A DNA stretch of 43,307 nt, taken from the IMG/VR virus record IMGVR_UViG_3300045988_156495, positions 1 to 43,307 of that record. One strand, written 5' to 3'. Positions 1 to 43,307 of this stretch are shown one piece after another. The first letter of the stretch is position 1. Each line of letters opens with the position of its first letter. The translations under genes and the position numbers were made by a program. The notes under the pieces were generated by a model. The model searched no databases, was not told the DNA's origin, and saw only the letters and a list, made by a program, of their open reading frames with translations. Source of the stretch: a virus.

Positions 1-119
1 CTTATCATCGCGGTAGCTCATCAGCGCTTCGATCATTTGCTGTCGGTTCATTTGACTGCCTCCTCTCGCTGGGCGGGAATGTGAATATCTCCTGATGTGA
101 TAGTATCGCTAAAAAAAAG
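1..119. repeat. Terminal direct repeat, copy 1 (identical to 43189..43307); implies a circular or terminally redundant 43,188-bp unit
   Basis: nt 1-119 (cttatcatcgcggtagctcatc...tagtatcgctaaaaaaaag) recur verbatim as the last 119 nt of the window. Confidence 0.95.
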
Positions 120-290
120 CTCGCCAACAGATTTACCGTAATGTTCCGCAACTTTACGCTTAGTTTTGTCGGAGCCATTCCGATCACCAGTCTCCATCAT
201 TGCAAGCATAGATTGTGCGATACCAATAGCATTTGCCGCCTGTGCCTGAGACTCTCTCTTAGCTTTTCGTGCCTCTAAAAGCTTGTTCAT
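48..290 (-). CDS. Cro-like XRE-family HTH regulator (first gene of the lytic/early operon)
   Basis: 80 aa with an HTH-like segment (ESQAQAANAIGIAQSMLAMMETG). GGAGG RBS 6 nt upstream. Divergent from the cI-like gene. Its stop overlaps the ATG of the next small ORF (ATGA). Confidence 0.75.
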   Translation of the reverse strand: MNKLLEARKAKRESQAQAANAIGIAQSMLAMMETGDRNGSDKTKRKVAEHYGKSVGELFFSDTITSGDIHIPAQREEAVK

Positions 291-302
291 TGTTTTGCCT
301 CC

Positions 303-349
303 TTATCACTTGATGTGATAACTATATCATCGCTCCACGTGATAGTCAA
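303..349. promoter_or_regulatory. Genetic-switch operators O1 and O2 overlapping the leftward early promoter
   Basis: O1 is a perfect inverted repeat, TTATCAC-ttgat-GTGATAA (303..321). O2 is TATCAT-N8-GTGATA (325..344). On the minus strand: -35 TTGACT (349..344), a 17-nt spacer, -10 TATAGT (326..321), then GGAGG and the cro ATG. Confidence 0.7.
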
Positions 350-382
350 CAATAAAAATCACTTTTTGAAATACTTTCTAAA

Positions 383-406
383 AATCACTTCGAGTGATTG
401 TATAAT
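383..406. promoter_or_regulatory. Operator O3 plus the -10 box of the rightward (repressor) promoter
   Basis: AATCAC-ttcga-GTGATT inverted repeat (383..399), directly followed by TATAAT (401..406), about 20 nt before the cI ATG at 426. An extra half-site AATCAC lies at 357..362. Confidence 0.6.
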
Positions 407-425
407 CGCATTAGGAGGACTGCTC

Positions 426-857
426 ATGAATATTGGCGAAAGAATTGCAATGCTACGAAAAGAGCGAGGCTGGAACCAACAACAACTCGCAGACAAAATT
501 AATGTGAGTCAGTCCACTCTTGCTATGTGGGAAACTGACAAACGGCGTCCAAATACAGATGCCTTGAACGACCTAGCGGACATATTTAATGTTTCTTTGG
601 ACTTTCTTATGTATCGTACAAATAAACGCAGATATTATGAGCTAACCGATAAGGACACCGAGGATATCGCTAAACAGGCTCAGCAGATTATTGATGGTAT
701 GAATTCAGATGCTAGTGTCAATTTTTACGGTGAACCGATGACAGATGAACAAAAGCAATCTATGAGGGACATTATAGAAATGGGGCTTCGTATCAATAAA
801 GAAAAAGCGAAAAATAAATTCACACCTAAGAAGTATCGAGATACGGGCGGTGATTAA
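426..857 (+). CDS. cI-like phage repressor (XRE HTH, ImmR-type, no S24 peptidase domain)
   Basis: MNIGERIAMLRKERGWNQQQLADKINVSQSTLAMWETDKRRP is a classic XRE HTH. AGGAGG RBS at 412..417. The ORF-track start at 315 is an unlikely upstream extension. The gene is followed immediately by an ImmA-like protease gene. Confidence 0.85.
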   Translation: MNIGERIAMLRKERGWNQQQLADKINVSQSTLAMWETDKRRPNTDALNDLADIFNVSLDFLMYRTNKRRYYELTDKDTEDIAKQAQQIIDGMNSDASVNFYGEPMTDEQKQSMRDIIEMGLRINKEKAKNKFTPKKYRDTGGD

Positions 858-1304
858 ATGTCGTATGCCAGTGACGTTGCTGATCAAACTTTTAAATGTA
901 CGGCTGATGTCGCAATAGATTCGACTGATCCATTTTCCATATGCAAAACATATGACTATGGGGTCAAACGGGTCACTATGCCCAATTCAACCATGGGTCT
1001 ATCAGTCAGGACTAATCGCTGTGCAACGATATTCTTGAGCGACAATCTTACTAATTCTCAGGAACTGCTTGTTCTTCTCCACGAAGTTGGCCATTGCCGC
1101 ATGCATAAAAACGATAGCACGCCATTTATGCGTTCTATGATGTTTGGCGGTTGGATACCAAGAATTGAACGAGAGGCAAATGAATTTGCTGTTAGATACA
1201 TGGTGGATATTCTGAAGGCTCAAGACGTTGAAATTACAACGACTTATGGGATACTTCAATATTTTGATCTTCCAGAATCATTCAACCGTTTTGTACTTGT
1301 TTAG
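858..1304 (+). CDS. ImmA/IrrE-family zinc metallopeptidase (anti-repressor protease)
   Basis: HExxH motif in LVLLHEVGHCRMH. The ATG abuts the cI stop (TAAATG). This is the canonical ImmR-ImmA gene pairing. Confidence 0.8.
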   Translation: MSYASDVADQTFKCTADVAIDSTDPFSICKTYDYGVKRVTMPNSTMGLSVRTNRCATIFLSDNLTNSQELLVLLHEVGHCRMHKNDSTPFMRSMMFGGWIPRIEREANEFAVRYMVDILKAQDVEITTTYGILQYFDLPESFNRFVLV

Positions 1305-1349
1305 CCGAGGCGCTCACTAATAAGCGCAAAGCATAATGGAGGGAAAGCA

Positions 1350-2153
1350 ATGGGGTTTTTTGACAAGCTTAAAGAAGCCGGAAACAAATTGAATGAAGCA
1401 TCTTCACTCACACCAGAAGAAAAGGAGGAACGCAAACAAGCCAAAATAGCCCTAAAAGCAGAAGTCATTTTGGAGGAACCCATCAAGTTTGTGAGCGGCC
1501 ACGAACTTGTTGGCGCTTCTGGATTCGGCAGCAGAATTTACCAATTAAAAGATAATACCGTTATTTTCGGGCTTAACAATCCGGAACACTTTTGGATAAC
1601 AGGCATAGAATTTGCAGGACCAAGGTATCATGAGATTCAAACTACCAAAAGCAAATCAGATACCAAGGGCAAATCTAAAACCAAAAAGCATCGACATGGA
1701 TTGGGTGGAGCTGTAATAGGGACAATTCTTGCCCCAGGTGTCGGCACTGTTGCTGGGGCTATCGTTGGCAGCCATTCTGGAAAAGACAAAACAAAGGGAA
1801 GCAGCTCCACTATTGGCGAAGCGTCAACAATCACTTCTCAGATTGAGGACGACTCGTCTACTATTGTCAAGCTTACAAATGCTGCCACTGATGAAAACGT
1901 TCAAATTATTCTTTTAACAAAAACTAGAGATTACCAGAGGCTAATGTCTTTCCATGTAAATATGGAAGTTATCAACAAGGACGATAGCGATGACCATAGT
2001 GAATCGTCATCTCGTACGTCTGCGAATCCAAAAACCGATACATTGTCCTCGAGCCCTGTTGAGGAAATTCGAAAATATAAGCAGTTATTGGATGATGGTA
2101 TTATCACTGCTGAGGAATTTTCCACAAAAAAGAAGCAGCTATTAGGGTTATAA
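1350..2153 (+). CDS. SHOCT-domain protein with a central glycine-zipper segment
   Basis: The C-terminus EEIRKYKQLLDDGIITAEEFSTKKKQLLGL matches the SHOCT short C-terminal domain pattern. GLGGAVIGTILAPGVGTVAGAIVGS is a GxxxG-type glycine zipper. GGAGGG RBS. Same strand as cI-immA. Confidence 0.7.
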   Translation: MGFFDKLKEAGNKLNEASSLTPEEKEERKQAKIALKAEVILEEPIKFVSGHELVGASGFGSRIYQLKDNTVIFGLNNPEHFWITGIEFAGPRYHEIQTTKSKSDTKGKSKTKKHRHGLGGAVIGTILAPGVGTVAGAIVGSHSGKDKTKGSSSTIGEASTITSQIEDDSSTIVKLTNAATDENVQIILLTKTRDYQRLMSFHVNMEVINKDDSDDHSESSSRTSANPKTDTLSSSPVEEIRKYKQLLDDGIITAEEFSTKKKQLLGL

Positions 2154-2160
2154 CCTGTAA

Positions 2161-2208
2161 AATCACTTTCTGTGACTCAAAATCAGTCTAAATACTGACG
2201 ACTATAAA
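2161..2208 (+). promoter_or_regulatory. Operator-like site plus candidate promoter upstream of the TerB_N cassette
   Basis: AATCAC-tttct-GTGACT (2161..2177) matches switch operator O3 (AATCAC-N5-GTGATT) at 11 of 12 arm positions. A second inverted repeat, TCAGT-N6-ACTGA, lies at 2183..2198. TATAAA lies at 2203..2208. Confidence 0.4.
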
Positions 2209-2233
2209 AGCTGTGAGTTAGGGGGGACGTGTC

Positions 2234-3781
2234 ATGGGACTGTTTGACCGCTTTAAGAAACTGGTTGTCGGTAATTCGAGCGAAACGCTTCCTACACAGC
2301 CGCCTGTAGACATAAAAAAACACAGCCAACCAATGCAACAGCACGGAATTACGACTCAAGTAATTCATAACATCCCGACCGAAGTTGCTGAATTAATGTG
2401 GTTTTTTGATGGACCGATGAAAAACCTTGACGCTGAAACAGAAGAGCCATCCGGAATTTCTTTTCGATTACCTGTCAAAAAGGCTAGTGCGCCAACGAGA
2501 ATGGGTTACTGGCCGTCATACCATAAGATGTCACCCACTGAGCGGTATAGCTATCTAAACTGGCTAACAAACGTTGATCAGCCTATTGATATCGGTTATG
2601 TCTTTGTTTTCTTTTATGGTCTTGAGCGCATGATTGCAACACCGAAACATGATGCTGCAGTGAAGATGATTCATCGGCTAAAGGAGCACCACAACGAAAG
2701 CGGGTCATTCTCATCCTATTCAGATGAAGCACTTGCGTACGCCGCGTTACTTTATCACGATCCTACCCCACTACAATATATCCGCGGAACTAACACATCG
2801 ATGTTGATACTATCGAAGGCAGCCTTCGATCATCGGTTGACTGCTGATGAAATCATGTCAAGTTCACGCGGGTTCGGATGGGACAACACTAGATACATTA
2901 AAAATGAACATGAACTTTTTGAGCATAATCTTCTTTTTTGTCTACAAAATTTGTACAAACAGGACTACTATCCGATTCCAAATCAACTAGATCAAGTCCC
3001 ACGTACTCAGTTGCATCTTGCCAATCTATCGATTGCAACTGATGAACGAGTTATCGATTTAGGCATAATTGATGGCTATCATTGGACAACCACTATGCGT
3101 ATCCCCAAACGAATAGATATCCCCGACTTTTCTCAATCGAAGATTATTTCTAGAGATATTCAGCAATTGCTCAAAATAGCGCACGAAAAAACCAAAGAAG
3201 ATCTAGCTAAGATGAGAAAGAACGGTGAACGCCCAAAGGCTGCCGCTAAGAAACCTTCTCGCAAAAAACGGATAAATCCTGACACAGGCTATCCCCTTTC
3301 AACTGAAAAAGCAATTGCGTGTGCTCGTGAACTATATAAATCCACAATTGCCGTTCACCCACAGCAGCTCACTGGTAATCCAGACTATGATGAGGAGATG
3401 AGAATAGTCGATCACGTCTTGCCACACTACCGCCTTGGTGATCTACACTACAAGCTTGGTGAGTGGAAGGAAGCAGAAACAGAATGGATTTCAATTCTTG
3501 ACTTAATGGGTGCTCTTGCCGCGGAAAAGCTGGCTATTATGTACCACAAACAACATCGGTACAAGGATGAAATGGAAATACTATCTGCTGGCATGAAAGT
3601 TTCTCAGCGTAGTAAGGTCTATCCAATACCCGACAAGTTTGCCGATCGTTTGATTGCGGCTAGTGAATTCTACGTGAAACATTCTACTGAGGATGAATCA
3701 GAGACTTTTCATTCGAGCAGTGGGCACAAAAATAGCCCCGGTGGCGAGGCTGAGGAGGTGGAACATTCATGGGATCAGTGA
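2234..3781 (+). CDS. TerB_N-domain protein with a C-terminal TPR-like helical region
   Basis: EPSGISFRLPV...MGYWPSYHKMSPTERYSYLNWL...DIGYVFVFFYGLERMI matches the TerB N-terminal domain signature (YWPSY...YL.WL...GYvF.YfYGLER). The C-terminal LGDLHYKLGEWKEAETEWISIL resembles a TPR. The N-terminus MGLFDRFKK resembles that of the upstream ORF (MGFFDKLKE). Confidence 0.7.
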   Translation: MGLFDRFKKLVVGNSSETLPTQPPVDIKKHSQPMQQHGITTQVIHNIPTEVAELMWFFDGPMKNLDAETEEPSGISFRLPVKKASAPTRMGYWPSYHKMSPTERYSYLNWLTNVDQPIDIGYVFVFFYGLERMIATPKHDAAVKMIHRLKEHHNESGSFSSYSDEALAYAALLYHDPTPLQYIRGTNTSMLILSKAAFDHRLTADEIMSSSRGFGWDNTRYIKNEHELFEHNLLFCLQNLYKQDYYPIPNQLDQVPRTQLHLANLSIATDERVIDLGIIDGYHWTTTMRIPKRIDIPDFSQSKIISRDIQQLLKIAHEKTKEDLAKMRKNGERPKAAAKKPSRKKRINPDTGYPLSTEKAIACARELYKSTIAVHPQQLTGNPDYDEEMRIVDHVLPHYRLGDLHYKLGEWKEAETEWISILDLMGALAAEKLAIMYHKQHRYKDEMEILSAGMKVSQRSKVYPIPDKFADRLIAASEFYVKHSTEDESETFHSSSGHKNSPGGEAEEVEHSWDQ

Positions 3782-4518
3782 CATCCCGCGTCAGCCCACA
3801 ATGGAGATTCGATACGGACAACTCAGGCGGGGGCCATACATCTGTTGACTCCGCATTCGTACTGGACGACTTGCTCTACATTTATTCAAATAAGGCTCCT
3901 TTGGACAAAAATCGACTCATGTTAATTATTGAAGGAAACGCCGGGCCGATATACGTCACCAATACCCCTCTCGCGCACGAGCTCATCATCTTGAACACCA
4001 AGCAAGCACGATTGTGGGCACGCGACGTTTATCAATTGGCGCACGAGTTGACGCACTTTGTCATATTTCACGGGATTCAACAGCCACAATTCAAATGGTT
4101 TGAAGAAACACTGGCAGAATTGTCCTCATACTTCTTCCTTAAACAAATGGCTGCTTACTGGGCTGCATCGAACAATCAAATTAAAAGGGCCTATGCAGAC
4201 AGCTTTCTGGAATATGTTGAGCTCGAGCGCCCCGATGCTGAAGATATCAAGATATCTGATTTATCCGATCCGTCATCGCATACCAGCCTAATGCTGGAGG
4301 GCTATCAATACGACCGTCCGAAGAACAATTACATTGCCCAGAAGATTCTCCCGGTCGTTGAAAACAATCCGGCTTACTGGAGGGCTCTTCCCTTTCTTGA
4401 AAAGGTTAGCAATGCAACCAGTTTCCTCGACTTCATGACGAAGTGGAAGGCCGTCTCACCTAAAGAAACGGGAGAAGCCCTGTCCGCAGTCACTTCTTTA
4501 TTTGAATCAGATCATTGA
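3769..4518 (+). CDS. Predicted zinc metallopeptidase (HExxH, gluzincin-like)
   Basis: AHELTHF followed 16 residues later by WFEETLAE, an arrangement similar to the MA-clan HExxH...E. GGAGG RBS at 3753..3757. The ATG overlaps the end of the TerB_N gene by 13 nt, which suggests translational coupling. Confidence 0.6.
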   Translation: MGSVTSRVSPQWRFDTDNSGGGHTSVDSAFVLDDLLYIYSNKAPLDKNRLMLIIEGNAGPIYVTNTPLAHELIILNTKQARLWARDVYQLAHELTHFVIFHGIQQPQFKWFEETLAELSSYFFLKQMAAYWAASNNQIKRAYADSFLEYVELERPDAEDIKISDLSDPSSHTSLMLEGYQYDRPKNNYIAQKILPVVENNPAYWRALPFLEKVSNATSFLDFMTKWKAVSPKETGEALSAVTSLFESDH

Positions 4519-4693
4519 CGGTATTGCCAGGAAGTCCCGGAAGTCCTGGATCATCGTGCTCATATCTAGCCACAATTCCATGCTGACGCAACGCCATTTT
4601 GATGTCTTTTAAATCGTAATCTATGCTTTGTAGGGCGAGCAGCAGCTCCTCACTCATAAAGTGCGGCTGATTCTTGTTGTCCACTTCAATCAC
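4490..4693 (-). CDS. Small hypothetical protein, convergent with the metallopeptidase gene
   Basis: 67-aa ORF with several possible starts (GTG/ATG). A TATAAT-like box lies upstream on the minus strand near 4725..4730. It overlaps the 3' end of the 3769..4518 gene by 29 nt. No recognisable domain. Confidence 0.35.
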   Translation of the reverse strand: MIEVDNKNQPHFMSEELLLALQSIDYDLKDIKMALRQHGIVARYEHDDPGLPGLPGNTVNDLIQIKK

Positions 4694-4818
4694 CTGCCTT
4701 TCTGGCCACTAATGAACTTTATTCACCTAATTATAGCAAAGATGAGTTGTATTCACCATCAACGGTTAAAAACATAGCTACTCGTATCAAATTATTAGTT
4801 AAGACAGGAGTCTTGCTT

Positions 4819-5244
4819 ATGGCAAATTCAACGATCAGGCAGGCCGATATACTGGTAAGAGAGTGTACCGTTATGCAGGTAGCTACGCTTGATACCGATA
4901 CTGGTTTCCCTCATATAGTTTCGCTGACACCACTTAAATCACACCGATCGCTTAAAGAAATCCTTTTTTACACTGATCGCGACACTACTACCATTCGCAA
5001 CGTCCTAGAGAAGCCTGTGGTGGCTGTTTACTGTTTCAATGATCTACACCACTCATCGTTGCTATTACGTGCAAAAGCAGTTGTATTAACAGCTGAGGAG
5101 GTCTTACCAAACTTTACAGAGAACCTCAATACTTTTCAAAAATCGTTACAGTATGATCGACCCGTCATCATTCGTTGCACCCCACTAACCGTCAAGATTA
5201 GATACAACAATGACATCGAGTTCAGCAAGCTAAACGAAATCTAA
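4819..5244 (+). CDS. Pyridoxamine-5'-phosphate-oxidase-like (FMN-binding split-barrel) family protein
   Basis: The pattern VMQVATLDTDTGFPHIVSLTPL...ILFYTDRDTTTIRNVLEKPVVAVYCF...LLLRAKAVVLT resembles PNPOx/general-stress-26 beta-barrel proteins. AGGAG RBS before the ATG at 4819. The track start at 4747 is unlikely. Confidence 0.45.
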   Translation: MANSTIRQADILVRECTVMQVATLDTDTGFPHIVSLTPLKSHRSLKEILFYTDRDTTTIRNVLEKPVVAVYCFNDLHHSSLLLRAKAVVLTAEEVLPNFTENLNTFQKSLQYDRPVIIRCTPLTVKIRYNNDIEFSKLNEI

Positions 5245-5267
5245 ACTCAGTTCTTGGAGATGCACTT

Positions 5268-5471
5268 ATGAACGGTCCAGATACATTAAGTGAGGCACAC
5301 TTCATTGGCCTCATCATTGTTCTTATAGGCGTCTACTTCTCCCTATTCGGGAACAGGCACCGTTGGTTACATTGGCTCATTGACCCAGACAAACCCGGAA
5401 GTAACCTGTGGTGGGCAGCCGTTTTTATCATTATTGGCGCGCTCATGATGATGGTTAGAAAGATGCAATAA
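5268..5471 (+). CDS. Small two-TM membrane protein
   Basis: 67 aa with two hydrophobic spans (FIGLIIVLIGVYFSLF and LWWAAVFIIIGALMMMV). GGAGA RBS. Confidence 0.55.
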   Translation: MNGPDTLSEAHFIGLIIVLIGVYFSLFGNRHRWLHWLIDPDKPGSNLWWAAVFIIIGALMMMVRKMQ

Positions 5472-5510
5472 TACGACCCCATAACGAGTTTGGTTTTTAG
5501 GAAAATAAAT

Positions 5511-5528
5511 AGCCTTCCGCGGAAGGCT
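5511..5528. other. Perfect 18-nt palindrome / hairpin between ORFs
   Basis: AGCCTTCCGCGGAAGGCT. There is no clear U-tract, so terminator function is uncertain. Confidence 0.4.
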
Positions 5529-5543
5529 TGGAGGTGAAAACTA

Positions 5544-6323
5544 TTGGCCGAAGGTATTAATCTGACAGGCGAAGTTACCCATTCGTCAGTATATCAAGCT
5601 GCTCTTAAAGCTTATTCCCAAAATTTGTATGATGCTGCGAAATCCATGCAAAAGGTCATAGACATAAGCAACATCGCAAATGTACGGCTTGCAAATCAAA
5701 TCAAACTCCCCGACTTTTCAAAAATGTTAACGCCGCCGCTGGCTTATAAGGAGAGTATTGCTGCGCTTGCAAATAAGCCTTTTGCTGATTTTCAGCCTAT
5801 TATTAAACAGCTTCAACAGGCACCTAACCTCTCGGCCTTTAATATGTCAATGCCTACTTCCAAACTAATATCCAATGTTGCAAAATCGGCCGCTCTCGCA
5901 AATCGTTTGTCTTTTTCCAACTCAGTTCTCAGCAAAAGCCTGTTGGATCATACGATAAAAATATCTTCGACCGGCTGGGATGGCAATCAATATGAACGTA
6001 AACACCAGAGCAATTTTCAAAGTGCTCTCAATAGTCAAACTGACTCGGCTAATTCCAAGCCAACCAGCAGTAAGATTAATCAGGAAACCAATAGTATAAG
6101 CGCAAAAGTTACACAGCAGGAGAACATAAGGGAAAAGCACAAACAGCCTTCGCAGACGATCTTCAAACATGAGCTACCCTCCTTATCGGTTATGCTAGAT
6201 ATTGCCGGAAATATAATTCTTGCAATGCAGGTTTACCATTTTAATGATGAGTATATTCAAATTGCCTACACTGCTCTCATGGTCTTCATCGTGAAGCAAT
6301 ATTTCGATTCAAACAAACAGTAG
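5544..6323 (+). CDS. Hypothetical protein, S/N/Q-rich with a C-terminal hydrophobic anchor
   Basis: 259-aa ORF with a TTG start 7 nt after GGAGGTG. C-terminal hydrophobic segments (VMLDIAGNIILAMQV and IAYTALMVFIV). No recognisable domain. Confidence 0.5.
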   Translation: MAEGINLTGEVTHSSVYQAALKAYSQNLYDAAKSMQKVIDISNIANVRLANQIKLPDFSKMLTPPLAYKESIAALANKPFADFQPIIKQLQQAPNLSAFNMSMPTSKLISNVAKSAALANRLSFSNSVLSKSLLDHTIKISSTGWDGNQYERKHQSNFQSALNSQTDSANSKPTSSKINQETNSISAKVTQQENIREKHKQPSQTIFKHELPSLSVMLDIAGNIILAMQVYHFNDEYIQIAYTALMVFIVKQYFDSNKQ

Positions 6324-6368
6324 CATGTTTCATCCAAAAACTCAAAGAGTGAAAATCCTGTCCACAAT

Positions 6369-6392
6369 AAGCCTTCTTAAGGCTTTTATTTT
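6369..6392 (+). terminator. Rho-independent terminator closing the accessory island
   Basis: AAGCCTT-ctt-AAGGCTT stem-loop followed by TTATTTT. Confidence 0.7.
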
Positions 6393-6466
6393 CAGCCAAT
6401 TAACGAACATACGTTTGAATTTATGTACAAATCAATCAACTTAATAGACAAATTGGAGGTATTATC

Positions 6467-7630
6467 ATGCCAAAATGGACACCATACAAACGCCATCCAG
6501 GGGTATATGAATACCAAACCAAGAAGGGGAAAAGGTTTGGGGTCAGACGAACCTATGATGATGCTATGGGGGAAAGGAAAGAGTTCTCAAAATCCGGTTT
6601 CATTCATTGGCAAGATGCTGATATTGAAATCAAACAATTTGAGGCAAAGCTTGCTCGCGGAGAAGTTTCAGGGTCTTTGGGTCATAGAATGACAGTTGAT
6701 CAATATTACCAGCAAATGGCAAAGCGGAAAATGAAAATGGGTATCTGGCGTGAATCAACAGCAAGAGCGAACAAGAACTTCTATTCAAAGTATCTCAAGC
6801 CGGCATTTGGCAAAACACCTCTACAAGATGTATCAAGAGCCAAATATCAGCGTTTTATCGATGAGTTATCACAATCAGGTCTAGCGTTAACAACTGTCCA
6901 TACTATTGATGCTGTCATGAAGAGCATCATGAACGCCGCTGAATTTGAGGATGTCATCGACAAAAATCGGCTTCGAGGTATGCAGATCAATGGAAAAGCG
7001 CCTCGAAATAAGGATTTAGAACCACATTCATTTGAGCTGTGGCTAAATACAGCAAAGACGAATCTTGATAAGTACGAAATGGCCTTGATCATCACTGCAA
7101 CGCTCGGGCTTCGCCGCGGAGAAGTGATGGGGCTTCGAAATGAGTCCATCAAAATATCCCACGATCAAATCAACGATGCCGATGTCGCGAAAATCTCGAT
7201 TGACATGCAACGCAACACAAATGAACTTAATGGCGGCCCGCTCAAGACCAAATCATCGTACAGAACCATATGGGCATTTGGCAAAACCGTTGATTATTTG
7301 AAGTACGCAATGATTACGGCTGATAATCTAAGGCAAAGGAACCATATTCAAGCGGAGAAACATTGGCTGTGGCTTAACAATGATGGTAACCCGTTGCACC
7401 CCACCCATCTCAATCGATTGATGCGGAGAGTAAGCAATGAGTCCGGCGTTGAAGTGTACCCACATTTGCTCAGGCATTATTTTGCAACACAAGCGATTGC
7501 TGCCAACAAACCGCAAATTGATGTCATGCACTATCTTGGTCACAAGAATCTTCAAATGACAGCCGACTACACCCGTTCAACAAAAGCCGCTAGTCTAAAT
7601 GTTTTTAATAGTATCGATAAGTTTCTTTAA
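6467..7630 (+). CDS. int: Tyrosine site-specific integrase
   Basis: 387 aa. The C-terminal catalytic region HLLRHYFATQ...MHYLGHKNLQMTADYT carries the R..H.LR.....Y signature. GGAGG RBS. Confidence 0.9.
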   Translation: MPKWTPYKRHPGVYEYQTKKGKRFGVRRTYDDAMGERKEFSKSGFIHWQDADIEIKQFEAKLARGEVSGSLGHRMTVDQYYQQMAKRKMKMGIWRESTARANKNFYSKYLKPAFGKTPLQDVSRAKYQRFIDELSQSGLALTTVHTIDAVMKSIMNAAEFEDVIDKNRLRGMQINGKAPRNKDLEPHSFELWLNTAKTNLDKYEMALIITATLGLRRGEVMGLRNESIKISHDQINDADVAKISIDMQRNTNELNGGPLKTKSSYRTIWAFGKTVDYLKYAMITADNLRQRNHIQAEKHWLWLNNDGNPLHPTHLNRLMRRVSNESGVEVYPHLLRHYFATQAIAANKPQIDVMHYLGHKNLQMTADYTRSTKAASLNVFNSIDKFL

Positions 7631-7729
7631 TTCCTATATGGGATTTTTTGATTTTTAAAATATCCCACATAATCTCCCACAAATAAGGAACACTTGCACG
7701 ATATTAAAAAACAAAAATGGCAAACAAAA

Positions 7730-7780
7730 AAGCTTGGGAACCACGGTTTAAACGTGTTTTACCCAAGCTTAGCTTTTTTA
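7730..7780 (+). terminator. Terminator hairpin after int (the attP region probably lies between 7631 and about 7960)
   Basis: AAGCTTGGG (7730..7738) pairs with CCCAAGCTT (7762..7770). There is an inner CACG/CGTG stem. The hairpin is followed by AGCTTTTTTAATTTTT. Confidence 0.6.
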
Positions 7781-7966
7781 ATTTTTGCTACCGGTCATTC
7801 CCACTCAATCGTTGCATCCATTGACCTAATAGCTTTTGAATATGTGTGTTCCATTTTATTTCCATATTTTGGTTAAATTTAGCTTTTTATGCACAAAAAT
7901 AAGCCTCCCTGAGCAAAGGAGGCAGAACGGCAAGGTATTACAGGCTGAATAAAATATTTAGTTGCT

Positions 7967-9541
7967 TACGTAGTGGCTGCTTAAAAATTCTATAATTCAG
8001 GCAGTTAAGCTAATATATGCATTATTGCGGTATAATAAATCCATTGGAATTAGCTGTTTTCCTGCATTTTCCTTGCATTTTTTGGGAAGCTACTCGGAGG
8101 TTATCGTATGGTCTATCGTCACAGCCCGCTTCAATTGTCATTTGAATCCTTTGGTGCCGGTTTAAGTACCCCACTTAGCTCTAACAATGAGTGGGTCCAG
8201 TTGGCGGAGGTCATGCCCTGGAAAGCTCTCGATGAGGCATACCAATTGGAGTTCACCAAAAATGCGGGACGTGCGGCAAAACCATTTCGTTTACTCTATG
8301 GGGCAATCCTGATCCAACAACGGATGGGTTTAACTGATCGTGGGGTGGTTGCGGCAATTCGTGATACACCCGCACTTCAATATTTCATCGGGTTGTCCGA
8401 ATACAAAGCGGTTGAGCCGTTCAATTATTCCAGCCTGGCACACTTTCGCAAACGAATTGCCGATATCTCCGAGCTGATTACGAATATCATGAATGATACA
8501 GTACGCGCCAAGATCGAAGCGTTGGTCCCATTCAAAGTGGACACCGTCATCACGGACGCAACCGCAGTGCCAGTCAAAATCAAGTATCCTCAAGACACCG
8601 TCCTCCTCAACCAAGCAAGGCTGAATCTTGAGGCGATGGCGATCGATATGGCACACCAACTTGGTGTGCCAAACCCACGCATGTACAAACGCGAGGCGAA
8701 GCATTGTTGGACCTCATTTTCACGACATCCAAAGCAACAGCGTGGTGGCTTTCATAAACAGGTCAAGGCCCAACTTCAATATGTGCGCCGTGATTTGCGG
8801 TACATCAACGAATTCATCGATCAGGGTGCGACTCTACCAGATGAACAAGCGATTCGCTTAGGCGTGATTCGAATTCTATTTGACCAGCAATGGTACATGT
8901 ATACCCACAAGACTCACCACGTTGAAGACCGAATTGTTAGTCTCCAACAGCCGTACATTCGCCCAATTCAACGTGGTAAGGCCAATGCTAAAGTTGAATT
9001 TGGGGCGAAGATTGACTGTTCGTTAAGTGAAGGCGTAGTCGACATTGAACGTTTTGATTTCACCGCATTCTCTGAGGGCCAAGACTTCGCGGAAACTTTA
9101 GACCACTATTACGACCTTCATGGACATTATCCGGATGAAGTACTGGCCGATACGCTGTACCGTAATCGGGAGAACCTAAAGCTGTGTAAGGATTTGGGTA
9201 TCCGAATCTGCGGTCCGAAGCTTGGCCGGCATCCAAAACACGTTGATGCAGCGAAACGGCGTGAGGATACTGATGCCGAGAATCGAAGAGGTACCATTGA
9301 ACGCCGGTTTGCTTTTATGAAGGGCACGCTGGGGCTTGGCTTGGTGAACACTCGGACAGCTGAATCACTGGCCGTCAAGATTGACGCGGCCATCGTCTTG
9401 AGCAATGTGCTGACCCTGTTAAGGGTATTTGCTATACCAATTTTAATTTTGGCTAAATTCGAGGGTGAGGCCTATCAAATTCGCTATAAATTTACTACAA
9501 GGGTCGAAGATATGGTGGCCTAGTTCAACAGCCACTACGTA
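7967..9541 (+). mobile_element. IS5/IS1182-like insertion sequence (core boundaries; may extend to about 7893..9615)
   Basis: 13-bp perfect terminal inverted repeat: TACGTAGTGGCTG at 7967..7979 and its reverse complement at 9529..9541. It encloses a single DDE transposase ORF. The sequence about 75 nt outside each IR is also weakly inverted-similar. Confidence 0.7.
8108..9523 (+). CDS. DDE transposase, IS5/IS1182 family (InsH-type N-terminal domain)
   Basis: 471 aa. The N-terminus FRLLYGAILIQQRMGLTDRGVVAAIRDTPALQYFIGL matches the DUF772/InsH N-terminal transposase domain. GGAGG RBS. Confidence 0.8.
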   Translation: MVYRHSPLQLSFESFGAGLSTPLSSNNEWVQLAEVMPWKALDEAYQLEFTKNAGRAAKPFRLLYGAILIQQRMGLTDRGVVAAIRDTPALQYFIGLSEYKAVEPFNYSSLAHFRKRIADISELITNIMNDTVRAKIEALVPFKVDTVITDATAVPVKIKYPQDTVLLNQARLNLEAMAIDMAHQLGVPNPRMYKREAKHCWTSFSRHPKQQRGGFHKQVKAQLQYVRRDLRYINEFIDQGATLPDEQAIRLGVIRILFDQQWYMYTHKTHHVEDRIVSLQQPYIRPIQRGKANAKVEFGAKIDCSLSEGVVDIERFDFTAFSEGQDFAETLDHYYDLHGHYPDEVLADTLYRNRENLKLCKDLGIRICGPKLGRHPKHVDAAKRREDTDAENRRGTIERRFAFMKGTLGLGLVNTRTAESLAVKIDAAIVLSNVLTLLRVFAIPILILAKFEGEAYQIRYKFTTRVEDMVA

Positions 9542-9581
9542 TCTTATTTTACAACATTATGCCTGTGCTTCAAAGCAACAA

Positions 9582-9615
9582 AAGCCTCCCGCCATTGCTG
9601 GTAGGAGGCTTTTTT
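9582..9615. terminator. Bidirectional stem-loop terminator at the end of the lysis module
   Basis: AAGCCTCC (9582..9589) pairs with GGAGGCTT (9604..9611). It is followed by TTTTTG on the plus strand and TTTGTTG on the minus strand. Confidence 0.65.
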
Positions 9616-9628
9616 GTTACCTGATATA

Positions 9629-9859
9629 TCAGTATTCTTCTCCGTCCCAGCCACGTAGACCAGGAGGACCGCAAACGGCTGATTTATGCTCCAAGGCCAT
9701 TGTCACAGACTGAACGGAGGCAACAGCATTTATAAGTTCATCAGTTGAATGCTTGTCTGAAGCGGAATCCAGCAACTCTGAAACGGCTCTCATTAAGTCA
9801 CGTCTCACATAACTTTGCTCAATAACTCGTGCTTGATCAATTTTTTTAGACATATGCAC
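9629..9859 (-). CDS. Hypothetical protein downstream of the endolysin (moron position next to attP)
   Basis: 76-aa ORF. The more likely start is the ATG at 9853, 6 nt after AAGGTGA. No recognisable domain. Confidence 0.45.
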   Translation of the reverse strand: MHMSKKIDQARVIEQSYVRRDLMRAVSELLDSASDKHSTDELINAVASVQSVTMALEHKSAVCGPPGLRGWDGEEY

Positions 9860-9897
9860 TCACCTTATTTAAATTTTTTGGTTTCAACGGCAACCCA

Positions 9898-11070
9898 TTA
9901 CTTGATGTCCAGGCTTTCACCTGGGTAAATCAAACTGTAGATTGACTTGCCATTGTTAGCCGCCAGTGTGTACATGCTGATTCCGTACTTATAGGCAATA
10001 CTCCAGAAGCTATCACCATAGCGGACTGTGTAGTACGTGTGCGAATAGGTTTGCGCATTTGAACTGCGCGAACCATAGCTCTCACCACCATTTACGCCTA
10101 GCGCAACGTAATGATACCGACCGGAGTAGCTGAGATAACGTGCCCAGACGTATGAACCGCGAATATACACATGATCATACACAAGGCTCTCACCCGGCAC
10201 ATAGCTCCCAACTGCTGCGTATCCTGTACCAGCACCAGTGCGGATGTTAACAGTCGCGGACAGTTTGAAAACGCCAGTTTGCGCATAGTCGGTATCGCTG
10301 ACCACATTTGATTCTGCTGGTTGGCTTGGCACCGGTGTTACAGGTGCTGTACTACCGTTGGCTGCCGCATACTTGTCCCAAGTATTACGGTCACCATAAA
10401 AGACTGATAAATCTAGATTTTGGCCCCATCCGCTAAGATATCCCATTGAAGAATACTGAAAGGCGGTCATAGAAGGCCATTGTTTAATTGAGCCGAACAA
10501 GTCTCGTGGCTGATAGCCATAAACTGGATTATAGCTGTTGTACTGTGCGATCCAAATACCGTAGTTAGCAATCACGTCAGCAGGCCAAGAAAGTCCATTT
10601 TCAGCACTGAGTGACATGTAAATCCATGGCCTTACACCCGTTTGCTGGTAAACGTAATCTAACCAGCGTTTAGCATTCGCAACGCCGTTGGCATTTTGCA
10701 CTTTGCTGTAGTTCGTATCTTCAAAATCAAGAACCAACACGGCTTTGCCGATATAAGGACGTACCTGTTTTACAAAAGCTTCAGCTTGTGGGATTGGATC
10801 GCCTGCATTTAAAAAGTGGTAAATTCCAAGTTTCTTACCGCTAGACAATGCTTGCTGCGCATTTGTTTGAAATTGTGGATTAACGTAGCCAGTACCCTCT
10901 GTGGCCTTAACGATAGCAAAATCTGCAGGTACACGACTGACGTCAATACCGTAGTTGTTGCTTGACACGTCAATGCCATTCAATGCCGCATTGACCTGTG
11001 ACGGCAGGGCAAAAGAAATAGCCGCCAAGAAGGCGACTACCAGGGTGATAAGTTTATTTTTTACTTTCAT
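9898..11070 (-). CDS. Endolysin: signal peptide + GH25 muramidase + SH3b + LysM
   Basis: Start MKVKNKLITLVVAFLAAISFALPSQVNA-A (signal-peptide-like) preceded by AAGGAGG. GH25-like NGIDVSSNNYGIDVS...AIVKATEGTGYVNP...LGIYHF. SH3b-like TVNIRTGAGTGYAAVGSYVPGESL. C-terminal LysM YTVRYGDSFWSIAYKYGISMYTLAANNG. Confidence 0.85.
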   Translation of the reverse strand: MKVKNKLITLVVAFLAAISFALPSQVNAALNGIDVSSNNYGIDVSRVPADFAIVKATEGTGYVNPQFQTNAQQALSSGKKLGIYHFLNAGDPIPQAEAFVKQVRPYIGKAVLVLDFEDTNYSKVQNANGVANAKRWLDYVYQQTGVRPWIYMSLSAENGLSWPADVIANYGIWIAQYNSYNPVYGYQPRDLFGSIKQWPSMTAFQYSSMGYLSGWGQNLDLSVFYGDRNTWDKYAAANGSTAPVTPVPSQPAESNVVSDTDYAQTGVFKLSATVNIRTGAGTGYAAVGSYVPGESLVYDHVYIRGSYVWARYLSYSGRYHYVALGVNGGESYGSRSSNAQTYSHTYYTVRYGDSFWSIAYKYGISMYTLAANNGKSIYSLIYPGESLDIK

Positions 11071-11225
11071 GATGTCCTCCTTATTGTGATAAAACGCGAC
11101 AAATGTTGGACGATAATTTAGCTTCAGCAACTAATTCCATAGTTTTTAAAAATATCTTTTCATTGTCTTATTTTTCTATACAATGGTATTGATGAAATGA
11201 GTGTATTGAAAACAAGTGAGAGGTA

Positions 11226-11816
11226 ATGAAGTTGAATTTTTTTAAAGATATTTTCCAGATTTTTTTAGACTTTTGGCGGTTTATTTTAGAGCACATGCCA
11301 TTAATTGTCGCGTTTTTTTCAGTGTGGAACGTAATTACAAATACAAAACAAATCCATAATCTCAATAAACAAAATCAAGTCGCGAATACCAGAAAACAGG
11401 CCAGCAAAATCGCTGCATGGATTGAATCATATCCTAATCCAACAACTTCCGAGTCGTTTATTGCAAGAATTTGTCTTTCAAATGCTAGCGATACTCCTGT
11501 ATATAATCTGTTTGTCATTTCAGTATTGAATACCGAATCGATGCAAGAACTGCCAAAAGTTTACCAGTTGGCGGTCAGCAGAGGAAACATAGCACATGTC
11601 GAACTCCTCCCACCAAATAAACACTCAATTACGATGAATGTGCCAATGAACGGAATGGGAAACAAACACGCCGTAATACTGCTCTGCTTTACGGACTCGA
11701 ATGAAAGTCAATGGATTCGTACCCCAAATGGCACATTGATGAATTCAAAGTATATCACTCCAATCGCTCATGCAGGATTTACTCTGCCTTATACAGACAC
11801 GCCCATAGAGAAATAA
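11226..11816 (+). CDS. Hypothetical membrane-anchored protein, on the opposite strand, inserted between holin and endolysin
   Basis: 196-aa ORF in a visibly AT-rich segment. N-terminal hydrophobic span (MPLIVAFFSVWNVI). Convergent with, and overlapping, the 11779..11988 ORF. No recognisable domain. Confidence 0.55.
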   Translation: MKLNFFKDIFQIFLDFWRFILEHMPLIVAFFSVWNVITNTKQIHNLNKQNQVANTRKQASKIAAWIESYPNPTTSESFIARICLSNASDTPVYNLFVISVLNTESMQELPKVYQLAVSRGNIAHVELLPPNKHSITMNVPMNGMGNKHAVILLCFTDSNESQWIRTPNGTLMNSKYITPIAHAGFTLPYTDTPIEK

Positions 11817-11988
11817 CCGTGAAAAATAAACAGCATATCAAAAGTGCTCGTATGATCATTACTAAAACATTTTGTATTCCTGTAGAAACTTCCATCATTC
11901 CAATCGTGGCATAAAGTGCAAAACCAATAAGCGCAAAAACAGGCAAAATGAATATAAGCAAAATGATATCCACCTTAAAATTACCCAT
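11779..11988 (-). CDS. Small multi-TM protein co-transcribed with the holin (possible second holin or antiholin)
   Basis: 69 aa and highly hydrophobic. GGAG RBS 8 nt upstream, placed directly after the holin stop codon. Confidence 0.55.
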   Translation of the reverse strand: MGNFKVDIILLIFILPVFALIGFALYATIGMMEVSTGIQNVLVMIIRALLICCLFFTVISLWACLYKAE

Positions 11989-12000
11989 TCTATTTACTCC

Positions 12001-12447
12001 TTATTGCTGTGGAGCAACAGATTCCGGTGCCAGCTGAGCCTTAGCTGCATCTGCGGCTGCTTGAGCTGCGGCAGCTACTTTGTCTTGATTAGACGCTTCC
12101 TGATCAACTGTCTTTTGTGGATAGGTTTCTGCTAGGCTGTCTTTCAAGTCCGCAAAAGCTTTCTCAACCGCGTTGGCAATTGTCTGCTCGTCTGTGCTGG
12201 TGAAACCAAGCGACTTCAAACCATCTTTAACTGCTTGAATGGCAGTAGATTTCTTAACCGCACCGTCAATCGCCTGTGTCACACCGAGCTGTTCTGCTGC
12301 TGTTACCGCAGCGTTTGCTAATGGGCCTAATACCTTTACCAAGGTGAGTGCCTGTTTGTTAGCCAGCAATTGTTTTGAGATCCAAGCCCCAATGATCGGG
12401 ATTGCTGCTACTGCAAGTGATACTACAAGATTTGTCCAATTATTCAT
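12001..12447 (-). CDS. Holin (LL-H-like)
   Basis: MNNWTNLVVSLAVAAIPIIGAWISKQLL is an N-terminal TM segment, followed by a long Ala-rich hydrophilic tail. Located in the lysis cassette. RBS GAAAGGAAAA before the ATG at 12447. Confidence 0.6.
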   Translation of the reverse strand: MNNWTNLVVSLAVAAIPIIGAWISKQLLANKQALTLVKVLGPLANAAVTAAEQLGVTQAIDGAVKKSTAIQAVKDGLKSLGFTSTDEQTIANAVEKAFADLKDSLAETYPQKTVDQEASNQDKVAAAAQAAADAAKAQLAPESVAPQQ

Positions 12448-12658
12448 GATTGTTTTCCTTTCTGAGACGCTCATTCTCACGCCTCAATCGATCATTATCT
12501 GCGCGTAATCTGTCGTTCATGTCCTCAAGTTCATCATGCCTGTTCTTCCGTTTACCCTCGCGGTAGGTCATGAAGGCAATAACGGCCGATGCTATACCGG
12601 CAAGATATGGGGCAAAATCAACAATTGCTTTGGTTATCGCTGCTGTCACGGCTGTCAC
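12440..12658 (-). CDS. Small TM + coiled-coil protein of the lysis region
   Basis: 72 aa with an N-terminal hydrophobic segment and then a charged DRLRRENERLRKEN helix. Overlaps its neighbours in operon fashion. Confidence 0.5.
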   Translation of the reverse strand: MTAVTAAITKAIVDFAPYLAGIASAVIAFMTYREGKRKNRHDELEDMNDRLRADNDRLRRENERLRKENNHE

Positions 12659-13025
12659 TCCTTCGTGCCAGAATCAGCACGAAGGCTGTTATGATCGCAT
12701 TGCTGATCCAATTCGAGTAGATTCCAGTTGAGATTGAGGTCAGGAATTGCAGTATTGTCAAGAACGACATTAAAAAGCTGGTAGTCGTAAGCAACAGACG
12801 ATTGGTTATTGCCAACTGTGTTTCCCATAGCACCCAACCCCCAATTCCGAGCCCATCAATGACAAACAAAAACCCCACAATGTCATCGTTTAACCAGTCG
12901 GAGTAATGTGGGGGCCAGATGAAATAATGGTCATTGATGATTAGAAACAAGCCAATGGCAACCATGCCAATGGCTAGTGCTGTGTGTGTCGGGTTATCTC
13001 TGATCTTATTTAGCATTGTCATCAC
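12618..13025 (-). CDS. Four-TM membrane protein
   Basis: 135 aa with four hydrophobic spans. Tightly packed upstream of the holin region. Confidence 0.5.
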   Translation of the reverse strand: MMTMLNKIRDNPTHTALAIGMVAIGLFLIINDHYFIWPPHYSDWLNDDIVGFLFVIDGLGIGGWVLWETQLAITNRLLLTTTSFLMSFLTILQFLTSISTGIYSNWISNAIITAFVLILARRSDSRDSSDNQSNC

Positions 13026-13170
13026 TTCCTTCCATAAAAATAGCCGCTAGCTTTTGCTGGCGACATAGTCACTGCCTGTGATTTGCTTGTATTCGTCTGG
13101 GGTGATCATTACCGGTACATAAGGTGTTAAATCAATTCCCCAACTGTAAAATATTGCACACTGATCATAA

Positions 13171-13461
13171 TTAGTCACTTGATTTCACCGCCTTCATATG
13201 CGCTACTTCAAGAGCAAGCGCGGCAATCATCTGCTGTTCAGGTGACGGTCCGGGGAGTGGATGATCATTCGCCGGATCGTAACCCTCATCGGCAACGATT
13301 TTGCCGTCTACAAGAGATGCGTGACCCTCAAAAAAATGAGACACGTCATCTGCCTCTATGATTTGTTGACCGTCCTCTGTTGGGCCCACTGTGGCATCTT
13401 CCGCTTGATAGGCCCAGTTGGTCAGGCGGTTTTGCTCATCTAGCCAAATCTTAATCTTCAT
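13171..13461 (-). CDS. Hypothetical protein following the tail fibre gene
   Basis: 96-aa ORF whose start abuts the stop of the 13463..16390 gene. This is the typical position of small fibre-associated proteins. Confidence 0.5.
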   Translation of the reverse strand: MKIKIWLDEQNRLTNWAYQAEDATVGPTEDGQQIIEADDVSHFFEGHASLVDGKIVADEGYDPANDHPLPGPSPEQQMIAALALEVAHMKAVKSSD

Positions 13462-13462
13462 C

Positions 13463-16390
13463 TTAATTCACCACCGCATCATTGGTCGGATACGCATCAT
13501 GAGTAATAAAGCTCAAGCTGCCAGCATACCCGCCTTGTCCACGCCATGGAATAATGTAAATTCCACCAGCTGAAACATATAATTCACAGGCTGCGCCCGT
13601 ATACGACATGCTACCGAGCAACCTTGCTGCATCATCACTGTTAAATGGGCTATACCCCGGTCTAATGTCCGCAATCTTAACCCATCCATTGCCAGTCTTC
13701 ATTTGGAAAGCAATCCCAATGGTGACATTTGGGCCTTTTCTTGAATATGAGATATTTAAGTTCTTGACATCATTAGTTTCCAGCCCCGAGTCTTTGTGAT
13801 AGTAATCAACTGCATCATGAGCATTAAAAGTGGAAGTGATGTATTTGGCAGAATTACCCAATCCGCTGACTAGGTCTGTCAGTTCAAGAACACCCATCGA
13901 AATTCTGCTGGTGTGCATTTGTGTTGTTCCATCTGTCTGCGTAATGTATGACAGTAATCCATCGGGATTTACTTCCGTATGATAGATTTGGCCGTTTGGC
14001 TTGCCATTAGTGTCCTCAATATTACCGGAAATGACATATGAGGCACCATTGAGCGTTAAGGAACCACTGGACAATATCCCGGATCCTGCAATGCTCACGT
14101 GTTGGAAAGGAACGTTGATATTAGGCGAATTAATCTCAGCGGAATTAAGAATAATTGAGTTGAGTTCTTTAATGTACAAAACAGCTTGAGCAATCGCATC
14201 ATCTACCCACTTGGAACCGTCATAGCGCTGTACAGCCGTTGCGTCTTTTAAGCTTGTCCCGTGCCACCAGGTATCGCCCTTTTTGGGATTTGCTGGGGCA
14301 TCTAGCTGTACATAAGGAAACGGCACATCCTTGCTTCCAGGAGTACCCTGAACGCCTTGAGGGCCCTGCGGTCCTTGTGGACCAGTGTCACCCTTTGGCC
14401 CCTGCACTAGTTGCCAAGAATAAACATCCGGGTTAGTGCTGTCGGCCTGTGTGAAGTCTGTGTAACTACCGATGTATTTTCTAGAACCCGGAGTATCGAG
14501 CGAAAAGTTCGTTTTACCGTCACTGCTGTCAGCATATGCAATATGGAAGTACGATGTCTTGCCATCGGCACCTGCTTTACCCGGCACCCCATCTTTACCA
14601 TCCGCACCATCTGCGCCCTTAATGAGCGACCAGTGATAGTCGCTTGGATTCGTGCTGTCGCCAGATGAAAAGTCGCTGTAGAAACCAATGTACTTGCGGT
14701 TAGAAGCGGTAGTTGAGAAGTCGGTATTGCCGTCTTGGCTGTTTGCATAAGCAAAGTGAGCATAGGCAGTACGACCATCAGCACCCGGTTTCCCTGGCAA
14801 TCCTTCATCGCCCTTTGGCCCCACGTCACCATCTTCACCTTTGAAAAGCGCCCAGCTGTAATCAGCCGGATTAGTGCTGTCGGCCTGTGTGAAGTCGCTG
14901 TACGTGCCAATATACTTTTTGCCATCGCCACCGGATACCGTGAACCCACTTTGGCCACTTACATCATCTGCCCAAGCAGTGTGAAAATAGCTTGTACGGC
15001 CATCCGCACCCTTGGCACCAGGAACACCATCAGCGCCATCGGCGCCCTGAATCAGTGCCCATTTACCAGCGTAATCGTCCGGATTGTCGCTTGGGACGGA
15101 TGTCTTATTTGACCAAACGATTGCCATATACTTCTTACCAGTTGGGAAGGCACTCATATTGGTGCCTTTATCGTCATCGGCATAACGGAGCCAAGGATAG
15201 TATTGAACGGTTTTTGAGATATTCGACATCTGGTTGGCAAGCTCGCTGAGCCGTTCGTCAAAGCTAACGGTCTCGTGCGCAAACTCGCCCAAAGTAAGCT
15301 TGACTGAATGGTTAGCACGGCTCCGCTGAATGCTCAATACCTTGGCAGATAGGAATAGCTGTTGATTCTCATCGGCGATGTGGACGGTTTGATTCAGTGG
15401 TACGTATGGTGAGTTAACCAAATCAATATCATAGGTTTCATTCGGATGGTTATACTTTTTCAAGTCTGCCAAAGCTGCTTGCAAAAGTGCCGCCTGCGAT
15501 TTTGAATCAAACGTTTTAACCCTATTCCAGTCAGACTGTGTTGGGTTAGGGTTGCTGTTGCTTAACAAACGTGAATATTTCTGCACAGCAATGGTGTCAT
15601 GCAAAAATCCGTACTGATCAAGCACAAACTGTCCCGTTGGATCAGTCCACTTGTAGCCGATCAAGTTAATTGGATCCTGATTAGTTGATCCATCCGTACT
15701 TTCTGGAACCGCTCCATAAGCCTTGATCGATGTTTCCATGTCATAGGTATCGAGGTGCGTGACGATATTGTTGATGTCCTTATTCATTTCAAAGGAAATC
15801 AAGCTGTCACCGGCCGTTTCATGTCGAATGTTAATGACATGCTTAACCAAATTCGTTCCAACAAACTCAAATCCAAAACTAAGCACTGCATCAAAATCTT
15901 TTGCCACAGCAATAATGCGAGCCAACGATGATTCTTCACTAGTCCACTCAAGTGTTCGAACATTCTTAGGAAATTCATTAACGCCAATCTCCCAGCCAGA
16001 ATCATTTGTAAACCTCGTGATGTAGTCAGCGATGGTATATGGTTTGTCGGCCTTGTACGCGCCAACGGTTTCGTTAATCAAATCATTACCGGCATCACTA
16101 GCAACAATTGAGTGGATATGTCCTAGTGAATCATGGTCAACCGATTCAATTACCATTTGGTGAGCGTTGCCTTCTTCATCTTGATACATGATGAAGTTGG
16201 TTGCTTTAGCCATCTCATTGACTGCTTGTTCCTGATCATTCGTGAAGTGAATATCAAGAGAAAGCTCGACAGCAGGACGATTGTCAACACTTTGCGTTTC
16301 TATATCGTTGTCAATTCGCCATTCGCCTTTGCCATCAGTCGACCCAACACCCAAAATGTTTGATTTTCGATCTGCAAAGTAATACTCCAT
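13463..16390 (-). CDS. Tail-associated protein / receptor-binding fibre (Tal-type N-terminus, collagen-like repeats)
   Basis: 975 aa. The N-terminus MEYYFADRKSNILGVGSTDG... resembles the prophage tail endopeptidase / minor structural protein N-terminal region. Carries G-x-y runs (GPKGDTGPQGPQGPQGVQGTPG). Lies directly after Dit. Confidence 0.75.
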   Translation of the reverse strand: MEYYFADRKSNILGVGSTDGKGEWRIDNDIETQSVDNRPAVELSLDIHFTNDQEQAVNEMAKATNFIMYQDEEGNAHQMVIESVDHDSLGHIHSIVASDAGNDLINETVGAYKADKPYTIADYITRFTNDSGWEIGVNEFPKNVRTLEWTSEESSLARIIAVAKDFDAVLSFGFEFVGTNLVKHVINIRHETAGDSLISFEMNKDINNIVTHLDTYDMETSIKAYGAVPESTDGSTNQDPINLIGYKWTDPTGQFVLDQYGFLHDTIAVQKYSRLLSNSNPNPTQSDWNRVKTFDSKSQAALLQAALADLKKYNHPNETYDIDLVNSPYVPLNQTVHIADENQQLFLSAKVLSIQRSRANHSVKLTLGEFAHETVSFDERLSELANQMSNISKTVQYYPWLRYADDDKGTNMSAFPTGKKYMAIVWSNKTSVPSDNPDDYAGKWALIQGADGADGVPGAKGADGRTSYFHTAWADDVSGQSGFTVSGGDGKKYIGTYSDFTQADSTNPADYSWALFKGEDGDVGPKGDEGLPGKPGADGRTAYAHFAYANSQDGNTDFSTTASNRKYIGFYSDFSSGDSTNPSDYHWSLIKGADGADGKDGVPGKAGADGKTSYFHIAYADSSDGKTNFSLDTPGSRKYIGSYTDFTQADSTNPDVYSWQLVQGPKGDTGPQGPQGPQGVQGTPGSKDVPFPYVQLDAPANPKKGDTWWHGTSLKDATAVQRYDGSKWVDDAIAQAVLYIKELNSIILNSAEINSPNINVPFQHVSIAGSGILSSGSLTLNGASYVISGNIEDTNGKPNGQIYHTEVNPDGLLSYITQTDGTTQMHTSRISMGVLELTDLVSGLGNSAKYITSTFNAHDAVDYYHKDSGLETNDVKNLNISYSRKGPNVTIGIAFQMKTGNGWVKIADIRPGYSPFNSDDAARLLGSMSYTGAACELYVSAGGIYIIPWRGQGGYAGSLSFITHDAYPTNDAVVN
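14336..15047 (-). repeat. Three tandem units of about 70 aa (collagen-like Gxy stretch + beta-rich module) inside the fibre gene
   Basis: Units GADGADGVPGAKGADGRTSYFHTAWADD...YIGTYSDFTQADSTNPADYSW, GPKGDEGLPGKPGADGRTAYAHFAYAN...YIGFYSDFSSGDSTNPSDYHW and GKDGVPGKAGADGKTSYFHIAYAD...YIGSYTDFTQADSTNPDVYSW. Confidence 0.85.
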
Positions 16391-18367
16391 TTATAGCCAC
16401 GCCTCCCTTATCTCGACTTCACATGCAAATGGTTGTGCCCAGCTCGAGGGCGTGATAGCAATCTTTGTATCACCTGGTGGTAACTTGAATTGTTCCCACT
16501 GGTTGCCGATCGTGTGCATAGTCGGGTCAAGAGAACCATTCAAGTACGTCTTAGCGTTCGCCACATCAATCTTGAGAACATCACCATTGCTAAATCGATT
16601 CTTGATATTCGTATACCAGCTAACATTTTGCCATTTTACGGTGGACGCAATCAGATACATGGTTGATTCGCCCCACGTCTTGTCACGCATGAACCACGTG
16701 GAAAATTGCTTGGTCTCAACATCGGCAGCGTCCGCAAAGGTAAACTGGCGAGTAATAGTCGTCTCTCGTCCTTGATTGCCAACCCATGGTGACACTCGGA
16801 AAACAACTGAATTACCAAATTTCTGTAATTCCAACTGAATGAACTTGTCGTTAGTGAAAATGCTACGATCAAGCTGTTCATTGACGACTAGTTGGCCTTT
16901 GTAGTAGCACATCCACCAAAGCTGATCGGACAATGCGCTATTATCCTTCAGTATCATCTGAAAAATTGGCTTACCGTCACTCTCTAACGTTGTTTCGAGC
17001 GCACCTACCTGTGCTACCCCAGTTTGGAAGCGTGTCATAACGTCCCATGTGAGATTGCTCTTGAAGTTACCGTTATGCGTCTGGACGAGATTGTGCTTGA
17101 TTGAAGGACCGTTCCAATACTTGTGGTCGCCAGTAATACTGGGCCAATTAGGTTCAACCTTCCAGCCATCATAATCGTCATGAGTCCAAATCGCATTGCC
17201 AATCTGTTCATTAGGCATACTAGGATCACCACCCCAATAGGGATTGTTTGTGGCGGCTTGATTATCCATATGTGAGCCTTGCACGGCGGCTAAGTTAAGT
17301 GCTACTTCGCTTTCTTCGGTGGTGAAACCATCTATTTCTTGCGTGCCAAATTGGAGAATACCCGGGCGATCATTGACAATCCCAACCATGCCGTTATCAG
17401 CGTGCATAGTTGCCGTAATAACTGGCTCAACAGGATAAGTGCCACCATTGTGTACCGTGATGGTGTTGGTATAATATTCAGGATCAGCTGGGTTAGGCGA
17501 CCATGGAGAAGGAACAGTCCCCGCTTCAAGCTTTGCTTCTTTGTATCCATATGATCCAAATGCTGAAGTGCCATGGTTGAATGTGTAAACCGTTTGGCAC
17601 TTGATATTTGCATATTTGCTGTCTGTTGTCACTTTGACAATGCTATATCCACTAGTACCAGCCGATATAGTATTGCCTTTTGCCCATACAATTTGACTAC
17701 CACTAGAATCTGAACAGTCCAATTTTGCGCATGCATCAAAAGTGGGATTATCAATCCAAACTCTGAAGCAATAGTTTGTATTTTTTTCTGGTACGATACT
17801 TCCAAAAACATGTTCACCCCAGACATCTACCGTTGTTACTGCTAGCTGATTACTTGTCCCCGTCAACAAATTTACTGGCACGTCCTTGTATGGCATATTG
17901 TCAGCCGTCTGCGTGGCTACCGAGTGCGCAATGCCATCGGGAACAAATAAAGTGAACGAAGATGTGATTGCATTTCTGCCCTTAGGAACATCATCAACAT
18001 CTGTGAGCACGGCATTCCAGTACACAGACAAGTCATCATTGAACGAAACCTGATGAGTGTCACCGTGCAAGATGCCACTTAGCTTATAGAAGGCAGCGCG
18101 AAACGACTTTTCATCAGCTGCTATAAGCTGATATCCAACAGTGATTTCCCGAGATGGGTTTCGTACATACTCCAGCATTTCGCCATCAGATATTCCTATA
18201 GGATTGCTTTTAGCGTCTTGTTTAAGAAGCTCACGCCCTCCGACCTGAAGTGTTTGATAACCAGGAATCAGATCTTCGATATACTGGCCATCAATTTTCA
18301 TTGCCTCAGCTGGGTACTGTTTCTTATCTGCACCCGTGAAGGGCGTCGTTTCTCTGAAATCGTACAA
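16391..18367 (-). CDS. Distal tail protein (evolved Dit with a large insertion)
   Basis: Lies between the tape measure and Tal genes. The N-terminus MYDFRETTPFTG...IPGYQTLQVGGREL is typical of siphovirus Dit / phage tail family proteins. At 658 aa it is about 2.5 times the size of a minimal Dit. Confidence 0.7.
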   Translation of the reverse strand: MYDFRETTPFTGADKKQYPAEAMKIDGQYIEDLIPGYQTLQVGGRELLKQDAKSNPIGISDGEMLEYVRNPSREITVGYQLIAADEKSFRAAFYKLSGILHGDTHQVSFNDDLSVYWNAVLTDVDDVPKGRNAITSSFTLFVPDGIAHSVATQTADNMPYKDVPVNLLTGTSNQLAVTTVDVWGEHVFGSIVPEKNTNYCFRVWIDNPTFDACAKLDCSDSSGSQIVWAKGNTISAGTSGYSIVKVTTDSKYANIKCQTVYTFNHGTSAFGSYGYKEAKLEAGTVPSPWSPNPADPEYYTNTITVHNGGTYPVEPVITATMHADNGMVGIVNDRPGILQFGTQEIDGFTTEESEVALNLAAVQGSHMDNQAATNNPYWGGDPSMPNEQIGNAIWTHDDYDGWKVEPNWPSITGDHKYWNGPSIKHNLVQTHNGNFKSNLTWDVMTRFQTGVAQVGALETTLESDGKPIFQMILKDNSALSDQLWWMCYYKGQLVVNEQLDRSIFTNDKFIQLELQKFGNSVVFRVSPWVGNQGRETTITRQFTFADAADVETKQFSTWFMRDKTWGESTMYLIASTVKWQNVSWYTNIKNRFSNGDVLKIDVANAKTYLNGSLDPTMHTIGNQWEQFKLPPGDTKIAITPSSWAQPFACEVEIREAWL

Positions 18368-21300
18368 TTAGACTAGCCCCTTTCGATAATTGCTTACCTT
18401 TGTCAAACGATTAAGCTCTGTTTGCATTGGGTTTGCGGTTGCACGAGCAACCTCTCGGCCGTCAATGTACAGAGGAACCTCAATCGTTTGCTTGCGAGTG
18501 TAGTTGACATCAAGATTTGAAGATAAGGTTGCACCCTGTACACTGTTATTAAGCGACTGTAATGATGCATCAAAGGGAGAAGTATTCACTGCCGGCATCG
18601 TAACTGCAGCGCTATCAGCAATAGCTTGTGCCATGCTAGAAACATTCCTTTGGACGTCTGAGAACTTGTCAGTAAGCCCTGCATTCAAGCCGTTCATGAT
18701 GGCGTTACCAGCAGGTATGAGCAACTTGGCATCGTAGCTGATTGGGCCTTTATGCTTGCGAATCCAATCAGCAATTCCACCAACAAACTTCTTGATGCCT
18801 TCCCAGACTTTCTTAAGCCCCTTAAAGAAACTGTCCATGATTGCTTTACCAGCAGCCATTAAATCAATGTGTCTAAGCGCATCGAAGGCTCCTTTGATAC
18901 CGCTAACCACACCATTTACCATGCCAGTAAAACCAGACCATACAGCCTTAGCACCATTAAAAATACTAGTAGCAGCTCCAATCACAATAGACTGTATGTT
19001 GTTCCAAGCTGATGAAAAGAATGATGTAATGCTATTCCACAATCCGGAAAAGAATCCGGGAAGCGCGTTCCAAATTCCCTCGGCTGTGCTGACCGTTCCG
19101 CTCCATAGTCCTGATAAGAATGAAGCAATACCATTCCATACGCCCTCGGTGGTAGACACAATACCATTCCATAATCCGCTAAAAAATGACGAAAGCGCAT
19201 TCCAAATAGCGGAAGCAGCAGATACAGCACCATTCCAAAGCCCCTCTAAAGCTGAAACCAAAGTATTCCAAACGGTTATTGCATAAGTTTGAATAAGGCT
19301 CCAAATACCGGAGAAATACGTAACAAGACCATTCCAGATCTGCCCAGCGGCAGAAACAATGCTAGTCCAGATCAGCTGGAGATCAGCGCCTAGCTGTGTC
19401 CAATTTAAAGTAAGCAAATCAATGACAATAAGAATTGGACCCATGATAACTGCTTTAAGCATGTTCCAAACACCGGTAGCAACTTGGACAATCCCATTCC
19501 AAATTGTCGTCAGAGAACCGCCAAAGGTTGACCATATAGCAGTGGCTACTGCAACTATTCCATTCCACAGAGTCGTGAAGAACGTGGATAGCACGTTCCA
19601 AACTGTTGTTGCTGCAGTAACAGCACCTTGCCAGATAGCTGAGAGAATGGTTGTGAATGCAGTCCAAGAAGCTGATGCCGTGGTAGTAATCCCAGTCCAT
19701 AGATTGCTGAAGAAACCTGTAATGCCGCCCCAAGCCGTCTGAATGCCGCTAATTGCAGATGTAAACGCACCCGATATAGCATTCCAAACAGTTTGTGCAA
19801 CTCCTACAAGTCCTTGCCAAGCTCCTTGTAACCACGAAACAAATCCCGACCATAGTTTTTGGCCAGTCTTGGTTTGGGTGAAAAAGTACACCAGACCAGA
19901 AATCACTGCTGCAATCCCAGCAATCAAAAGTACCCACGGATTCATGCCTAAGATCAATCCAAACGCTTTCCATACACCACCAGCCGTTTTTACGATAGTC
20001 CCGAAGTTAGTGATAACGGATATAACGCCTCGAATAGGGCCAATCATTTTAGAAAAAACACCGAGAACGCTTGAAAATCCGCCGATGGCTAATCCAATTA
20101 CTTTGAAGGCCCCGACAGCTCCAAAGATTGCCGCAGCAAATGATTTAACGATGTCGTTAGCAAACGCTGCTTTAACAATAGCTGCGAATGGCTTCAAAAC
20201 AGCTACCACTCCGCTTAGAGCGACCTTAACACCGTCAAAAATTGCTTTCCACGGTAAATTAGCAATAAAGTTCCCAACGGTAGTCATCGCTTCCATTGCT
20301 ACTACTCCGAAATCTGTAACAGCTTGTTTGATTCCGTTAAATAGTCCCGACATTTGCCCATTACCAAATGCCGAATTAAAAGCATCTCCGACCTTTTGAG
20401 CAATACTAATTAGATTGACAAATGCAACATTGACTAAGCTACCAACTAAGCTCCAAATTGTTTGTAAAACGGATCCGACTCCTTGGAGAACGGAACTTAG
20501 CCCGCTCATCGAGTCGCCCTTCCCCAAGCTGCTTAGTTGTGTCTTAATATTCAAAATCAATGCCGAAAACGGAGAAAAGAAGCGACCAATTGAAGCAAGA
20601 ACTGAATCGAAGTTCATGGCTCCGATCTTATCAATAATGCCGCTAATAGCTCCGATAGCGATTTTAGACATTGCCTGCCAAGCAGGCTGAAGCTTGTTTG
20701 CCAGTGTTTCCTGAAGGCCGTCCATTGCCTCCCCGACTGTCTTGTAACTCGTGGCCATCTTCTGGAAAGCCTTGCTGTTGCCTGCCTTTTCGATACCATC
20801 GAAGAACTGCTGCGTGCTTACTTTGCCGTTTTGAACATTCTGAACTAGTTCTTTGGTGCTCATGCCCATTGCTTTAGCAACGGCTGCCATGCCTGCCGGA
20901 GTCTGTTCAAGCATTAGACGAAAATCAGCCCACTGCACCATTGGCTTAGCAGCCATTTGTGTGCCTTGTTCCATCAATGTCTTCATGGCTTGCTTGGGAT
21001 TATCTGTAGCAGCAGCTAGGCCACCCATACCTTTAACAAGGCGGCCAACTCCTTTTACACCTACTGATGCAAACTGTGCATAGGCAGAAGCCATGTCAGA
21101 TGAACTGTAAATGGTCTTCTGAGCATATGATTGCAACGACTTTTCAATTGAGGAAATCTGTGCAGGCGTCTTACCCAGAAACTTCATATTACTCTCAAAC
21201 GTCTGCCAAGCTTTGCTTGATTCGTCTAGTTCTCCTACCATGCTTCTCACACCATCGCCAATAGCCCCTACCACTTTGGTAAGTCCTATAGCTCCAGCAA

Positions 21301-21457
21301 TTTTGCTCACGGTTGATACAAAATTACCCGCTGGCTTTGTCGACTTTTCAAAGCTATCACCGACCTTTGACGCAGAACTCGCGATATTCTTAAAAGTCCC
21401 CGAAAAGTTGCGGTCAACGGCGGATAAAATTGCTTCAACACTAAAACTGTCAGCCAT
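18368..21457 (-). CDS. Tape measure protein
   Basis: 1029 aa, Ala/Gly-rich and helical, with many periodic W-N-x repeats (TVWNAISG, TLWNGIVA, GLWNGAVS ...). Lies immediately after the G/G-T chaperone genes. Confidence 0.9.
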   Translation of the reverse strand: MADSFSVEAILSAVDRNFSGTFKNIASSASKVGDSFEKSTKPAGNFVSTVSKIAGAIGLTKVVGAIGDGVRSMVGELDESSKAWQTFESNMKFLGKTPAQISSIEKSLQSYAQKTIYSSSDMASAYAQFASVGVKGVGRLVKGMGGLAAATDNPKQAMKTLMEQGTQMAAKPMVQWADFRLMLEQTPAGMAAVAKAMGMSTKELVQNVQNGKVSTQQFFDGIEKAGNSKAFQKMATSYKTVGEAMDGLQETLANKLQPAWQAMSKIAIGAISGIIDKIGAMNFDSVLASIGRFFSPFSALILNIKTQLSSLGKGDSMSGLSSVLQGVGSVLQTIWSLVGSLVNVAFVNLISIAQKVGDAFNSAFGNGQMSGLFNGIKQAVTDFGVVAMEAMTTVGNFIANLPWKAIFDGVKVALSGVVAVLKPFAAIVKAAFANDIVKSFAAAIFGAVGAFKVIGLAIGGFSSVLGVFSKMIGPIRGVISVITNFGTIVKTAGGVWKAFGLILGMNPWVLLIAGIAAVISGLVYFFTQTKTGQKLWSGFVSWLQGAWQGLVGVAQTVWNAISGAFTSAISGIQTAWGGITGFFSNLWTGITTTASASWTAFTTILSAIWQGAVTAATTVWNVLSTFFTTLWNGIVAVATAIWSTFGGSLTTIWNGIVQVATGVWNMLKAVIMGPILIVIDLLTLNWTQLGADLQLIWTSIVSAAGQIWNGLVTYFSGIWSLIQTYAITVWNTLVSALEGLWNGAVSAASAIWNALSSFFSGLWNGIVSTTEGVWNGIASFLSGLWSGTVSTAEGIWNALPGFFSGLWNSITSFFSSAWNNIQSIVIGAATSIFNGAKAVWSGFTGMVNGVVSGIKGAFDALRHIDLMAAGKAIMDSFFKGLKKVWEGIKKFVGGIADWIRKHKGPISYDAKLLIPAGNAIMNGLNAGLTDKFSDVQRNVSSMAQAIADSAAVTMPAVNTSPFDASLQSLNNSVQGATLSSNLDVNYTRKQTIEVPLYIDGREVARATANPMQTELNRLTKVSNYRKGLV

Positions 21458-21926
21458 GTGCTCCCTCCTTTCTTTCAGATAACGGAATGATTTTGCCTTC
21501 GCGCTTCAACCGCTCAAATTCGGCCATCCGTTTTGCGAACACTTGAGCTCTCGTTTGTTTGAGCTCGGTTGTGCTCATCTGTGATACTTCATAATTGGGC
21601 TCATAATTTGATCGCACGTTATCAATAGCTGCTTTCTTATCAAAGAAATCATCAAATGTCTTGAACTTCGGCTTAGGATTCTTGCTCCCAGTTGTTGCCT
21701 GTACTTGCTGGTTCATCCATGCTTGCTGTGCAATCTCGTTCTGCCTGTCGACTTGCTTAAGCTGGTAGGCTTCCATACGCAGTTCGTATTCAACAAGCGT
21801 CATGCGCTCAATTTTCCAAATATCAGAAAAGCCTAGATAGGCAAATGCGTTTAACAAAATTTCGTGATACGTTTCTTCACTACTCTTTTGAACGCTTTCG
21901 TCCTCATCTAGGCCTTCATGTTTTTT
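21450..21926 (-). CDS. Tail assembly chaperone, -1 frame (gpT-like) part of the G-T fusion
   Basis: This frame is open from the slip site at 21926..21920 down to the stop at 21450. A -1 shift reads ...KKHEGLDEDESVQKSSEETYHEILLNAFAYLGF.... It overlaps the tape measure start. Confidence 0.7.
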   Translation of the reverse strand, partial: KKHEGLDEDESVQKSSEETYHEILLNAFAYLGFSDIWKIERMTLVEYELRMEAYQLKQVDRQNEIAQQAWMNQQVQATTGSKNPKPKFKTFDDFFDKKAAIDNVRSNYEPNYEVSQMSTTELKQTRAQVFAKRMAEFERLKREGKIIPLSERKEGAHG

Positions 21927-22240
21927 GCTACTGCTTTTACTGCGTTAGCGCTGTTCATTTCATCTATAACTTGCTTAAATAGCGAATCTAAGTCTGTGTT
22001 GCTGTCAATAAAGTCATCGACTTCGTTAGCTGATGGACGTTTCTTAGATGCCACGGTGGCTGAATAAATGGTGTCTGCTAAAACAGCAGCATCGTATGCA
22101 TTCAAACCAGCTAGCGCCTTTGCAACACCCATGCCAAAGTTAATACCATGCATGACTGCGCCCATATTCTTATCCATTTCTCGAACAAAGCGGACACCAA
22201 AGTTGAGTTCGTACTCTTTACCATTAATGGTTAATTGCAT
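21908..22240 (-). CDS. Tail assembly chaperone (gpG-like)
   Basis: 110 aa, between the major tail protein and the tape measure. Slippery site at its 3' end. Confidence 0.75.
   Translation of the reverse strand: MQLTINGKEYELNFGVRFVREMDKNMGAVMHGINFGMGVAKALAGLNAYDAAVLADTIYSATVASKKRPSANEVDDFIDSNTDLDSLFKQVIDEMNSANAVKAVAKNMKA
21920..21926 (-). promoter_or_regulatory. Programmed -1 ribosomal frameshift heptamer A_AAA_AAC
   Basis: Zero frame: GCA AAA AAC ATG AAG GCC TAG. The heptamer lies 3 codons before the gpG stop. The -1 frame continues for about 155 codons. Confidence 0.7.
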
Positions 22241-22262
22241 GATTTAAAACCCTTTCTTTTAA

Positions 22263-22335
22263 AGCCGCCCGGGTTTCACCCGTACTGTGACTTTCTTGGG
22301 CGACTTGCATCAATTAATTAAACGTGCGAAGTGGT
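22263..22335 (-). repeat. Conserved 3'-end element, copy A (spans the major tail protein stop codon)
   Basis: 73 nt sharing identical blocks with 25315..25387: agccgcccgg, ccgtactgt, ggcgactt, aattaaacgtgcgaagtggt. As RNA, AGUCGCC pairs with GGCGGCU and encloses a CGGGU-GAA-ACCCG hairpin. Confidence 0.8.
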
Positions 22336-22920
22336 TGTGGTGGTGGTAGTAGTTGTTGTTTCGCTCGTACCTGGGTCTTTATCAGAATCCCACTTGACAC
22401 CACCGCCGGTACTATCAAGGCTAGTGACCTTGCCGACTCCAAGGAATACGTAATCTACCTGTTCCTGAGTTTCCTCATCGAGAGTTGTCCATCCGCGTTT
22501 AGGCGTGCCATTAACTGAGAATGTGACATCGCGAGTAGAGTGATCATCAGGGTCATTGTCGCTGCTGTCTTCTTGAACGGTAACTTGCATGTACCATGCG
22601 TAATACTTGCCAGCGGAATTCTTACGCTTGCGGTAGAGAATCCAAAAGTCGAGCAATTCGCCGTCAAACAGTGAATCGTACATTACGTCTGCAATTGCAG
22701 CCGTGTTGTTCAGGAACTCGACTTCGAGATCGGTACTTGCGGAACTACGAGTTGCTACATTGCCGTCCTTGGTAACAGTGGAATCACTGTCAACAGACGG
22801 ATCAAAGGACAGCGAAGTCTGCCAAGGGATAATTTGGCCGCCAACCTTTGCTTGATCGCTATGCTTGCGAGCCAAGGCAACAACGTCCATGCCTTCTAGC
22901 ACTTTTAATTCATTTGCCAT
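22318..22920 (-). CDS. Major tail protein with a C-terminal (Thr)10-Ser-His-Val tail
   Basis: 200 aa, located after the tail terminator and before the chaperones. Ends ...DPGTSETTTTTTTTTTSHV. Confidence 0.75.
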   Translation of the reverse strand: MANELKVLEGMDVVALARKHSDQAKVGGQIIPWQTSLSFDPSVDSDSTVTKDGNVATRSSASTDLEVEFLNNTAAIADVMYDSLFDGELLDFWILYRKRKNSAGKYYAWYMQVTVQEDSSDNDPDDHSTRDVTFSVNGTPKRGWTTLDEETQEQVDYVFLGVGKVTSLDSTGGGVKWDSDKDPGTSETTTTTTTTTTSHV

Positions 22921-22931
22921 GTGATGGCCTC

Positions 22932-23336
22932 CTATAAAATATTTAGATTGAGTATCAGCGTGGCTCGGTTGAGAACCGTGTCAGGGACACTCTGGTCTTG
23001 TGTGAACTCTTTTGATTGGTCTTCTACACGTCCATAGAATCGGTAGTCATCGGTTAGCACTTGTCCAATCGCGGCACGAAAAAAGCGCTCCGCCATATCA
23101 GATACGGTGAAACGCTGCTTTTTGTCGCCCCAGATGTCGATGGTGATTAGCACATTACCATTGAGTGACGTCTTTGTTGCAGTAGGAATAACTTGAATAT
23201 CGCCAACAATGACGAAGGGATATGGGGCGTTCTCCTGCTGCATGGGCAAATGGTCATAGGTCTTGTACCCAGACGATTGCGAGAAAGCATAGAAGTAGTC
23301 GTAGAGTTCTTGCTCTGGTGATGTGATTTGAATCAC
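22932..23336 (-). CDS. Tail terminator / tail completion protein (DUF3168-like)
   Basis: 134 aa, immediately upstream of the major tail protein in the conserved siphovirus order. Confidence 0.55.
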   Translation of the reverse strand: MIQITSPEQELYDYFYAFSQSSGYKTYDHLPMQQENAPYPFVIVGDIQVIPTATKTSLNGNVLITIDIWGDKKQRFTVSDMAERFFRAAIGQVLTDDYRFYGRVEDQSKEFTQDQSVPDTVLNRATLILNLNIL

Positions 23337-23744
23337 CTACTTTGCTGCTTGTTTAAGCTGATTAATAAACTGAACCTTTTGATAAAGGAATGCAGGCTTC
23401 AATACAGGACGTGCCCGCATGAAACGGGTCCCTTTTTCGGTGTACGGATTGTATTCTTGCGTCATCGCTACGATACCGGACAACCCCGAATCAGTAATTG
23501 CTACCTTGATGCCACGCTTTGTGGCACCGGTTGGTTTGACAAGAACGCGTCCTTTTCCCTTAGCCCACTCATAGTGGCCTGTATACACGGTGCCGGCCAT
23601 TTGCTGAGAACGCATCTGGAGCTGTGCAGTCTGCTGCTTAACGATTTGCTTGACAACGTCCATCTTCGCTCGCTTCAGCAGACCAGCAACCAGTTTGTCC
23701 ATGCCCTTTATCTGCATATTGTAGCTAATGCTAGCTTTGCTCAT
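23337..23744 (-). CDS. HK97 gp10-family head-tail joining protein
   Basis: 135 aa. MSKASISYNMQIKGMDKL...MTQEYNPYTEKGTRFMRARPVLKPAF resembles the HK97 gp10 family. Confidence 0.6.
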   Translation of the reverse strand: MSKASISYNMQIKGMDKLVAGLLKRAKMDVVKQIVKQQTAQLQMRSQQMAGTVYTGHYEWAKGKGRVLVKPTGATKRGIKVAITDSGLSGIVAMTQEYNPYTEKGTRFMRARPVLKPAFLYQKVQFINQLKQAAK

Positions 23745-24043
23745 TTCGTCTCACCCACAATCAAAGTGGCATTTTGAAGCGGGACACGGTCAGTATTGAG
23801 GGCATAATGAGTCGCTTCATCGTCAATCGTTAAATAGCTCCAATTGACGGTGATCGGCTCAGCTAAACGGATTACTTTTGCCTTTTGAGCATAGTTTCCG
23901 AATAGCTGAACACTCTTGTCGGTTCCCGTGTCGGTGACACTGGCAACAGCGGTGGCAACCTTTTTCACATCACCGTATTGATGTGTTTGCGGATTATATT
24001 CTTCATCATCAAGCCAGAATGTAACCTCATGATCTAACCGCAT
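23741..24043 (-). CDS. Head closure / head-tail adaptor protein
   Basis: 100 aa from the ATG at 24043, with RBS AGAGGTGA upstream. Assigned by position in the connector module. The track ORF extends unrealistically upstream to 24193. Confidence 0.55.
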   Translation of the reverse strand: MRLDHEVTFWLDDEEYNPQTHQYGDVKKVATAVASVTDTGTDKSVQLFGNYAQKAKVIRLAEPITVNWSYLTIDDEATHYALNTDRVPLQNATLIVGETK

Positions 24044-24047
24044 ATGA

Positions 24048-24422
24048 TCACCTCTTTGGATAGCCAGAAATGAAGCTAACGGTCCCAAGAGACTTGGCAT
24101 TCTTCCCGTTGGCTTCTTTCCAATCATTGATGTCGTCAGCAAAATCATCGAAGTCATTAGACTTGAACGTGAACGACTGCCCCTCCTGCTCATAAGACGT
24201 CATGCCTTCGTTCTTACGCCGGTTATATCGTCGCACGCAGACTTCCAAGGCAATGTAGGCTAACTCATCAGGAAAGGCCTCATCTGTCCGCAAACCGAGC
24301 TTAAATCGCAAGGCTTGCGTCGTATTTTTGATAATGAGGTTAAGCACATCATCCTGTGTATCAGTTTTGATTTCCATCATCGTCTTCAAATCTGCAAGTT
24401 TTATTGGATCGCTTTCTGCCAT
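24048..24422 (-). CDS. gp6-like head-tail connector protein
   Basis: 124 aa. MAESDPIKLADLKTMMEIKTDTQDDVLNLIIKNTTQAL is typical of the phage gp6-like connector (DNA-packaging) family. Its ATG shares one nt with the upstream TGA (TGATG). Confidence 0.6.
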   Translation of the reverse strand: MAESDPIKLADLKTMMEIKTDTQDDVLNLIIKNTTQALRFKLGLRTDEAFPDELAYIALEVCVRRYNRRKNEGMTSYEQEGQSFTFKSNDFDDFADDINDWKEANGKNAKSLGTVSFISGYPKR

Positions 24423-25300
24423 CACTTCACCGCCTTTATTGCTTGAGCGTACTTGTATGAGCACTTCAACTTATCAACGAAGCTAAGGTCATCACCAAAC
24501 GGGACTCGATCGGTGTACTTGCCCTTAAAGAAAAGATCATGCATATCACCGGTAACACCAGCATTGTGCATGATCTTGGTTTCACTCCATCGTTTCACGG
24601 GATCAGTTGGCCAACAAAAATCGAGCTCATCACTGATGACGGGCCCGATGTTGAAGTACATCATATTCCATAACTGCGACCACATTTCAGCGGTCCATTT
24701 CTGGATGTTGCTGTCGACCGTTTGCAGGTATTGCCACAGTCGGTTGCTGTCGGCATACACCTTCCGCCAGTATTCAGCTGACGGGTGACTGATGATCCAT
24801 TGAGCACCACCAGAATTATGGTTAATCGTTTCAAGCGAAGCCAACGTGACTCCGACAATATCAGCCATGCGTTTCAGGATTTCTTCTCCATGTTCGCATT
24901 GCTTGATATAGTCAACGCTGATATAGCTAAGCGTGTTACTACACAGCCAGCGATCAGGCTTTGCTTTCAGCTTGCGAAAGTCTGGCCGTTTACGGAAGAT
25001 GACGTCACTATCAAAGTAGAAATAGTCCTCGTTCTCACGTTCGGGGTCTTCAGCTAGATATTGCCACCAAAGCCAAGGCTTCACAGAGGGGATATACTGC
25101 TTGTTTGCGCGCTTGTCGGTATACGTGTGTACTTCTACTCCGTATTTACTAGAAAGCGTTTCTGGCACCTTAGAATCATGCACAGTGAAGAGCAAAACGA
25201 CATCTTTCATGTCAAACCCGACACTTTGCAGATTGGTTAGGCAGACTTCCAACTCCCATTCAAAACGTTTAATGGCCGGCTGACATAAAATAAGCTTCAT
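24422..25300 (-). CDS. Putative GT-A-type glycosyltransferase embedded in the head operon
   Basis: 292 aa from the ATG at 25300 (GGAGGA RBS). Rossmann-like start KLILCQP. Acidic DxD motif in YFYFDSDVIF. W-rich and enzyme-like, with no resemblance to structural proteins. Its stop overlaps the connector gene start. Confidence 0.45.
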   Translation of the reverse strand: MKLILCQPAIKRFEWELEVCLTNLQSVGFDMKDVVLLFTVHDSKVPETLSSKYGVEVHTYTDKRANKQYIPSVKPWLWWQYLAEDPERENEDYFYFDSDVIFRKRPDFRKLKAKPDRWLCSNTLSYISVDYIKQCEHGEEILKRMADIVGVTLASLETINHNSGGAQWIISHPSAEYWRKVYADSNRLWQYLQTVDSNIQKWTAEMWSQLWNMMYFNIGPVISDELDFCWPTDPVKRWSETKIMHNAGVTGDMHDLFFKGKYTDRVPFGDDLSFVDKLKCSYKYAQAIKAVK

Positions 25301-25314
25301 TCTGTCCTCCAATC

Positions 25315-25387
25315 AGCCGCCCGGTTTCCCGTACTGTCCTATTTCGATAGGCGACTTAGATCAAATCAATTAAACGTGCGAAGTGGT
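25315..25387 (-). repeat. Conserved 3'-end element, copy B (spans the major capsid protein stop codon)
   Basis: See 22263..22335. Same AGUCGCC...GGCGGCU outer stem, with an inner CGG-GAAA-CCG hairpin. Confidence 0.8.
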
Positions 25388-26419
25388 GGTGGTTGTTGTT
25401 GTTTTGCCTGGAACGATCACTTTGGCTTGCAAGACATTCTCGGCTTCTGGGAAGCTAGGAAGTGCAGTGGCTGCTGCCTTTTCCCACGTTGCAATTGGAT
25501 CTTGCGTGGTTTCGTAAACGGTGGTGAACACATTGCCAACAGTGCCCTGTTGAACACCCGGAGTTGCGATCAATCGAGACTCTTCAGGGGTAGGACCATA
25601 AACGGTTTGCCCGAGCTGATCATCACCAAAGGCTACCAAAGTATCTTCCGGGAAGTACCGTTCAACGGTATAGATACCATTGGCTCCCTGCTTGCGGTAC
25701 TTGGCATCATACGTCACGATGGTTGGCAAGCCGAACGACTGCATAACCGCATTGAGACTGCCAACACTAGGCAACAGGCCTGCTGTCTTGAAGTAGTCAG
25801 CAAATGCTTTACTCCGGATCAGGGCAGTTTGTACCTTGGAAGAAGTCAAGATTCGCGTTGGCGCGTAGTCGAGCAGTGCAAACCAGTCTTGCAAGTCCTT
25901 AATCGGATCAGCACCATTTGCATCCCAAGAAGTAGTTGCGGTAACTTGGTGTTCACTTGGAACATGGTAATCAACATCGAAGTTGAGATTGTTCTCATTA
26001 ATGGTGATCTTACCAGTTGCCAAAGCCTCCATGCGCATCTTTTCAACGCGTGCATAAACACCTTGAACCAAAACATCCAAGTCGTTGTACACAAGGCTGG
26101 TCAGGTAGTTCTGTTCAGCCGGTGTGCGCGGATTGCGTAATGCGATCAGGTCCTTTTCCTTAAGCTGCATCTTGCGTTTGATGTAGCCAAGTTCAGCGGC
26201 CTGAACGCTCGCTTCACGACTGCCAATCTCCGCTTCCGTATCGAATGCAGAAATAGATGCCACGATAGGCGTCTTAGAACCACCACGAAGAAATTCAAAA
26301 TCCAACTGATTAATTTTGGTTGATGGGAACAAGGTGTCCCCAAGTAATTGCGGATACTGGCGGTTTTGAACGTAATCAAGTACCGTCTTTTGATTAAACA
26401 AATCTAAAATAGCTGGCAT
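25370..26419 (-). CDS. Major capsid protein (lambda gpE-like family) with a C-terminal (Thr)7-Ser-His-Val tail
   Basis: 349 aa. MPAILDLFNQKTVLDYVQNRQYPQLLGDTLFP resembles the capsid protein E family. Lies after the scaffold and decoration genes. Ends ...VPGKTTTTTTTSHV. Confidence 0.8.
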   Translation of the reverse strand: MPAILDLFNQKTVLDYVQNRQYPQLLGDTLFPSTKINQLDFEFLRGGSKTPIVASISAFDTEAEIGSREASVQAAELGYIKRKMQLKEKDLIALRNPRTPAEQNYLTSLVYNDLDVLVQGVYARVEKMRMEALATGKITINENNLNFDVDYHVPSEHQVTATTSWDANGADPIKDLQDWFALLDYAPTRILTSSKVQTALIRSKAFADYFKTAGLLPSVGSLNAVMQSFGLPTIVTYDAKYRKQGANGIYTVERYFPEDTLVAFGDDQLGQTVYGPTPEESRLIATPGVQQGTVGNVFTTVYETTQDPIATWEKAAATALPSFPEAENVLQAKVIVPGKTTTTTTTSHV

Positions 26420-26432
26420 AAGTTAATCCTCC

Positions 26433-26747
26433 TTAGTCAGAAACGTGGCTGAATTTGATTTCTTTCAGCGCAGTGATAGCATTACTGGACGGCTTGACTG
26501 GCAAGCGAGCTGCGTTCACATATCCTTCAACGATGACGCCTACGGGTTGAGAACCCTCACTGACATCAACATCATTAATGGTCACACCGACTGCCGTTGC
26601 ATCGTTCTTTGGATAGATAGAACCTGCTGGCAATACACCTTTTACGACACCATCAGTTGAACTGTCGGCTTGGTGAGTGAATGAAACGAATTTCTCGCTA
26701 TCCAAGAAGTTGATCTCAGATGCGGTTACATTTTTACCTGCGTACAT
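26433..26747 (-). CDS. Putative head decoration protein
   Basis: 104 aa, between the scaffold and the gpE-like capsid gene, as in lambda gpD-type arrangements. Confidence 0.45.
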   Translation of the reverse strand: MYAGKNVTASEINFLDSEKFVSFTHQADSSTDGVVKGVLPAGSIYPKNDATAVGVTINDVDVSEGSQPVGVIVEGYVNAARLPVKPSSNAITALKEIKFSHVSD

Positions 26748-26759
26748 AAAAGTACCTCC

Positions 26760-27398
26760 TTATTTTTGTTTCCATGGATCGCTAACAGCTTGGCTCTGCT
26801 GATTCCGTTGTTTAGCAAATGCCGCGCCCGGAGTCTCCACCTTTGAACCATGCGTTTTGGGTGTGCTGCCCTTAAGCAACTCTTGACGAACACCTTCAGC
26901 CACTGCCTGATCATGCGCAATGAGCCACTTTACATTCGCCTCAGTAGATTCTGCCTCTGGCGTTACAACGTGCTGCAAATCGTCCTCAGTGACTGTCAAT
27001 TTGGCGTCCTCAAACATCGATCGAGCCTGTTTGCCCATCTCGTAGGTGGCAAGCTGTGACTTGAGTTCGTCTCGCTCTTTTTGAGCCTTTTCTAGCTCAT
27101 AGTCCTTCTTCTGGTCGGCATTCATCTTGGCCAGCTTTGCGGCCTCGTCAACAGCAGCTTGTTTCTCCTTCTCGGCACGAGCAAGACGTTTTTTAACAAT
27201 ATCGTTGACTTCCTCGTCCGTGTAGGTATGCCGATCAGAGCTTTCATCAGAACTGTCTTGGCCATTTTCCGAGTCTTGAGCGTTGGCGTCATTGTCACTT
27301 TGAGATTCGCCGTTTTGCTGGTTCTCTTGACTACCGTCAGCACCAGTATCTTCAGCGAAAAATTGCAAATTCATTGGCATTAAAATCTTAGGAATCAT
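26760..27398 (-). CDS. Capsid scaffolding protein (DUF4355-like)
   Basis: Contains the hallmark MNLQFFAE motif. Acidic N-terminal region and then a coiled-coil. GGAAGGAG RBS 8 nt before the ATG at 27398. Confidence 0.75.
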   Translation of the reverse strand: MIPKILMPMNLQFFAEDTGADGSQENQQNGESQSDNDANAQDSENGQDSSDESSDRHTYTDEEVNDIVKKRLARAEKEKQAAVDEAAKLAKMNADQKKDYELEKAQKERDELKSQLATYEMGKQARSMFEDAKLTVTEDDLQHVVTPEAESTEANVKWLIAHDQAVAEGVRQELLKGSTPKTHGSKVETPGAAFAKQRNQQSQAVSDPWKQK

Positions 27399-27493
27399 GT
27401 TCAGAACTCCTTCCACAGCTTTTTAGACGGATCAGACTTGCGTCTTAATTTACCGGAGCTTTTATAGTCGATCACGCTTGGACTTGATGGCAT

Positions 27494-27516
27494 AAAAATA
27501 GCCGCTTGCTGCGGCT
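27494..27516 (-). terminator. Internal stem-loop terminator in the head module
   Basis: Minus strand: AGCCGC-agcaa-GCGGCT followed by ATTTTTA. The stem overlaps the stop of the 27516..27881 gene. Confidence 0.55.
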
Positions 27517-27881
27517 TACAAAAATCCTTTACGGCGTTGTGCGTCTCTAGATCGTTTATCAAGCTCGTGCTTGATCGGCACCGCCAATTTTTCGGCAAGC
27601 AATTTACCATCTACCCGAACACCTGATGGTTCGTGTGTTTCTTCAAAGATGTCAGGCTTGCACGGATAGAATTCGCCATGAACGCCCTTGATGATGTAAT
27701 CGCCAACTTGAGCGGTCATAACGCCTTCAAGTGTTGGAATCTTCAAAACTGGGTTATCCGGATCTTCATATGACACGTTAACCGGATCCAATCCAAGGAC
27801 ATCGTTGATCTTGATTAATGTGTCTGGATCGTCAGCAAACTGAACAGCTTCAATTTCAACCGGCTTCTTACGATATTTCAT
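27516..27881 (-). CDS. Hypothetical protein
   Basis: 121-aa ORF with a GGAGGA RBS. MKYRKKPVEIEAVQF...GDYIIKGVHGEFYPCKPDIF has no confident family assignment. Confidence 0.55.
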   Translation of the reverse strand: MKYRKKPVEIEAVQFADDPDTLIKINDVLGLDPVNVSYEDPDNPVLKIPTLEGVMTAQVGDYIIKGVHGEFYPCKPDIFEETHEPSGVRVDGKLLAEKLAVPIKHELDKRSRDAQRRKGFL

Positions 27882-27897
27882 TGCATTTCCTCCTGGA

Positions 27898-28338
27898 TTA
27901 GAAACTGTATTCTTGCTTGATGTCGTCTATACCATGCACATTGGCAGCAAGTTTAATGACAACTTTGGTATGATCGCCGACCTTTGAATCGATGTTCATA
28001 TGAATGACACCTTCAATACGTTTGCCGTTAAGATATGGGCCGTCATCTTTCAGTTCAATAACGCTTAGGTGAGGACCTGACACGTTACCAGATGTCGATT
28101 TAGTGTCGCCGATTAATGACAGTCCCATATAATTGGCAAGTGTCGCATTGTCGATTATCATCAGTTTGCCGTTGACATATAAATTACCATTCTGAATGGT
28201 CACATTGTCATCGCATCGATTGTATGCGGTCAGGATAAGCGCTCCTAGCTGATAATCTTTGATGCCATTAGCTAATGCGGCCAAATCAAGTAGTCGTTTC
28301 TTGATGCCTTCACGAGTTTTCAAATCTTCATTGCTCAT
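27898..28338 (-). CDS. Hypothetical protein
   Basis: 146-aa ORF with a GGAGGA RBS, packed between the minor capsid gene and the 27516..27881 gene. Confidence 0.55.
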   Translation of the reverse strand: MSNEDLKTREGIKKRLLDLAALANGIKDYQLGALILTAYNRCDDNVTIQNGNLYVNGKLMIIDNATLANYMGLSLIGDTKSTSGNVSGPHLSVIELKDDGPYLNGKRIEGVIHMNIDSKVGDHTKVVIKLAANVHGIDDIKQEYSF

Positions 28339-28349
28339 GGTATTTCCTC

Positions 28350-29339
28350 CTAATCATCGTCTGGCATATAAGCCGCAATGGAGCATCGGCAATCGGGGTG
28401 AACTGGAATATCTGGCACATCGTCTACACGATAAATGCCTCTACCAGTTCTGCCACCTTCTGAAATCTCCTTGCACACATCACACGCGCTTGGCTCAGCC
28501 ACCCATTTGCAATAGTCATAGCTGAACTTGTGGAAGCTATCTAATTGCGCCTGCGTTTGAATCCGAGCTGACTCAGTACGTGCAATTCGTTCTGTCACAT
28601 AGCGGTGATTGTTCACCGTTTCTGCCACTTGACCGCGTAACTTGCGAGCAATCTTTAGTGGGCTCTGTCCTTGAATGGTGGCGGCAGTCAATAGCTCATC
28701 CAGTTCAGCTTTAAGAATGTCTTGGTTGATCCAAATGCGTTGTGAGAAGGTGTAATCTCCCTCTCTTTTGGAGAGCAATTTGGATAAATCAGTGTAGCCG
28801 CTCTTAGATACCGTCTCTCCAAGTATTCCGGATTGCCGTTTGATCTCAGATTGATAATCATCGCTCAATTTTGAGATTAAATCGGCGTTCACTTTCATGT
28901 GTGCATCAAGCATTTCTTGACCAATCTCACTCTTGAGCATTTCTAAACGGTTAATGCGCATGGTAGCGTTGTATAGCTTGAGACGATCATTGACATCCTT
29001 GCTAAAGTCGGAATATTTGAGCGGTTCGCCGTTGTACATCTTTCTAGCATCATCAACAATCGACTTTGCTTCCGCTTGATAAGCTTTAATATCGGTAGCC
29101 ATCACTGCTTGACGCGCACCGGCCATACTGTCATTGCTATATGCGGCATACTTGGCAAGCTCTGAATCAATATCCTTTTGAATGTTGGTTAAAGCTTTGT
29201 CAAAATATTCCTGAATTCGGGCATTGAACGCCTCGTCATTCTTAAGATTCTCGGCAATCCATTTCCGTTCAGCGGCCGTTCGCTTATTCCAGTAGGCAGA
29301 ATTACTCGCTATCTGTTGCTGAGTCGTTGTTGTCATCAT
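28350..29339 (-). CDS. Minor capsid / head morphogenesis protein (SPP1 gp7 / Mu F family)
   Basis: Follows the portal gene. The C-terminal CDVCKEISEGGRTGRGIYRVDDVPDIPVHPDCRCSI is the typical Mu-F family end. The ATG at 29339 lies behind GGAGGGAG. Confidence 0.8.
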   Translation of the reverse strand: MMTTTTQQQIASNSAYWNKRTAAERKWIAENLKNDEAFNARIQEYFDKALTNIQKDIDSELAKYAAYSNDSMAGARQAVMATDIKAYQAEAKSIVDDARKMYNGEPLKYSDFSKDVNDRLKLYNATMRINRLEMLKSEIGQEMLDAHMKVNADLISKLSDDYQSEIKRQSGILGETVSKSGYTDLSKLLSKREGDYTFSQRIWINQDILKAELDELLTAATIQGQSPLKIARKLRGQVAETVNNHRYVTERIARTESARIQTQAQLDSFHKFSYDYCKWVAEPSACDVCKEISEGGRTGRGIYRVDDVPDIPVHPDCRCSIAAYMPDDD

Positions 29340-30966
29340 TGCTCCCTCCATCAGTCGAAGGCTTGCCGTCTGGGGTCAGTTTAAATCCTTTGCCGGCATC
29401 TCCCAGAATCTCGGCAGCTTTCTCCTCATCAAAGGGAAACGCGGAAGTAAGCATTTGAATAGCTGATTCTCTTGGCAAAGCATGTGAGGCAACCTGCTGC
29501 ACGATTGAAATCATAGACGTGATCTGAGATCCATTAAGGCTTACTTGCTGAACAGTCTTAGCATCTGTACCGCTGGCATCGTCACCATTCATGAATTTCT
29601 GGAAGTCTGGACTTGATGGGCTGTTAGTAGCAGCGTCCTTTGCTTTCTGGGCAGTCTCGTCAGCAATACGTTTAATTTCAGCCTTAGGATCATCGACAAA
29701 CGATAAGGTACTCAGCATGGTTTGATCTGATACAAGCCCTTTGAGTTTAGAAGCCGCGTCCGCTTCGTCGGTAATGTTCTCCGGAAGATTTCGCGTGAAT
29801 GCGAAGTTAAGCTTTTGCCAGGCATCAGATTTACTTTCTGGAAGGATTGTCCCAACACTGAATGCGATCTTGTAAAGGGACCGGAGTGACTGTGTGAACT
29901 TACGATCTTGATTGGCCGCTAGGTTCCTCATTGGTAGCAATTTGTACTGTAATGCGACACCCGAACTATTACCGCTGAATGCTTCGTCGTTCAGATTTGC
30001 GACCATGCTAATCTGATAGATCATGCTGATGAGACGGTCAATGAGGTGTTCTTGAATTGCATCGCCATCAGGTTTGGTCAGAAATTCAGCTACGCCTTGA
30101 GCAGAATCGGCGTCTGGCGCATAGATGATTTGGTTGCCGTTAAGATCGAGTTTGGGGTTACCATCATCGTCTTCATCAAGTTTCAGACCCTTAAGAACCA
30201 AGTACGCATTGTCAAAATATTCATTCTGGTTCGCCTTTTGGCTTAGTACCTTGTCTAACGCATTGATGAGCGTCTCGACGTTTTCAAAGACGCCTTGACG
30301 CTCGGTGTTCATGAAGAACTCAACTGCCGGTACTTCGTTAAATGGGTTAAATCCGTCTGTCCCTTCAAGGCGTGTCATATCAAGAGCGTATATGCCGTCT
30401 CTCAGGTATACCTTTCCGGTCAACGTCTTGTCTTCATCATGCCAATACATGACAAACGCAATGGCTTTGTGCGCTACCGTGTCGTCATAGACAATGAATG
30501 AATTGATAGGCGAGCTGTACGCAATACACGTCTTGCTGTTTTCGTCCTGGTACAAAAAAGCAAGCGCCCGTCCGTAAATGGCTGCTTGCTTGCTGATTTC
30601 GCTTAATTTGTCCTGAACGCTGTTCGTATCGTTCCACTCTTGCAGCACGGTGTTGTCCTGTGTGTTGTCGAGCATGATCTTTGGTGGAATGCCAATGTAA
30701 AAACCATTGTAGGTATCCACGATATAGTGAGCCAAGTTGCCAACAAGACGATTGTCTGGCCCGTGGTCCTTTTTCGCATCATCAATAATCTGGTGCTGAC
30801 CGAGGTACATTTTCTTTGCTGGAAGGTACTTGTTTTTAGCTAGATCATCATTGGCAGTAATAAACGCATTGATGTCATCGCCAGTTAGCTCTTCATCGGT
30901 CGGAAAAATAAACACATCTCCGTCTGTAATTGAGCCTTTACCTTGAACTGTTAATATGATGGCCAC
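29302..30966 (-). CDS. Portal protein (SPP1 gp6-like)
   Basis: 554 aa, immediately after terL, with an acidic C-terminal tail. Size and position are characteristic. Confidence 0.85.
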   Translation of the reverse strand: MAIILTVQGKGSITDGDVFIFPTDEELTGDDINAFITANDDLAKNKYLPAKKMYLGQHQIIDDAKKDHGPDNRLVGNLAHYIVDTYNGFYIGIPPKIMLDNTQDNTVLQEWNDTNSVQDKLSEISKQAAIYGRALAFLYQDENSKTCIAYSSPINSFIVYDDTVAHKAIAFVMYWHDEDKTLTGKVYLRDGIYALDMTRLEGTDGFNPFNEVPAVEFFMNTERQGVFENVETLINALDKVLSQKANQNEYFDNAYLVLKGLKLDEDDDGNPKLDLNGNQIIYAPDADSAQGVAEFLTKPDGDAIQEHLIDRLISMIYQISMVANLNDEAFSGNSSGVALQYKLLPMRNLAANQDRKFTQSLRSLYKIAFSVGTILPESKSDAWQKLNFAFTRNLPENITDEADAASKLKGLVSDQTMLSTLSFVDDPKAEIKRIADETAQKAKDAATNSPSSPDFQKFMNGDDASGTDAKTVQQVSLNGSQITSMISIVQQVASHALPRESAIQMLTSAFPFDEEKAAEILGDAGKGFKLTPDGKPSTDGGSNDDNNDSATDSE

Positions 30967-30970
30967 CTCC

Positions 30971-32257
30971 TTAGAAGTATTTACTTGTGTTCTTGAACGT
31001 ATGAGCTACATTCCTTCGTTTGATTACCTGCATGACAAAATATCTCATGGCGTCCATTGCGTGGTCATGTGCCTTAACCACTTTGTCTTCACCCTTTTGA
31101 CTGGCCTTGTCATCCCACACATAAGACGCGAACTCTTTGAACAGATTAGTTAGCCCAGGTGTGAACTTGATCTCACCAGAGTTCATAGCTGTTTGCGTTT
31201 CTCTAATGCCGTTTAGCACATCGTTATCAGCTTTAATAACTCGATACCGGCGTTCTCTCAATTTGGTAATAAATGAAGCCGCTGATGGATCAACAATCAC
31301 TTCACAGCGTATGTCACCGACAAATTGGCTGAAATCCCGAGCGTATTCATCATCTGTCTTCTGTCTGCTGCTATGCCGTCCATCGTAGTAATACTCTTTG
31401 AGGCAATACCAAACAGACCCGCATTTACCCCAAAGCAAGAAAGCTGTGGGGTTCTGTGTGCCATAGTCAACACTGACATAGTATCGGCTTGGCTGCTGGC
31501 TTGGATTGCTGACCATCTCGTCTTTATTGAAGTTGTCGTAGACAATTCCATCAGCCAGAACCCATTGTCCCAGAATATATCGCTGGTAAAACACTCCTGA
31601 GTACATATGTTCGTACCTGTCAATAACTTCATTGCTCAGGCTTGGGTTGTCCGTCATCACAAAGTGGAGACGCAATGCGCGTTTATCGTCTGCTTGATCA
31701 ATCCAATCAGTCTTGAACCAGTGATACGGGCCCTCTGGGTTCATATTGAACCAGTATTTGCCACCAGTAACGGAAACACGCGCTGTCGCTTGATTGACAA
31801 ACGACTGTGGCATGAGAGCTGCTTCATCAAAGAACATTCCGGCAAGTGTGATCCCTTGAATCAGATCTTGGCTGCTTTCATCTTTACCACCGAATAAGTA
31901 GTATAAGTTGGTTCTTCCATCAAGGCTGATTTCCAGCATATTTTCTGAACGCCGATCCACAACTGAGAATCCCACTTGTTGCAATGTTTGTTTGAGTGGC
32001 CTGATAACATTTCGACGCAATGATCCAATGGTTTTTCCGGCAATGCCAAATTGCTCGTGGTCAAACATAATCATGCTCCACAGAACATAGCTGATCGACA
32101 TCGCAAACGTCTTTCCGGAACGCACAGCACCATCAGCAATGATTGTCTGCTTGTCTGGATAGCGGCGCCACCAGTTGATGATGTCTAACTGTTTCCCTTT
32201 GAATTGATCAATCGGAGTTGTCATTGACATCACCACCCTTTGGGATACTCTCATCAA
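30971..32257 (-). CDS. terL: Terminase large subunit (PBSX-type)
   Basis: Walker A in IADGAVRSGKT. The C-terminal nuclease region contains HAMDAMRY. The true start may be an internal ATG at 32230 or 32224, behind GGGTGGTG. Confidence 0.9.
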   Translation of the reverse strand: MMRVSQRVVMSMTTPIDQFKGKQLDIINWWRRYPDKQTIIADGAVRSGKTFAMSISYVLWSMIMFDHEQFGIAGKTIGSLRRNVIRPLKQTLQQVGFSVVDRRSENMLEISLDGRTNLYYLFGGKDESSQDLIQGITLAGMFFDEAALMPQSFVNQATARVSVTGGKYWFNMNPEGPYHWFKTDWIDQADDKRALRLHFVMTDNPSLSNEVIDRYEHMYSGVFYQRYILGQWVLADGIVYDNFNKDEMVSNPSQQPSRYYVSVDYGTQNPTAFLLWGKCGSVWYCLKEYYYDGRHSSRQKTDDEYARDFSQFVGDIRCEVIVDPSAASFITKLRERRYRVIKADNDVLNGIRETQTAMNSGEIKFTPGLTNLFKEFASYVWDDKASQKGEDKVVKAHDHAMDAMRYFVMQVIKRRNVAHTFKNTSKYF

Positions 32258-32780
32258 TTGCTGCCAAAAGCTTGTTCAGTCCTCCATCTTGTCCTTCTGG
32301 TGTGCGATAGGCGTTGGCCTTGGCTTCCATGATGTCAGCCTCAGCTTTGGACTTGCGAACATCAGCCTTAGTTTTCTCAATATCAGTAATAATCTTCGTT
32401 AGCTGAGCATTGAGCAACTCATCATTGCCAGGGTAACGCTTTAACAATTCGCGTCCTGCTGCCATGCGGTCTTTGATGCTTGGCTCGTTTTCAACAGCAT
32501 CTGCACCGTCTGGAGTGCTAACTATAATTGTCTCTTTTGCCTCTCCACGGAGAACGGTAGTGAAGTATTGAAGCACCTCAGCAGCCTTGGCAATCTTGTC
32601 AGATTCTAGGCGTTTCATGCGTTCGTCGATGGCAGCTTTAATGTTAGGTTTTGTTAGGTTTTCTGCACCGGCAAACCTAGCCGTTCTTTTGCTGTATCCT
32701 GCTTCTAGTGCCGCTTTGGTGGCATTGCTATCAGCAATATAAGAATCAACGAACTTCTTCTGTTTTGCTGTCAGTCGCAT
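32208..32780 (-). CDS. terS: Terminase small subunit (Terminase_2-like)
   Basis: MRLTAKQKKFVDSYIADSNATKAALEAGYSKRTARFAGAENLTKPNI is the typical terS HTH N-terminus. Confidence 0.85.
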   Translation of the reverse strand: MRLTAKQKKFVDSYIADSNATKAALEAGYSKRTARFAGAENLTKPNIKAAIDERMKRLESDKIAKAAEVLQYFTTVLRGEAKETIIVSTPDGADAVENEPSIKDRMAAGRELLKRYPGNDELLNAQLTKIITDIEKTKADVRKSKAEADIMEAKANAYRTPEGQDGGLNKLLAAIDESIPKGGDVNDNSD

Positions 32781-32807
32781 TACATATCACCACACCTTCC
32801 TTCCATT

Positions 32808-32837
32808 AAAAAAGCGGTAGCTAGTTAGCTATCGCTG
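32808..32837 (-). terminator. Rho-independent terminator separating the middle genes from the packaging operon
   Basis: Minus strand: AGCGATAGCT-aact-AGCTACCGCT (9 of 10 bp paired) followed by TTTTTTAA. Confidence 0.65.
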
Positions 32838-32925
32838 GTTATAATTCATTAAGCTGTTGTTACTCCTGGATTGTCTTTACTAGGCTGTTTCTTCTTATCA
32901 GCCTTGGCCTTGTCCCGCTGTTTTT

Positions 32926-33156
32926 TCAACTTGTCCTTGAGGTTCTTATAGACGTCTTTTGGTGACGGCAAGTGGAATGCCACAGTATCCACCCCCTTTT
33001 TGACAAGCATACCTTACTTTCAGGATGTGCGTATCCGCCTCGCGTCTTAACTTGATTAGAGCGTGAACGGACAATTTCTCTGTCAATCTTGCCGATGGTC
33101 CACGCTTCAACTTTCGGCATGTAAACGCCGTATTTTGTTGTAATCATTTGAGCCAT
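32926..33156 (-). CDS. Hypothetical protein, apparently frame-interrupted at an A5G5 tract (the -1 frame continues to 32849)
   Basis: The 76-aa ORF runs through CAAAAAGGGGG (32991..33001). The -1 frame after this tract stays open for 47 more codons (VDTVAFHLPSPKDVYKNLKDKLKKQRDKAKADKKK...) and stops just before the terminator. Confidence 0.4.
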   Translation of the reverse strand: MAQMITTKYGVYMPKVEAWTIGKIDREIVRSRSNQVKTRGGYAHPESKVCLSKRGWILWHSTCRHQKTSIRTSRTS

Positions 33157-33165
33157 GAAATCACC

Positions 33166-34314
33166 TCACACATAGTAAATGGCACGGGTATCATGATCGC
33201 TGTATTCGACCAGCTCAAACGTTTTGTGAGCAACCACGCCAATATCATCAGTCCACTGATCGGTTGGCTTGCGTGTCGATACTTGACGCTGAACGAATCC
33301 GCCTAGGTCTTTGCTCATCTCTGAATGGAGATGCCCCGTAAACAGTTCGCGGTTCTGTGCTGTGCCTAACATGAATCCAAACTCATCTAGGTATTTTGCA
33401 AGGTAGTTGTTCTTACCTTTGTCACCATGAGTAGCACCAATGAAGTTGTGGCCTAACATTGCGCCTTTGTAATGCTTCAGTGATATGTCCCAAGTAATGT
33501 TTGTTTGGTTGCTGTAGGCGCGTTTCAATAACCGTGCGAACATGTATCCAACTGACGGATCGTGGTTACCTGGCGCATACATGACCTCACACTCATTGGC
33601 GTTCTTAATGATTGCTTCAATCAGTGTCTCGAAGTATTGCTCCATTTCGTTCACAGTCTCGCCTAAGTCGGTTGTTTCGAGCTGTGTGCCCTTTGCTGTG
33701 GTTGAGTTGATATTATCCACATGAGCTAGATCACCGCCCAGAATGAGCAATATTTTAGCGTAGTGGCCGCGTTGAATGATCTCTAGCTGACGTTTAAGAG
33801 ATTCAGCATAGACATCGAATGTGTGGCCGTTGAAATGTGTATCAAACGCAGGAATGACTAGATAGCGATCTGATTCCACAAAAATAGGAGCCTTGGCTTG
33901 ATACGGCTCCTTGTGTGTGATGATGTCATTCATCAATGATTCATATTGTTCTGCTTCGACTAACGGCCTGATTTGTATCTTGCTTTGATACAATGTTGCT
34001 TCAGGCGTCTGCTTCCAAAAATTGCTTGTGGCACGTACAAGCTCCCACTTGGTGTAATCATATCCGTGAGCTTCCAAAACCTCTCTAGGAGTCATTTTGT
34101 GACCCCTGACAACCTTTAGAATGGTTTCACTGGATTGTGTTCCGTCTGAATCGTATTCATTCTTCAACGGCTTTTGGAACTCGACACCAAGACGGCTTGC
34201 TTTTCCCTGAAGCGCGTCATAGCTAATCCCGAGTTTGTCGGCTGTCTCGCGTCTGGTAAAGCCTTCAGAGGCGAGCTTCCTAATGTCACTGATCTGTTCA
34301 TCTGTCCATTGCAT
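33166..34314 (-). CDS. HTH domain fused to a calcineurin-like metallophosphoesterase
   Basis: N-terminal DIRKLASEGFTRRETADKLGISYDAL (HTH). Phosphoesterase motifs are all present: DTH (AFDTHFNG), GGDLAH, GNHD, HGD, GHLH. Confidence 0.7.
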   Translation of the reverse strand: MQWTDEQISDIRKLASEGFTRRETADKLGISYDALQGKASRLGVEFQKPLKNEYDSDGTQSSETILKVVRGHKMTPREVLEAHGYDYTKWELVRATSNFWKQTPEATLYQSKIQIRPLVEAEQYESLMNDIITHKEPYQAKAPIFVESDRYLVIPAFDTHFNGHTFDVYAESLKRQLEIIQRGHYAKILLILGGDLAHVDNINSTTAKGTQLETTDLGETVNEMEQYFETLIEAIIKNANECEVMYAPGNHDPSVGYMFARLLKRAYSNQTNITWDISLKHYKGAMLGHNFIGATHGDKGKNNYLAKYLDEFGFMLGTAQNRELFTGHLHSEMSKDLGGFVQRQVSTRKPTDQWTDDIGVVAHKTFELVEYSDHDTRAIYYV

Positions 34315-34337
34315 CTACTCGCCTCCTAAAATTTAAA

Positions 34338-34592
34338 CTAGATGTCCATTGGGTCGTCATAACACGGCCCTTCTTCCCACCACGATGCAAGACACTTAGA
34401 GGATTTTTTCCCTTCAGGGTATTCCTTGTCTAGTTCCATTGTGACTACGTTGTCATAGACATGCATTCTAGTTGACAGATAATCATCGAGCTTGGCTTTA
34501 TCAGTTGTAGCGAATACAGCATCAACCTCGGCAGTTCCGCCTTCCCATTGATCTGCGTCCCCAGTCTCGCATGTAACCAAGTACAGTTTCAT
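34338..34592 (-). CDS. Hypothetical acidic protein
   Basis: 84-aa ORF with a GGAGG RBS, directly downstream of a terminator. Confidence 0.5.
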   Translation of the reverse strand: MKLYLVTCETGDADQWEGGTAEVDAVFATTDKAKLDDYLSTRMHVYDNVVTMELDKEYPEGKKSSKCLASWWEEGPCYDDPMDI

Positions 34593-34614
34593 GTTCTTAC
34601 CTCCGAAATTATGT

Positions 34615-34647
34615 ATAAAAATAGCACCTCACATGAAGTGAAGTGCT
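34615..34647 (-). terminator. Strong rho-independent terminator ending the ArpU / tRNA-like transcript
   Basis: Minus strand: AGCACTTCAC-ttcat-GTGAGGTGCT (10 bp including one G-U) followed by ATTTTTAT. Confidence 0.75.
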
Positions 34648-34717
34648 AGCGATTTGCTCGCTCACCCAGTGTCAGATGGGGTCATCGCAAGCTGTGTCCG
34701 GTCGCTAAACTGGACAA

Positions 34718-34782
34718 TGTGGCATGCGGGAATCGAACCCGCCTGACTATCTCAGCCAGTCCATTTGCCACGCCTTGCCACA
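34718..34782 (-). ncRNA. tRNA-like element (canonical T-arm and acceptor stem, shortened D region); not a canonical tRNA
   Basis: Minus strand: GTGGCAA...GACTG-GCTGAGA-TAGTC-AG-GCGGG-TTCGATT-CCCGC-ATGCCAC-A. It has a perfect T-arm, 6 of 7 acceptor pairs and an anticodon-like arm. It is only about 63 nt, with 13 nt where the 19-nt D region should be and C at position 33. Confidence 0.3.
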
Positions 34783-34883
34783 GCTTTATCATCACTGAGG
34801 CTCGGAGGAAAAACGCGGTGTCTCAGGTTTCTCACCTTTGGCACAATAACATAATAAGGCAGAAAAGCGTGTTTTTTGTTGCA

Positions 34884-35336
34884 TCATTGTTGCACGGATG
34901 TTGCATCTAGTTTCACTAGCGGACATATTTCAGCAAAAGCATAGAGAGCTTCTTGTGTTTGTCGCCAAAGGGTCGTTCGGTCAACATGCAAGTGAGCGGC
35001 TAACTGAAGGCTGGATTTACGTGTCGTCTTTGGAGTCAGATAGCTCTCAACTAAAATGATCCGGTAGTCTTCATTCTCTATAGATTCAATAGCGCCTTCA
35101 CAGCACGCTATATAGTACAGCTCGTCAGCGTGCGATACGAGCTTGTCCTCGGCTTTATTTCCATAGCTAGGTGACTTAGGCATGCCGTCCATCACGGGGC
35201 TTCTGAGCGCTATTTTGGTGCGTTGAGCGAGCCGCTTGTGATGCCAGTAGTTCCCCAAGACCTCTTTGGCGTTTTCAATTGTTTTGTCATGATCAATTGG
35301 GCTAAAATATCTCGTTGCTCGCACCACTGCGTCCAC
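34884..35336 (-). CDS. ArpU-family late transcriptional regulator
   Basis: About 147-150 aa. The pattern KEVLGNYWHHKRLAQR...LQLAAHLHVDRTTLWRQTQEALYAFAE resembles phage ArpU/sigma-like regulators. Lies at the early-late junction. The start may be the GTG at 35327, 8 nt after AGGAG. Confidence 0.65.
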   Translation of the reverse strand: MDAVVRATRYFSPIDHDKTIENAKEVLGNYWHHKRLAQRTKIALRSPVMDGMPKSPSYGNKAEDKLVSHADELYYIACCEGAIESIENEDYRIILVESYLTPKTTRKSSLQLAAHLHVDRTTLWRQTQEALYAFAEICPLVKLDATSVQQ

Positions 35337-35377
35337 TCCTTATGGTATAATTGATTTTGTAAAAGTTTGGGGGATAA

Positions 35378-35726
35378 GCGTGCCTTCGTGGTGCGCTTTT
35401 GTTATACTGTTTGTGAAGATGGTGGCTTAAGTTCCATTATTCAAAAGCCATGTATTGCATAAAAGTCCCTGTCTTCCACCCGTCGCTAATCCGGCGGTTT
35501 TTTGTTATACTGTCTTCGGAGGCCCACTCCAAAATGACTATTACCCTGGTTCAATTCACACACTGGCCTCCAGAGCGCCGCCAATCCGGCGTGCTTTTTT
35601 GTGTACTTTCGATATTTGTGTTTGCTACACTGATTAAGGAGGCAGCCTCTATTGTGGCGAAATTCATTACTTACATCTCTTAGCTTAATCTGCCTCCAGC
35701 GCGTCCCTCATCAGGCGCGCTTTTTT
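35378..35726 (+). repeat. Tandem array of four intrinsic-terminator-like hairpins delimiting three long-stem modules, oriented on the plus strand
   Basis: Hairpin + T-run at 35378..35400, 35480..35503, 35575..35600 and 35698..35726. Each of the first three hairpins is followed by GTTATACTGT or GTGTACT. Between successive hairpins lies a long stem: TGGCTT/AAGCCA, GGAGGCC/GGCCTCC, GGAGGCAG/CTGCCTCC. Confidence 0.7.
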
Positions 35727-35855
35727 ATTTGCAATCATTTTCTTCTTTTCCAGTTAGCCCACATCCACATTGCAGCACCTGAGATTAGCAGCATGACGGC
35801 AATCATTGTTTTCCCTCCAGTAGCTCTGGATTCTCCATGAACTTAATCTCTCGTT

Positions 35856-36074
35856 TCATTTCTCCGCCTCCTTACGCAGTTTAGAATTTTCGTCTTTAAG
35901 CAAATTGATTGCTCGGTCGTAATCTGCGAAGATTCCATCTAATTCTTCCTGGTCATAATCACAGTATGGTTCTATAACATCATCGTCTGCGATAATATCC
36001 CACCATTTATTGCTAAACTTAATTGCCCTGCGTTTAGTCAGTTGGATAAAAAGGTGCAAGTCCGTTTCCTTCAT
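35856..36074 (-). CDS. Hypothetical protein
   Basis: 72-aa ORF with a GGAG RBS, in an operon with the neighbouring early genes. Confidence 0.5.
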   Translation of the reverse strand: MKETDLHLFIQLTKRRAIKFSNKWWDIIADDDVIEPYCDYDQEELDGIFADYDRAINLLKDENSKLRKEAEK

Positions 36075-36084
36075 TTCTCCGCCT

Positions 36085-36315
36085 CTATTCTTTTAGTAAC
36101 CACTTGACCAGCTTTTCACCTGACCAAAAAACGAACCATACAACTGTCCCTGCACCAATTGCGAAGATCAAGGTAGTCAATGATTTAACTATTCCAAGTT
36201 TGATAAAAGGCTTAACAACCAAATCCCAAAGGAAACTGGCAAATCCGTAAATGATGAAACCCGCCCAAACTGCTAAAAGAACATAGGCAATGGCGTGCTT
36301 GATCTTTTTCTTCAT
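36085..36315 (-). CDS. Small three-TM membrane protein
   Basis: 76 aa with hydrophobic spans AIAYVLLAVWAGFIIYGFASFLW and LIFAIGAGTVVWFVFW. Confidence 0.5.
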   Translation of the reverse strand: MKKKIKHAIAYVLLAVWAGFIIYGFASFLWDLVVKPFIKLGIVKSLTTLIFAIGAGTVVWFVFWSGEKLVKWLLKE

Positions 36316-36317
36316 TT

Positions 36318-36641
36318 CTACGCCTCCAGTTTCACGATTTCTCCGGTTTCCTCAACGCGCCAGACACCTAGCACCCACGCACGGGCAATAAGTTCTTGTT
36401 CATCATAGTTCCAAGCCCATTCAGTGAAAATTTCGCTTAACCGATAGTGGTTATCCTTAAATTCTTCAATCGTATCTCCCCATACTTTCGGAATCACCGG
36501 TAGGTCATCTGGCATGGCAGAATCATATTCAGCCATGAATAAATCTGCATCTTGGTATCCGATACTGACATCGTTTGCCTGTGCATCAGACAGCGCGTCA
36601 ACAGCATTTAGCAACACGTCCCGCTTCGTCTCATACCTCAT
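36318..36641 (-). CDS. Hypothetical early protein
   Basis: 107-aa ORF, tightly packed and overlapping the upstream gene. Confidence 0.5.
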   Translation of the reverse strand: MRYETKRDVLLNAVDALSDAQANDVSIGYQDADLFMAEYDSAMPDDLPVIPKVWGDTIEEFKDNHYRLSEIFTEWAWNYDEQELIARAWVLGVWRVEETGEIVKLEA

Positions 36642-36846
36642 CGTCAGTCACCTCCCTGTTAGCGGCACTCGCTGTAATTCGTTCAATGTCGGCTTTTGTT
36701 ACACCAACGCCAAAGCATTCTTCTGTTTGAAAGTTATTTTCATTTTTGATAACCGGCTGTTTGAAATAAGCCAGCATTTCAGTATTTGAGATATACGATA
36801 CCGCCGATAGATTTAGCAACTGCCCGCTGTCTAGCTTAATCAGCAT
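36631..36846 (-). CDS. Hypothetical early protein
   Basis: 71-aa ORF whose start overlaps the stop of the upstream small ORF. Confidence 0.45.
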   Translation of the reverse strand: MLIKLDSGQLLNLSAVSYISNTEMLAYFKQPVIKNENNFQTEECFGVGVTKADIERITASAANREVTDDEV

Positions 36847-36973
36847 CGTCAGTCACCTCTTCTTTCGTGAGAGGCACCAGTTTGTAGTCTTGCTCATTAA
36901 GCATGACGCCTACGACCTTGCCAGTCTCTTTGCTGATGTAGATGTCATCGAACGTGTCGTCTCCCGTTTTCAT
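36836..36973 (-). CDS. Small hypothetical protein (45 aa, below the ORF-track cutoff)
   Basis: ATG at 36973, 7 nt after GGAGGA. MKTGDDTFDDIYISKETGKVVGVMLNEQDYKLVPLTKEEVTDDAD. Fills the gap between two called ORFs. Confidence 0.4.
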   Translation of the reverse strand: MKTGDDTFDDIYISKETGKVVGVMLNEQDYKLVPLTKEEVTDDAD

Positions 36974-36984
36974 TGTTCATCCTC

Positions 36985-37449
36985 CTACTGTGCGTTTGCT
37001 GACTTCACAGCCTGATCTGAATAGTCCTTGATGCTCTGTGCGTCTTTGATGGCCTGTGATAAGTCATTGTTTGCCTGTTTGGCGGCTTCTAACTTAGACG
37101 TAAGGTCATTGATGGTCTGCTGCTTAGCATCTACCTCCGCCTGTTTCTGGGCAACCGCTTTCTGGCATTCAACAATCTTCTGCTGAATCTGGGCATCTTT
37201 ACTTGCCATGCCGTTGTCGTACTGCTGTTTTAGGGCCGCATACTGTGCCTGCGCGTCAGACAACTGATGTTGCAAATCGGACAAGCTAGATTGTGAAGCG
37301 TTGATCTTAGCCGTCAGCTTGTCGATATTGTTTTTGGTCTCCACGATGTTCTGGTGACCTTGCCAAACATTGTCGGCAATGGCGGTTGCACCGGCCCCAA
37401 ACATAAGACCTGCTAAAACAGTTACTGTAAATGTCAATTTTTTATTCAT
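36985..37449 (-). CDS. Secreted or cell-surface coiled-coil protein (signal peptide) within the replication module
   Basis: MNKKLTFTVTVLAGLMFGAGATAIA-DN looks like a signal peptide. The rest is Q/A/K-rich heptad-like sequence. Confidence 0.6.
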   Translation of the reverse strand: MNKKLTFTVTVLAGLMFGAGATAIADNVWQGHQNIVETKNNIDKLTAKINASQSSLSDLQHQLSDAQAQYAALKQQYDNGMASKDAQIQQKIVECQKAVAQKQAEVDAKQQTINDLTSKLEAAKQANNDLSQAIKDAQSIKDYSDQAVKSANAQ

Positions 37450-37461
37450 GATTTTTTCTCC

Positions 37462-37827
37462 TTAATCGATCTCTTCGACTTCAACTCTCGGGTTAGCTTT
37501 GTCAATAAAGAACCGATCTCGCAGTTCTACAATGTGATCCCAATTATCGTTTTCTAAAAATTTAGCCTTTTGCATGCCGTCGAAGATAAACTTGTGCTGA
37601 AACGCGATGTTGTCCGGGTCTGTTCGCTTGTCATACCAGTACCAGTCGAAACTTAGAGGTTTCCCCCATTGAAATTTCACGCCCTGATTCATCGCTTTTC
37701 TCACAGCCAACATTACTGTTTCCGTTGCTTGTTTCTTGACTTTTGCTCCGCCGAACATGTTGCCTCGTTCAACCTTGATGTACTGGTTAAGAGTCATGAG
37801 GGGCAATGGAATAATAATCCTGTTCAC
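37462..37827 (-). CDS. rusA: RusA-family Holliday junction resolvase
   Basis: 121 aa. ...DWYWYDKRTDPDNIAFQHKFIFDGMQKAKFLENDNW... carries the RusA-type acidic D.DN motifs. Confidence 0.7.
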   Translation of the reverse strand: MNRIIIPLPLMTLNQYIKVERGNMFGGAKVKKQATETVMLAVRKAMNQGVKFQWGKPLSFDWYWYDKRTDPDNIAFQHKFIFDGMQKAKFLENDNWDHIVELRDRFFIDKANPRVEVEEID

Positions 37828-38078
37828 GCTGGCTTCACGTCCTTCAGATAGTATTGACGTTGCTTGCCATCAACCATCTCAACCGTTGTGATTAGCTCTT
37901 TGGGTGCCTTGCCATCAAAAGCAACTGGCTTGTTGATGTCTTGACTTGCACCTCTGGCGTTGTATCGTTCAACCCTGATGATTCGTGCCACACCACCGAG
38001 ATCACGCACGCCCATGAATACTCGATCAGGCACCACAACCAGATCACCGACGTTCACTGTTGATTTAATTGCTTGCAT
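37824..38078 (-). CDS. Hypothetical early protein
   Basis: 84-aa ORF whose stop overlaps the rusA start. Confidence 0.5.
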   Translation of the reverse strand: MQAIKSTVNVGDLVVVPDRVFMGVRDLGGVARIIRVERYNARGASQDINKPVAFDGKAPKELITTVEMVDGKQRQYYLKDVKPA

Positions 38079-38408
38079 TTAGAATGCCTCCTGTTTAATG
38101 CTCGGTTTCATTGAAAAATCTAGTGTTGCGAAATGCTTAGCTAGCCACAATAAACGCAGCAAGCTCCCCGATACGCCACCGTCAGCACAGATACTCTCTG
38201 ACGCTTCGCAAATCATGCGCGTATCAGCGTGAATAACAGCGCCTAAAAGTACGATAATGTCTTGCCACTGTGCTTCGGTAACGTCTAGGTAGCCTTGATC
38301 ATAATCGCTCTCAATGTCAGCTATCGTTTGATTCAAGGACGCTTCGTAGGCCCGCAAATGCTTGTCCAAATGCTGCAAAGCTCTATTCGTCATTTCTTCG
38401 GCTGTCAC
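38079..38408 (-). CDS. Hypothetical early protein
   Basis: 109-aa ORF whose start overlaps the stop of the DnaC-like gene. Confidence 0.5.
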   Translation of the reverse strand: MTAEEMTNRALQHLDKHLRAYEASLNQTIADIESDYDQGYLDVTEAQWQDIIVLLGAVIHADTRMICEASESICADGGVSGSLLRLLWLAKHFATLDFSMKPSIKQEAF

Positions 38409-39187
38409 GATCTTTTCCCCCTTACGTCCGTTAACTTTTCAAAATTCAATGTGCAATCTTTTGATTTTGGAATAATTCGGCTGATTAGTTTGCTGTTGTA
38501 CATGCGCTCAAGCTCGCTCATCTCGTTGTTCGTTGTGATAATTGTTGATAGACGAGGACTGTTGCTCTCAAAATCAAGACGGGCATTCGCAACACGATAC
38601 ATCAGCTCTTGCATGTCACGTCTAACCGGCTTGATATCGAGTTTCATACCGCCTTCTGTCCCGAAGTCGTCCAACAACAGCACGTCAGCCTCTTTCATTG
38701 CGCGCTCAATGCCCGCTAAACGCTTGCGAACGTCCGGTGCATCGTATTGCAAGCCCATTAGGTTACTCAGCTCTGCTGTTGAAATAAACAGCCCTGACTG
38801 GCCTTCATCTCGTATGCTCGTCAGCATCGCCAAAGCAAGTGATGTCTTTCCTGTTCCACGAGGGCCAAACAAAATCACGTTTTCAGGCGTTTCTTGCATT
38901 TGTTTTACCAACTTGTATGCCCTATTTCCCAGATCTCTTGATTTCTGCAAATCCGTCTGCATTTCAGGCTGCCATTTGTCGAACGTAAACTTAGCTGGAA
39001 CGTTTCCGGGGAAGACTGAGTAGCGATAAATGGCACGTGCCTTTTTACGGTTCAGAGTGGCCATAGAGCGTTCGTAGAAGCGGCGTTCGATCTCGGCCTG
39101 AGTTGGCAGTTTGCTAACGTCCATTCCTCGCTTTTCGATTATTTTTTGCACGTCCGCATGTGTGAATAGGCCTTTAGTCGACTCCAT
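38405..39187 (-). CDS. DnaC/IstB-like AAA+ helicase loader
   Basis: Walker A in LFGPRGTGKTSLALAM and Walker B in VLLLDDFGTE. Lies directly after the initiator gene. Confidence 0.8.
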   Translation of the reverse strand: MESTKGLFTHADVQKIIEKRGMDVSKLPTQAEIERRFYERSMATLNRKKARAIYRYSVFPGNVPAKFTFDKWQPEMQTDLQKSRDLGNRAYKLVKQMQETPENVILFGPRGTGKTSLALAMLTSIRDEGQSGLFISTAELSNLMGLQYDAPDVRKRLAGIERAMKEADVLLLDDFGTEGGMKLDIKPVRRDMQELMYRVANARLDFESNSPRLSTIITTNNEMSELERMYNSKLISRIIPKSKDCTLNFEKLTDVRGKRS

Positions 39188-39968
39188 ATCCCCAGTTCTC
39201 CTTTACTTCTTTGCGGTCTGGCTGCTTCTCAGGCGTCTTAGTATCGTATTCGTTTCGCCAACCATGACCGGTAAACCAGTTACCAGCGGTCGTTACAAAG
39301 CCTTCTTGCTTGTTGTTTAGCTTGATATAGGCTTTGTATTCAGCAATCTTTGCCAGCACCTGATCCTTAGTCGTTTCACCAGATTCAACGGCCTGTACAT
39401 AAGCTTCCTGAGATTTGGCATAGTTGCCTTGTTTCTTTGGGTAGGATGGCCACACTTCAGTTGCAAACTCTTCAGGCAGGCTCAACACACTCCCGTCCCC
39501 CTTGGGGGATTTAGGGGGTGTTTTAGTCTTACTCAAGTCATTCTCGGTAATACTAAAGAACCGTTCCGCATTCTGTTCCGCAGGTTGCCCTGCATTCTGT
39601 TCCGCGTTTTGTTCCGCATTCTGTTCCGTTTTTTCTCTCAAGCTGTTCCGTTTTTCTGATAATGGACGTCCATCTGGGCTCAAAGGAACAATTTTATAAA
39701 TGGGACTATCCTCATTTTTCTTGCCCTTCACGTACATGAGAAGCTCTTGCTGTACAAGCACGTTTCTTGCTTTTGATAGTCCGTCATCAGACTTAATGCC
39801 AGTGAGAGACTTAAGATAGTCATTCTGGAGGCGGAAGGAAGCATCTAGTAATCCGCTATCGTTCGCGTAGTCTAGTAACTCGCGATACAGACAAGCTTGA
39901 TTAACGGTGAGTTTCTTTACCGCTACCTTGAACTGACGAAATGCTCGTCGCTGGTTGAAATAGTTCAT
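39174..39968 (-). CDS. Replication initiator / replisome organiser (DnaD-like) with an internal (EQNA)n repeat
   Basis: The N-terminal winged-helix-like region CLYRELLDYANDSGLLDASFRLQNDYLKSLTG resembles phage replisome-organiser/DnaD domains. Lies upstream of the DnaC-like loader. Confidence 0.55.
   Translation of the reverse strand: MNYFNQRRAFRQFKVAVKKLTVNQACLYRELLDYANDSGLLDASFRLQNDYLKSLTGIKSDDGLSKARNVLVQQELLMYVKGKKNEDSPIYKIVPLSPDGRPLSEKRNSLREKTEQNAEQNAEQNAGQPAEQNAERFFSITENDLSKTKTPPKSPKGDGSVLSLPEEFATEVWPSYPKKQGNYAKSQEAYVQAVESGETTKDQVLAKIAEYKAYIKLNNKQEGFVTTAGNWFTGHGWRNEYDTKTPEKQPDRKEVKENWGYGVD
39563..39629. repeat. Iteron-like direct repeats (candidate origin of replication) inside the initiator gene
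   Basis: GTTCCGC at 39563, 39575, 39599 and 39611, with GTTCCGT at 39623. Spacing is 12, 24, 12 and 12 nt. Confidence 0.6.
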
Positions 39969-40037
39969 TCGAAGATCACCTCCGTTTTAATGGGCCTCAC
40001 ACCCATCCGTATGGTTACGCCATATCGTCTAAGGTTT

Positions 40038-40601
40038 TTAAAATGGAAGATCGTCATCGCTAATGTTAACGGGTTTACCTGAACCGCCAGCAAATGGATC
40101 AGTAGCAGTTTGCTGGCTCGGCTTAGTGAACGGAGTGACGTTACTTGATTGCTGTGCTGATGAAGCATCGGGACGCCGGACGCCATTTGGCTGGCTAGGT
40201 TCGTTCAAAAGCTTGTGGTATCCCTTTACGGTCAAGTAAACTTTTCCATTTGTGTTCGGCTCATCCCAATCAACGTCAATTGTGAGAAGCTTATTTAGAA
40301 TTGATGCTGCAAACTGTCCAACCGAGTCAAAGTTAGTGCCGTCTGTTGCTCCTAAGGCAACCGCCAAAGTGTTGAACCGTTTGATTGACCCATCAAGGTC
40401 TTCATTACTCCAAGTGATGTTTTGATAGCGAATTTGTCCGCCTTTGTATTTACCATCTTGAACTTCGTAATCTACGGTGATGTAATCATTTCCCTGCTTC
40501 GAATGGTGCATGTCAGCACGGACAATTTTGACGTTATAGCGTCCTGCTTCTTCAACATACTTACCAAAAACATTGTTGTGATCGACTGTGAATAATGGCA
40601 T
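40038..40601 (-). CDS. DUF669-like ssDNA-binding-type protein with an SSB acidic tip
   Basis: Ends in ...NISDDDLPF, which resembles the SSB C-terminal DDD(I/L)PF tip. Follows the AAA_24 ATPase, as in Sak4-type recombination modules. ATG at 40601 behind GGAAGG. Confidence 0.55.
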   Translation of the reverse strand: MPLFTVDHNNVFGKYVEEAGRYNVKIVRADMHHSKQGNDYITVDYEVQDGKYKGGQIRYQNITWSNEDLDGSIKRFNTLAVALGATDGTNFDSVGQFAASILNKLLTIDVDWDEPNTNGKVYLTVKGYHKLLNEPSQPNGVRRPDASSAQQSSNVTPFTKPSQQTATDPFAGGSGKPVNISDDDLPF

Positions 40602-40602
40602 T

Positions 40603-41280
40603 TTAGTTACCTTCCTTTTCATTGGTTGTTGGTTTTTGATTTAAGAGTTCATCAGCTTTGATCAAAGTTCGATCGTCCAAACGATTCTTGGCATGATTTC
40701 CCTGCTCTGGATCAAGATCAATCATGCGTTGGCCTTCCTTCTTATAAAGACGACCCACAAGATCGAACGAAGCTGTGAAGGCGTTGAATGTTTTGGCGTT
40801 CATATCTGCTTCAAAACGACCGTTCTCTCCGATACCAGAGGCACCGTTGTCGATTTGATGTGCTGTCGCATAGATGGTGACGCCACTATTTCTAAGCATT
40901 GTTCCTAGTTGGCGAAACCACAGTTGCAATTTTTGGTAGTTCTGGCGGCCGTCCTTAGAAGCGTTGTCGATATTCTCAAGGACAAGGTTTTGAAGTGATG
41001 TCATGTTGTCTAACGCAATAGCATCGTATTTATGACTATTAATCGCGTGCTGTAGCCACTTGCTTACGGTTGCTTGAATTGTTGGAAAATCTGCCTCTTC
41101 AACAATTGCCGTGTCCATCTGATCATCGGGTTTGATGACATTCGTTGACTGGTCAAAACTGAACAGAAATTTTTTGCCAGGAAATTGTTTAAAGAGACTC
41201 GTTTTCCCAGTACCACCATCTCCATATATGAAGTACATATTTGGCATTCTAGGTAGCTTCCCGCTTTCATAGAATTTCAT
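40603..41280 (-). CDS. AAA_24 / Sak4-like RecA-fold ATPase
   Basis: Walker A in YFIYGDGGTGKTSL. About 225 aa. Conserved context in Firmicutes phage recombination modules. Confidence 0.7.
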   Translation of the reverse strand: MKFYESGKLPRMPNMYFIYGDGGTGKTSLFKQFPGKKFLFSFDQSTNVIKPDDQMDTAIVEEADFPTIQATVSKWLQHAINSHKYDAIALDNMTSLQNLVLENIDNASKDGRQNYQKLQLWFRQLGTMLRNSGVTIYATAHQIDNGASGIGENGRFEADMNAKTFNAFTASFDLVGRLYKKEGQRMIDLDPEQGNHAKNRLDDRTLIKADELLNQKPTTNEKEGN

Positions 41281-41897
41281 GACAACGCCTCCGTCATTTG
41301 AATTGGCTTAATGTGTGGTGTTTCAGTTCCTGCCGGATCGACATGCATGCCAGGAATTGGTTGGCCATCTTCATCAATGACCTTGTCACCGGCCACAGTT
41401 ACTTGCTTCTTAAGTTCTGACACAAGGACTTTTTCGGTTCGCTTGATGACTTGGGCTTGTTCAGATTCGTTCCAATTAGATTTAATGAAGTTCAAAACCT
41501 GTGTTTCATCGGCAATTGCTGGTGTTGCCTTACGTTTAACCGTGAAGCTGACCTTGCCATATGGTGTGTCAAGCTTGTATTTGGGGTCATGCTTCCGATT
41601 ATTCGCAACATAGGCAATCACTTCATGCTCAAGATAATTACGTCGTGACTGACGAGTCTCAAGCGAGTGTTGAAGCCACTCGTTGAGTTGATCGATGTTG
41701 TCCTGTACCACTTTCCGAGCGTCGGCATCTTCCTTGTTCAATTCACCTAGCTTGCGCATTGCCCAAGTAGCTGATCCTAGATCGTGAACAGTATGCGTTT
41801 GAGCTTCCCCAAACTGTTTAATCTCGTCTAATGCCTTGCTATATTCGTCTTCTAGGGCCGGATTCAAAACCGGTGCTGTTTCTGTTGTATTCATCAT
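41277..41897 (-). CDS. Gp157-/Gam-like coiled-coil protein of the recombination module
   Basis: 206 aa and helical. Lies immediately upstream of the AAA_24 ATPase. Assigned by position and composition only. Confidence 0.4.
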   Translation of the reverse strand: MMNTTETAPVLNPALEDEYSKALDEIKQFGEAQTHTVHDLGSATWAMRKLGELNKEDADARKVVQDNIDQLNEWLQHSLETRQSRRNYLEHEVIAYVANNRKHDPKYKLDTPYGKVSFTVKRKATPAIADETQVLNFIKSNWNESEQAQVIKRTEKVLVSELKKQVTVAGDKVIDEDGQPIPGMHVDPAGTETPHIKPIQMTEALS

Positions 41898-42067
41898 GAT
41901 TTTTCCTCCTGATCATCAGCAGCAATCGCTACACCACTAAGCTCTTCCAAGATATATTTATGAATCTCTTTTGGATCATCTTTGATGTTGTCACCCTCAG
42001 ATCCAACATTGATGATGACACTTTCGCCAAAAGGAATTGGTTTTCCGTTCCAATCAAGCATGGTCAT
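41894..42067 (-). CDS. Small acidic hypothetical protein (57 aa)
   Basis: ATG at 42067 behind GGAAGG. Its stop overlaps the start of the 41277..41897 gene (ATGATGA). Confidence 0.4.
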   Translation of the reverse strand: MTMLDWNGKPIPFGESVIINVGSEGDNIKDDPKEIHKYILEELSGVAIAADDQEEKS

Positions 42068-42173
42068 CGACCGCCTTCCGTGATAAACTTGAGATATAAT
42101 AATATCTGCAATATTGTTGACTTCCCGTGGTTGCAGCCATGGGATTTTTTTGTGCTCTTTTTATCGTGTCCAT
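42054..42173 (-). CDS. Possible 39-aa ORF
   Basis: ATG at 42173, 9 nt after AGGAGG. Overlaps both neighbouring small ORFs. Coding status is uncertain. Confidence 0.25.
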   Translation of the reverse strand: MDTIKRAQKNPMAATTGSQQYCRYYYISSLSRKAVDDHA

Positions 42174-42288
42174 TGTTTCCAGCCTCCTACTGCTGTGGCG
42201 CCGATCATGATGCCAGCGAGAACGACAAGCAGATATTTCCAAAAGGCTGATGATGGGTCGAACAGCACCGACATGATTGCTTCTAGCA
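42160..42288 (-). CDS. Small single-TM protein (42 aa)
   Basis: ATG at 42288, 9 nt after AGGAGG. MLEAIMSVLFDPSSAFWKYLLVVLAGIMIGATAVGGWKQWTR. Confidence 0.4.
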
Positions 42289-42301
42289 TTTGTTAGACCT
42301 C

Positions 42302-42511
42302 CTACAAGTTGTTTAGATAATCCTCAATCTCGGAAAGCTTGAATGTCCCTCGTTCTCTCGGATCATTGGTCATATAGTGCAATTGTGGGAAGTCAGGCTG
42401 TTGTCTCATCCTTCTCCACTTGGCACTGAATGGCGTGACGTCAAACATGCGAGCGGCCTCTGTCTGAGTAATAAAAGTACGCTTGTGCTCTCGTTGCTTC
42501 ATATCCTGCAT
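42302..42511 (-). CDS. Small DNA-binding-like protein (excisionase/MerR-type HTH candidate)
   Basis: 69 aa. FITQTEAARMFDVTPFSAKWRRM resembles Xis/MerR-like HTH proteins. Lies in the early operon. Confidence 0.4.
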   Translation of the reverse strand: MQDMKQREHKRTFITQTEAARMFDVTPFSAKWRRMRQQPDFPQLHYMTNDPRERGTFKLSEIEDYLNNL

Positions 42512-42516
42512 TTTTG

Positions 42517-43023
42517 TTACCCTCCAAACGTTTGATTAAATTTGTCAATGAACGGCTGAGGATCAATGCCACCATATTCAGCAAGTTCGATTAATTCGGT
42601 TTGTTCTGAAGCAATCTCTTCAACCAATTCCTTAAACCCCGTTGTGACAGTCTCTTGTTGCTGTCGAGTTCGCTTTTCCTCTGGAACCTTGATTGCATTC
42701 TTGAAGTCAGTCCAGATTGCTTTTCTTTCAGACTCCTCTTGATCTGCCGTAGTCGTAGCAGCGAAAACATCTTCATTGATTCGTGGATTGTTCATGAACG
42801 AAATGGTTCCAAAGTCTGCTCTGGCTGAAGAAAGTCCTAAGCGCACTCCTTTCAAAAGTGACCACAACGATTTTTTCTTCTCGTGATCAACGCTCCGCTG
42901 ACCTAACGCATATTTGCCAATTGAGCTCTCGGATAAAAACGACTTCTTGCTGATGGACCGTTTGCTTAGCCCAGATGTTTCAATTGCAAGCGATAATTGT
43001 CGCGGGTATTTTGTATCTGCCAT
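42517..43023 (-). CDS. HTH-domain early protein
   Basis: The ATG at 43023 is the more likely start. The N-terminus LSLAIETSGLSKRSISKKSFLSESSIGKYALGQRS is XRE-like. The C-terminal half is acidic and helical. Confidence 0.5.
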   Translation of the reverse strand: MADTKYPRQLSLAIETSGLSKRSISKKSFLSESSIGKYALGQRSVDHEKKKSLWSLLKGVRLGLSSARADFGTISFMNNPRINEDVFAATTTADQEESERKAIWTDFKNAIKVPEEKRTRQQQETVTTGFKELVEEIASEQTELIELAEYGGIDPQPFIDKFNQTFGG

Positions 43024-43080
43024 GTGACGCCTTCTTTCGTCTATTTTTTTAGGTGCCTTATACAACGCCTAGATTGATAA

Positions 43081-43239
43081 TTAAGCTGTAGCAAGGTAAT
43101 CAATCATTTCGTTCCTTGCACGTTCCCTTTCAGCACTGATTGCCATTTCGAGCATGTCATCGTCCATGGTTTCCCAAAAAGCTTTGGGCTTATCATCGCG
43201 GTAGCTCATCAGCGCTTCGATCATTTGCTGTCGGTTCAT
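43081..43239 (-). CDS. Small early protein (52 aa) translationally coupled to cro
   Basis: MNRQQMIEALMSYRDDKPKAFWETMDDDMLEMAISAERERARNEMIDYLATA. GGAGG RBS. The ATG overlaps the cro TGA in the repeated copy at 48..51. Confidence 0.5.
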   Translation of the reverse strand: MNRQQMIEALMSYRDDKPKAFWETMDDDMLEMAISAERERARNEMIDYLATA

Positions 43240-43307
43240 TTGACTGCCTCCTCTCGCTGGGCGGGAATGTGAATATCTCCTGATGTGATAGTATCGCTAA
43301 AAAAAAG
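43189..43307. repeat. Terminal direct repeat, copy 2 (identical to 1..119)
   Basis: Exact 119-nt identity with the window start. Confidence 0.95.

Follow-up and report, generated by a model that had tools for sequence, protein, structure and literature searches.

Shango SngA is a TerB_N-TerB-TerB_C protein that acts together with the SngB ATPase and the SngC helicase, and the mentions of TerB_N that we found in the literature were confined to Shango, Bunzi and Dionysus. The Lit protease of prophage e14 is a single-gene abortive-infection zinc protease, and in ICEBs1 the TPR protein RapI feeds into ImmA-mediated cleavage of the repressor. In the lysogeny modules of temperate phages, Ltp is an established exclusion protein (PMC3952083). 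Here we analyzed a phage genome of 43,307 nt (the window) in which two overlapping genes, referred to as A and B, are part of the lysogeny module. Gene A (2234..3781, + strand) encodes a TerB_N protein of 515 aa, and gene B (3769..4518, + strand) encodes a predicted cytoplasmic gluzincin-like metallopeptidase of 249 aa.

The window belongs to a temperate siphophage of Lacticaseibacillus, with its late genes on the minus strand (9.9-43 kb). The possibility that it represents a prophage end was rejected, as the genome is complete and circularly permuted, with a terminal overlap of ~74 nt. A and B are flanked on one side by a CI-like HTH repressor, the first gene of the lysogeny operon (423..857; Pfam HTH_3 E=3e-17, Phage_CI_repr), and its partner, an ImmA/IrrE-type M78 metallopeptidase (858..1304; Pfam Peptidase_M78 E=4e-7; PHROG 87 metallo-protease E=2e-20), and on the other side by the tyrosine integrase that closes the module (6467..7630; Pfam Phage_integrase E=6e-17), all on the + strand. 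The original prediction had placed the pair between these genes and had described the position as one where temperate phages keep accessory genes expressed in the lysogen. Both statements held. The candidate defense genes Ltp, PDC-M24 and PDC-S48 occupy the same module in related prophages. A gene for a SHOCT-domain protein with a glycine-zipper segment (1350..2153, + strand; Pfam SHOCT E=4e-9) forms one homology block with A in the closest prophages and is missing from more distant A loci. SHOCT and A as an obligate pair were rejected, since they occur together only in a near-identical Lacticaseibacillus block, whereas SHOCT does not accompany A in L005-L007 or at the Enterococcus loci. No tRNA att site was found in the window, and promoter and terminator scans of the window gave counts equal to the shuffle expectation; we therefore make no claim about transcription units.

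It had been proposed that A, as a TerB_N/TPR sensor, and B, as a protease effector, constitute a single defense or exclusion system, which would be translationally coupled. The start codon of B at 3769 lies 13 nt before the TGA of A (3779-3781), as had been noted, and B has its own GGAGG ribosome-binding site 10 nt upstream of its ATG (3754..3758, + strand). This overlap, the common strand, the dedicated ribosome-binding site and the location of both genes in a module hosting defense candidates would all be consistent with such coupling. To assess co-occurrence we surveyed about 250 related loci, comprising 57 A-positive and 91 B-positive sources followed by 27 more viral A-family loci. Among the 57 and 91 sources, the full pair was present only in the window and in L064, and the 27 additional loci yielded a single B-positive one, L222, which is again the L064 contig. 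This contig retains the arrangement of the window at 98% identity, which is a further point in favor of a coupled system. TerB_N was absent from the 25 commonest families adjoining B, and nothing B-like adjoined A. Thus the pair was found beyond the window on one near-identical contig only, the neighbors of A and B differ elsewhere, and the idea of a sensor-plus-protease system did not withstand the comparison. A lack of co-occurrence in other genomes had itself been named beforehand as grounds for giving up the proposal.

The homology breakpoints provide an explanation for the overlap. A five-way alignment revealed a conserved 21-nt inter-cassette linker, ACAAAAATAGCCCCGGTGGCG (3726..3746), which marks a predicted recombination junction, with breakpoints at 3746 and 3721 and cassette-specific sequence on either side. 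The window matches L017 from 47 to 3746 at 98.9% identity, and the A gene of L017 (512 aa, 98% identical) is followed by a DUF6414 gene and not by B, whereas from 3721 to 5547 the window is 97-99.7% identical to L008, L062, L063 and L065-L067, which have the B cassette without A. Genes unrelated to A lie upstream of a B that is at least 99% identical in 5 of 6 prophages, membrane proteins replacing A in these five. The linker is intergenic in other phages and is coding here, corresponding to A residues ~498-504 (HKNSPGG), and the GGAGG of B is part of the B cassette and is kept upstream of B in loci lacking A. A terminator-like, G+C-rich hairpin overlapping the linker (3734..3751, - strand) was returned by a consensus scan in which such sites were not above the shuffle expectation. 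As the homology break occurs at a linker located inside the disordered tail of A, the overlap is best regarded as a by-product of cassette exchange.

The co-occurrence survey and the breakpoints led us to reject A and B as a conserved operon, and pseudogenization of B, which is split in L008-L011 within an otherwise intact module, is independent of the presence of A. We consider a single translationally coupled system to be extremely unlikely. Judging from these comparisons, A and B are probably independent accessory cassettes rather than a system. Both would be lysogen-expressed ("moron") cassettes, probably joined by modular recombination at the 21-nt linker. The reading frame of A extends across the linker and into the sequence flanking the B cassette on its 5′ side, which has its own GGAGG, and the 13-nt overlap would follow from this extension. 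Since cassettes of lysogeny modules are shuffled at short conserved linkers, an overlap is weak evidence of a shared function, and an overlapping start and stop on a common strand is insufficient to define a functional pair in this part of a phage genome. The juxtaposition of A and B, if recent, could still have gained a joint function.

The closest described relative of A is SngA. The TerB_N match in A (aa 68-168; 2435..2737, + strand), which includes EPS...GYWPSY...DIGYVFVFFYGLER and was supported by Pfam, the family alignment and hhalign, scored 70.5 bits against PF13208 (cut-off 25; E=2e-19). A-family and SngA-like profiles aligned by hhalign with 99.7% probability and 41% identity over 112 columns (aa 71-184), so that the TerB_N domain anticipated from the sequence was confirmed. 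A has the SngA-type core (EPS...GYWPSY...DIGYVFxFFYGLER...SFxxY; PADLOC SngA E=5e-18). Ten residues are invariant in the A family (Y92, P94, Y96, R104, F124, F126, Y128, G129, E131 and R132), and the corresponding positions do not vary in the SngA-like set either. Both A and SngA are found in mobile, defense-rich contexts. However, A and its full-length relatives lack TerB (PF05099) and TerB_C (PF15615), both of which are carried by SngA-like hits, and no ATPase or helicase gene is present in the lysogeny module of A or among the nine largest other ORFs of the window, which encode lysin, tail, tape-measure, capsid, portal, terminase and GcrA-like proteins and one protein without a Pfam match. 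A also differs in its additional TPR-like domain, in the short amphipathic motif at its N-terminus and in being a stand-alone prophage gene. Membership of A in Shango was rejected because neither the SngA architecture nor adjacent SngB and SngC genes were found, its neighbors being the SHOCT protein and B.

In the AF2 model of A (pLDDT 80.6), the amphipathic MGLFDRFKK helix is followed by a disordered linker, a TerB_N-type core (aa ~45-335), a basic linker, a TPR-like helical domain (aa ~350-490; 3281..3703, + strand) and a disordered tail (aa 495-515; pLDDT <50) before which most homologues end. Pfam TPR models remained below threshold on A (TPR_2, 16.3 bits vs 27; TPR_1, 15.7 vs 27.8). The C-terminus had nonetheless been called TPR-like, and we find this label fair, as the A-family profile matched consensus TPR proteins in a PDB profile search (E=2.4e-7) and the model matched 3-TPR designs in Foldseek (probability 0.99, TM(target) 0.55-0.57). 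The same domain matches phrog_25280 (E=1.5e-44), and in JNU_P10 and other phages it makes up a separate protein encoded behind ImmA (tblastn; phrog_25280). A PDB fold search that included the TerB_N core matched the TPR part only, leaving the core without structural precedent.

No signal peptide or transmembrane helix was predicted in A, while residues 4-11 at its N-terminus are predicted, with low pLDDT, to form a short amphipathic helix, and the MGLFDxFKK segment is swapped for transmembrane segments in the paralogues P0016/17/19 and P0028/30/33. On the basis of these predictions, A is probably membrane-tethered, which would place it at the inner membrane face. A is probably homologous to the N-terminal part of SngA; it has no TerB or TerB_C domain and would operate without an ATPase or helicase partner, its TPR-like domain binding a protein partner. 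In the lysogen, transcription of A would accompany that of the repressor operon, and A would act alone as a superinfection-exclusion or defense factor. Such a role is plausible and is argued from position and from homology to one Shango component.

In this respect A and B can be compared with Ltp of S. thermophilus phage TP-J34 and Sie2009 of lactococcal phages, with which they share the location between repressor and integrase, the orientation of the repressor and the variability of the cassette; in L006 the Ltp gene even adjoins an A homologue. Ltp and Sie proteins are, however, lipoproteins or integral membrane proteins located outside or within the membrane, whereas A lacks a signal peptide or transmembrane helix and B is predicted to be cytoplasmic, and there is no sequence similarity. 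For each of A and B, taken separately, we tentatively estimate the chance of an anti-phage role as somewhat below even.

By sequence, A is a stand-alone member of the TerB_N family, and the A family is usually found just 3′ of phage repressor/ImmA genes. The frequent occurrence of A-family genes after HTH and M78 genes could reflect a regulatory link and not mere sharing of a slot. A might then be functionally part of the repressor/ImmA unit, either as a sensor feeding into ImmA cleavage or as the effector of a toxin-antitoxin-like XRE+M78 module; the effector version is modelled on the logic of RosmerTA or CapH/CapP. A-family genes, or halves of them, directly follow HTH and M78 genes in L007, L021, L228, L229 and L244-246, as well as in L022 and, as the TPR-like half, in JNU_P10, and the ImmA of the window weakly matches CapP. 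Other contexts are difficult to reconcile with such a unit: A occurs after a self-cleaving S24 repressor without ImmA (L005), as a lone chromosomal gene (L016, and at the guaA locus in L023/26/27), beside Hachiman (L024) and between terminase and portal. Furthermore, the SHOCT gene separates ImmA from A in the window, and unrelated membrane proteins fill the slot after ImmA in sister phages. We therefore regard a functional union with the repressor and ImmA as unlikely. With A as a separate accessory gene, its family, which is uncharacterized but tractable and widespread beside repressor/ImmA genes in Firmicutes prophages, could be a simpler handle on the TerB_N module of Shango.

The second protein had been described as an HExxH protein, and this was substantiated by its homologues. 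Across 91 diverse members of the B family, H92, H96 and E113 never vary and E93 is nearly invariant (≥90%), which defines an HExxH-x16-E signature. The predicted active-site motif HELTH (aa 92-96) is encoded at 4042..4056 (+ strand) and the third predicted ligand, E113, at 4105-4107 (+ strand). In the AF2 model (pLDDT 95), the predicted ligand residues are on consecutive helices (H83-99 and H106-132), and as in the gluzincins of clan MA(E) (M1, M3 and M61; also MATCAP) the Glu is on the helix following HExxH and a small beta-sheet precedes the motif. The top PDB fold matches were the M61 aminopeptidase 7xyo (probability 0.99), M3 oligoendopeptidase F/Pz-peptidase, MATCAP and the M1 enzyme LTA4H, at TM-scores of 0.3-0.47 and with E at least 0.039 for every hit, so that none fell below 1e-3. 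A search of BFVD returned viral peptidases, IrrE and SprT, the sole strong match being an uncharacterized viral protein. The model of B thus resembles a zincin, and the absence of a metallopeptidase fold, which had been named as grounds for abandoning the proposal, was not observed. B departs from the listed enzymes in being a single 249-aa domain, in its His-to-Glu spacing of 16 and in its C-terminal helical bundle.

Neither a Pfam family for B nor a match in PDB sequence searches was found, and a PADLOC scan of B gave weak RmrA matches only. From the conserved positions, B is a member of an uncharacterized gluzincin-like family, which is large (about 810 representative clusters at 50% identity) and tractable and also occurs in non-phage chromosomal contexts (L015, environmental loci). 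Domain fusions in B homologues consisted of TPR, substrate-binding domains or nothing and gave no functional clue. B may be a cytoplasmic zinc endopeptidase that functions independently of A. Conceptually this would be analogous to Lit, as a stand-alone HExxH protease of a prophage acting during superinfection, although no sequence relationship is detectable. Should A or B confer phage resistance in Lacticaseibacillus, this would be of relevance to dairy and probiotic strains.

B also has in common with ImmA/IrrE (M78) and with RmrA of RosmerTA the HExxH zincin core and the association with HTH repressors in immunity regions. The genes next to B are chiefly of the HTH_3, antirepressor (ANT, Bro-N, AntA), S24 and M78 types, and in Streptococcus phages B homologues occur on their own in the switch region, surrounded by HTH, S24 and antirepressor genes. 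These contexts, together with a sub-threshold M78 match (E=0.013) and the IrrE-like viral fold matches, would be expected if B were a divergent ImmA-like protease that, as part of the genetic switch, cuts the HTH repressors of its own phage or of competing prophages. However, assignment of B to M78/ImmA was rejected on its score (15.7 bits vs 22 for PF06114). Only 2 of the 91 family members match M78 (best E=0.0012), and the similarity to ImmA is limited to 52 columns around the HExxH (hhalign, 64.7% probability), without a fused HTH. The best fold matches are instead to M61, M3 and M1, a separate gene provides the phage with a canonical ImmA, and B appears dispensable, as indicated by the pseudogene in L008. 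A role of B as a repressor-cutting component of the switch thus seems quite unlikely. If B, as an independent endopeptidase, has a functional partner at all, this would be a small convergent protein with a collagen-like motif.

The gene for this small protein (67 aa, the likely start being a few codons in; 4490..4693, - strand) overlaps the 3′ end of B by 29 nt and includes a segment encoding PGLPGLPG (4526..4549, - strand). In L012 its product is 83% identical at the amino acid level while B is only 49% identical, and its codon changes comprise 22 synonymous vs 12 non-synonymous. As judged from these comparisons, the small gene travels with B and is under purifying selection. It is unrelated to the small ORF beside DUF6414, and an identical copy is encoded in L. 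paracasei N1115. A hairpin just 3′ of B was considered as an intrinsic terminator and rejected, since its folding was no better than that of shuffled sequences (z=0.88) and a T-run was missing.

Convergent small ORFs are present in 20 of 22 dereplicated phage-borne B loci. They represent about 9 families, mutually unrelated by BLAST, in which G-x-x-G-x-x-G or P/K-G-x-x-G motifs occur. The two motifs were counted in 9/20 and 12/20 of the B partners, as compared to 4/291 and 6/291 of other small genes and 0/122 and 3/122 of convergent ORFs beside other genes, with the caveat that the motifs were defined after inspection of the data and that the clusters depend in part on one another. A small partner bearing a collagen-like motif thus recurs among phage-borne members of the B family, and B and its partner may constitute a real module in which the collagen-like peptide is a substrate, a pseudo-substrate inhibitor or a decoy, its Gly-X-Y stretch mimicking the collagen-like repeats of phage tail proteins. 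Retention of the small ORF with B across divergence, the selection on it and the motif enrichment speak for such a module, as does, weakly, the fact that the fold neighbors Pz-peptidase and LTA4H act on collagen-type peptides. Against it, the Gly-X-Y association failed to recur among 33 environmental B-family clusters (2/25 and 3/25 vs 5/92 controls), and the small gene in the Streptococcus phages is simply the next early gene of a tightly packed operon. P-G codons produce palindromes, so a DNA-level element could also account for the motif; the synonymous changes nonetheless favor selection on the peptide. Considering both sides, a two-gene module of B and its small partner is possible but doubtful.

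A more specific and improbable reading is that phage-borne B and its small partner form an undescribed protease/collagen-mimic module and that, separately, A is a single-gene exclusion factor. B made in the lysogen would attack superinfecting phages by cutting collagen-like Gly-X-Y stretches in their tail or baseplate proteins, and the small Gly-X-Y protein, whose gene is read in the lytic direction, would serve as a pseudo-substrate that shuts off B when the resident phage is induced. For A, this would mean the first case of a stand-alone TerB_N protein acting as a membrane-proximal exclusion factor. The tail protein of the window itself (13463..16390) contains four collagen-like stretches, among them GLPGKPG and GVPGAKG, which counts in favor of a module of B and the small protein.

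The two overlapping genes, designated A (2234..3781, + strand, 515 aa) and B (3769..4518, + strand, 249 aa), are both present exactly as first described, and the details of their junction were confirmed: the ATG of B lies 13 nt before the TGA of A, and B has a GGAGG at 3754-3758, 10 nt upstream of its ATG. DNA matches to the window place it among temperate phages of Lacticaseibacillus paracasei/casei/rhamnosus. Since the lysin, tail, tape-measure, capsid, portal and terminase genes are found elsewhere in the window, on the minus strand (9898..43307), and ~74 nt of the left end are repeated at the right end (1..120 versus 43234..43307), the window is a complete, circularly permuted temperate phage genome. 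Pfam searches of the lysogeny module identified, all on the + strand, a CI-like HTH repressor (423..857), an ImmA/M78 protein (858..1304), a SHOCT protein (1350..2153), a PNPOx-like protein near the A/B pair and a tyrosine integrase (6467..7630). Between the integrase and lysin genes, near the expected attP location, there is an inserted IS5-family transposase (8108..9523, + strand; NF033578, E=7e-123).

The original prediction proposed that A and B may form a sensor-plus-protease system, in which case the two genes should co-occur in other genomes. In profile searches across every fetched locus, both genes were found together in the window and a single other contig (L064) alone; the prediction fails its own co-occurrence test, and the claimed system is not real. 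At least 99%-identical B genes occur in six IMG/VR prophages, of which only L064 also carries A, the other five having a polytopic membrane protein or a membrane-anchored protein in its place. Among 27 further A-family viral loci, B was found in one (L222), which is the same contig as L064. On the A side, P0006 (98% identical, 512 aa) has the same Cro-CI-ImmA-SHOCT-A arrangement, but the gene that comes after it is a DUF6414 gene (loci L017-L019). Other A homologues have an S24 repressor upstream and DUF5067 and RNase_T genes downstream (P0009), HTH and ImmA-like genes upstream and an Ltp lipoprotein downstream (P0015), or HTH and M78 genes upstream (P0017), and one is a lone chromosomal gene (P0007, 70% identical). 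B homologues are preceded by a DUF4352 protein (P0002, 88% identical, with the ORF split into 173 and 75 aa) or immediately by an S24 repressor (P0004, 49%); they are solitary and on the opposite strand within the early region of Streptococcus phages, and one is chromosomal (P0005). Pfam surveys of gene neighbours (21 dereplicated B loci, 32 A-family loci) showed HTH, antirepressor, S24, M78 and integrase genes, with no A type at the former loci and no B type at the latter. A and B are two independent accessory cassettes, each from an uncharacterised family.

The origin of their overlap can be read from the flanking homology. Positions 47..3746 are homologous to the A-DUF6414 phage, homology with B-only phages begins at 3721, and the segment common to both blocks is a conserved 21-nt linker, ACAAAAATAGCCCCGGTGGCG (3726..3746). 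Each side of the linker has cassette-specific sequence, that of the upstream cassette on the left and that of the downstream cassette on the right. The linker is intergenic in the related loci L008 and L062 and in phage JNU_P10, and is translated in the window and in L017 as part of the C-terminal tail of A. The last ~20 residues of A are disordered in the AlphaFold model and reach beyond the C-terminal end of most homologues, and at all B loci the RBS and start codon of B are part of its own cassette. The 13-nt overlap thus results from cassette exchange and is not evidence of coupling. A minus-strand terminator-like hairpin (3734..3751) lies at the linker, which marks the junction of accessory cassettes, and a similar hairpin (5511..5528) closes the B-to-PNPOx homology block (3721..5547).

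The TerB_N domain predicted in A was confirmed by a Pfam match (aa 68-168, E=2e-19) that far exceeds the threshold. Pfam TPR matches were sub-threshold; the C-terminal helical domain is TPR-like. The family alignment and AlphaFold model (pLDDT 80.6) give a short helix at the N terminus (MGLFDRFKK), joined by a disordered linker to a well-predicted core (aa ~45-335), and then, after a basic linker, the helical TPR-like domain (aa ~350-490); the C-terminal third matches phrog_25280, a family without known function. The sole PADLOC match was SngA of the Shango defence system (E=5e-18), and profile comparison leaves no doubt that the core and the TerB_N part of SngA-like proteins are homologous (hhalign 99.7%). 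SngA-like proteins carry TerB and TerB_C domains, and A has neither. No obvious ATPase or helicase that would complete a Shango-like system was found in the lysogeny module or the nine largest other ORFs of the window. Both parts of A also occur alone, the TPR-like domain downstream of ImmA in JNU_P10 and several IMG/VR phages, and the TerB_N core downstream of HTH and M78 genes in Enterococcus. In some paralogues transmembrane helices replace the N-terminal motif, which suggests that this motif is a membrane tether, putatively a membrane-binding amphipathic helix. The SHOCT protein and A share the N-terminal start MG[LF]FD[KR][FL]K, at 1350..1391 and 2234..2266, respectively.

A-related TerB_N-core proteins (loci L024 4326..9272, L044, L046 and L003 4995..6527) adjoin Hachiman (HamA and helicase) in Enterococcus quebecensis and, in other phyla, an SNF2 helicase or AAA_5/nSTAND3 ATPase; in a gut phage, another sits between the genes for terminase and portal. 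Published work on Shango, Bunzi and Dionysus goes no further than suggesting that their TerB-type proteins may take part in membrane surveillance. Judging from position and homology, A, a stand-alone TerB_N protein, may serve exclusion or defence close to the membrane and be expressed together with the repressor operon, and it is still worth a simple experiment. The lysogeny module is defence-rich, with Ltp, PDC-M24 and PDC-S48 found there in related phages. In sister prophages, the pre-integrase slot is occupied by the PADLOC candidates PDC-M24A/B (DUF6978 and DUF1828) and PDC-S48 (DEDDh exonuclease), at L008 7777..9072, L017 9894..11189 and L005 7261..8205; the same slot of the window holds an unassigned 259-aa ORF (5544..6323).

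Scans of Pfam, NCBIfam, PHROG and PADLOC gave no significant family for B. Its family has no Pfam model, and a PDB sequence search found no relative; a full HMMER scan collected 810 representatives. H92, H96 and E113 are invariant in 91 diverse homologues (HExxH-x16-E), and the very confident AlphaFold model (pLDDT 95) has a small sheet, an HExxH helix, a Glu-bearing helix and a helical bundle. The best PDB fold matches were all gluzincins but weak: M61 7xyo (probability 0.99, TM 0.47), M3 enzymes, MATCAP and LTA4H. In a viral structure library, one uncharacterised protein matched strongly, and peptidases, IrrE and SprT matched less well; what B shares with ImmA does not extend beyond the zincin core. 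Based on these features, B is probably a cytoplasmic zinc peptidase of a new family. The ORF is split into 173 and 75 aa at L008 (6001..6749) and at L009-L011, a circulating prophage variant seen across several sequencing runs, indicating that some lysogens can do without B.

A 67-aa ORF on the minus strand (4490..4693) overlaps the 3′ end of B and encodes PGLPGLPG at 4526..4549. At L012 it is 83% identical while B is 49% identical; its nucleotide differences by codon position are 10/7/26, most at third positions, with 22 synonymous and 12 non-synonymous codon changes. The small ORF accompanying DUF6414 in L017 is unrelated to it, and L. paracasei N1115 has the 67-aa ORF annotated as a hypothetical protein. 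These points support it as a real gene linked to B, and a better candidate partner than A. Convergent small ORFs lie downstream of B in 20 of 22 dereplicated phage-borne B loci and form about nine BLAST-unrelated families, with collagen-like motifs such as AKGPAGVPGL, GKPGVPGIG, PKGAPGAMG, GLKGERGCVG and DPKGPTGSP. A G..G..G motif was present in 9/20 B partners, compared with 4/291 other small genes at the same loci and 0/122 convergent ORFs beside other genes; for a collagen-like P/K motif the counts were 12/20, 6/291 and 3/122. This enrichment (Fisher p about 1e-9 to 1e-12) is for a motif chosen post hoc and clusters that are partly related, and it was absent in 33 environmental B-family clusters. 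The phage's own tail-associated protein (13463..16390, minus strand; Prophage_tail and BppU-like) has four collagen-like stretches, e.g. GEDGDVGPKGDEGLPGKPGADG. Given these and the partner motifs, it is an attractive idea that the B protease may have a Gly-X-Y protein as its substrate or pseudosubstrate. B, probably a new phage-borne gluzincin, has a recurrent collagen-motif partner and likewise merits a simple experiment. A 76-aa ORF adjoining the lysin gene (9632..9859, minus strand) contains GPPGLRGWDG. Between the small ORF and the PNPOx gene, the intergenic stretch 4694..4760 has two copies of the direct repeat TATTCACC, with starts 33 nt apart; the repeat may serve as an operator or belong to divergent promoters.

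Follow-up and report, generated by a model that had tools for sequence, protein, structure and literature searches.

Phage-encoded glycosyltransferases (GTs) glycosylate the capsid and tail-tube proteins of the mycobacteriophages Che8, Corndog and Myrna, and the virion glycans of mycobacteriophages are reported to act as a shield against antibodies (Freeman et al. 2023, as summarized in PMC12363180 and PMC11256854). The targets in Che8-type phages are the two most abundant virion proteins, and the poly-Thr tags of the window described here (the whole 43,307-nucleotide stretch of DNA analyzed) lie on the same pair, where modification is putative. The C-termini of the two Che8 proteins also resemble each other, ending in KTGS and SDGS, whereas the homopolymeric Thr tag is a feature of the window and not of Che8. 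By Pfam family, the three genes of the Che8 system are gp108 (GT2 plus methyltransferase), gp109 (GT2-like) and gp110 (GT25); they sit at the far right genome end, with ~50 kb between them and the structural genes. The window has one such gene, which is GT8-like and located in the head operon. The hosts differ as well, being Actinobacteria for the mycobacteriophage system and Firmicutes for the window's family. An hhalign comparison of the GT family with the essential Che8 glycosyltransferase gp110 gave a probability of 0.07%, with no detectable similarity. Homology of the window enzyme to the Che8 GTs was thus not found, the candidate being set apart from gp110 by Pfam family and hhalign and from gp108 and gp109 by Pfam family only.

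Cellular systems offer a second comparison. Mucin-type O-glycosylation of Thr-rich repeats is carried out by GT27 ppGalNAc-transferases, and the serine-rich-repeat (SRR) adhesins of Firmicutes are glycosylated by GtfA/B together with GT8 extension enzymes. In both, DxD-type GT-A enzymes densely O-glycosylate low-complexity Ser/Thr tracts, producing an extended hydrophilic brush. The likeness to the window is one of analogy: the cellular targets are secreted or surface proteins that contain long repeats and are modified by several enzymes, whereas the window combines a tag of 6-12 residues, cytoplasmically assembled virion subunits and one enzyme. With the retaining GT-A enzymes of families GT8, GT24 and GT6, the candidate has in common the fold, a DxD following a beta strand and the order of conserved motifs, but sequence similarity is not significant and the spacing between motifs is longer. 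To our knowledge, no substrate known for GT8, GT24 or GT6 enzymes resembles the homopolymeric Thr tag, the putative acceptor in the window. A literature search on virion glycosylation in phages of the group carrying this gene found no paper.

A head-operon gene and two poly-Thr tags

The candidate gene belongs to a Lacticaseibacillus prophage, where the capsid gene and the head-tail connector gene flank it (Table 1). The start is the ATG at 25300, preceded by GGAGG, which yields 292 amino acids, and the MK.I.CQP beginning of the product is common to its homologues, upholding the position and start given in the preliminary description. The TGA of the gene and the ATG of the connector gene overlap as TGATG, as read directly in the sequence, in agreement with the translational coupling proposed there. 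A scan of the prophage for further GT or sugar genes found none.

Table 1. Features of the locus, with coordinates in the window
Feature	Position	Strand	Evidence
Major capsid protein, lambda gpE-like HK97 fold, 349 aa	25370..26419	(-)	Pfam Phage_cap_E 8e-40, phrog_29 1e-90
Capsid C-terminal tag TTTTTTTSHV, putative O-glycosylation acceptor	25373..25402	(-)	sequence
Capsid-GT intergenic region: hairpin (AAGUCGCC...GGGCGGCU) and GGAGG RBS of GT gene	25301..25369	(-)	part of DNA repeat common to tail-gene 3' flank
GT-A-fold glycosyltransferase candidate, soluble, 292 aa	24422..25300	(-)	PHROG 4417, AF2 model, Foldseek
DxD motif D97-S-D99	codons 25004-25012	(-)	after strand 92-95 in model
His245 of GT candidate	codon 24566-24568	(-)	invariant in family
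Head-tail connector gene, ATG overlapping GT stop	24048..24422	(-)	Pfam Phage_connect_1 4e-22
Major tail (tube) protein, 200 aa	22318..22920	(-)	phrog_238 4e-53, PF06199
Tail-tube C-terminal tag TTTTTTTTTTSHV, putative O-glycosylation acceptor	22321..22359	(-)	sequence
Tail-gene 3' flank, second copy of capsid-GT hairpin	22241..22317	(-)	sequence comparison

The capsid protein ends in GKTTTTTTTSHV (in a longer view ...VPGKTTTTTTTSHV, followed by the stop) and the tail protein in SETTTTTTTTTTSHV (...GTSETTTTTTTTTTSHV, likewise). The two tails had been described as identical; they have the T(n)SHV end in common, but their Thr runs differ in length, T7 in the capsid protein and T10 in the tail protein. 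The mixed use of ACA, ACT and ACC codons noted earlier is seen in both runs (aca aca aca acc acc acc act in the capsid gene; aca aca act act acc acc acc aca acc act in the tail gene). In a six-frame scan of the 43-kb window, the capsid and tail proteins are the only ones among ORFs of at least 60 amino acids to contain [T/S] runs of at least five residues, and the chance of a run of 7-10 Thr by composition is ~1e-8 or less per position.

The tag ends also form part of a direct DNA repeat, in which 22299-22364 matches 25350-25407 at 75-88% identity and which takes in ~45 nt of 3' flank. The fold z-score of the hairpin in the capsid-GT intergenic region is only -0.9, so the hairpin alone lacks statistical support. 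The hairpin, whose second copy lies in the tail-gene 3' flank, is also present in CL2, a phage without poly-Thr tags, indicating that it is independent of the tag.

Fold and conserved residues of the candidate enzyme

The 292-aa product matches PHROG 4417, annotated 'unknown function', over its full length (E 1.1e-150, residues 1-292 on profile positions 1-292 of 293). A Pfam search with the product returned no match, none of 40 family members matched Glyco_transf_8 or any other family even at E<=10, and sequence and profile searches of the PDB with the product gave nothing significant. The AlphaFold (AF2) model has a pLDDT of 97 and a pTM of 0.93. Searched with Foldseek, it yields 280 PDB matches at E<=1e-3, of which the best 50 are all GT-A enzymes. 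The best folds are those of retaining GT-A enzymes, namely the UGGT catalytic domain (GT24), glycogenin, LgtC and XXYLT1 (GT8), and GT6 enzymes including alpha-1,3-GalT, with E values of 8e-8 to 1e-5 and moderate TM scores of 0.50-0.56. Among them, UGGT, glycogenin and XXYLT1 act on proteins or glycoproteins. Matches in BFVD are to GT8 or nucleotide-diphospho-sugar transferases. By its PDB and BFVD matches, the AF2 model has a GT-A fold made up of a single Rossmann-like alpha/beta/alpha domain.

An alignment of 40 diverse homologues shows D97, D99, G165, A166, H245, K259 and G260 to be invariant and Q167 nearly so, and the catalytic-type residues are kept in homologues down to ~50% identity. 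The preliminary description had read the product as a GT-A-like enzyme with a DxD motif and proposed modeling and Foldseek as the check; the predicted fold and the invariant aspartates support that reading. Judged by sequence order alone, the motifs run from the DxD through G165-A166-Q167 (GGAQ) to H245-N-A-G248...K259-G260. The same order is found in the glycogenin-1 sequence, with DAD, GGDQ and HFLGrvK (H212..K218). A comparison of the family with glycogenin-1 by hhalign was not significant (probability 0.4%), and its sole local match puts the candidate's DxD on that of glycogenin. Sequence membership in CAZy GT8 (Pfam Glyco_transf_8) was not found, and the product is best regarded as a candidate GT-A glycosyltransferase, assigned by its modeled fold alone.

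Distribution of gene and tags among phages

The association between gene and tags extends well beyond the window. At least one ORF with a poly-Thr C-terminus is present in all 93 de-duplicated phage loci that carry the GT gene (15 GT clusters at 70% identity), and 81 of the 93 have two or more; poly-Thr tails occur in three of 37 loci without the gene, two of them real and one spurious. The corresponding Fisher P value is 3.5e-28, which overstates independence, as the loci are phylogenetically related and kinship is uncorrected. In 82/93 loci, a tagged gene precedes the GT gene, whose start lies within 150 nt of it. Among homologous capsid proteins, every one in a locus with the GT gene has a tag and none in a locus without it. 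Tagged capsid proteins fall into PHROGs 29, 840, 10 and 3270, representing at least four unrelated capsid families, and tagged tail proteins into three tail-tube families (PHROGs 238, 117 and 88). The hosts of these phages are Firmicutes ranging from Lactobacillaceae to Clostridium, Staphylococcus and Listeria, and the gene is also found in lytic-group phages (Herelleviridae, Sextaecvirus). In 10 of 22 lineages the two tags of a genome agree in their last two residues, where 1.5 would be expected (P<1e-4). Where tag pairs were inspected, synonymous differences between the terminal codons are frequent and the 3' flanks show no relationship, a pattern suggestive of constraint on the protein sequence.

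The pairing has exceptions. The survey of related phages proposed earlier confirms that gene and tails occur together, but two loci, L138 and L141, keep a poly-Thr tag on the tail protein and have no GT gene in the usual slot, which, taken strictly, is the separation of tails from gene that the preliminary description had counted against its proposal. These orphan tags look like mosaic recombination. In L070/L135 the gene is present and the tail protein is untagged, and bIL285-type phages carry a tag on the tail protein only, indicating that the pairing is not obligatory for each protein. The myovirus Iacchus has its GT gene amid replication genes, outside the structural module and adjoining a glycerophosphodiester phosphodiesterase gene, yet its two immediate upstream neighbors are genes for poly-Thr proteins. 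In Staphylococcus phage SA2 the genes immediately upstream of the GT gene are those of a tagged tail protein and a poly-Thr ORF, and gp8 of iLp84 has a weak match to Pfam 'Mucin'. Distant members of the GT family are fused to a PqqD/RRE peptide-binding domain, a radical-SAM/SPASM domain, a methyltransferase or a second GT domain (Glyco_transf_7C), fusions that fit peptide substrates and glycan tailoring.

Sister phages place the module in context. Phages iLp84 and PLE3 have both the GT gene and the tags. CL1, CL2 and iLp1308, with ~92% nucleotide identity to the window, are without the gene; their capsid proteins end in IPKP, and a Thr run is absent from their tail proteins. Instead of the tag, an Ig-like domain is added to the capsid protein through a -1 frameshift: in CL2, the capsid gene has a slippery C CCA AAA at its stop codon, and the open -1 frame leads on into a Big_2 domain (Pfam 5.9e-14). 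Extension of a capsid protein with an Ig-like domain by -1 programmed frameshifting has been described for Lactobacillus phage A2. Neither the slippery site nor a -1-frame Big_2 domain occurs in the window, which has the Thr tag and enzyme where the sister phages have Big_2 by frameshift. The Ig-like decoration and the tag module share a genomic position, flanked by the capsid and connector genes, and an attachment point, the capsid C-terminus, and both presumably decorate the surface. Because the sister capsid C-terminus carries a Big_2 domain, the tag-plus-enzyme module may be viewed as an alternative virion-surface decoration.

Virion glycosylation and competing explanations

The account that we consider probable is that a cytoplasmic, metal-dependent, retaining-type GT-A enzyme O-glycosylates Thr residues of the capsid and tail-tube C-terminal tags, giving the virion a glycan brush. 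It draws on observations made here: the fold, the conserved catalytic-type residues, the position and coupling of the gene, the tags, and the co-occurrence and adjacency across phages. The enzyme would be made together with the late structural proteins, take a host nucleotide-sugar as donor and glycosylate the Thr hydroxyls of the short tags on the major capsid and tail-tube subunits, and in relatives it would also modify small decoration proteins that are mucin-like and rich in poly-Thr. Because every subunit is tagged, a dense, mucin-like brush of glycans would cover the assembled virion. We infer Thr as the acceptor, initiation of the glycan by the enzyme, the identity of the sugar and a role of the coat in shielding, stability or adhesion.

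The tags could be glycosylated in another way, in two steps: a general O-glycosyltransferase of the host would prime the Thr run with one sugar, to which the GT8-like enzyme of the phage would add the second. GT8 enzymes add the second sugar in SRR-adhesin glycosylation, and host O-glycosylation of Ala/Ser/Thr-rich regions, established in lactobacilli, could start such a glycan. The closest folds include the glycan extenders XXYLT1, LgtC, GT6 and UGGT, the second GT domain in some family members implies multi-step glycans, and L138 and L141 have tags without the gene. Yet gene and tags go together in hosts ranging from Lactobacillaceae to Clostridium, Staphylococcus and Listeria, each of which would have to supply a compatible priming enzyme. 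Direct glycosylation of a protein side chain is known from glycogenin, likewise one of the closest folds, and the PqqD/RRE fusion suggests direct recognition of peptides. On balance, a purely extending role is unlikely, although it deserves some weight.

It is quite improbable that the enzyme instead targets a host envelope polymer (teichoic acid or cell-wall polysaccharide) or phage DNA, serving superinfection exclusion or restriction evasion, with the poly-Thr tails as unmodified hydrophilic spacers. Some prophages are known to encode GT-A enzymes acting on wall teichoic acid, the product is predicted to be soluble and cytoplasmic like them, and the location of the Iacchus gene beside the phosphodiesterase gene would suit such a target. 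The co-occurrence in 93/93 loci and the adjacency to poly-Thr genes, that of Iacchus included, would nonetheless be left unexplained. Moreover, the window gene is translationally coupled within a late head operon, and lysogenic conversion does not apply to the lytic groups that carry the gene. An inactive GT-fold protein, binding the poly-Thr tails to serve in assembly, as a chaperone or as a minor structural component, would agree with a gene among head and connector genes and with the lack of a sequence-level match to any curated GT family, but it is highly improbable: the DxD, His245, Lys259 and GGAQ are kept down to ~50% identity, which is not expected of a pseudoenzyme, and members of the family are fused to other modifying enzymes.

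The recurrence of the gene with poly-Thr tails across Firmicutes phages, as judged from sequences and a modeled fold, points to a putative, previously undescribed system by which virions may be coated with sugar.

Poly-Thr tags and the candidate glycosyltransferase gene

Two virion proteins of the Lacticaseibacillus prophage end in a short C-terminal poly-Thr run, here called a tag. The major capsid protein terminates in VPGKTTTTTTTSHV (C-terminal peptide ..GKTTTTTTTSHV) and the major tail protein in GTSETTTTTTTTTTSHV (..SETTTTTTTTTTSHV), bearing out the poly-Thr tails, encoded by mixed ACA, ACT and ACC codons, that the preliminary description reported for both. In the whole window, read in any frame, these are the only ORFs of at least 60 aa with a [T/S] run of five or more. 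The candidate glycosyltransferase (GT) gene, which encodes 292 aa, has a GGAGG sequence ahead of its start ATG at 25300. At its other end, the stop codon and the connector ATG share bases in the sequence TGATG, in keeping with the translational coupling noted earlier.

Host or other mobile genes, including one for a TerB_N protein, occupy approximately the first 9500 nt of the window, and the remainder is a siphovirus prophage with its genes on the minus strand. A DDE transposase ORF lies between the tyrosine integrase and the prophage lysis genes, suggesting an IS insertion at the prophage end. The distal tail protein, an 'evolved' Dit, is unusually long at 658 aa, and the tail-tip protein contains collagen-like repeats and a BppU-like domain. 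A 150-aa ORF matches PHROG 348 only from residue 51 onward; translation probably starts at an internal Met (MRLDHEV...), so that the extensive overlap of this ORF with the connector gene likely stems from ORF calling. Among isolated phages, Lacticaseibacillus phage R9.1 is closest, with 94% nucleotide identity over the region, followed by iLp84 and PLE3 with 90%.

A conserved hairpin (AAGUCGCC...CACAGUACGGG...GGGCGGCUU) is located 3' of capsid-module and tail-tube genes alike, in phages with Thr tags and in phages without them. It lacks a U-tract and is therefore not a canonical terminator, and it may stabilise the mRNA, or be a site of mRNA processing, for the two genes with the highest expression. 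A role in the tag system was rejected because the untagged genes of the sister phage CL2 have the same hairpin and the folding z-scores, at -0.9 and -1.25, are weak.

Features of the window and of related phage loci and proteins
Feature	Source	Coordinates	Strand	Remark
Tyrosine integrase	Window	6467-7630		
DDE transposase ORF	Window	8108-9523		
GH25-LysM lysin	Window	9898-11130	-	Holins also here
Tail-tip protein	Window	13463-16390	-	
Distal tail protein	Window	16391-18367	-	
Tape measure	Window	18368-21457	-	Same tail gene group as tail tip and 'evolved' Dit
Tail chaperones	Window		-	Between tape measure and major tail protein
Major tail protein	Window	22318-22920	-	
Tail terminator, neck and adaptor genes	Window		-	Between major tail protein and GT gene
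150-aa ORF	Window	23741-24193	-	
GT gene	Window	24422-25300	-	
Major capsid protein	Window	25370-26419	-	
Small head protein, scaffold, MuF-like minor head protein, portal, terminase	Window		-	Listed after capsid gene
Replication and regulation genes	Window		-	Last in prophage gene list
Hairpin sites	Window	22241-22320; 25301-25372	-	
Hairpin sites	CL2 (L002)	about 1320-1390; about 3470-3530		
Probable Big_2 frameshift region	CL2 (L002)	3528-3800	-	Also GT-negative loci L109-L127
FN3/Ig-like Thr-repeat protein	iLp84 (L001)	4432-4809		gp8
FN3/Ig-like Thr-repeat protein	L194	8871-9230		
FN3/Ig-like Thr-repeat protein	L209	1783-2205		
FN3/Ig-like Thr-repeat protein	L084	7302-7718		
FN3/Ig-like Thr-repeat protein	L239	11604-11996		
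Annotated 'assembly protease'	SA2 (L240)	6874-7983		
Poly-Thr-rich 90-aa ORF	SA2 (L240)	11117-11930		
Orphan tags (L138, L141)	IMG/VR contigs 2905630502_000006 and 3300029088_000056			Mosaic prophages
Fused distant GT-family members	P0153, P0181, P0247, P0157			

Fold and family of the candidate enzyme

The GT gene product matches PHROG 4417 ('unknown function') at 1e-150. It has no Pfam family at the default threshold, nor at E<=10 across 40 homologues, and its profile found no match among PDB sequences. Profile alignment (hhalign) of the family with glycogenin-1 and with gp110 of mycobacteriophage Che8 yielded nothing usable for classification; with glycogenin-1, only a DxD-on-DxD segment aligned, at a probability of 0.4%.

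Among the classification attempts, fold comparison alone was informative. An AlphaFold2 model built from the 40 homologues (pLDDT 97, pTM 0.93) gave 280 Foldseek matches in the PDB at E<=1e-3, and every one of the top 50 is a GT-A glycosyltransferase, with few exceptions a retaining one, in agreement with the GT-A fold proposed in the preliminary description. The matches include the UGGT catalytic domain (GT24, E 8e-8), WbbM, the GT6 enzymes alpha-1,3-GalT and GTA/GTB, and the GT8 enzymes glycogenin, LgtC and XXYLT1, with TM-scores of 0.50-0.56. Against predicted viral structures, the best matches are an uncultured phage protein (TM 0.92) and Orf49 of Lactobacillus phage LP65 (TM 0.79), followed by GT8 or nucleotide-diphospho-sugar transferases of giant viruses and cyanophages.

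Residues D97, D99, G165, A166, H245, K259 and G260 are invariant in homologues down to ~50% identity, and Q167 is nearly so. Human glycogenin-1 (sequence checked against PDB 3t7m) has DAD, GGDQ and HFLGrvK motifs in the same order as these residues, a correspondence read by eye without significant alignment. The model shows no membrane or secretion features, so the enzyme should act in the cytoplasm, the place of virion assembly.

A profile search of 1.84 billion representative proteins recovered 878 family members at E<=1e-3, many of them 450-780 aa long. In the examples scanned, the fusion partners are a second GT domain (Glyco_transf_7C), a methyltransferase, radical-SAM plus SPASM domains, or PqqD/RRE. 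Radical-SAM/SPASM domains and the PqqD/RRE peptide-recognition domain are typical of peptide-modifying enzymes. These domain combinations fit a GT family that works on peptide substrates, and they hint that some relatives glycosylate peptides in RiPP-like pathways.

Association of gene and tag in Firmicutes phages

The strongest evidence comes from comparing related phages. Two sister phages, iLp84 and PLE3, have an ORF 85% identical to that of the window; their capsid protein ends in ..VPTTTTTTTSK and their tail protein in ..GETTTTTTTSK, and both phages encode an additional 125-aa protein with five Thr runs. CL1, CL2 and iLp1308, at ~92% nucleotide identity to the window, lack the ORF and end in ..VLIPKP (capsid) and ..APAKGGSGTGA (tail). 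In IMG/VR and GTDB, capsid homologues are tagged at every locus with the GT gene and at no locus without it.

This association extends to all fetched loci, counted after de-duplication and with at least 3.5 kb on both flanks. A same-strand ORF with a C-terminal poly-Thr run is present in all 93 loci with the GT gene (two or more in 81) and in three of the 37 without it, two of these real and one spurious, so that the co-occurrence sought in the preliminary description holds. Fisher's test gives 3.5e-28, which is not a true probability because the loci are related; those with the gene form 27 clusters at 90% identity, 15 at 70% and four at 55%. The tagged proteins belong to unrelated families: PHROGs 29, 840 and 10 and a protease-capsid fusion (3270) among capsid proteins, and PHROGs 238, 117 and 88 among tail-tube proteins. 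A 105-aa PHROG 749 protein is tagged as well. In 82 of the 93 loci, no more than 150 nt separate the start of the GT gene from a tagged gene upstream, which encodes the capsid protein in some loci and the tail protein in others. The same pattern is found in Enterococcus phages phiFL1A and VPE25, lactococcal bIL285, Clostridium phiCTP1 and Staphylococcus Sextaecvirus SA2. In the Herelleviridae myovirus Iacchus, the GT gene lies among replication genes, and the two genes immediately upstream encode poly-Thr proteins.

The pairing has exceptions. Locus L070/L135 combines the GT gene and a tagged capsid protein with a CL2-type untagged tail protein, and bIL285-type phages are tagged on the tail protein only. 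The preliminary description held tags without the ORF to count against its reading; in L138 and L141 the GT gene is absent from its usual slot, a CL2-type head module being combined with an iLp84-type tagged tail protein. These cases look like products of the mosaic recombination typical of such phages, and they indicate that the pairing is strong, although not obligatory for each protein.

The capsid and tail tags of one genome tend toward like ends (SHA/SHA, TQA/TQA, HHD/HHD, TSA/TSA, AAV/AAV). When each 90% cluster is represented once, the two terminal residues agree in 10 of 22 pairs, compared with 1.5 expected by shuffling (P<1e-4). In the window, the tag ends and ~45 nt downstream form a direct DNA repeat of 75-88% identity. 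Recent DNA duplication was rejected as the general cause: in 16 inspected loci with the GT gene, matching ends are often written in different synonymous codons, and the 3' flanks are unrelated apart from a few post-stop bases in some pairs. This suggests a constraint at the protein level, not gene conversion alone, perhaps recognition by the cognate enzyme. Across loci L007-L166, Thr runs of capsid and tail proteins vary from T5 to T10 among proteins otherwise 97-99% identical, suggesting rapid tag expansion and contraction.

Other Thr-rich proteins were also observed. Some phages with the GT gene encode, directly upstream of it, small proteins (~115-145 aa) in which a short FN3/Ig-like N-terminal part precedes 5-8 mucin-like Thr repeats (TTTTTTTxKP); these are candidates for glycosylated head-decoration proteins. 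In SA2, an annotated 'assembly protease' has three internal T7 runs, and the tail-protein gene is overlapped at its 3' end by a poly-Thr-rich 90-aa ORF in a different frame, which may extend the protein by frameshifting.

The CL2 capsid gene has the 3' end atc cca aaa cct tag, which contains a canonical -1 slippery heptamer, C CCA AAA. Past this site, the -1 frame runs on without a stop into an Ig-like domain of 89 aa (Big_2, Pfam 5.9e-14), annotated separately as 'minor capsid protein'. The arrangement is probably an unannotated programmed frameshift that yields a capsid-Ig fusion, and the open frame marks the capsid C-terminus as a site of surface display. The Thr tag with its enzyme fills exactly the slot of the frameshift-added Ig-like domain in these sister phages.

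Probable virion glycosylation and its implications

As far as computation goes, the analysis supports the virion glycosylation put forward in the preliminary description. It is probable that a retaining GT-A enzyme directly O-glycosylates the poly-Thr tags, acting during cytoplasmic assembly and giving head and tail a mucin-like coat. The main rival, in which the host adds the first sugar and the phage enzyme extends it, appears unlikely. A search of the prophage found no second GT or sugar-nucleotide gene.

Direct glycosylation of this kind would share its logic with Che8, namely a phage enzyme and C-terminal acceptor sites (putative here) on two major virion proteins. The two differ in enzyme family, gene number, gene position, tag and host phylum. 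Che8 has gp108 (GT2 plus methyltransferase), gp109 (GT2-like) and gp110 (GT25) at the right end of its genome, the last without similarity to the present family, and its capsid and tail proteins end in ..KTGS and ..SDGS, with no Thr run. A full-text literature search found no account of such virion glycosylation in Firmicutes phages.

On balance, we lean toward a broader interpretation, taken as a whole: a widespread, hitherto unrecognised one-enzyme system of mucin-type O-glycosylation of Firmicutes phage virions. Here, a new, distantly GT8-like GT family (at least 878 clusters at 50% identity) would recognise a portable C-terminal poly-Thr tag of 6-12 residues, grafted independently onto at least four capsid families, at least three tail-tube families and small FN3/Ig-like decoration proteins. 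The module would take the place of Ig-like domains added by frameshifting. Its tag and enzyme would be a minimal, transferable pair for protein glycosylation, with the residues that follow the Thr run co-evolving with the enzyme.

The hypothesis is directly testable. For hosts of one group, that of Lacticaseibacillus casei, there are isolates that have the gene (iLp84, PLE3, R9.1) as well as near-identical ones that lack it (CL1, CL2, iLp1308). If true, it would assign a function to PHROG 4417 and hundreds of 'hypothetical proteins', define a new glycosyltransferase family, and provide a very compact pair of tag and enzyme with which phages or recombinant proteins could be glyco-engineered. 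Virion glycosylation would then be no actinobacteriophage oddity: it would be common where the hosts are lactic acid bacteria, enterococci, staphylococci, listeriae or clostridia, and would extend to dairy-spoilage phages and phage-therapy candidates (VPE25-like, Sextaecvirus). A glycan coat could affect how antibodies recognise a phage, how it adheres to mucus, how stable it is in the gut or in dairy products, and how it is cleared from the body.
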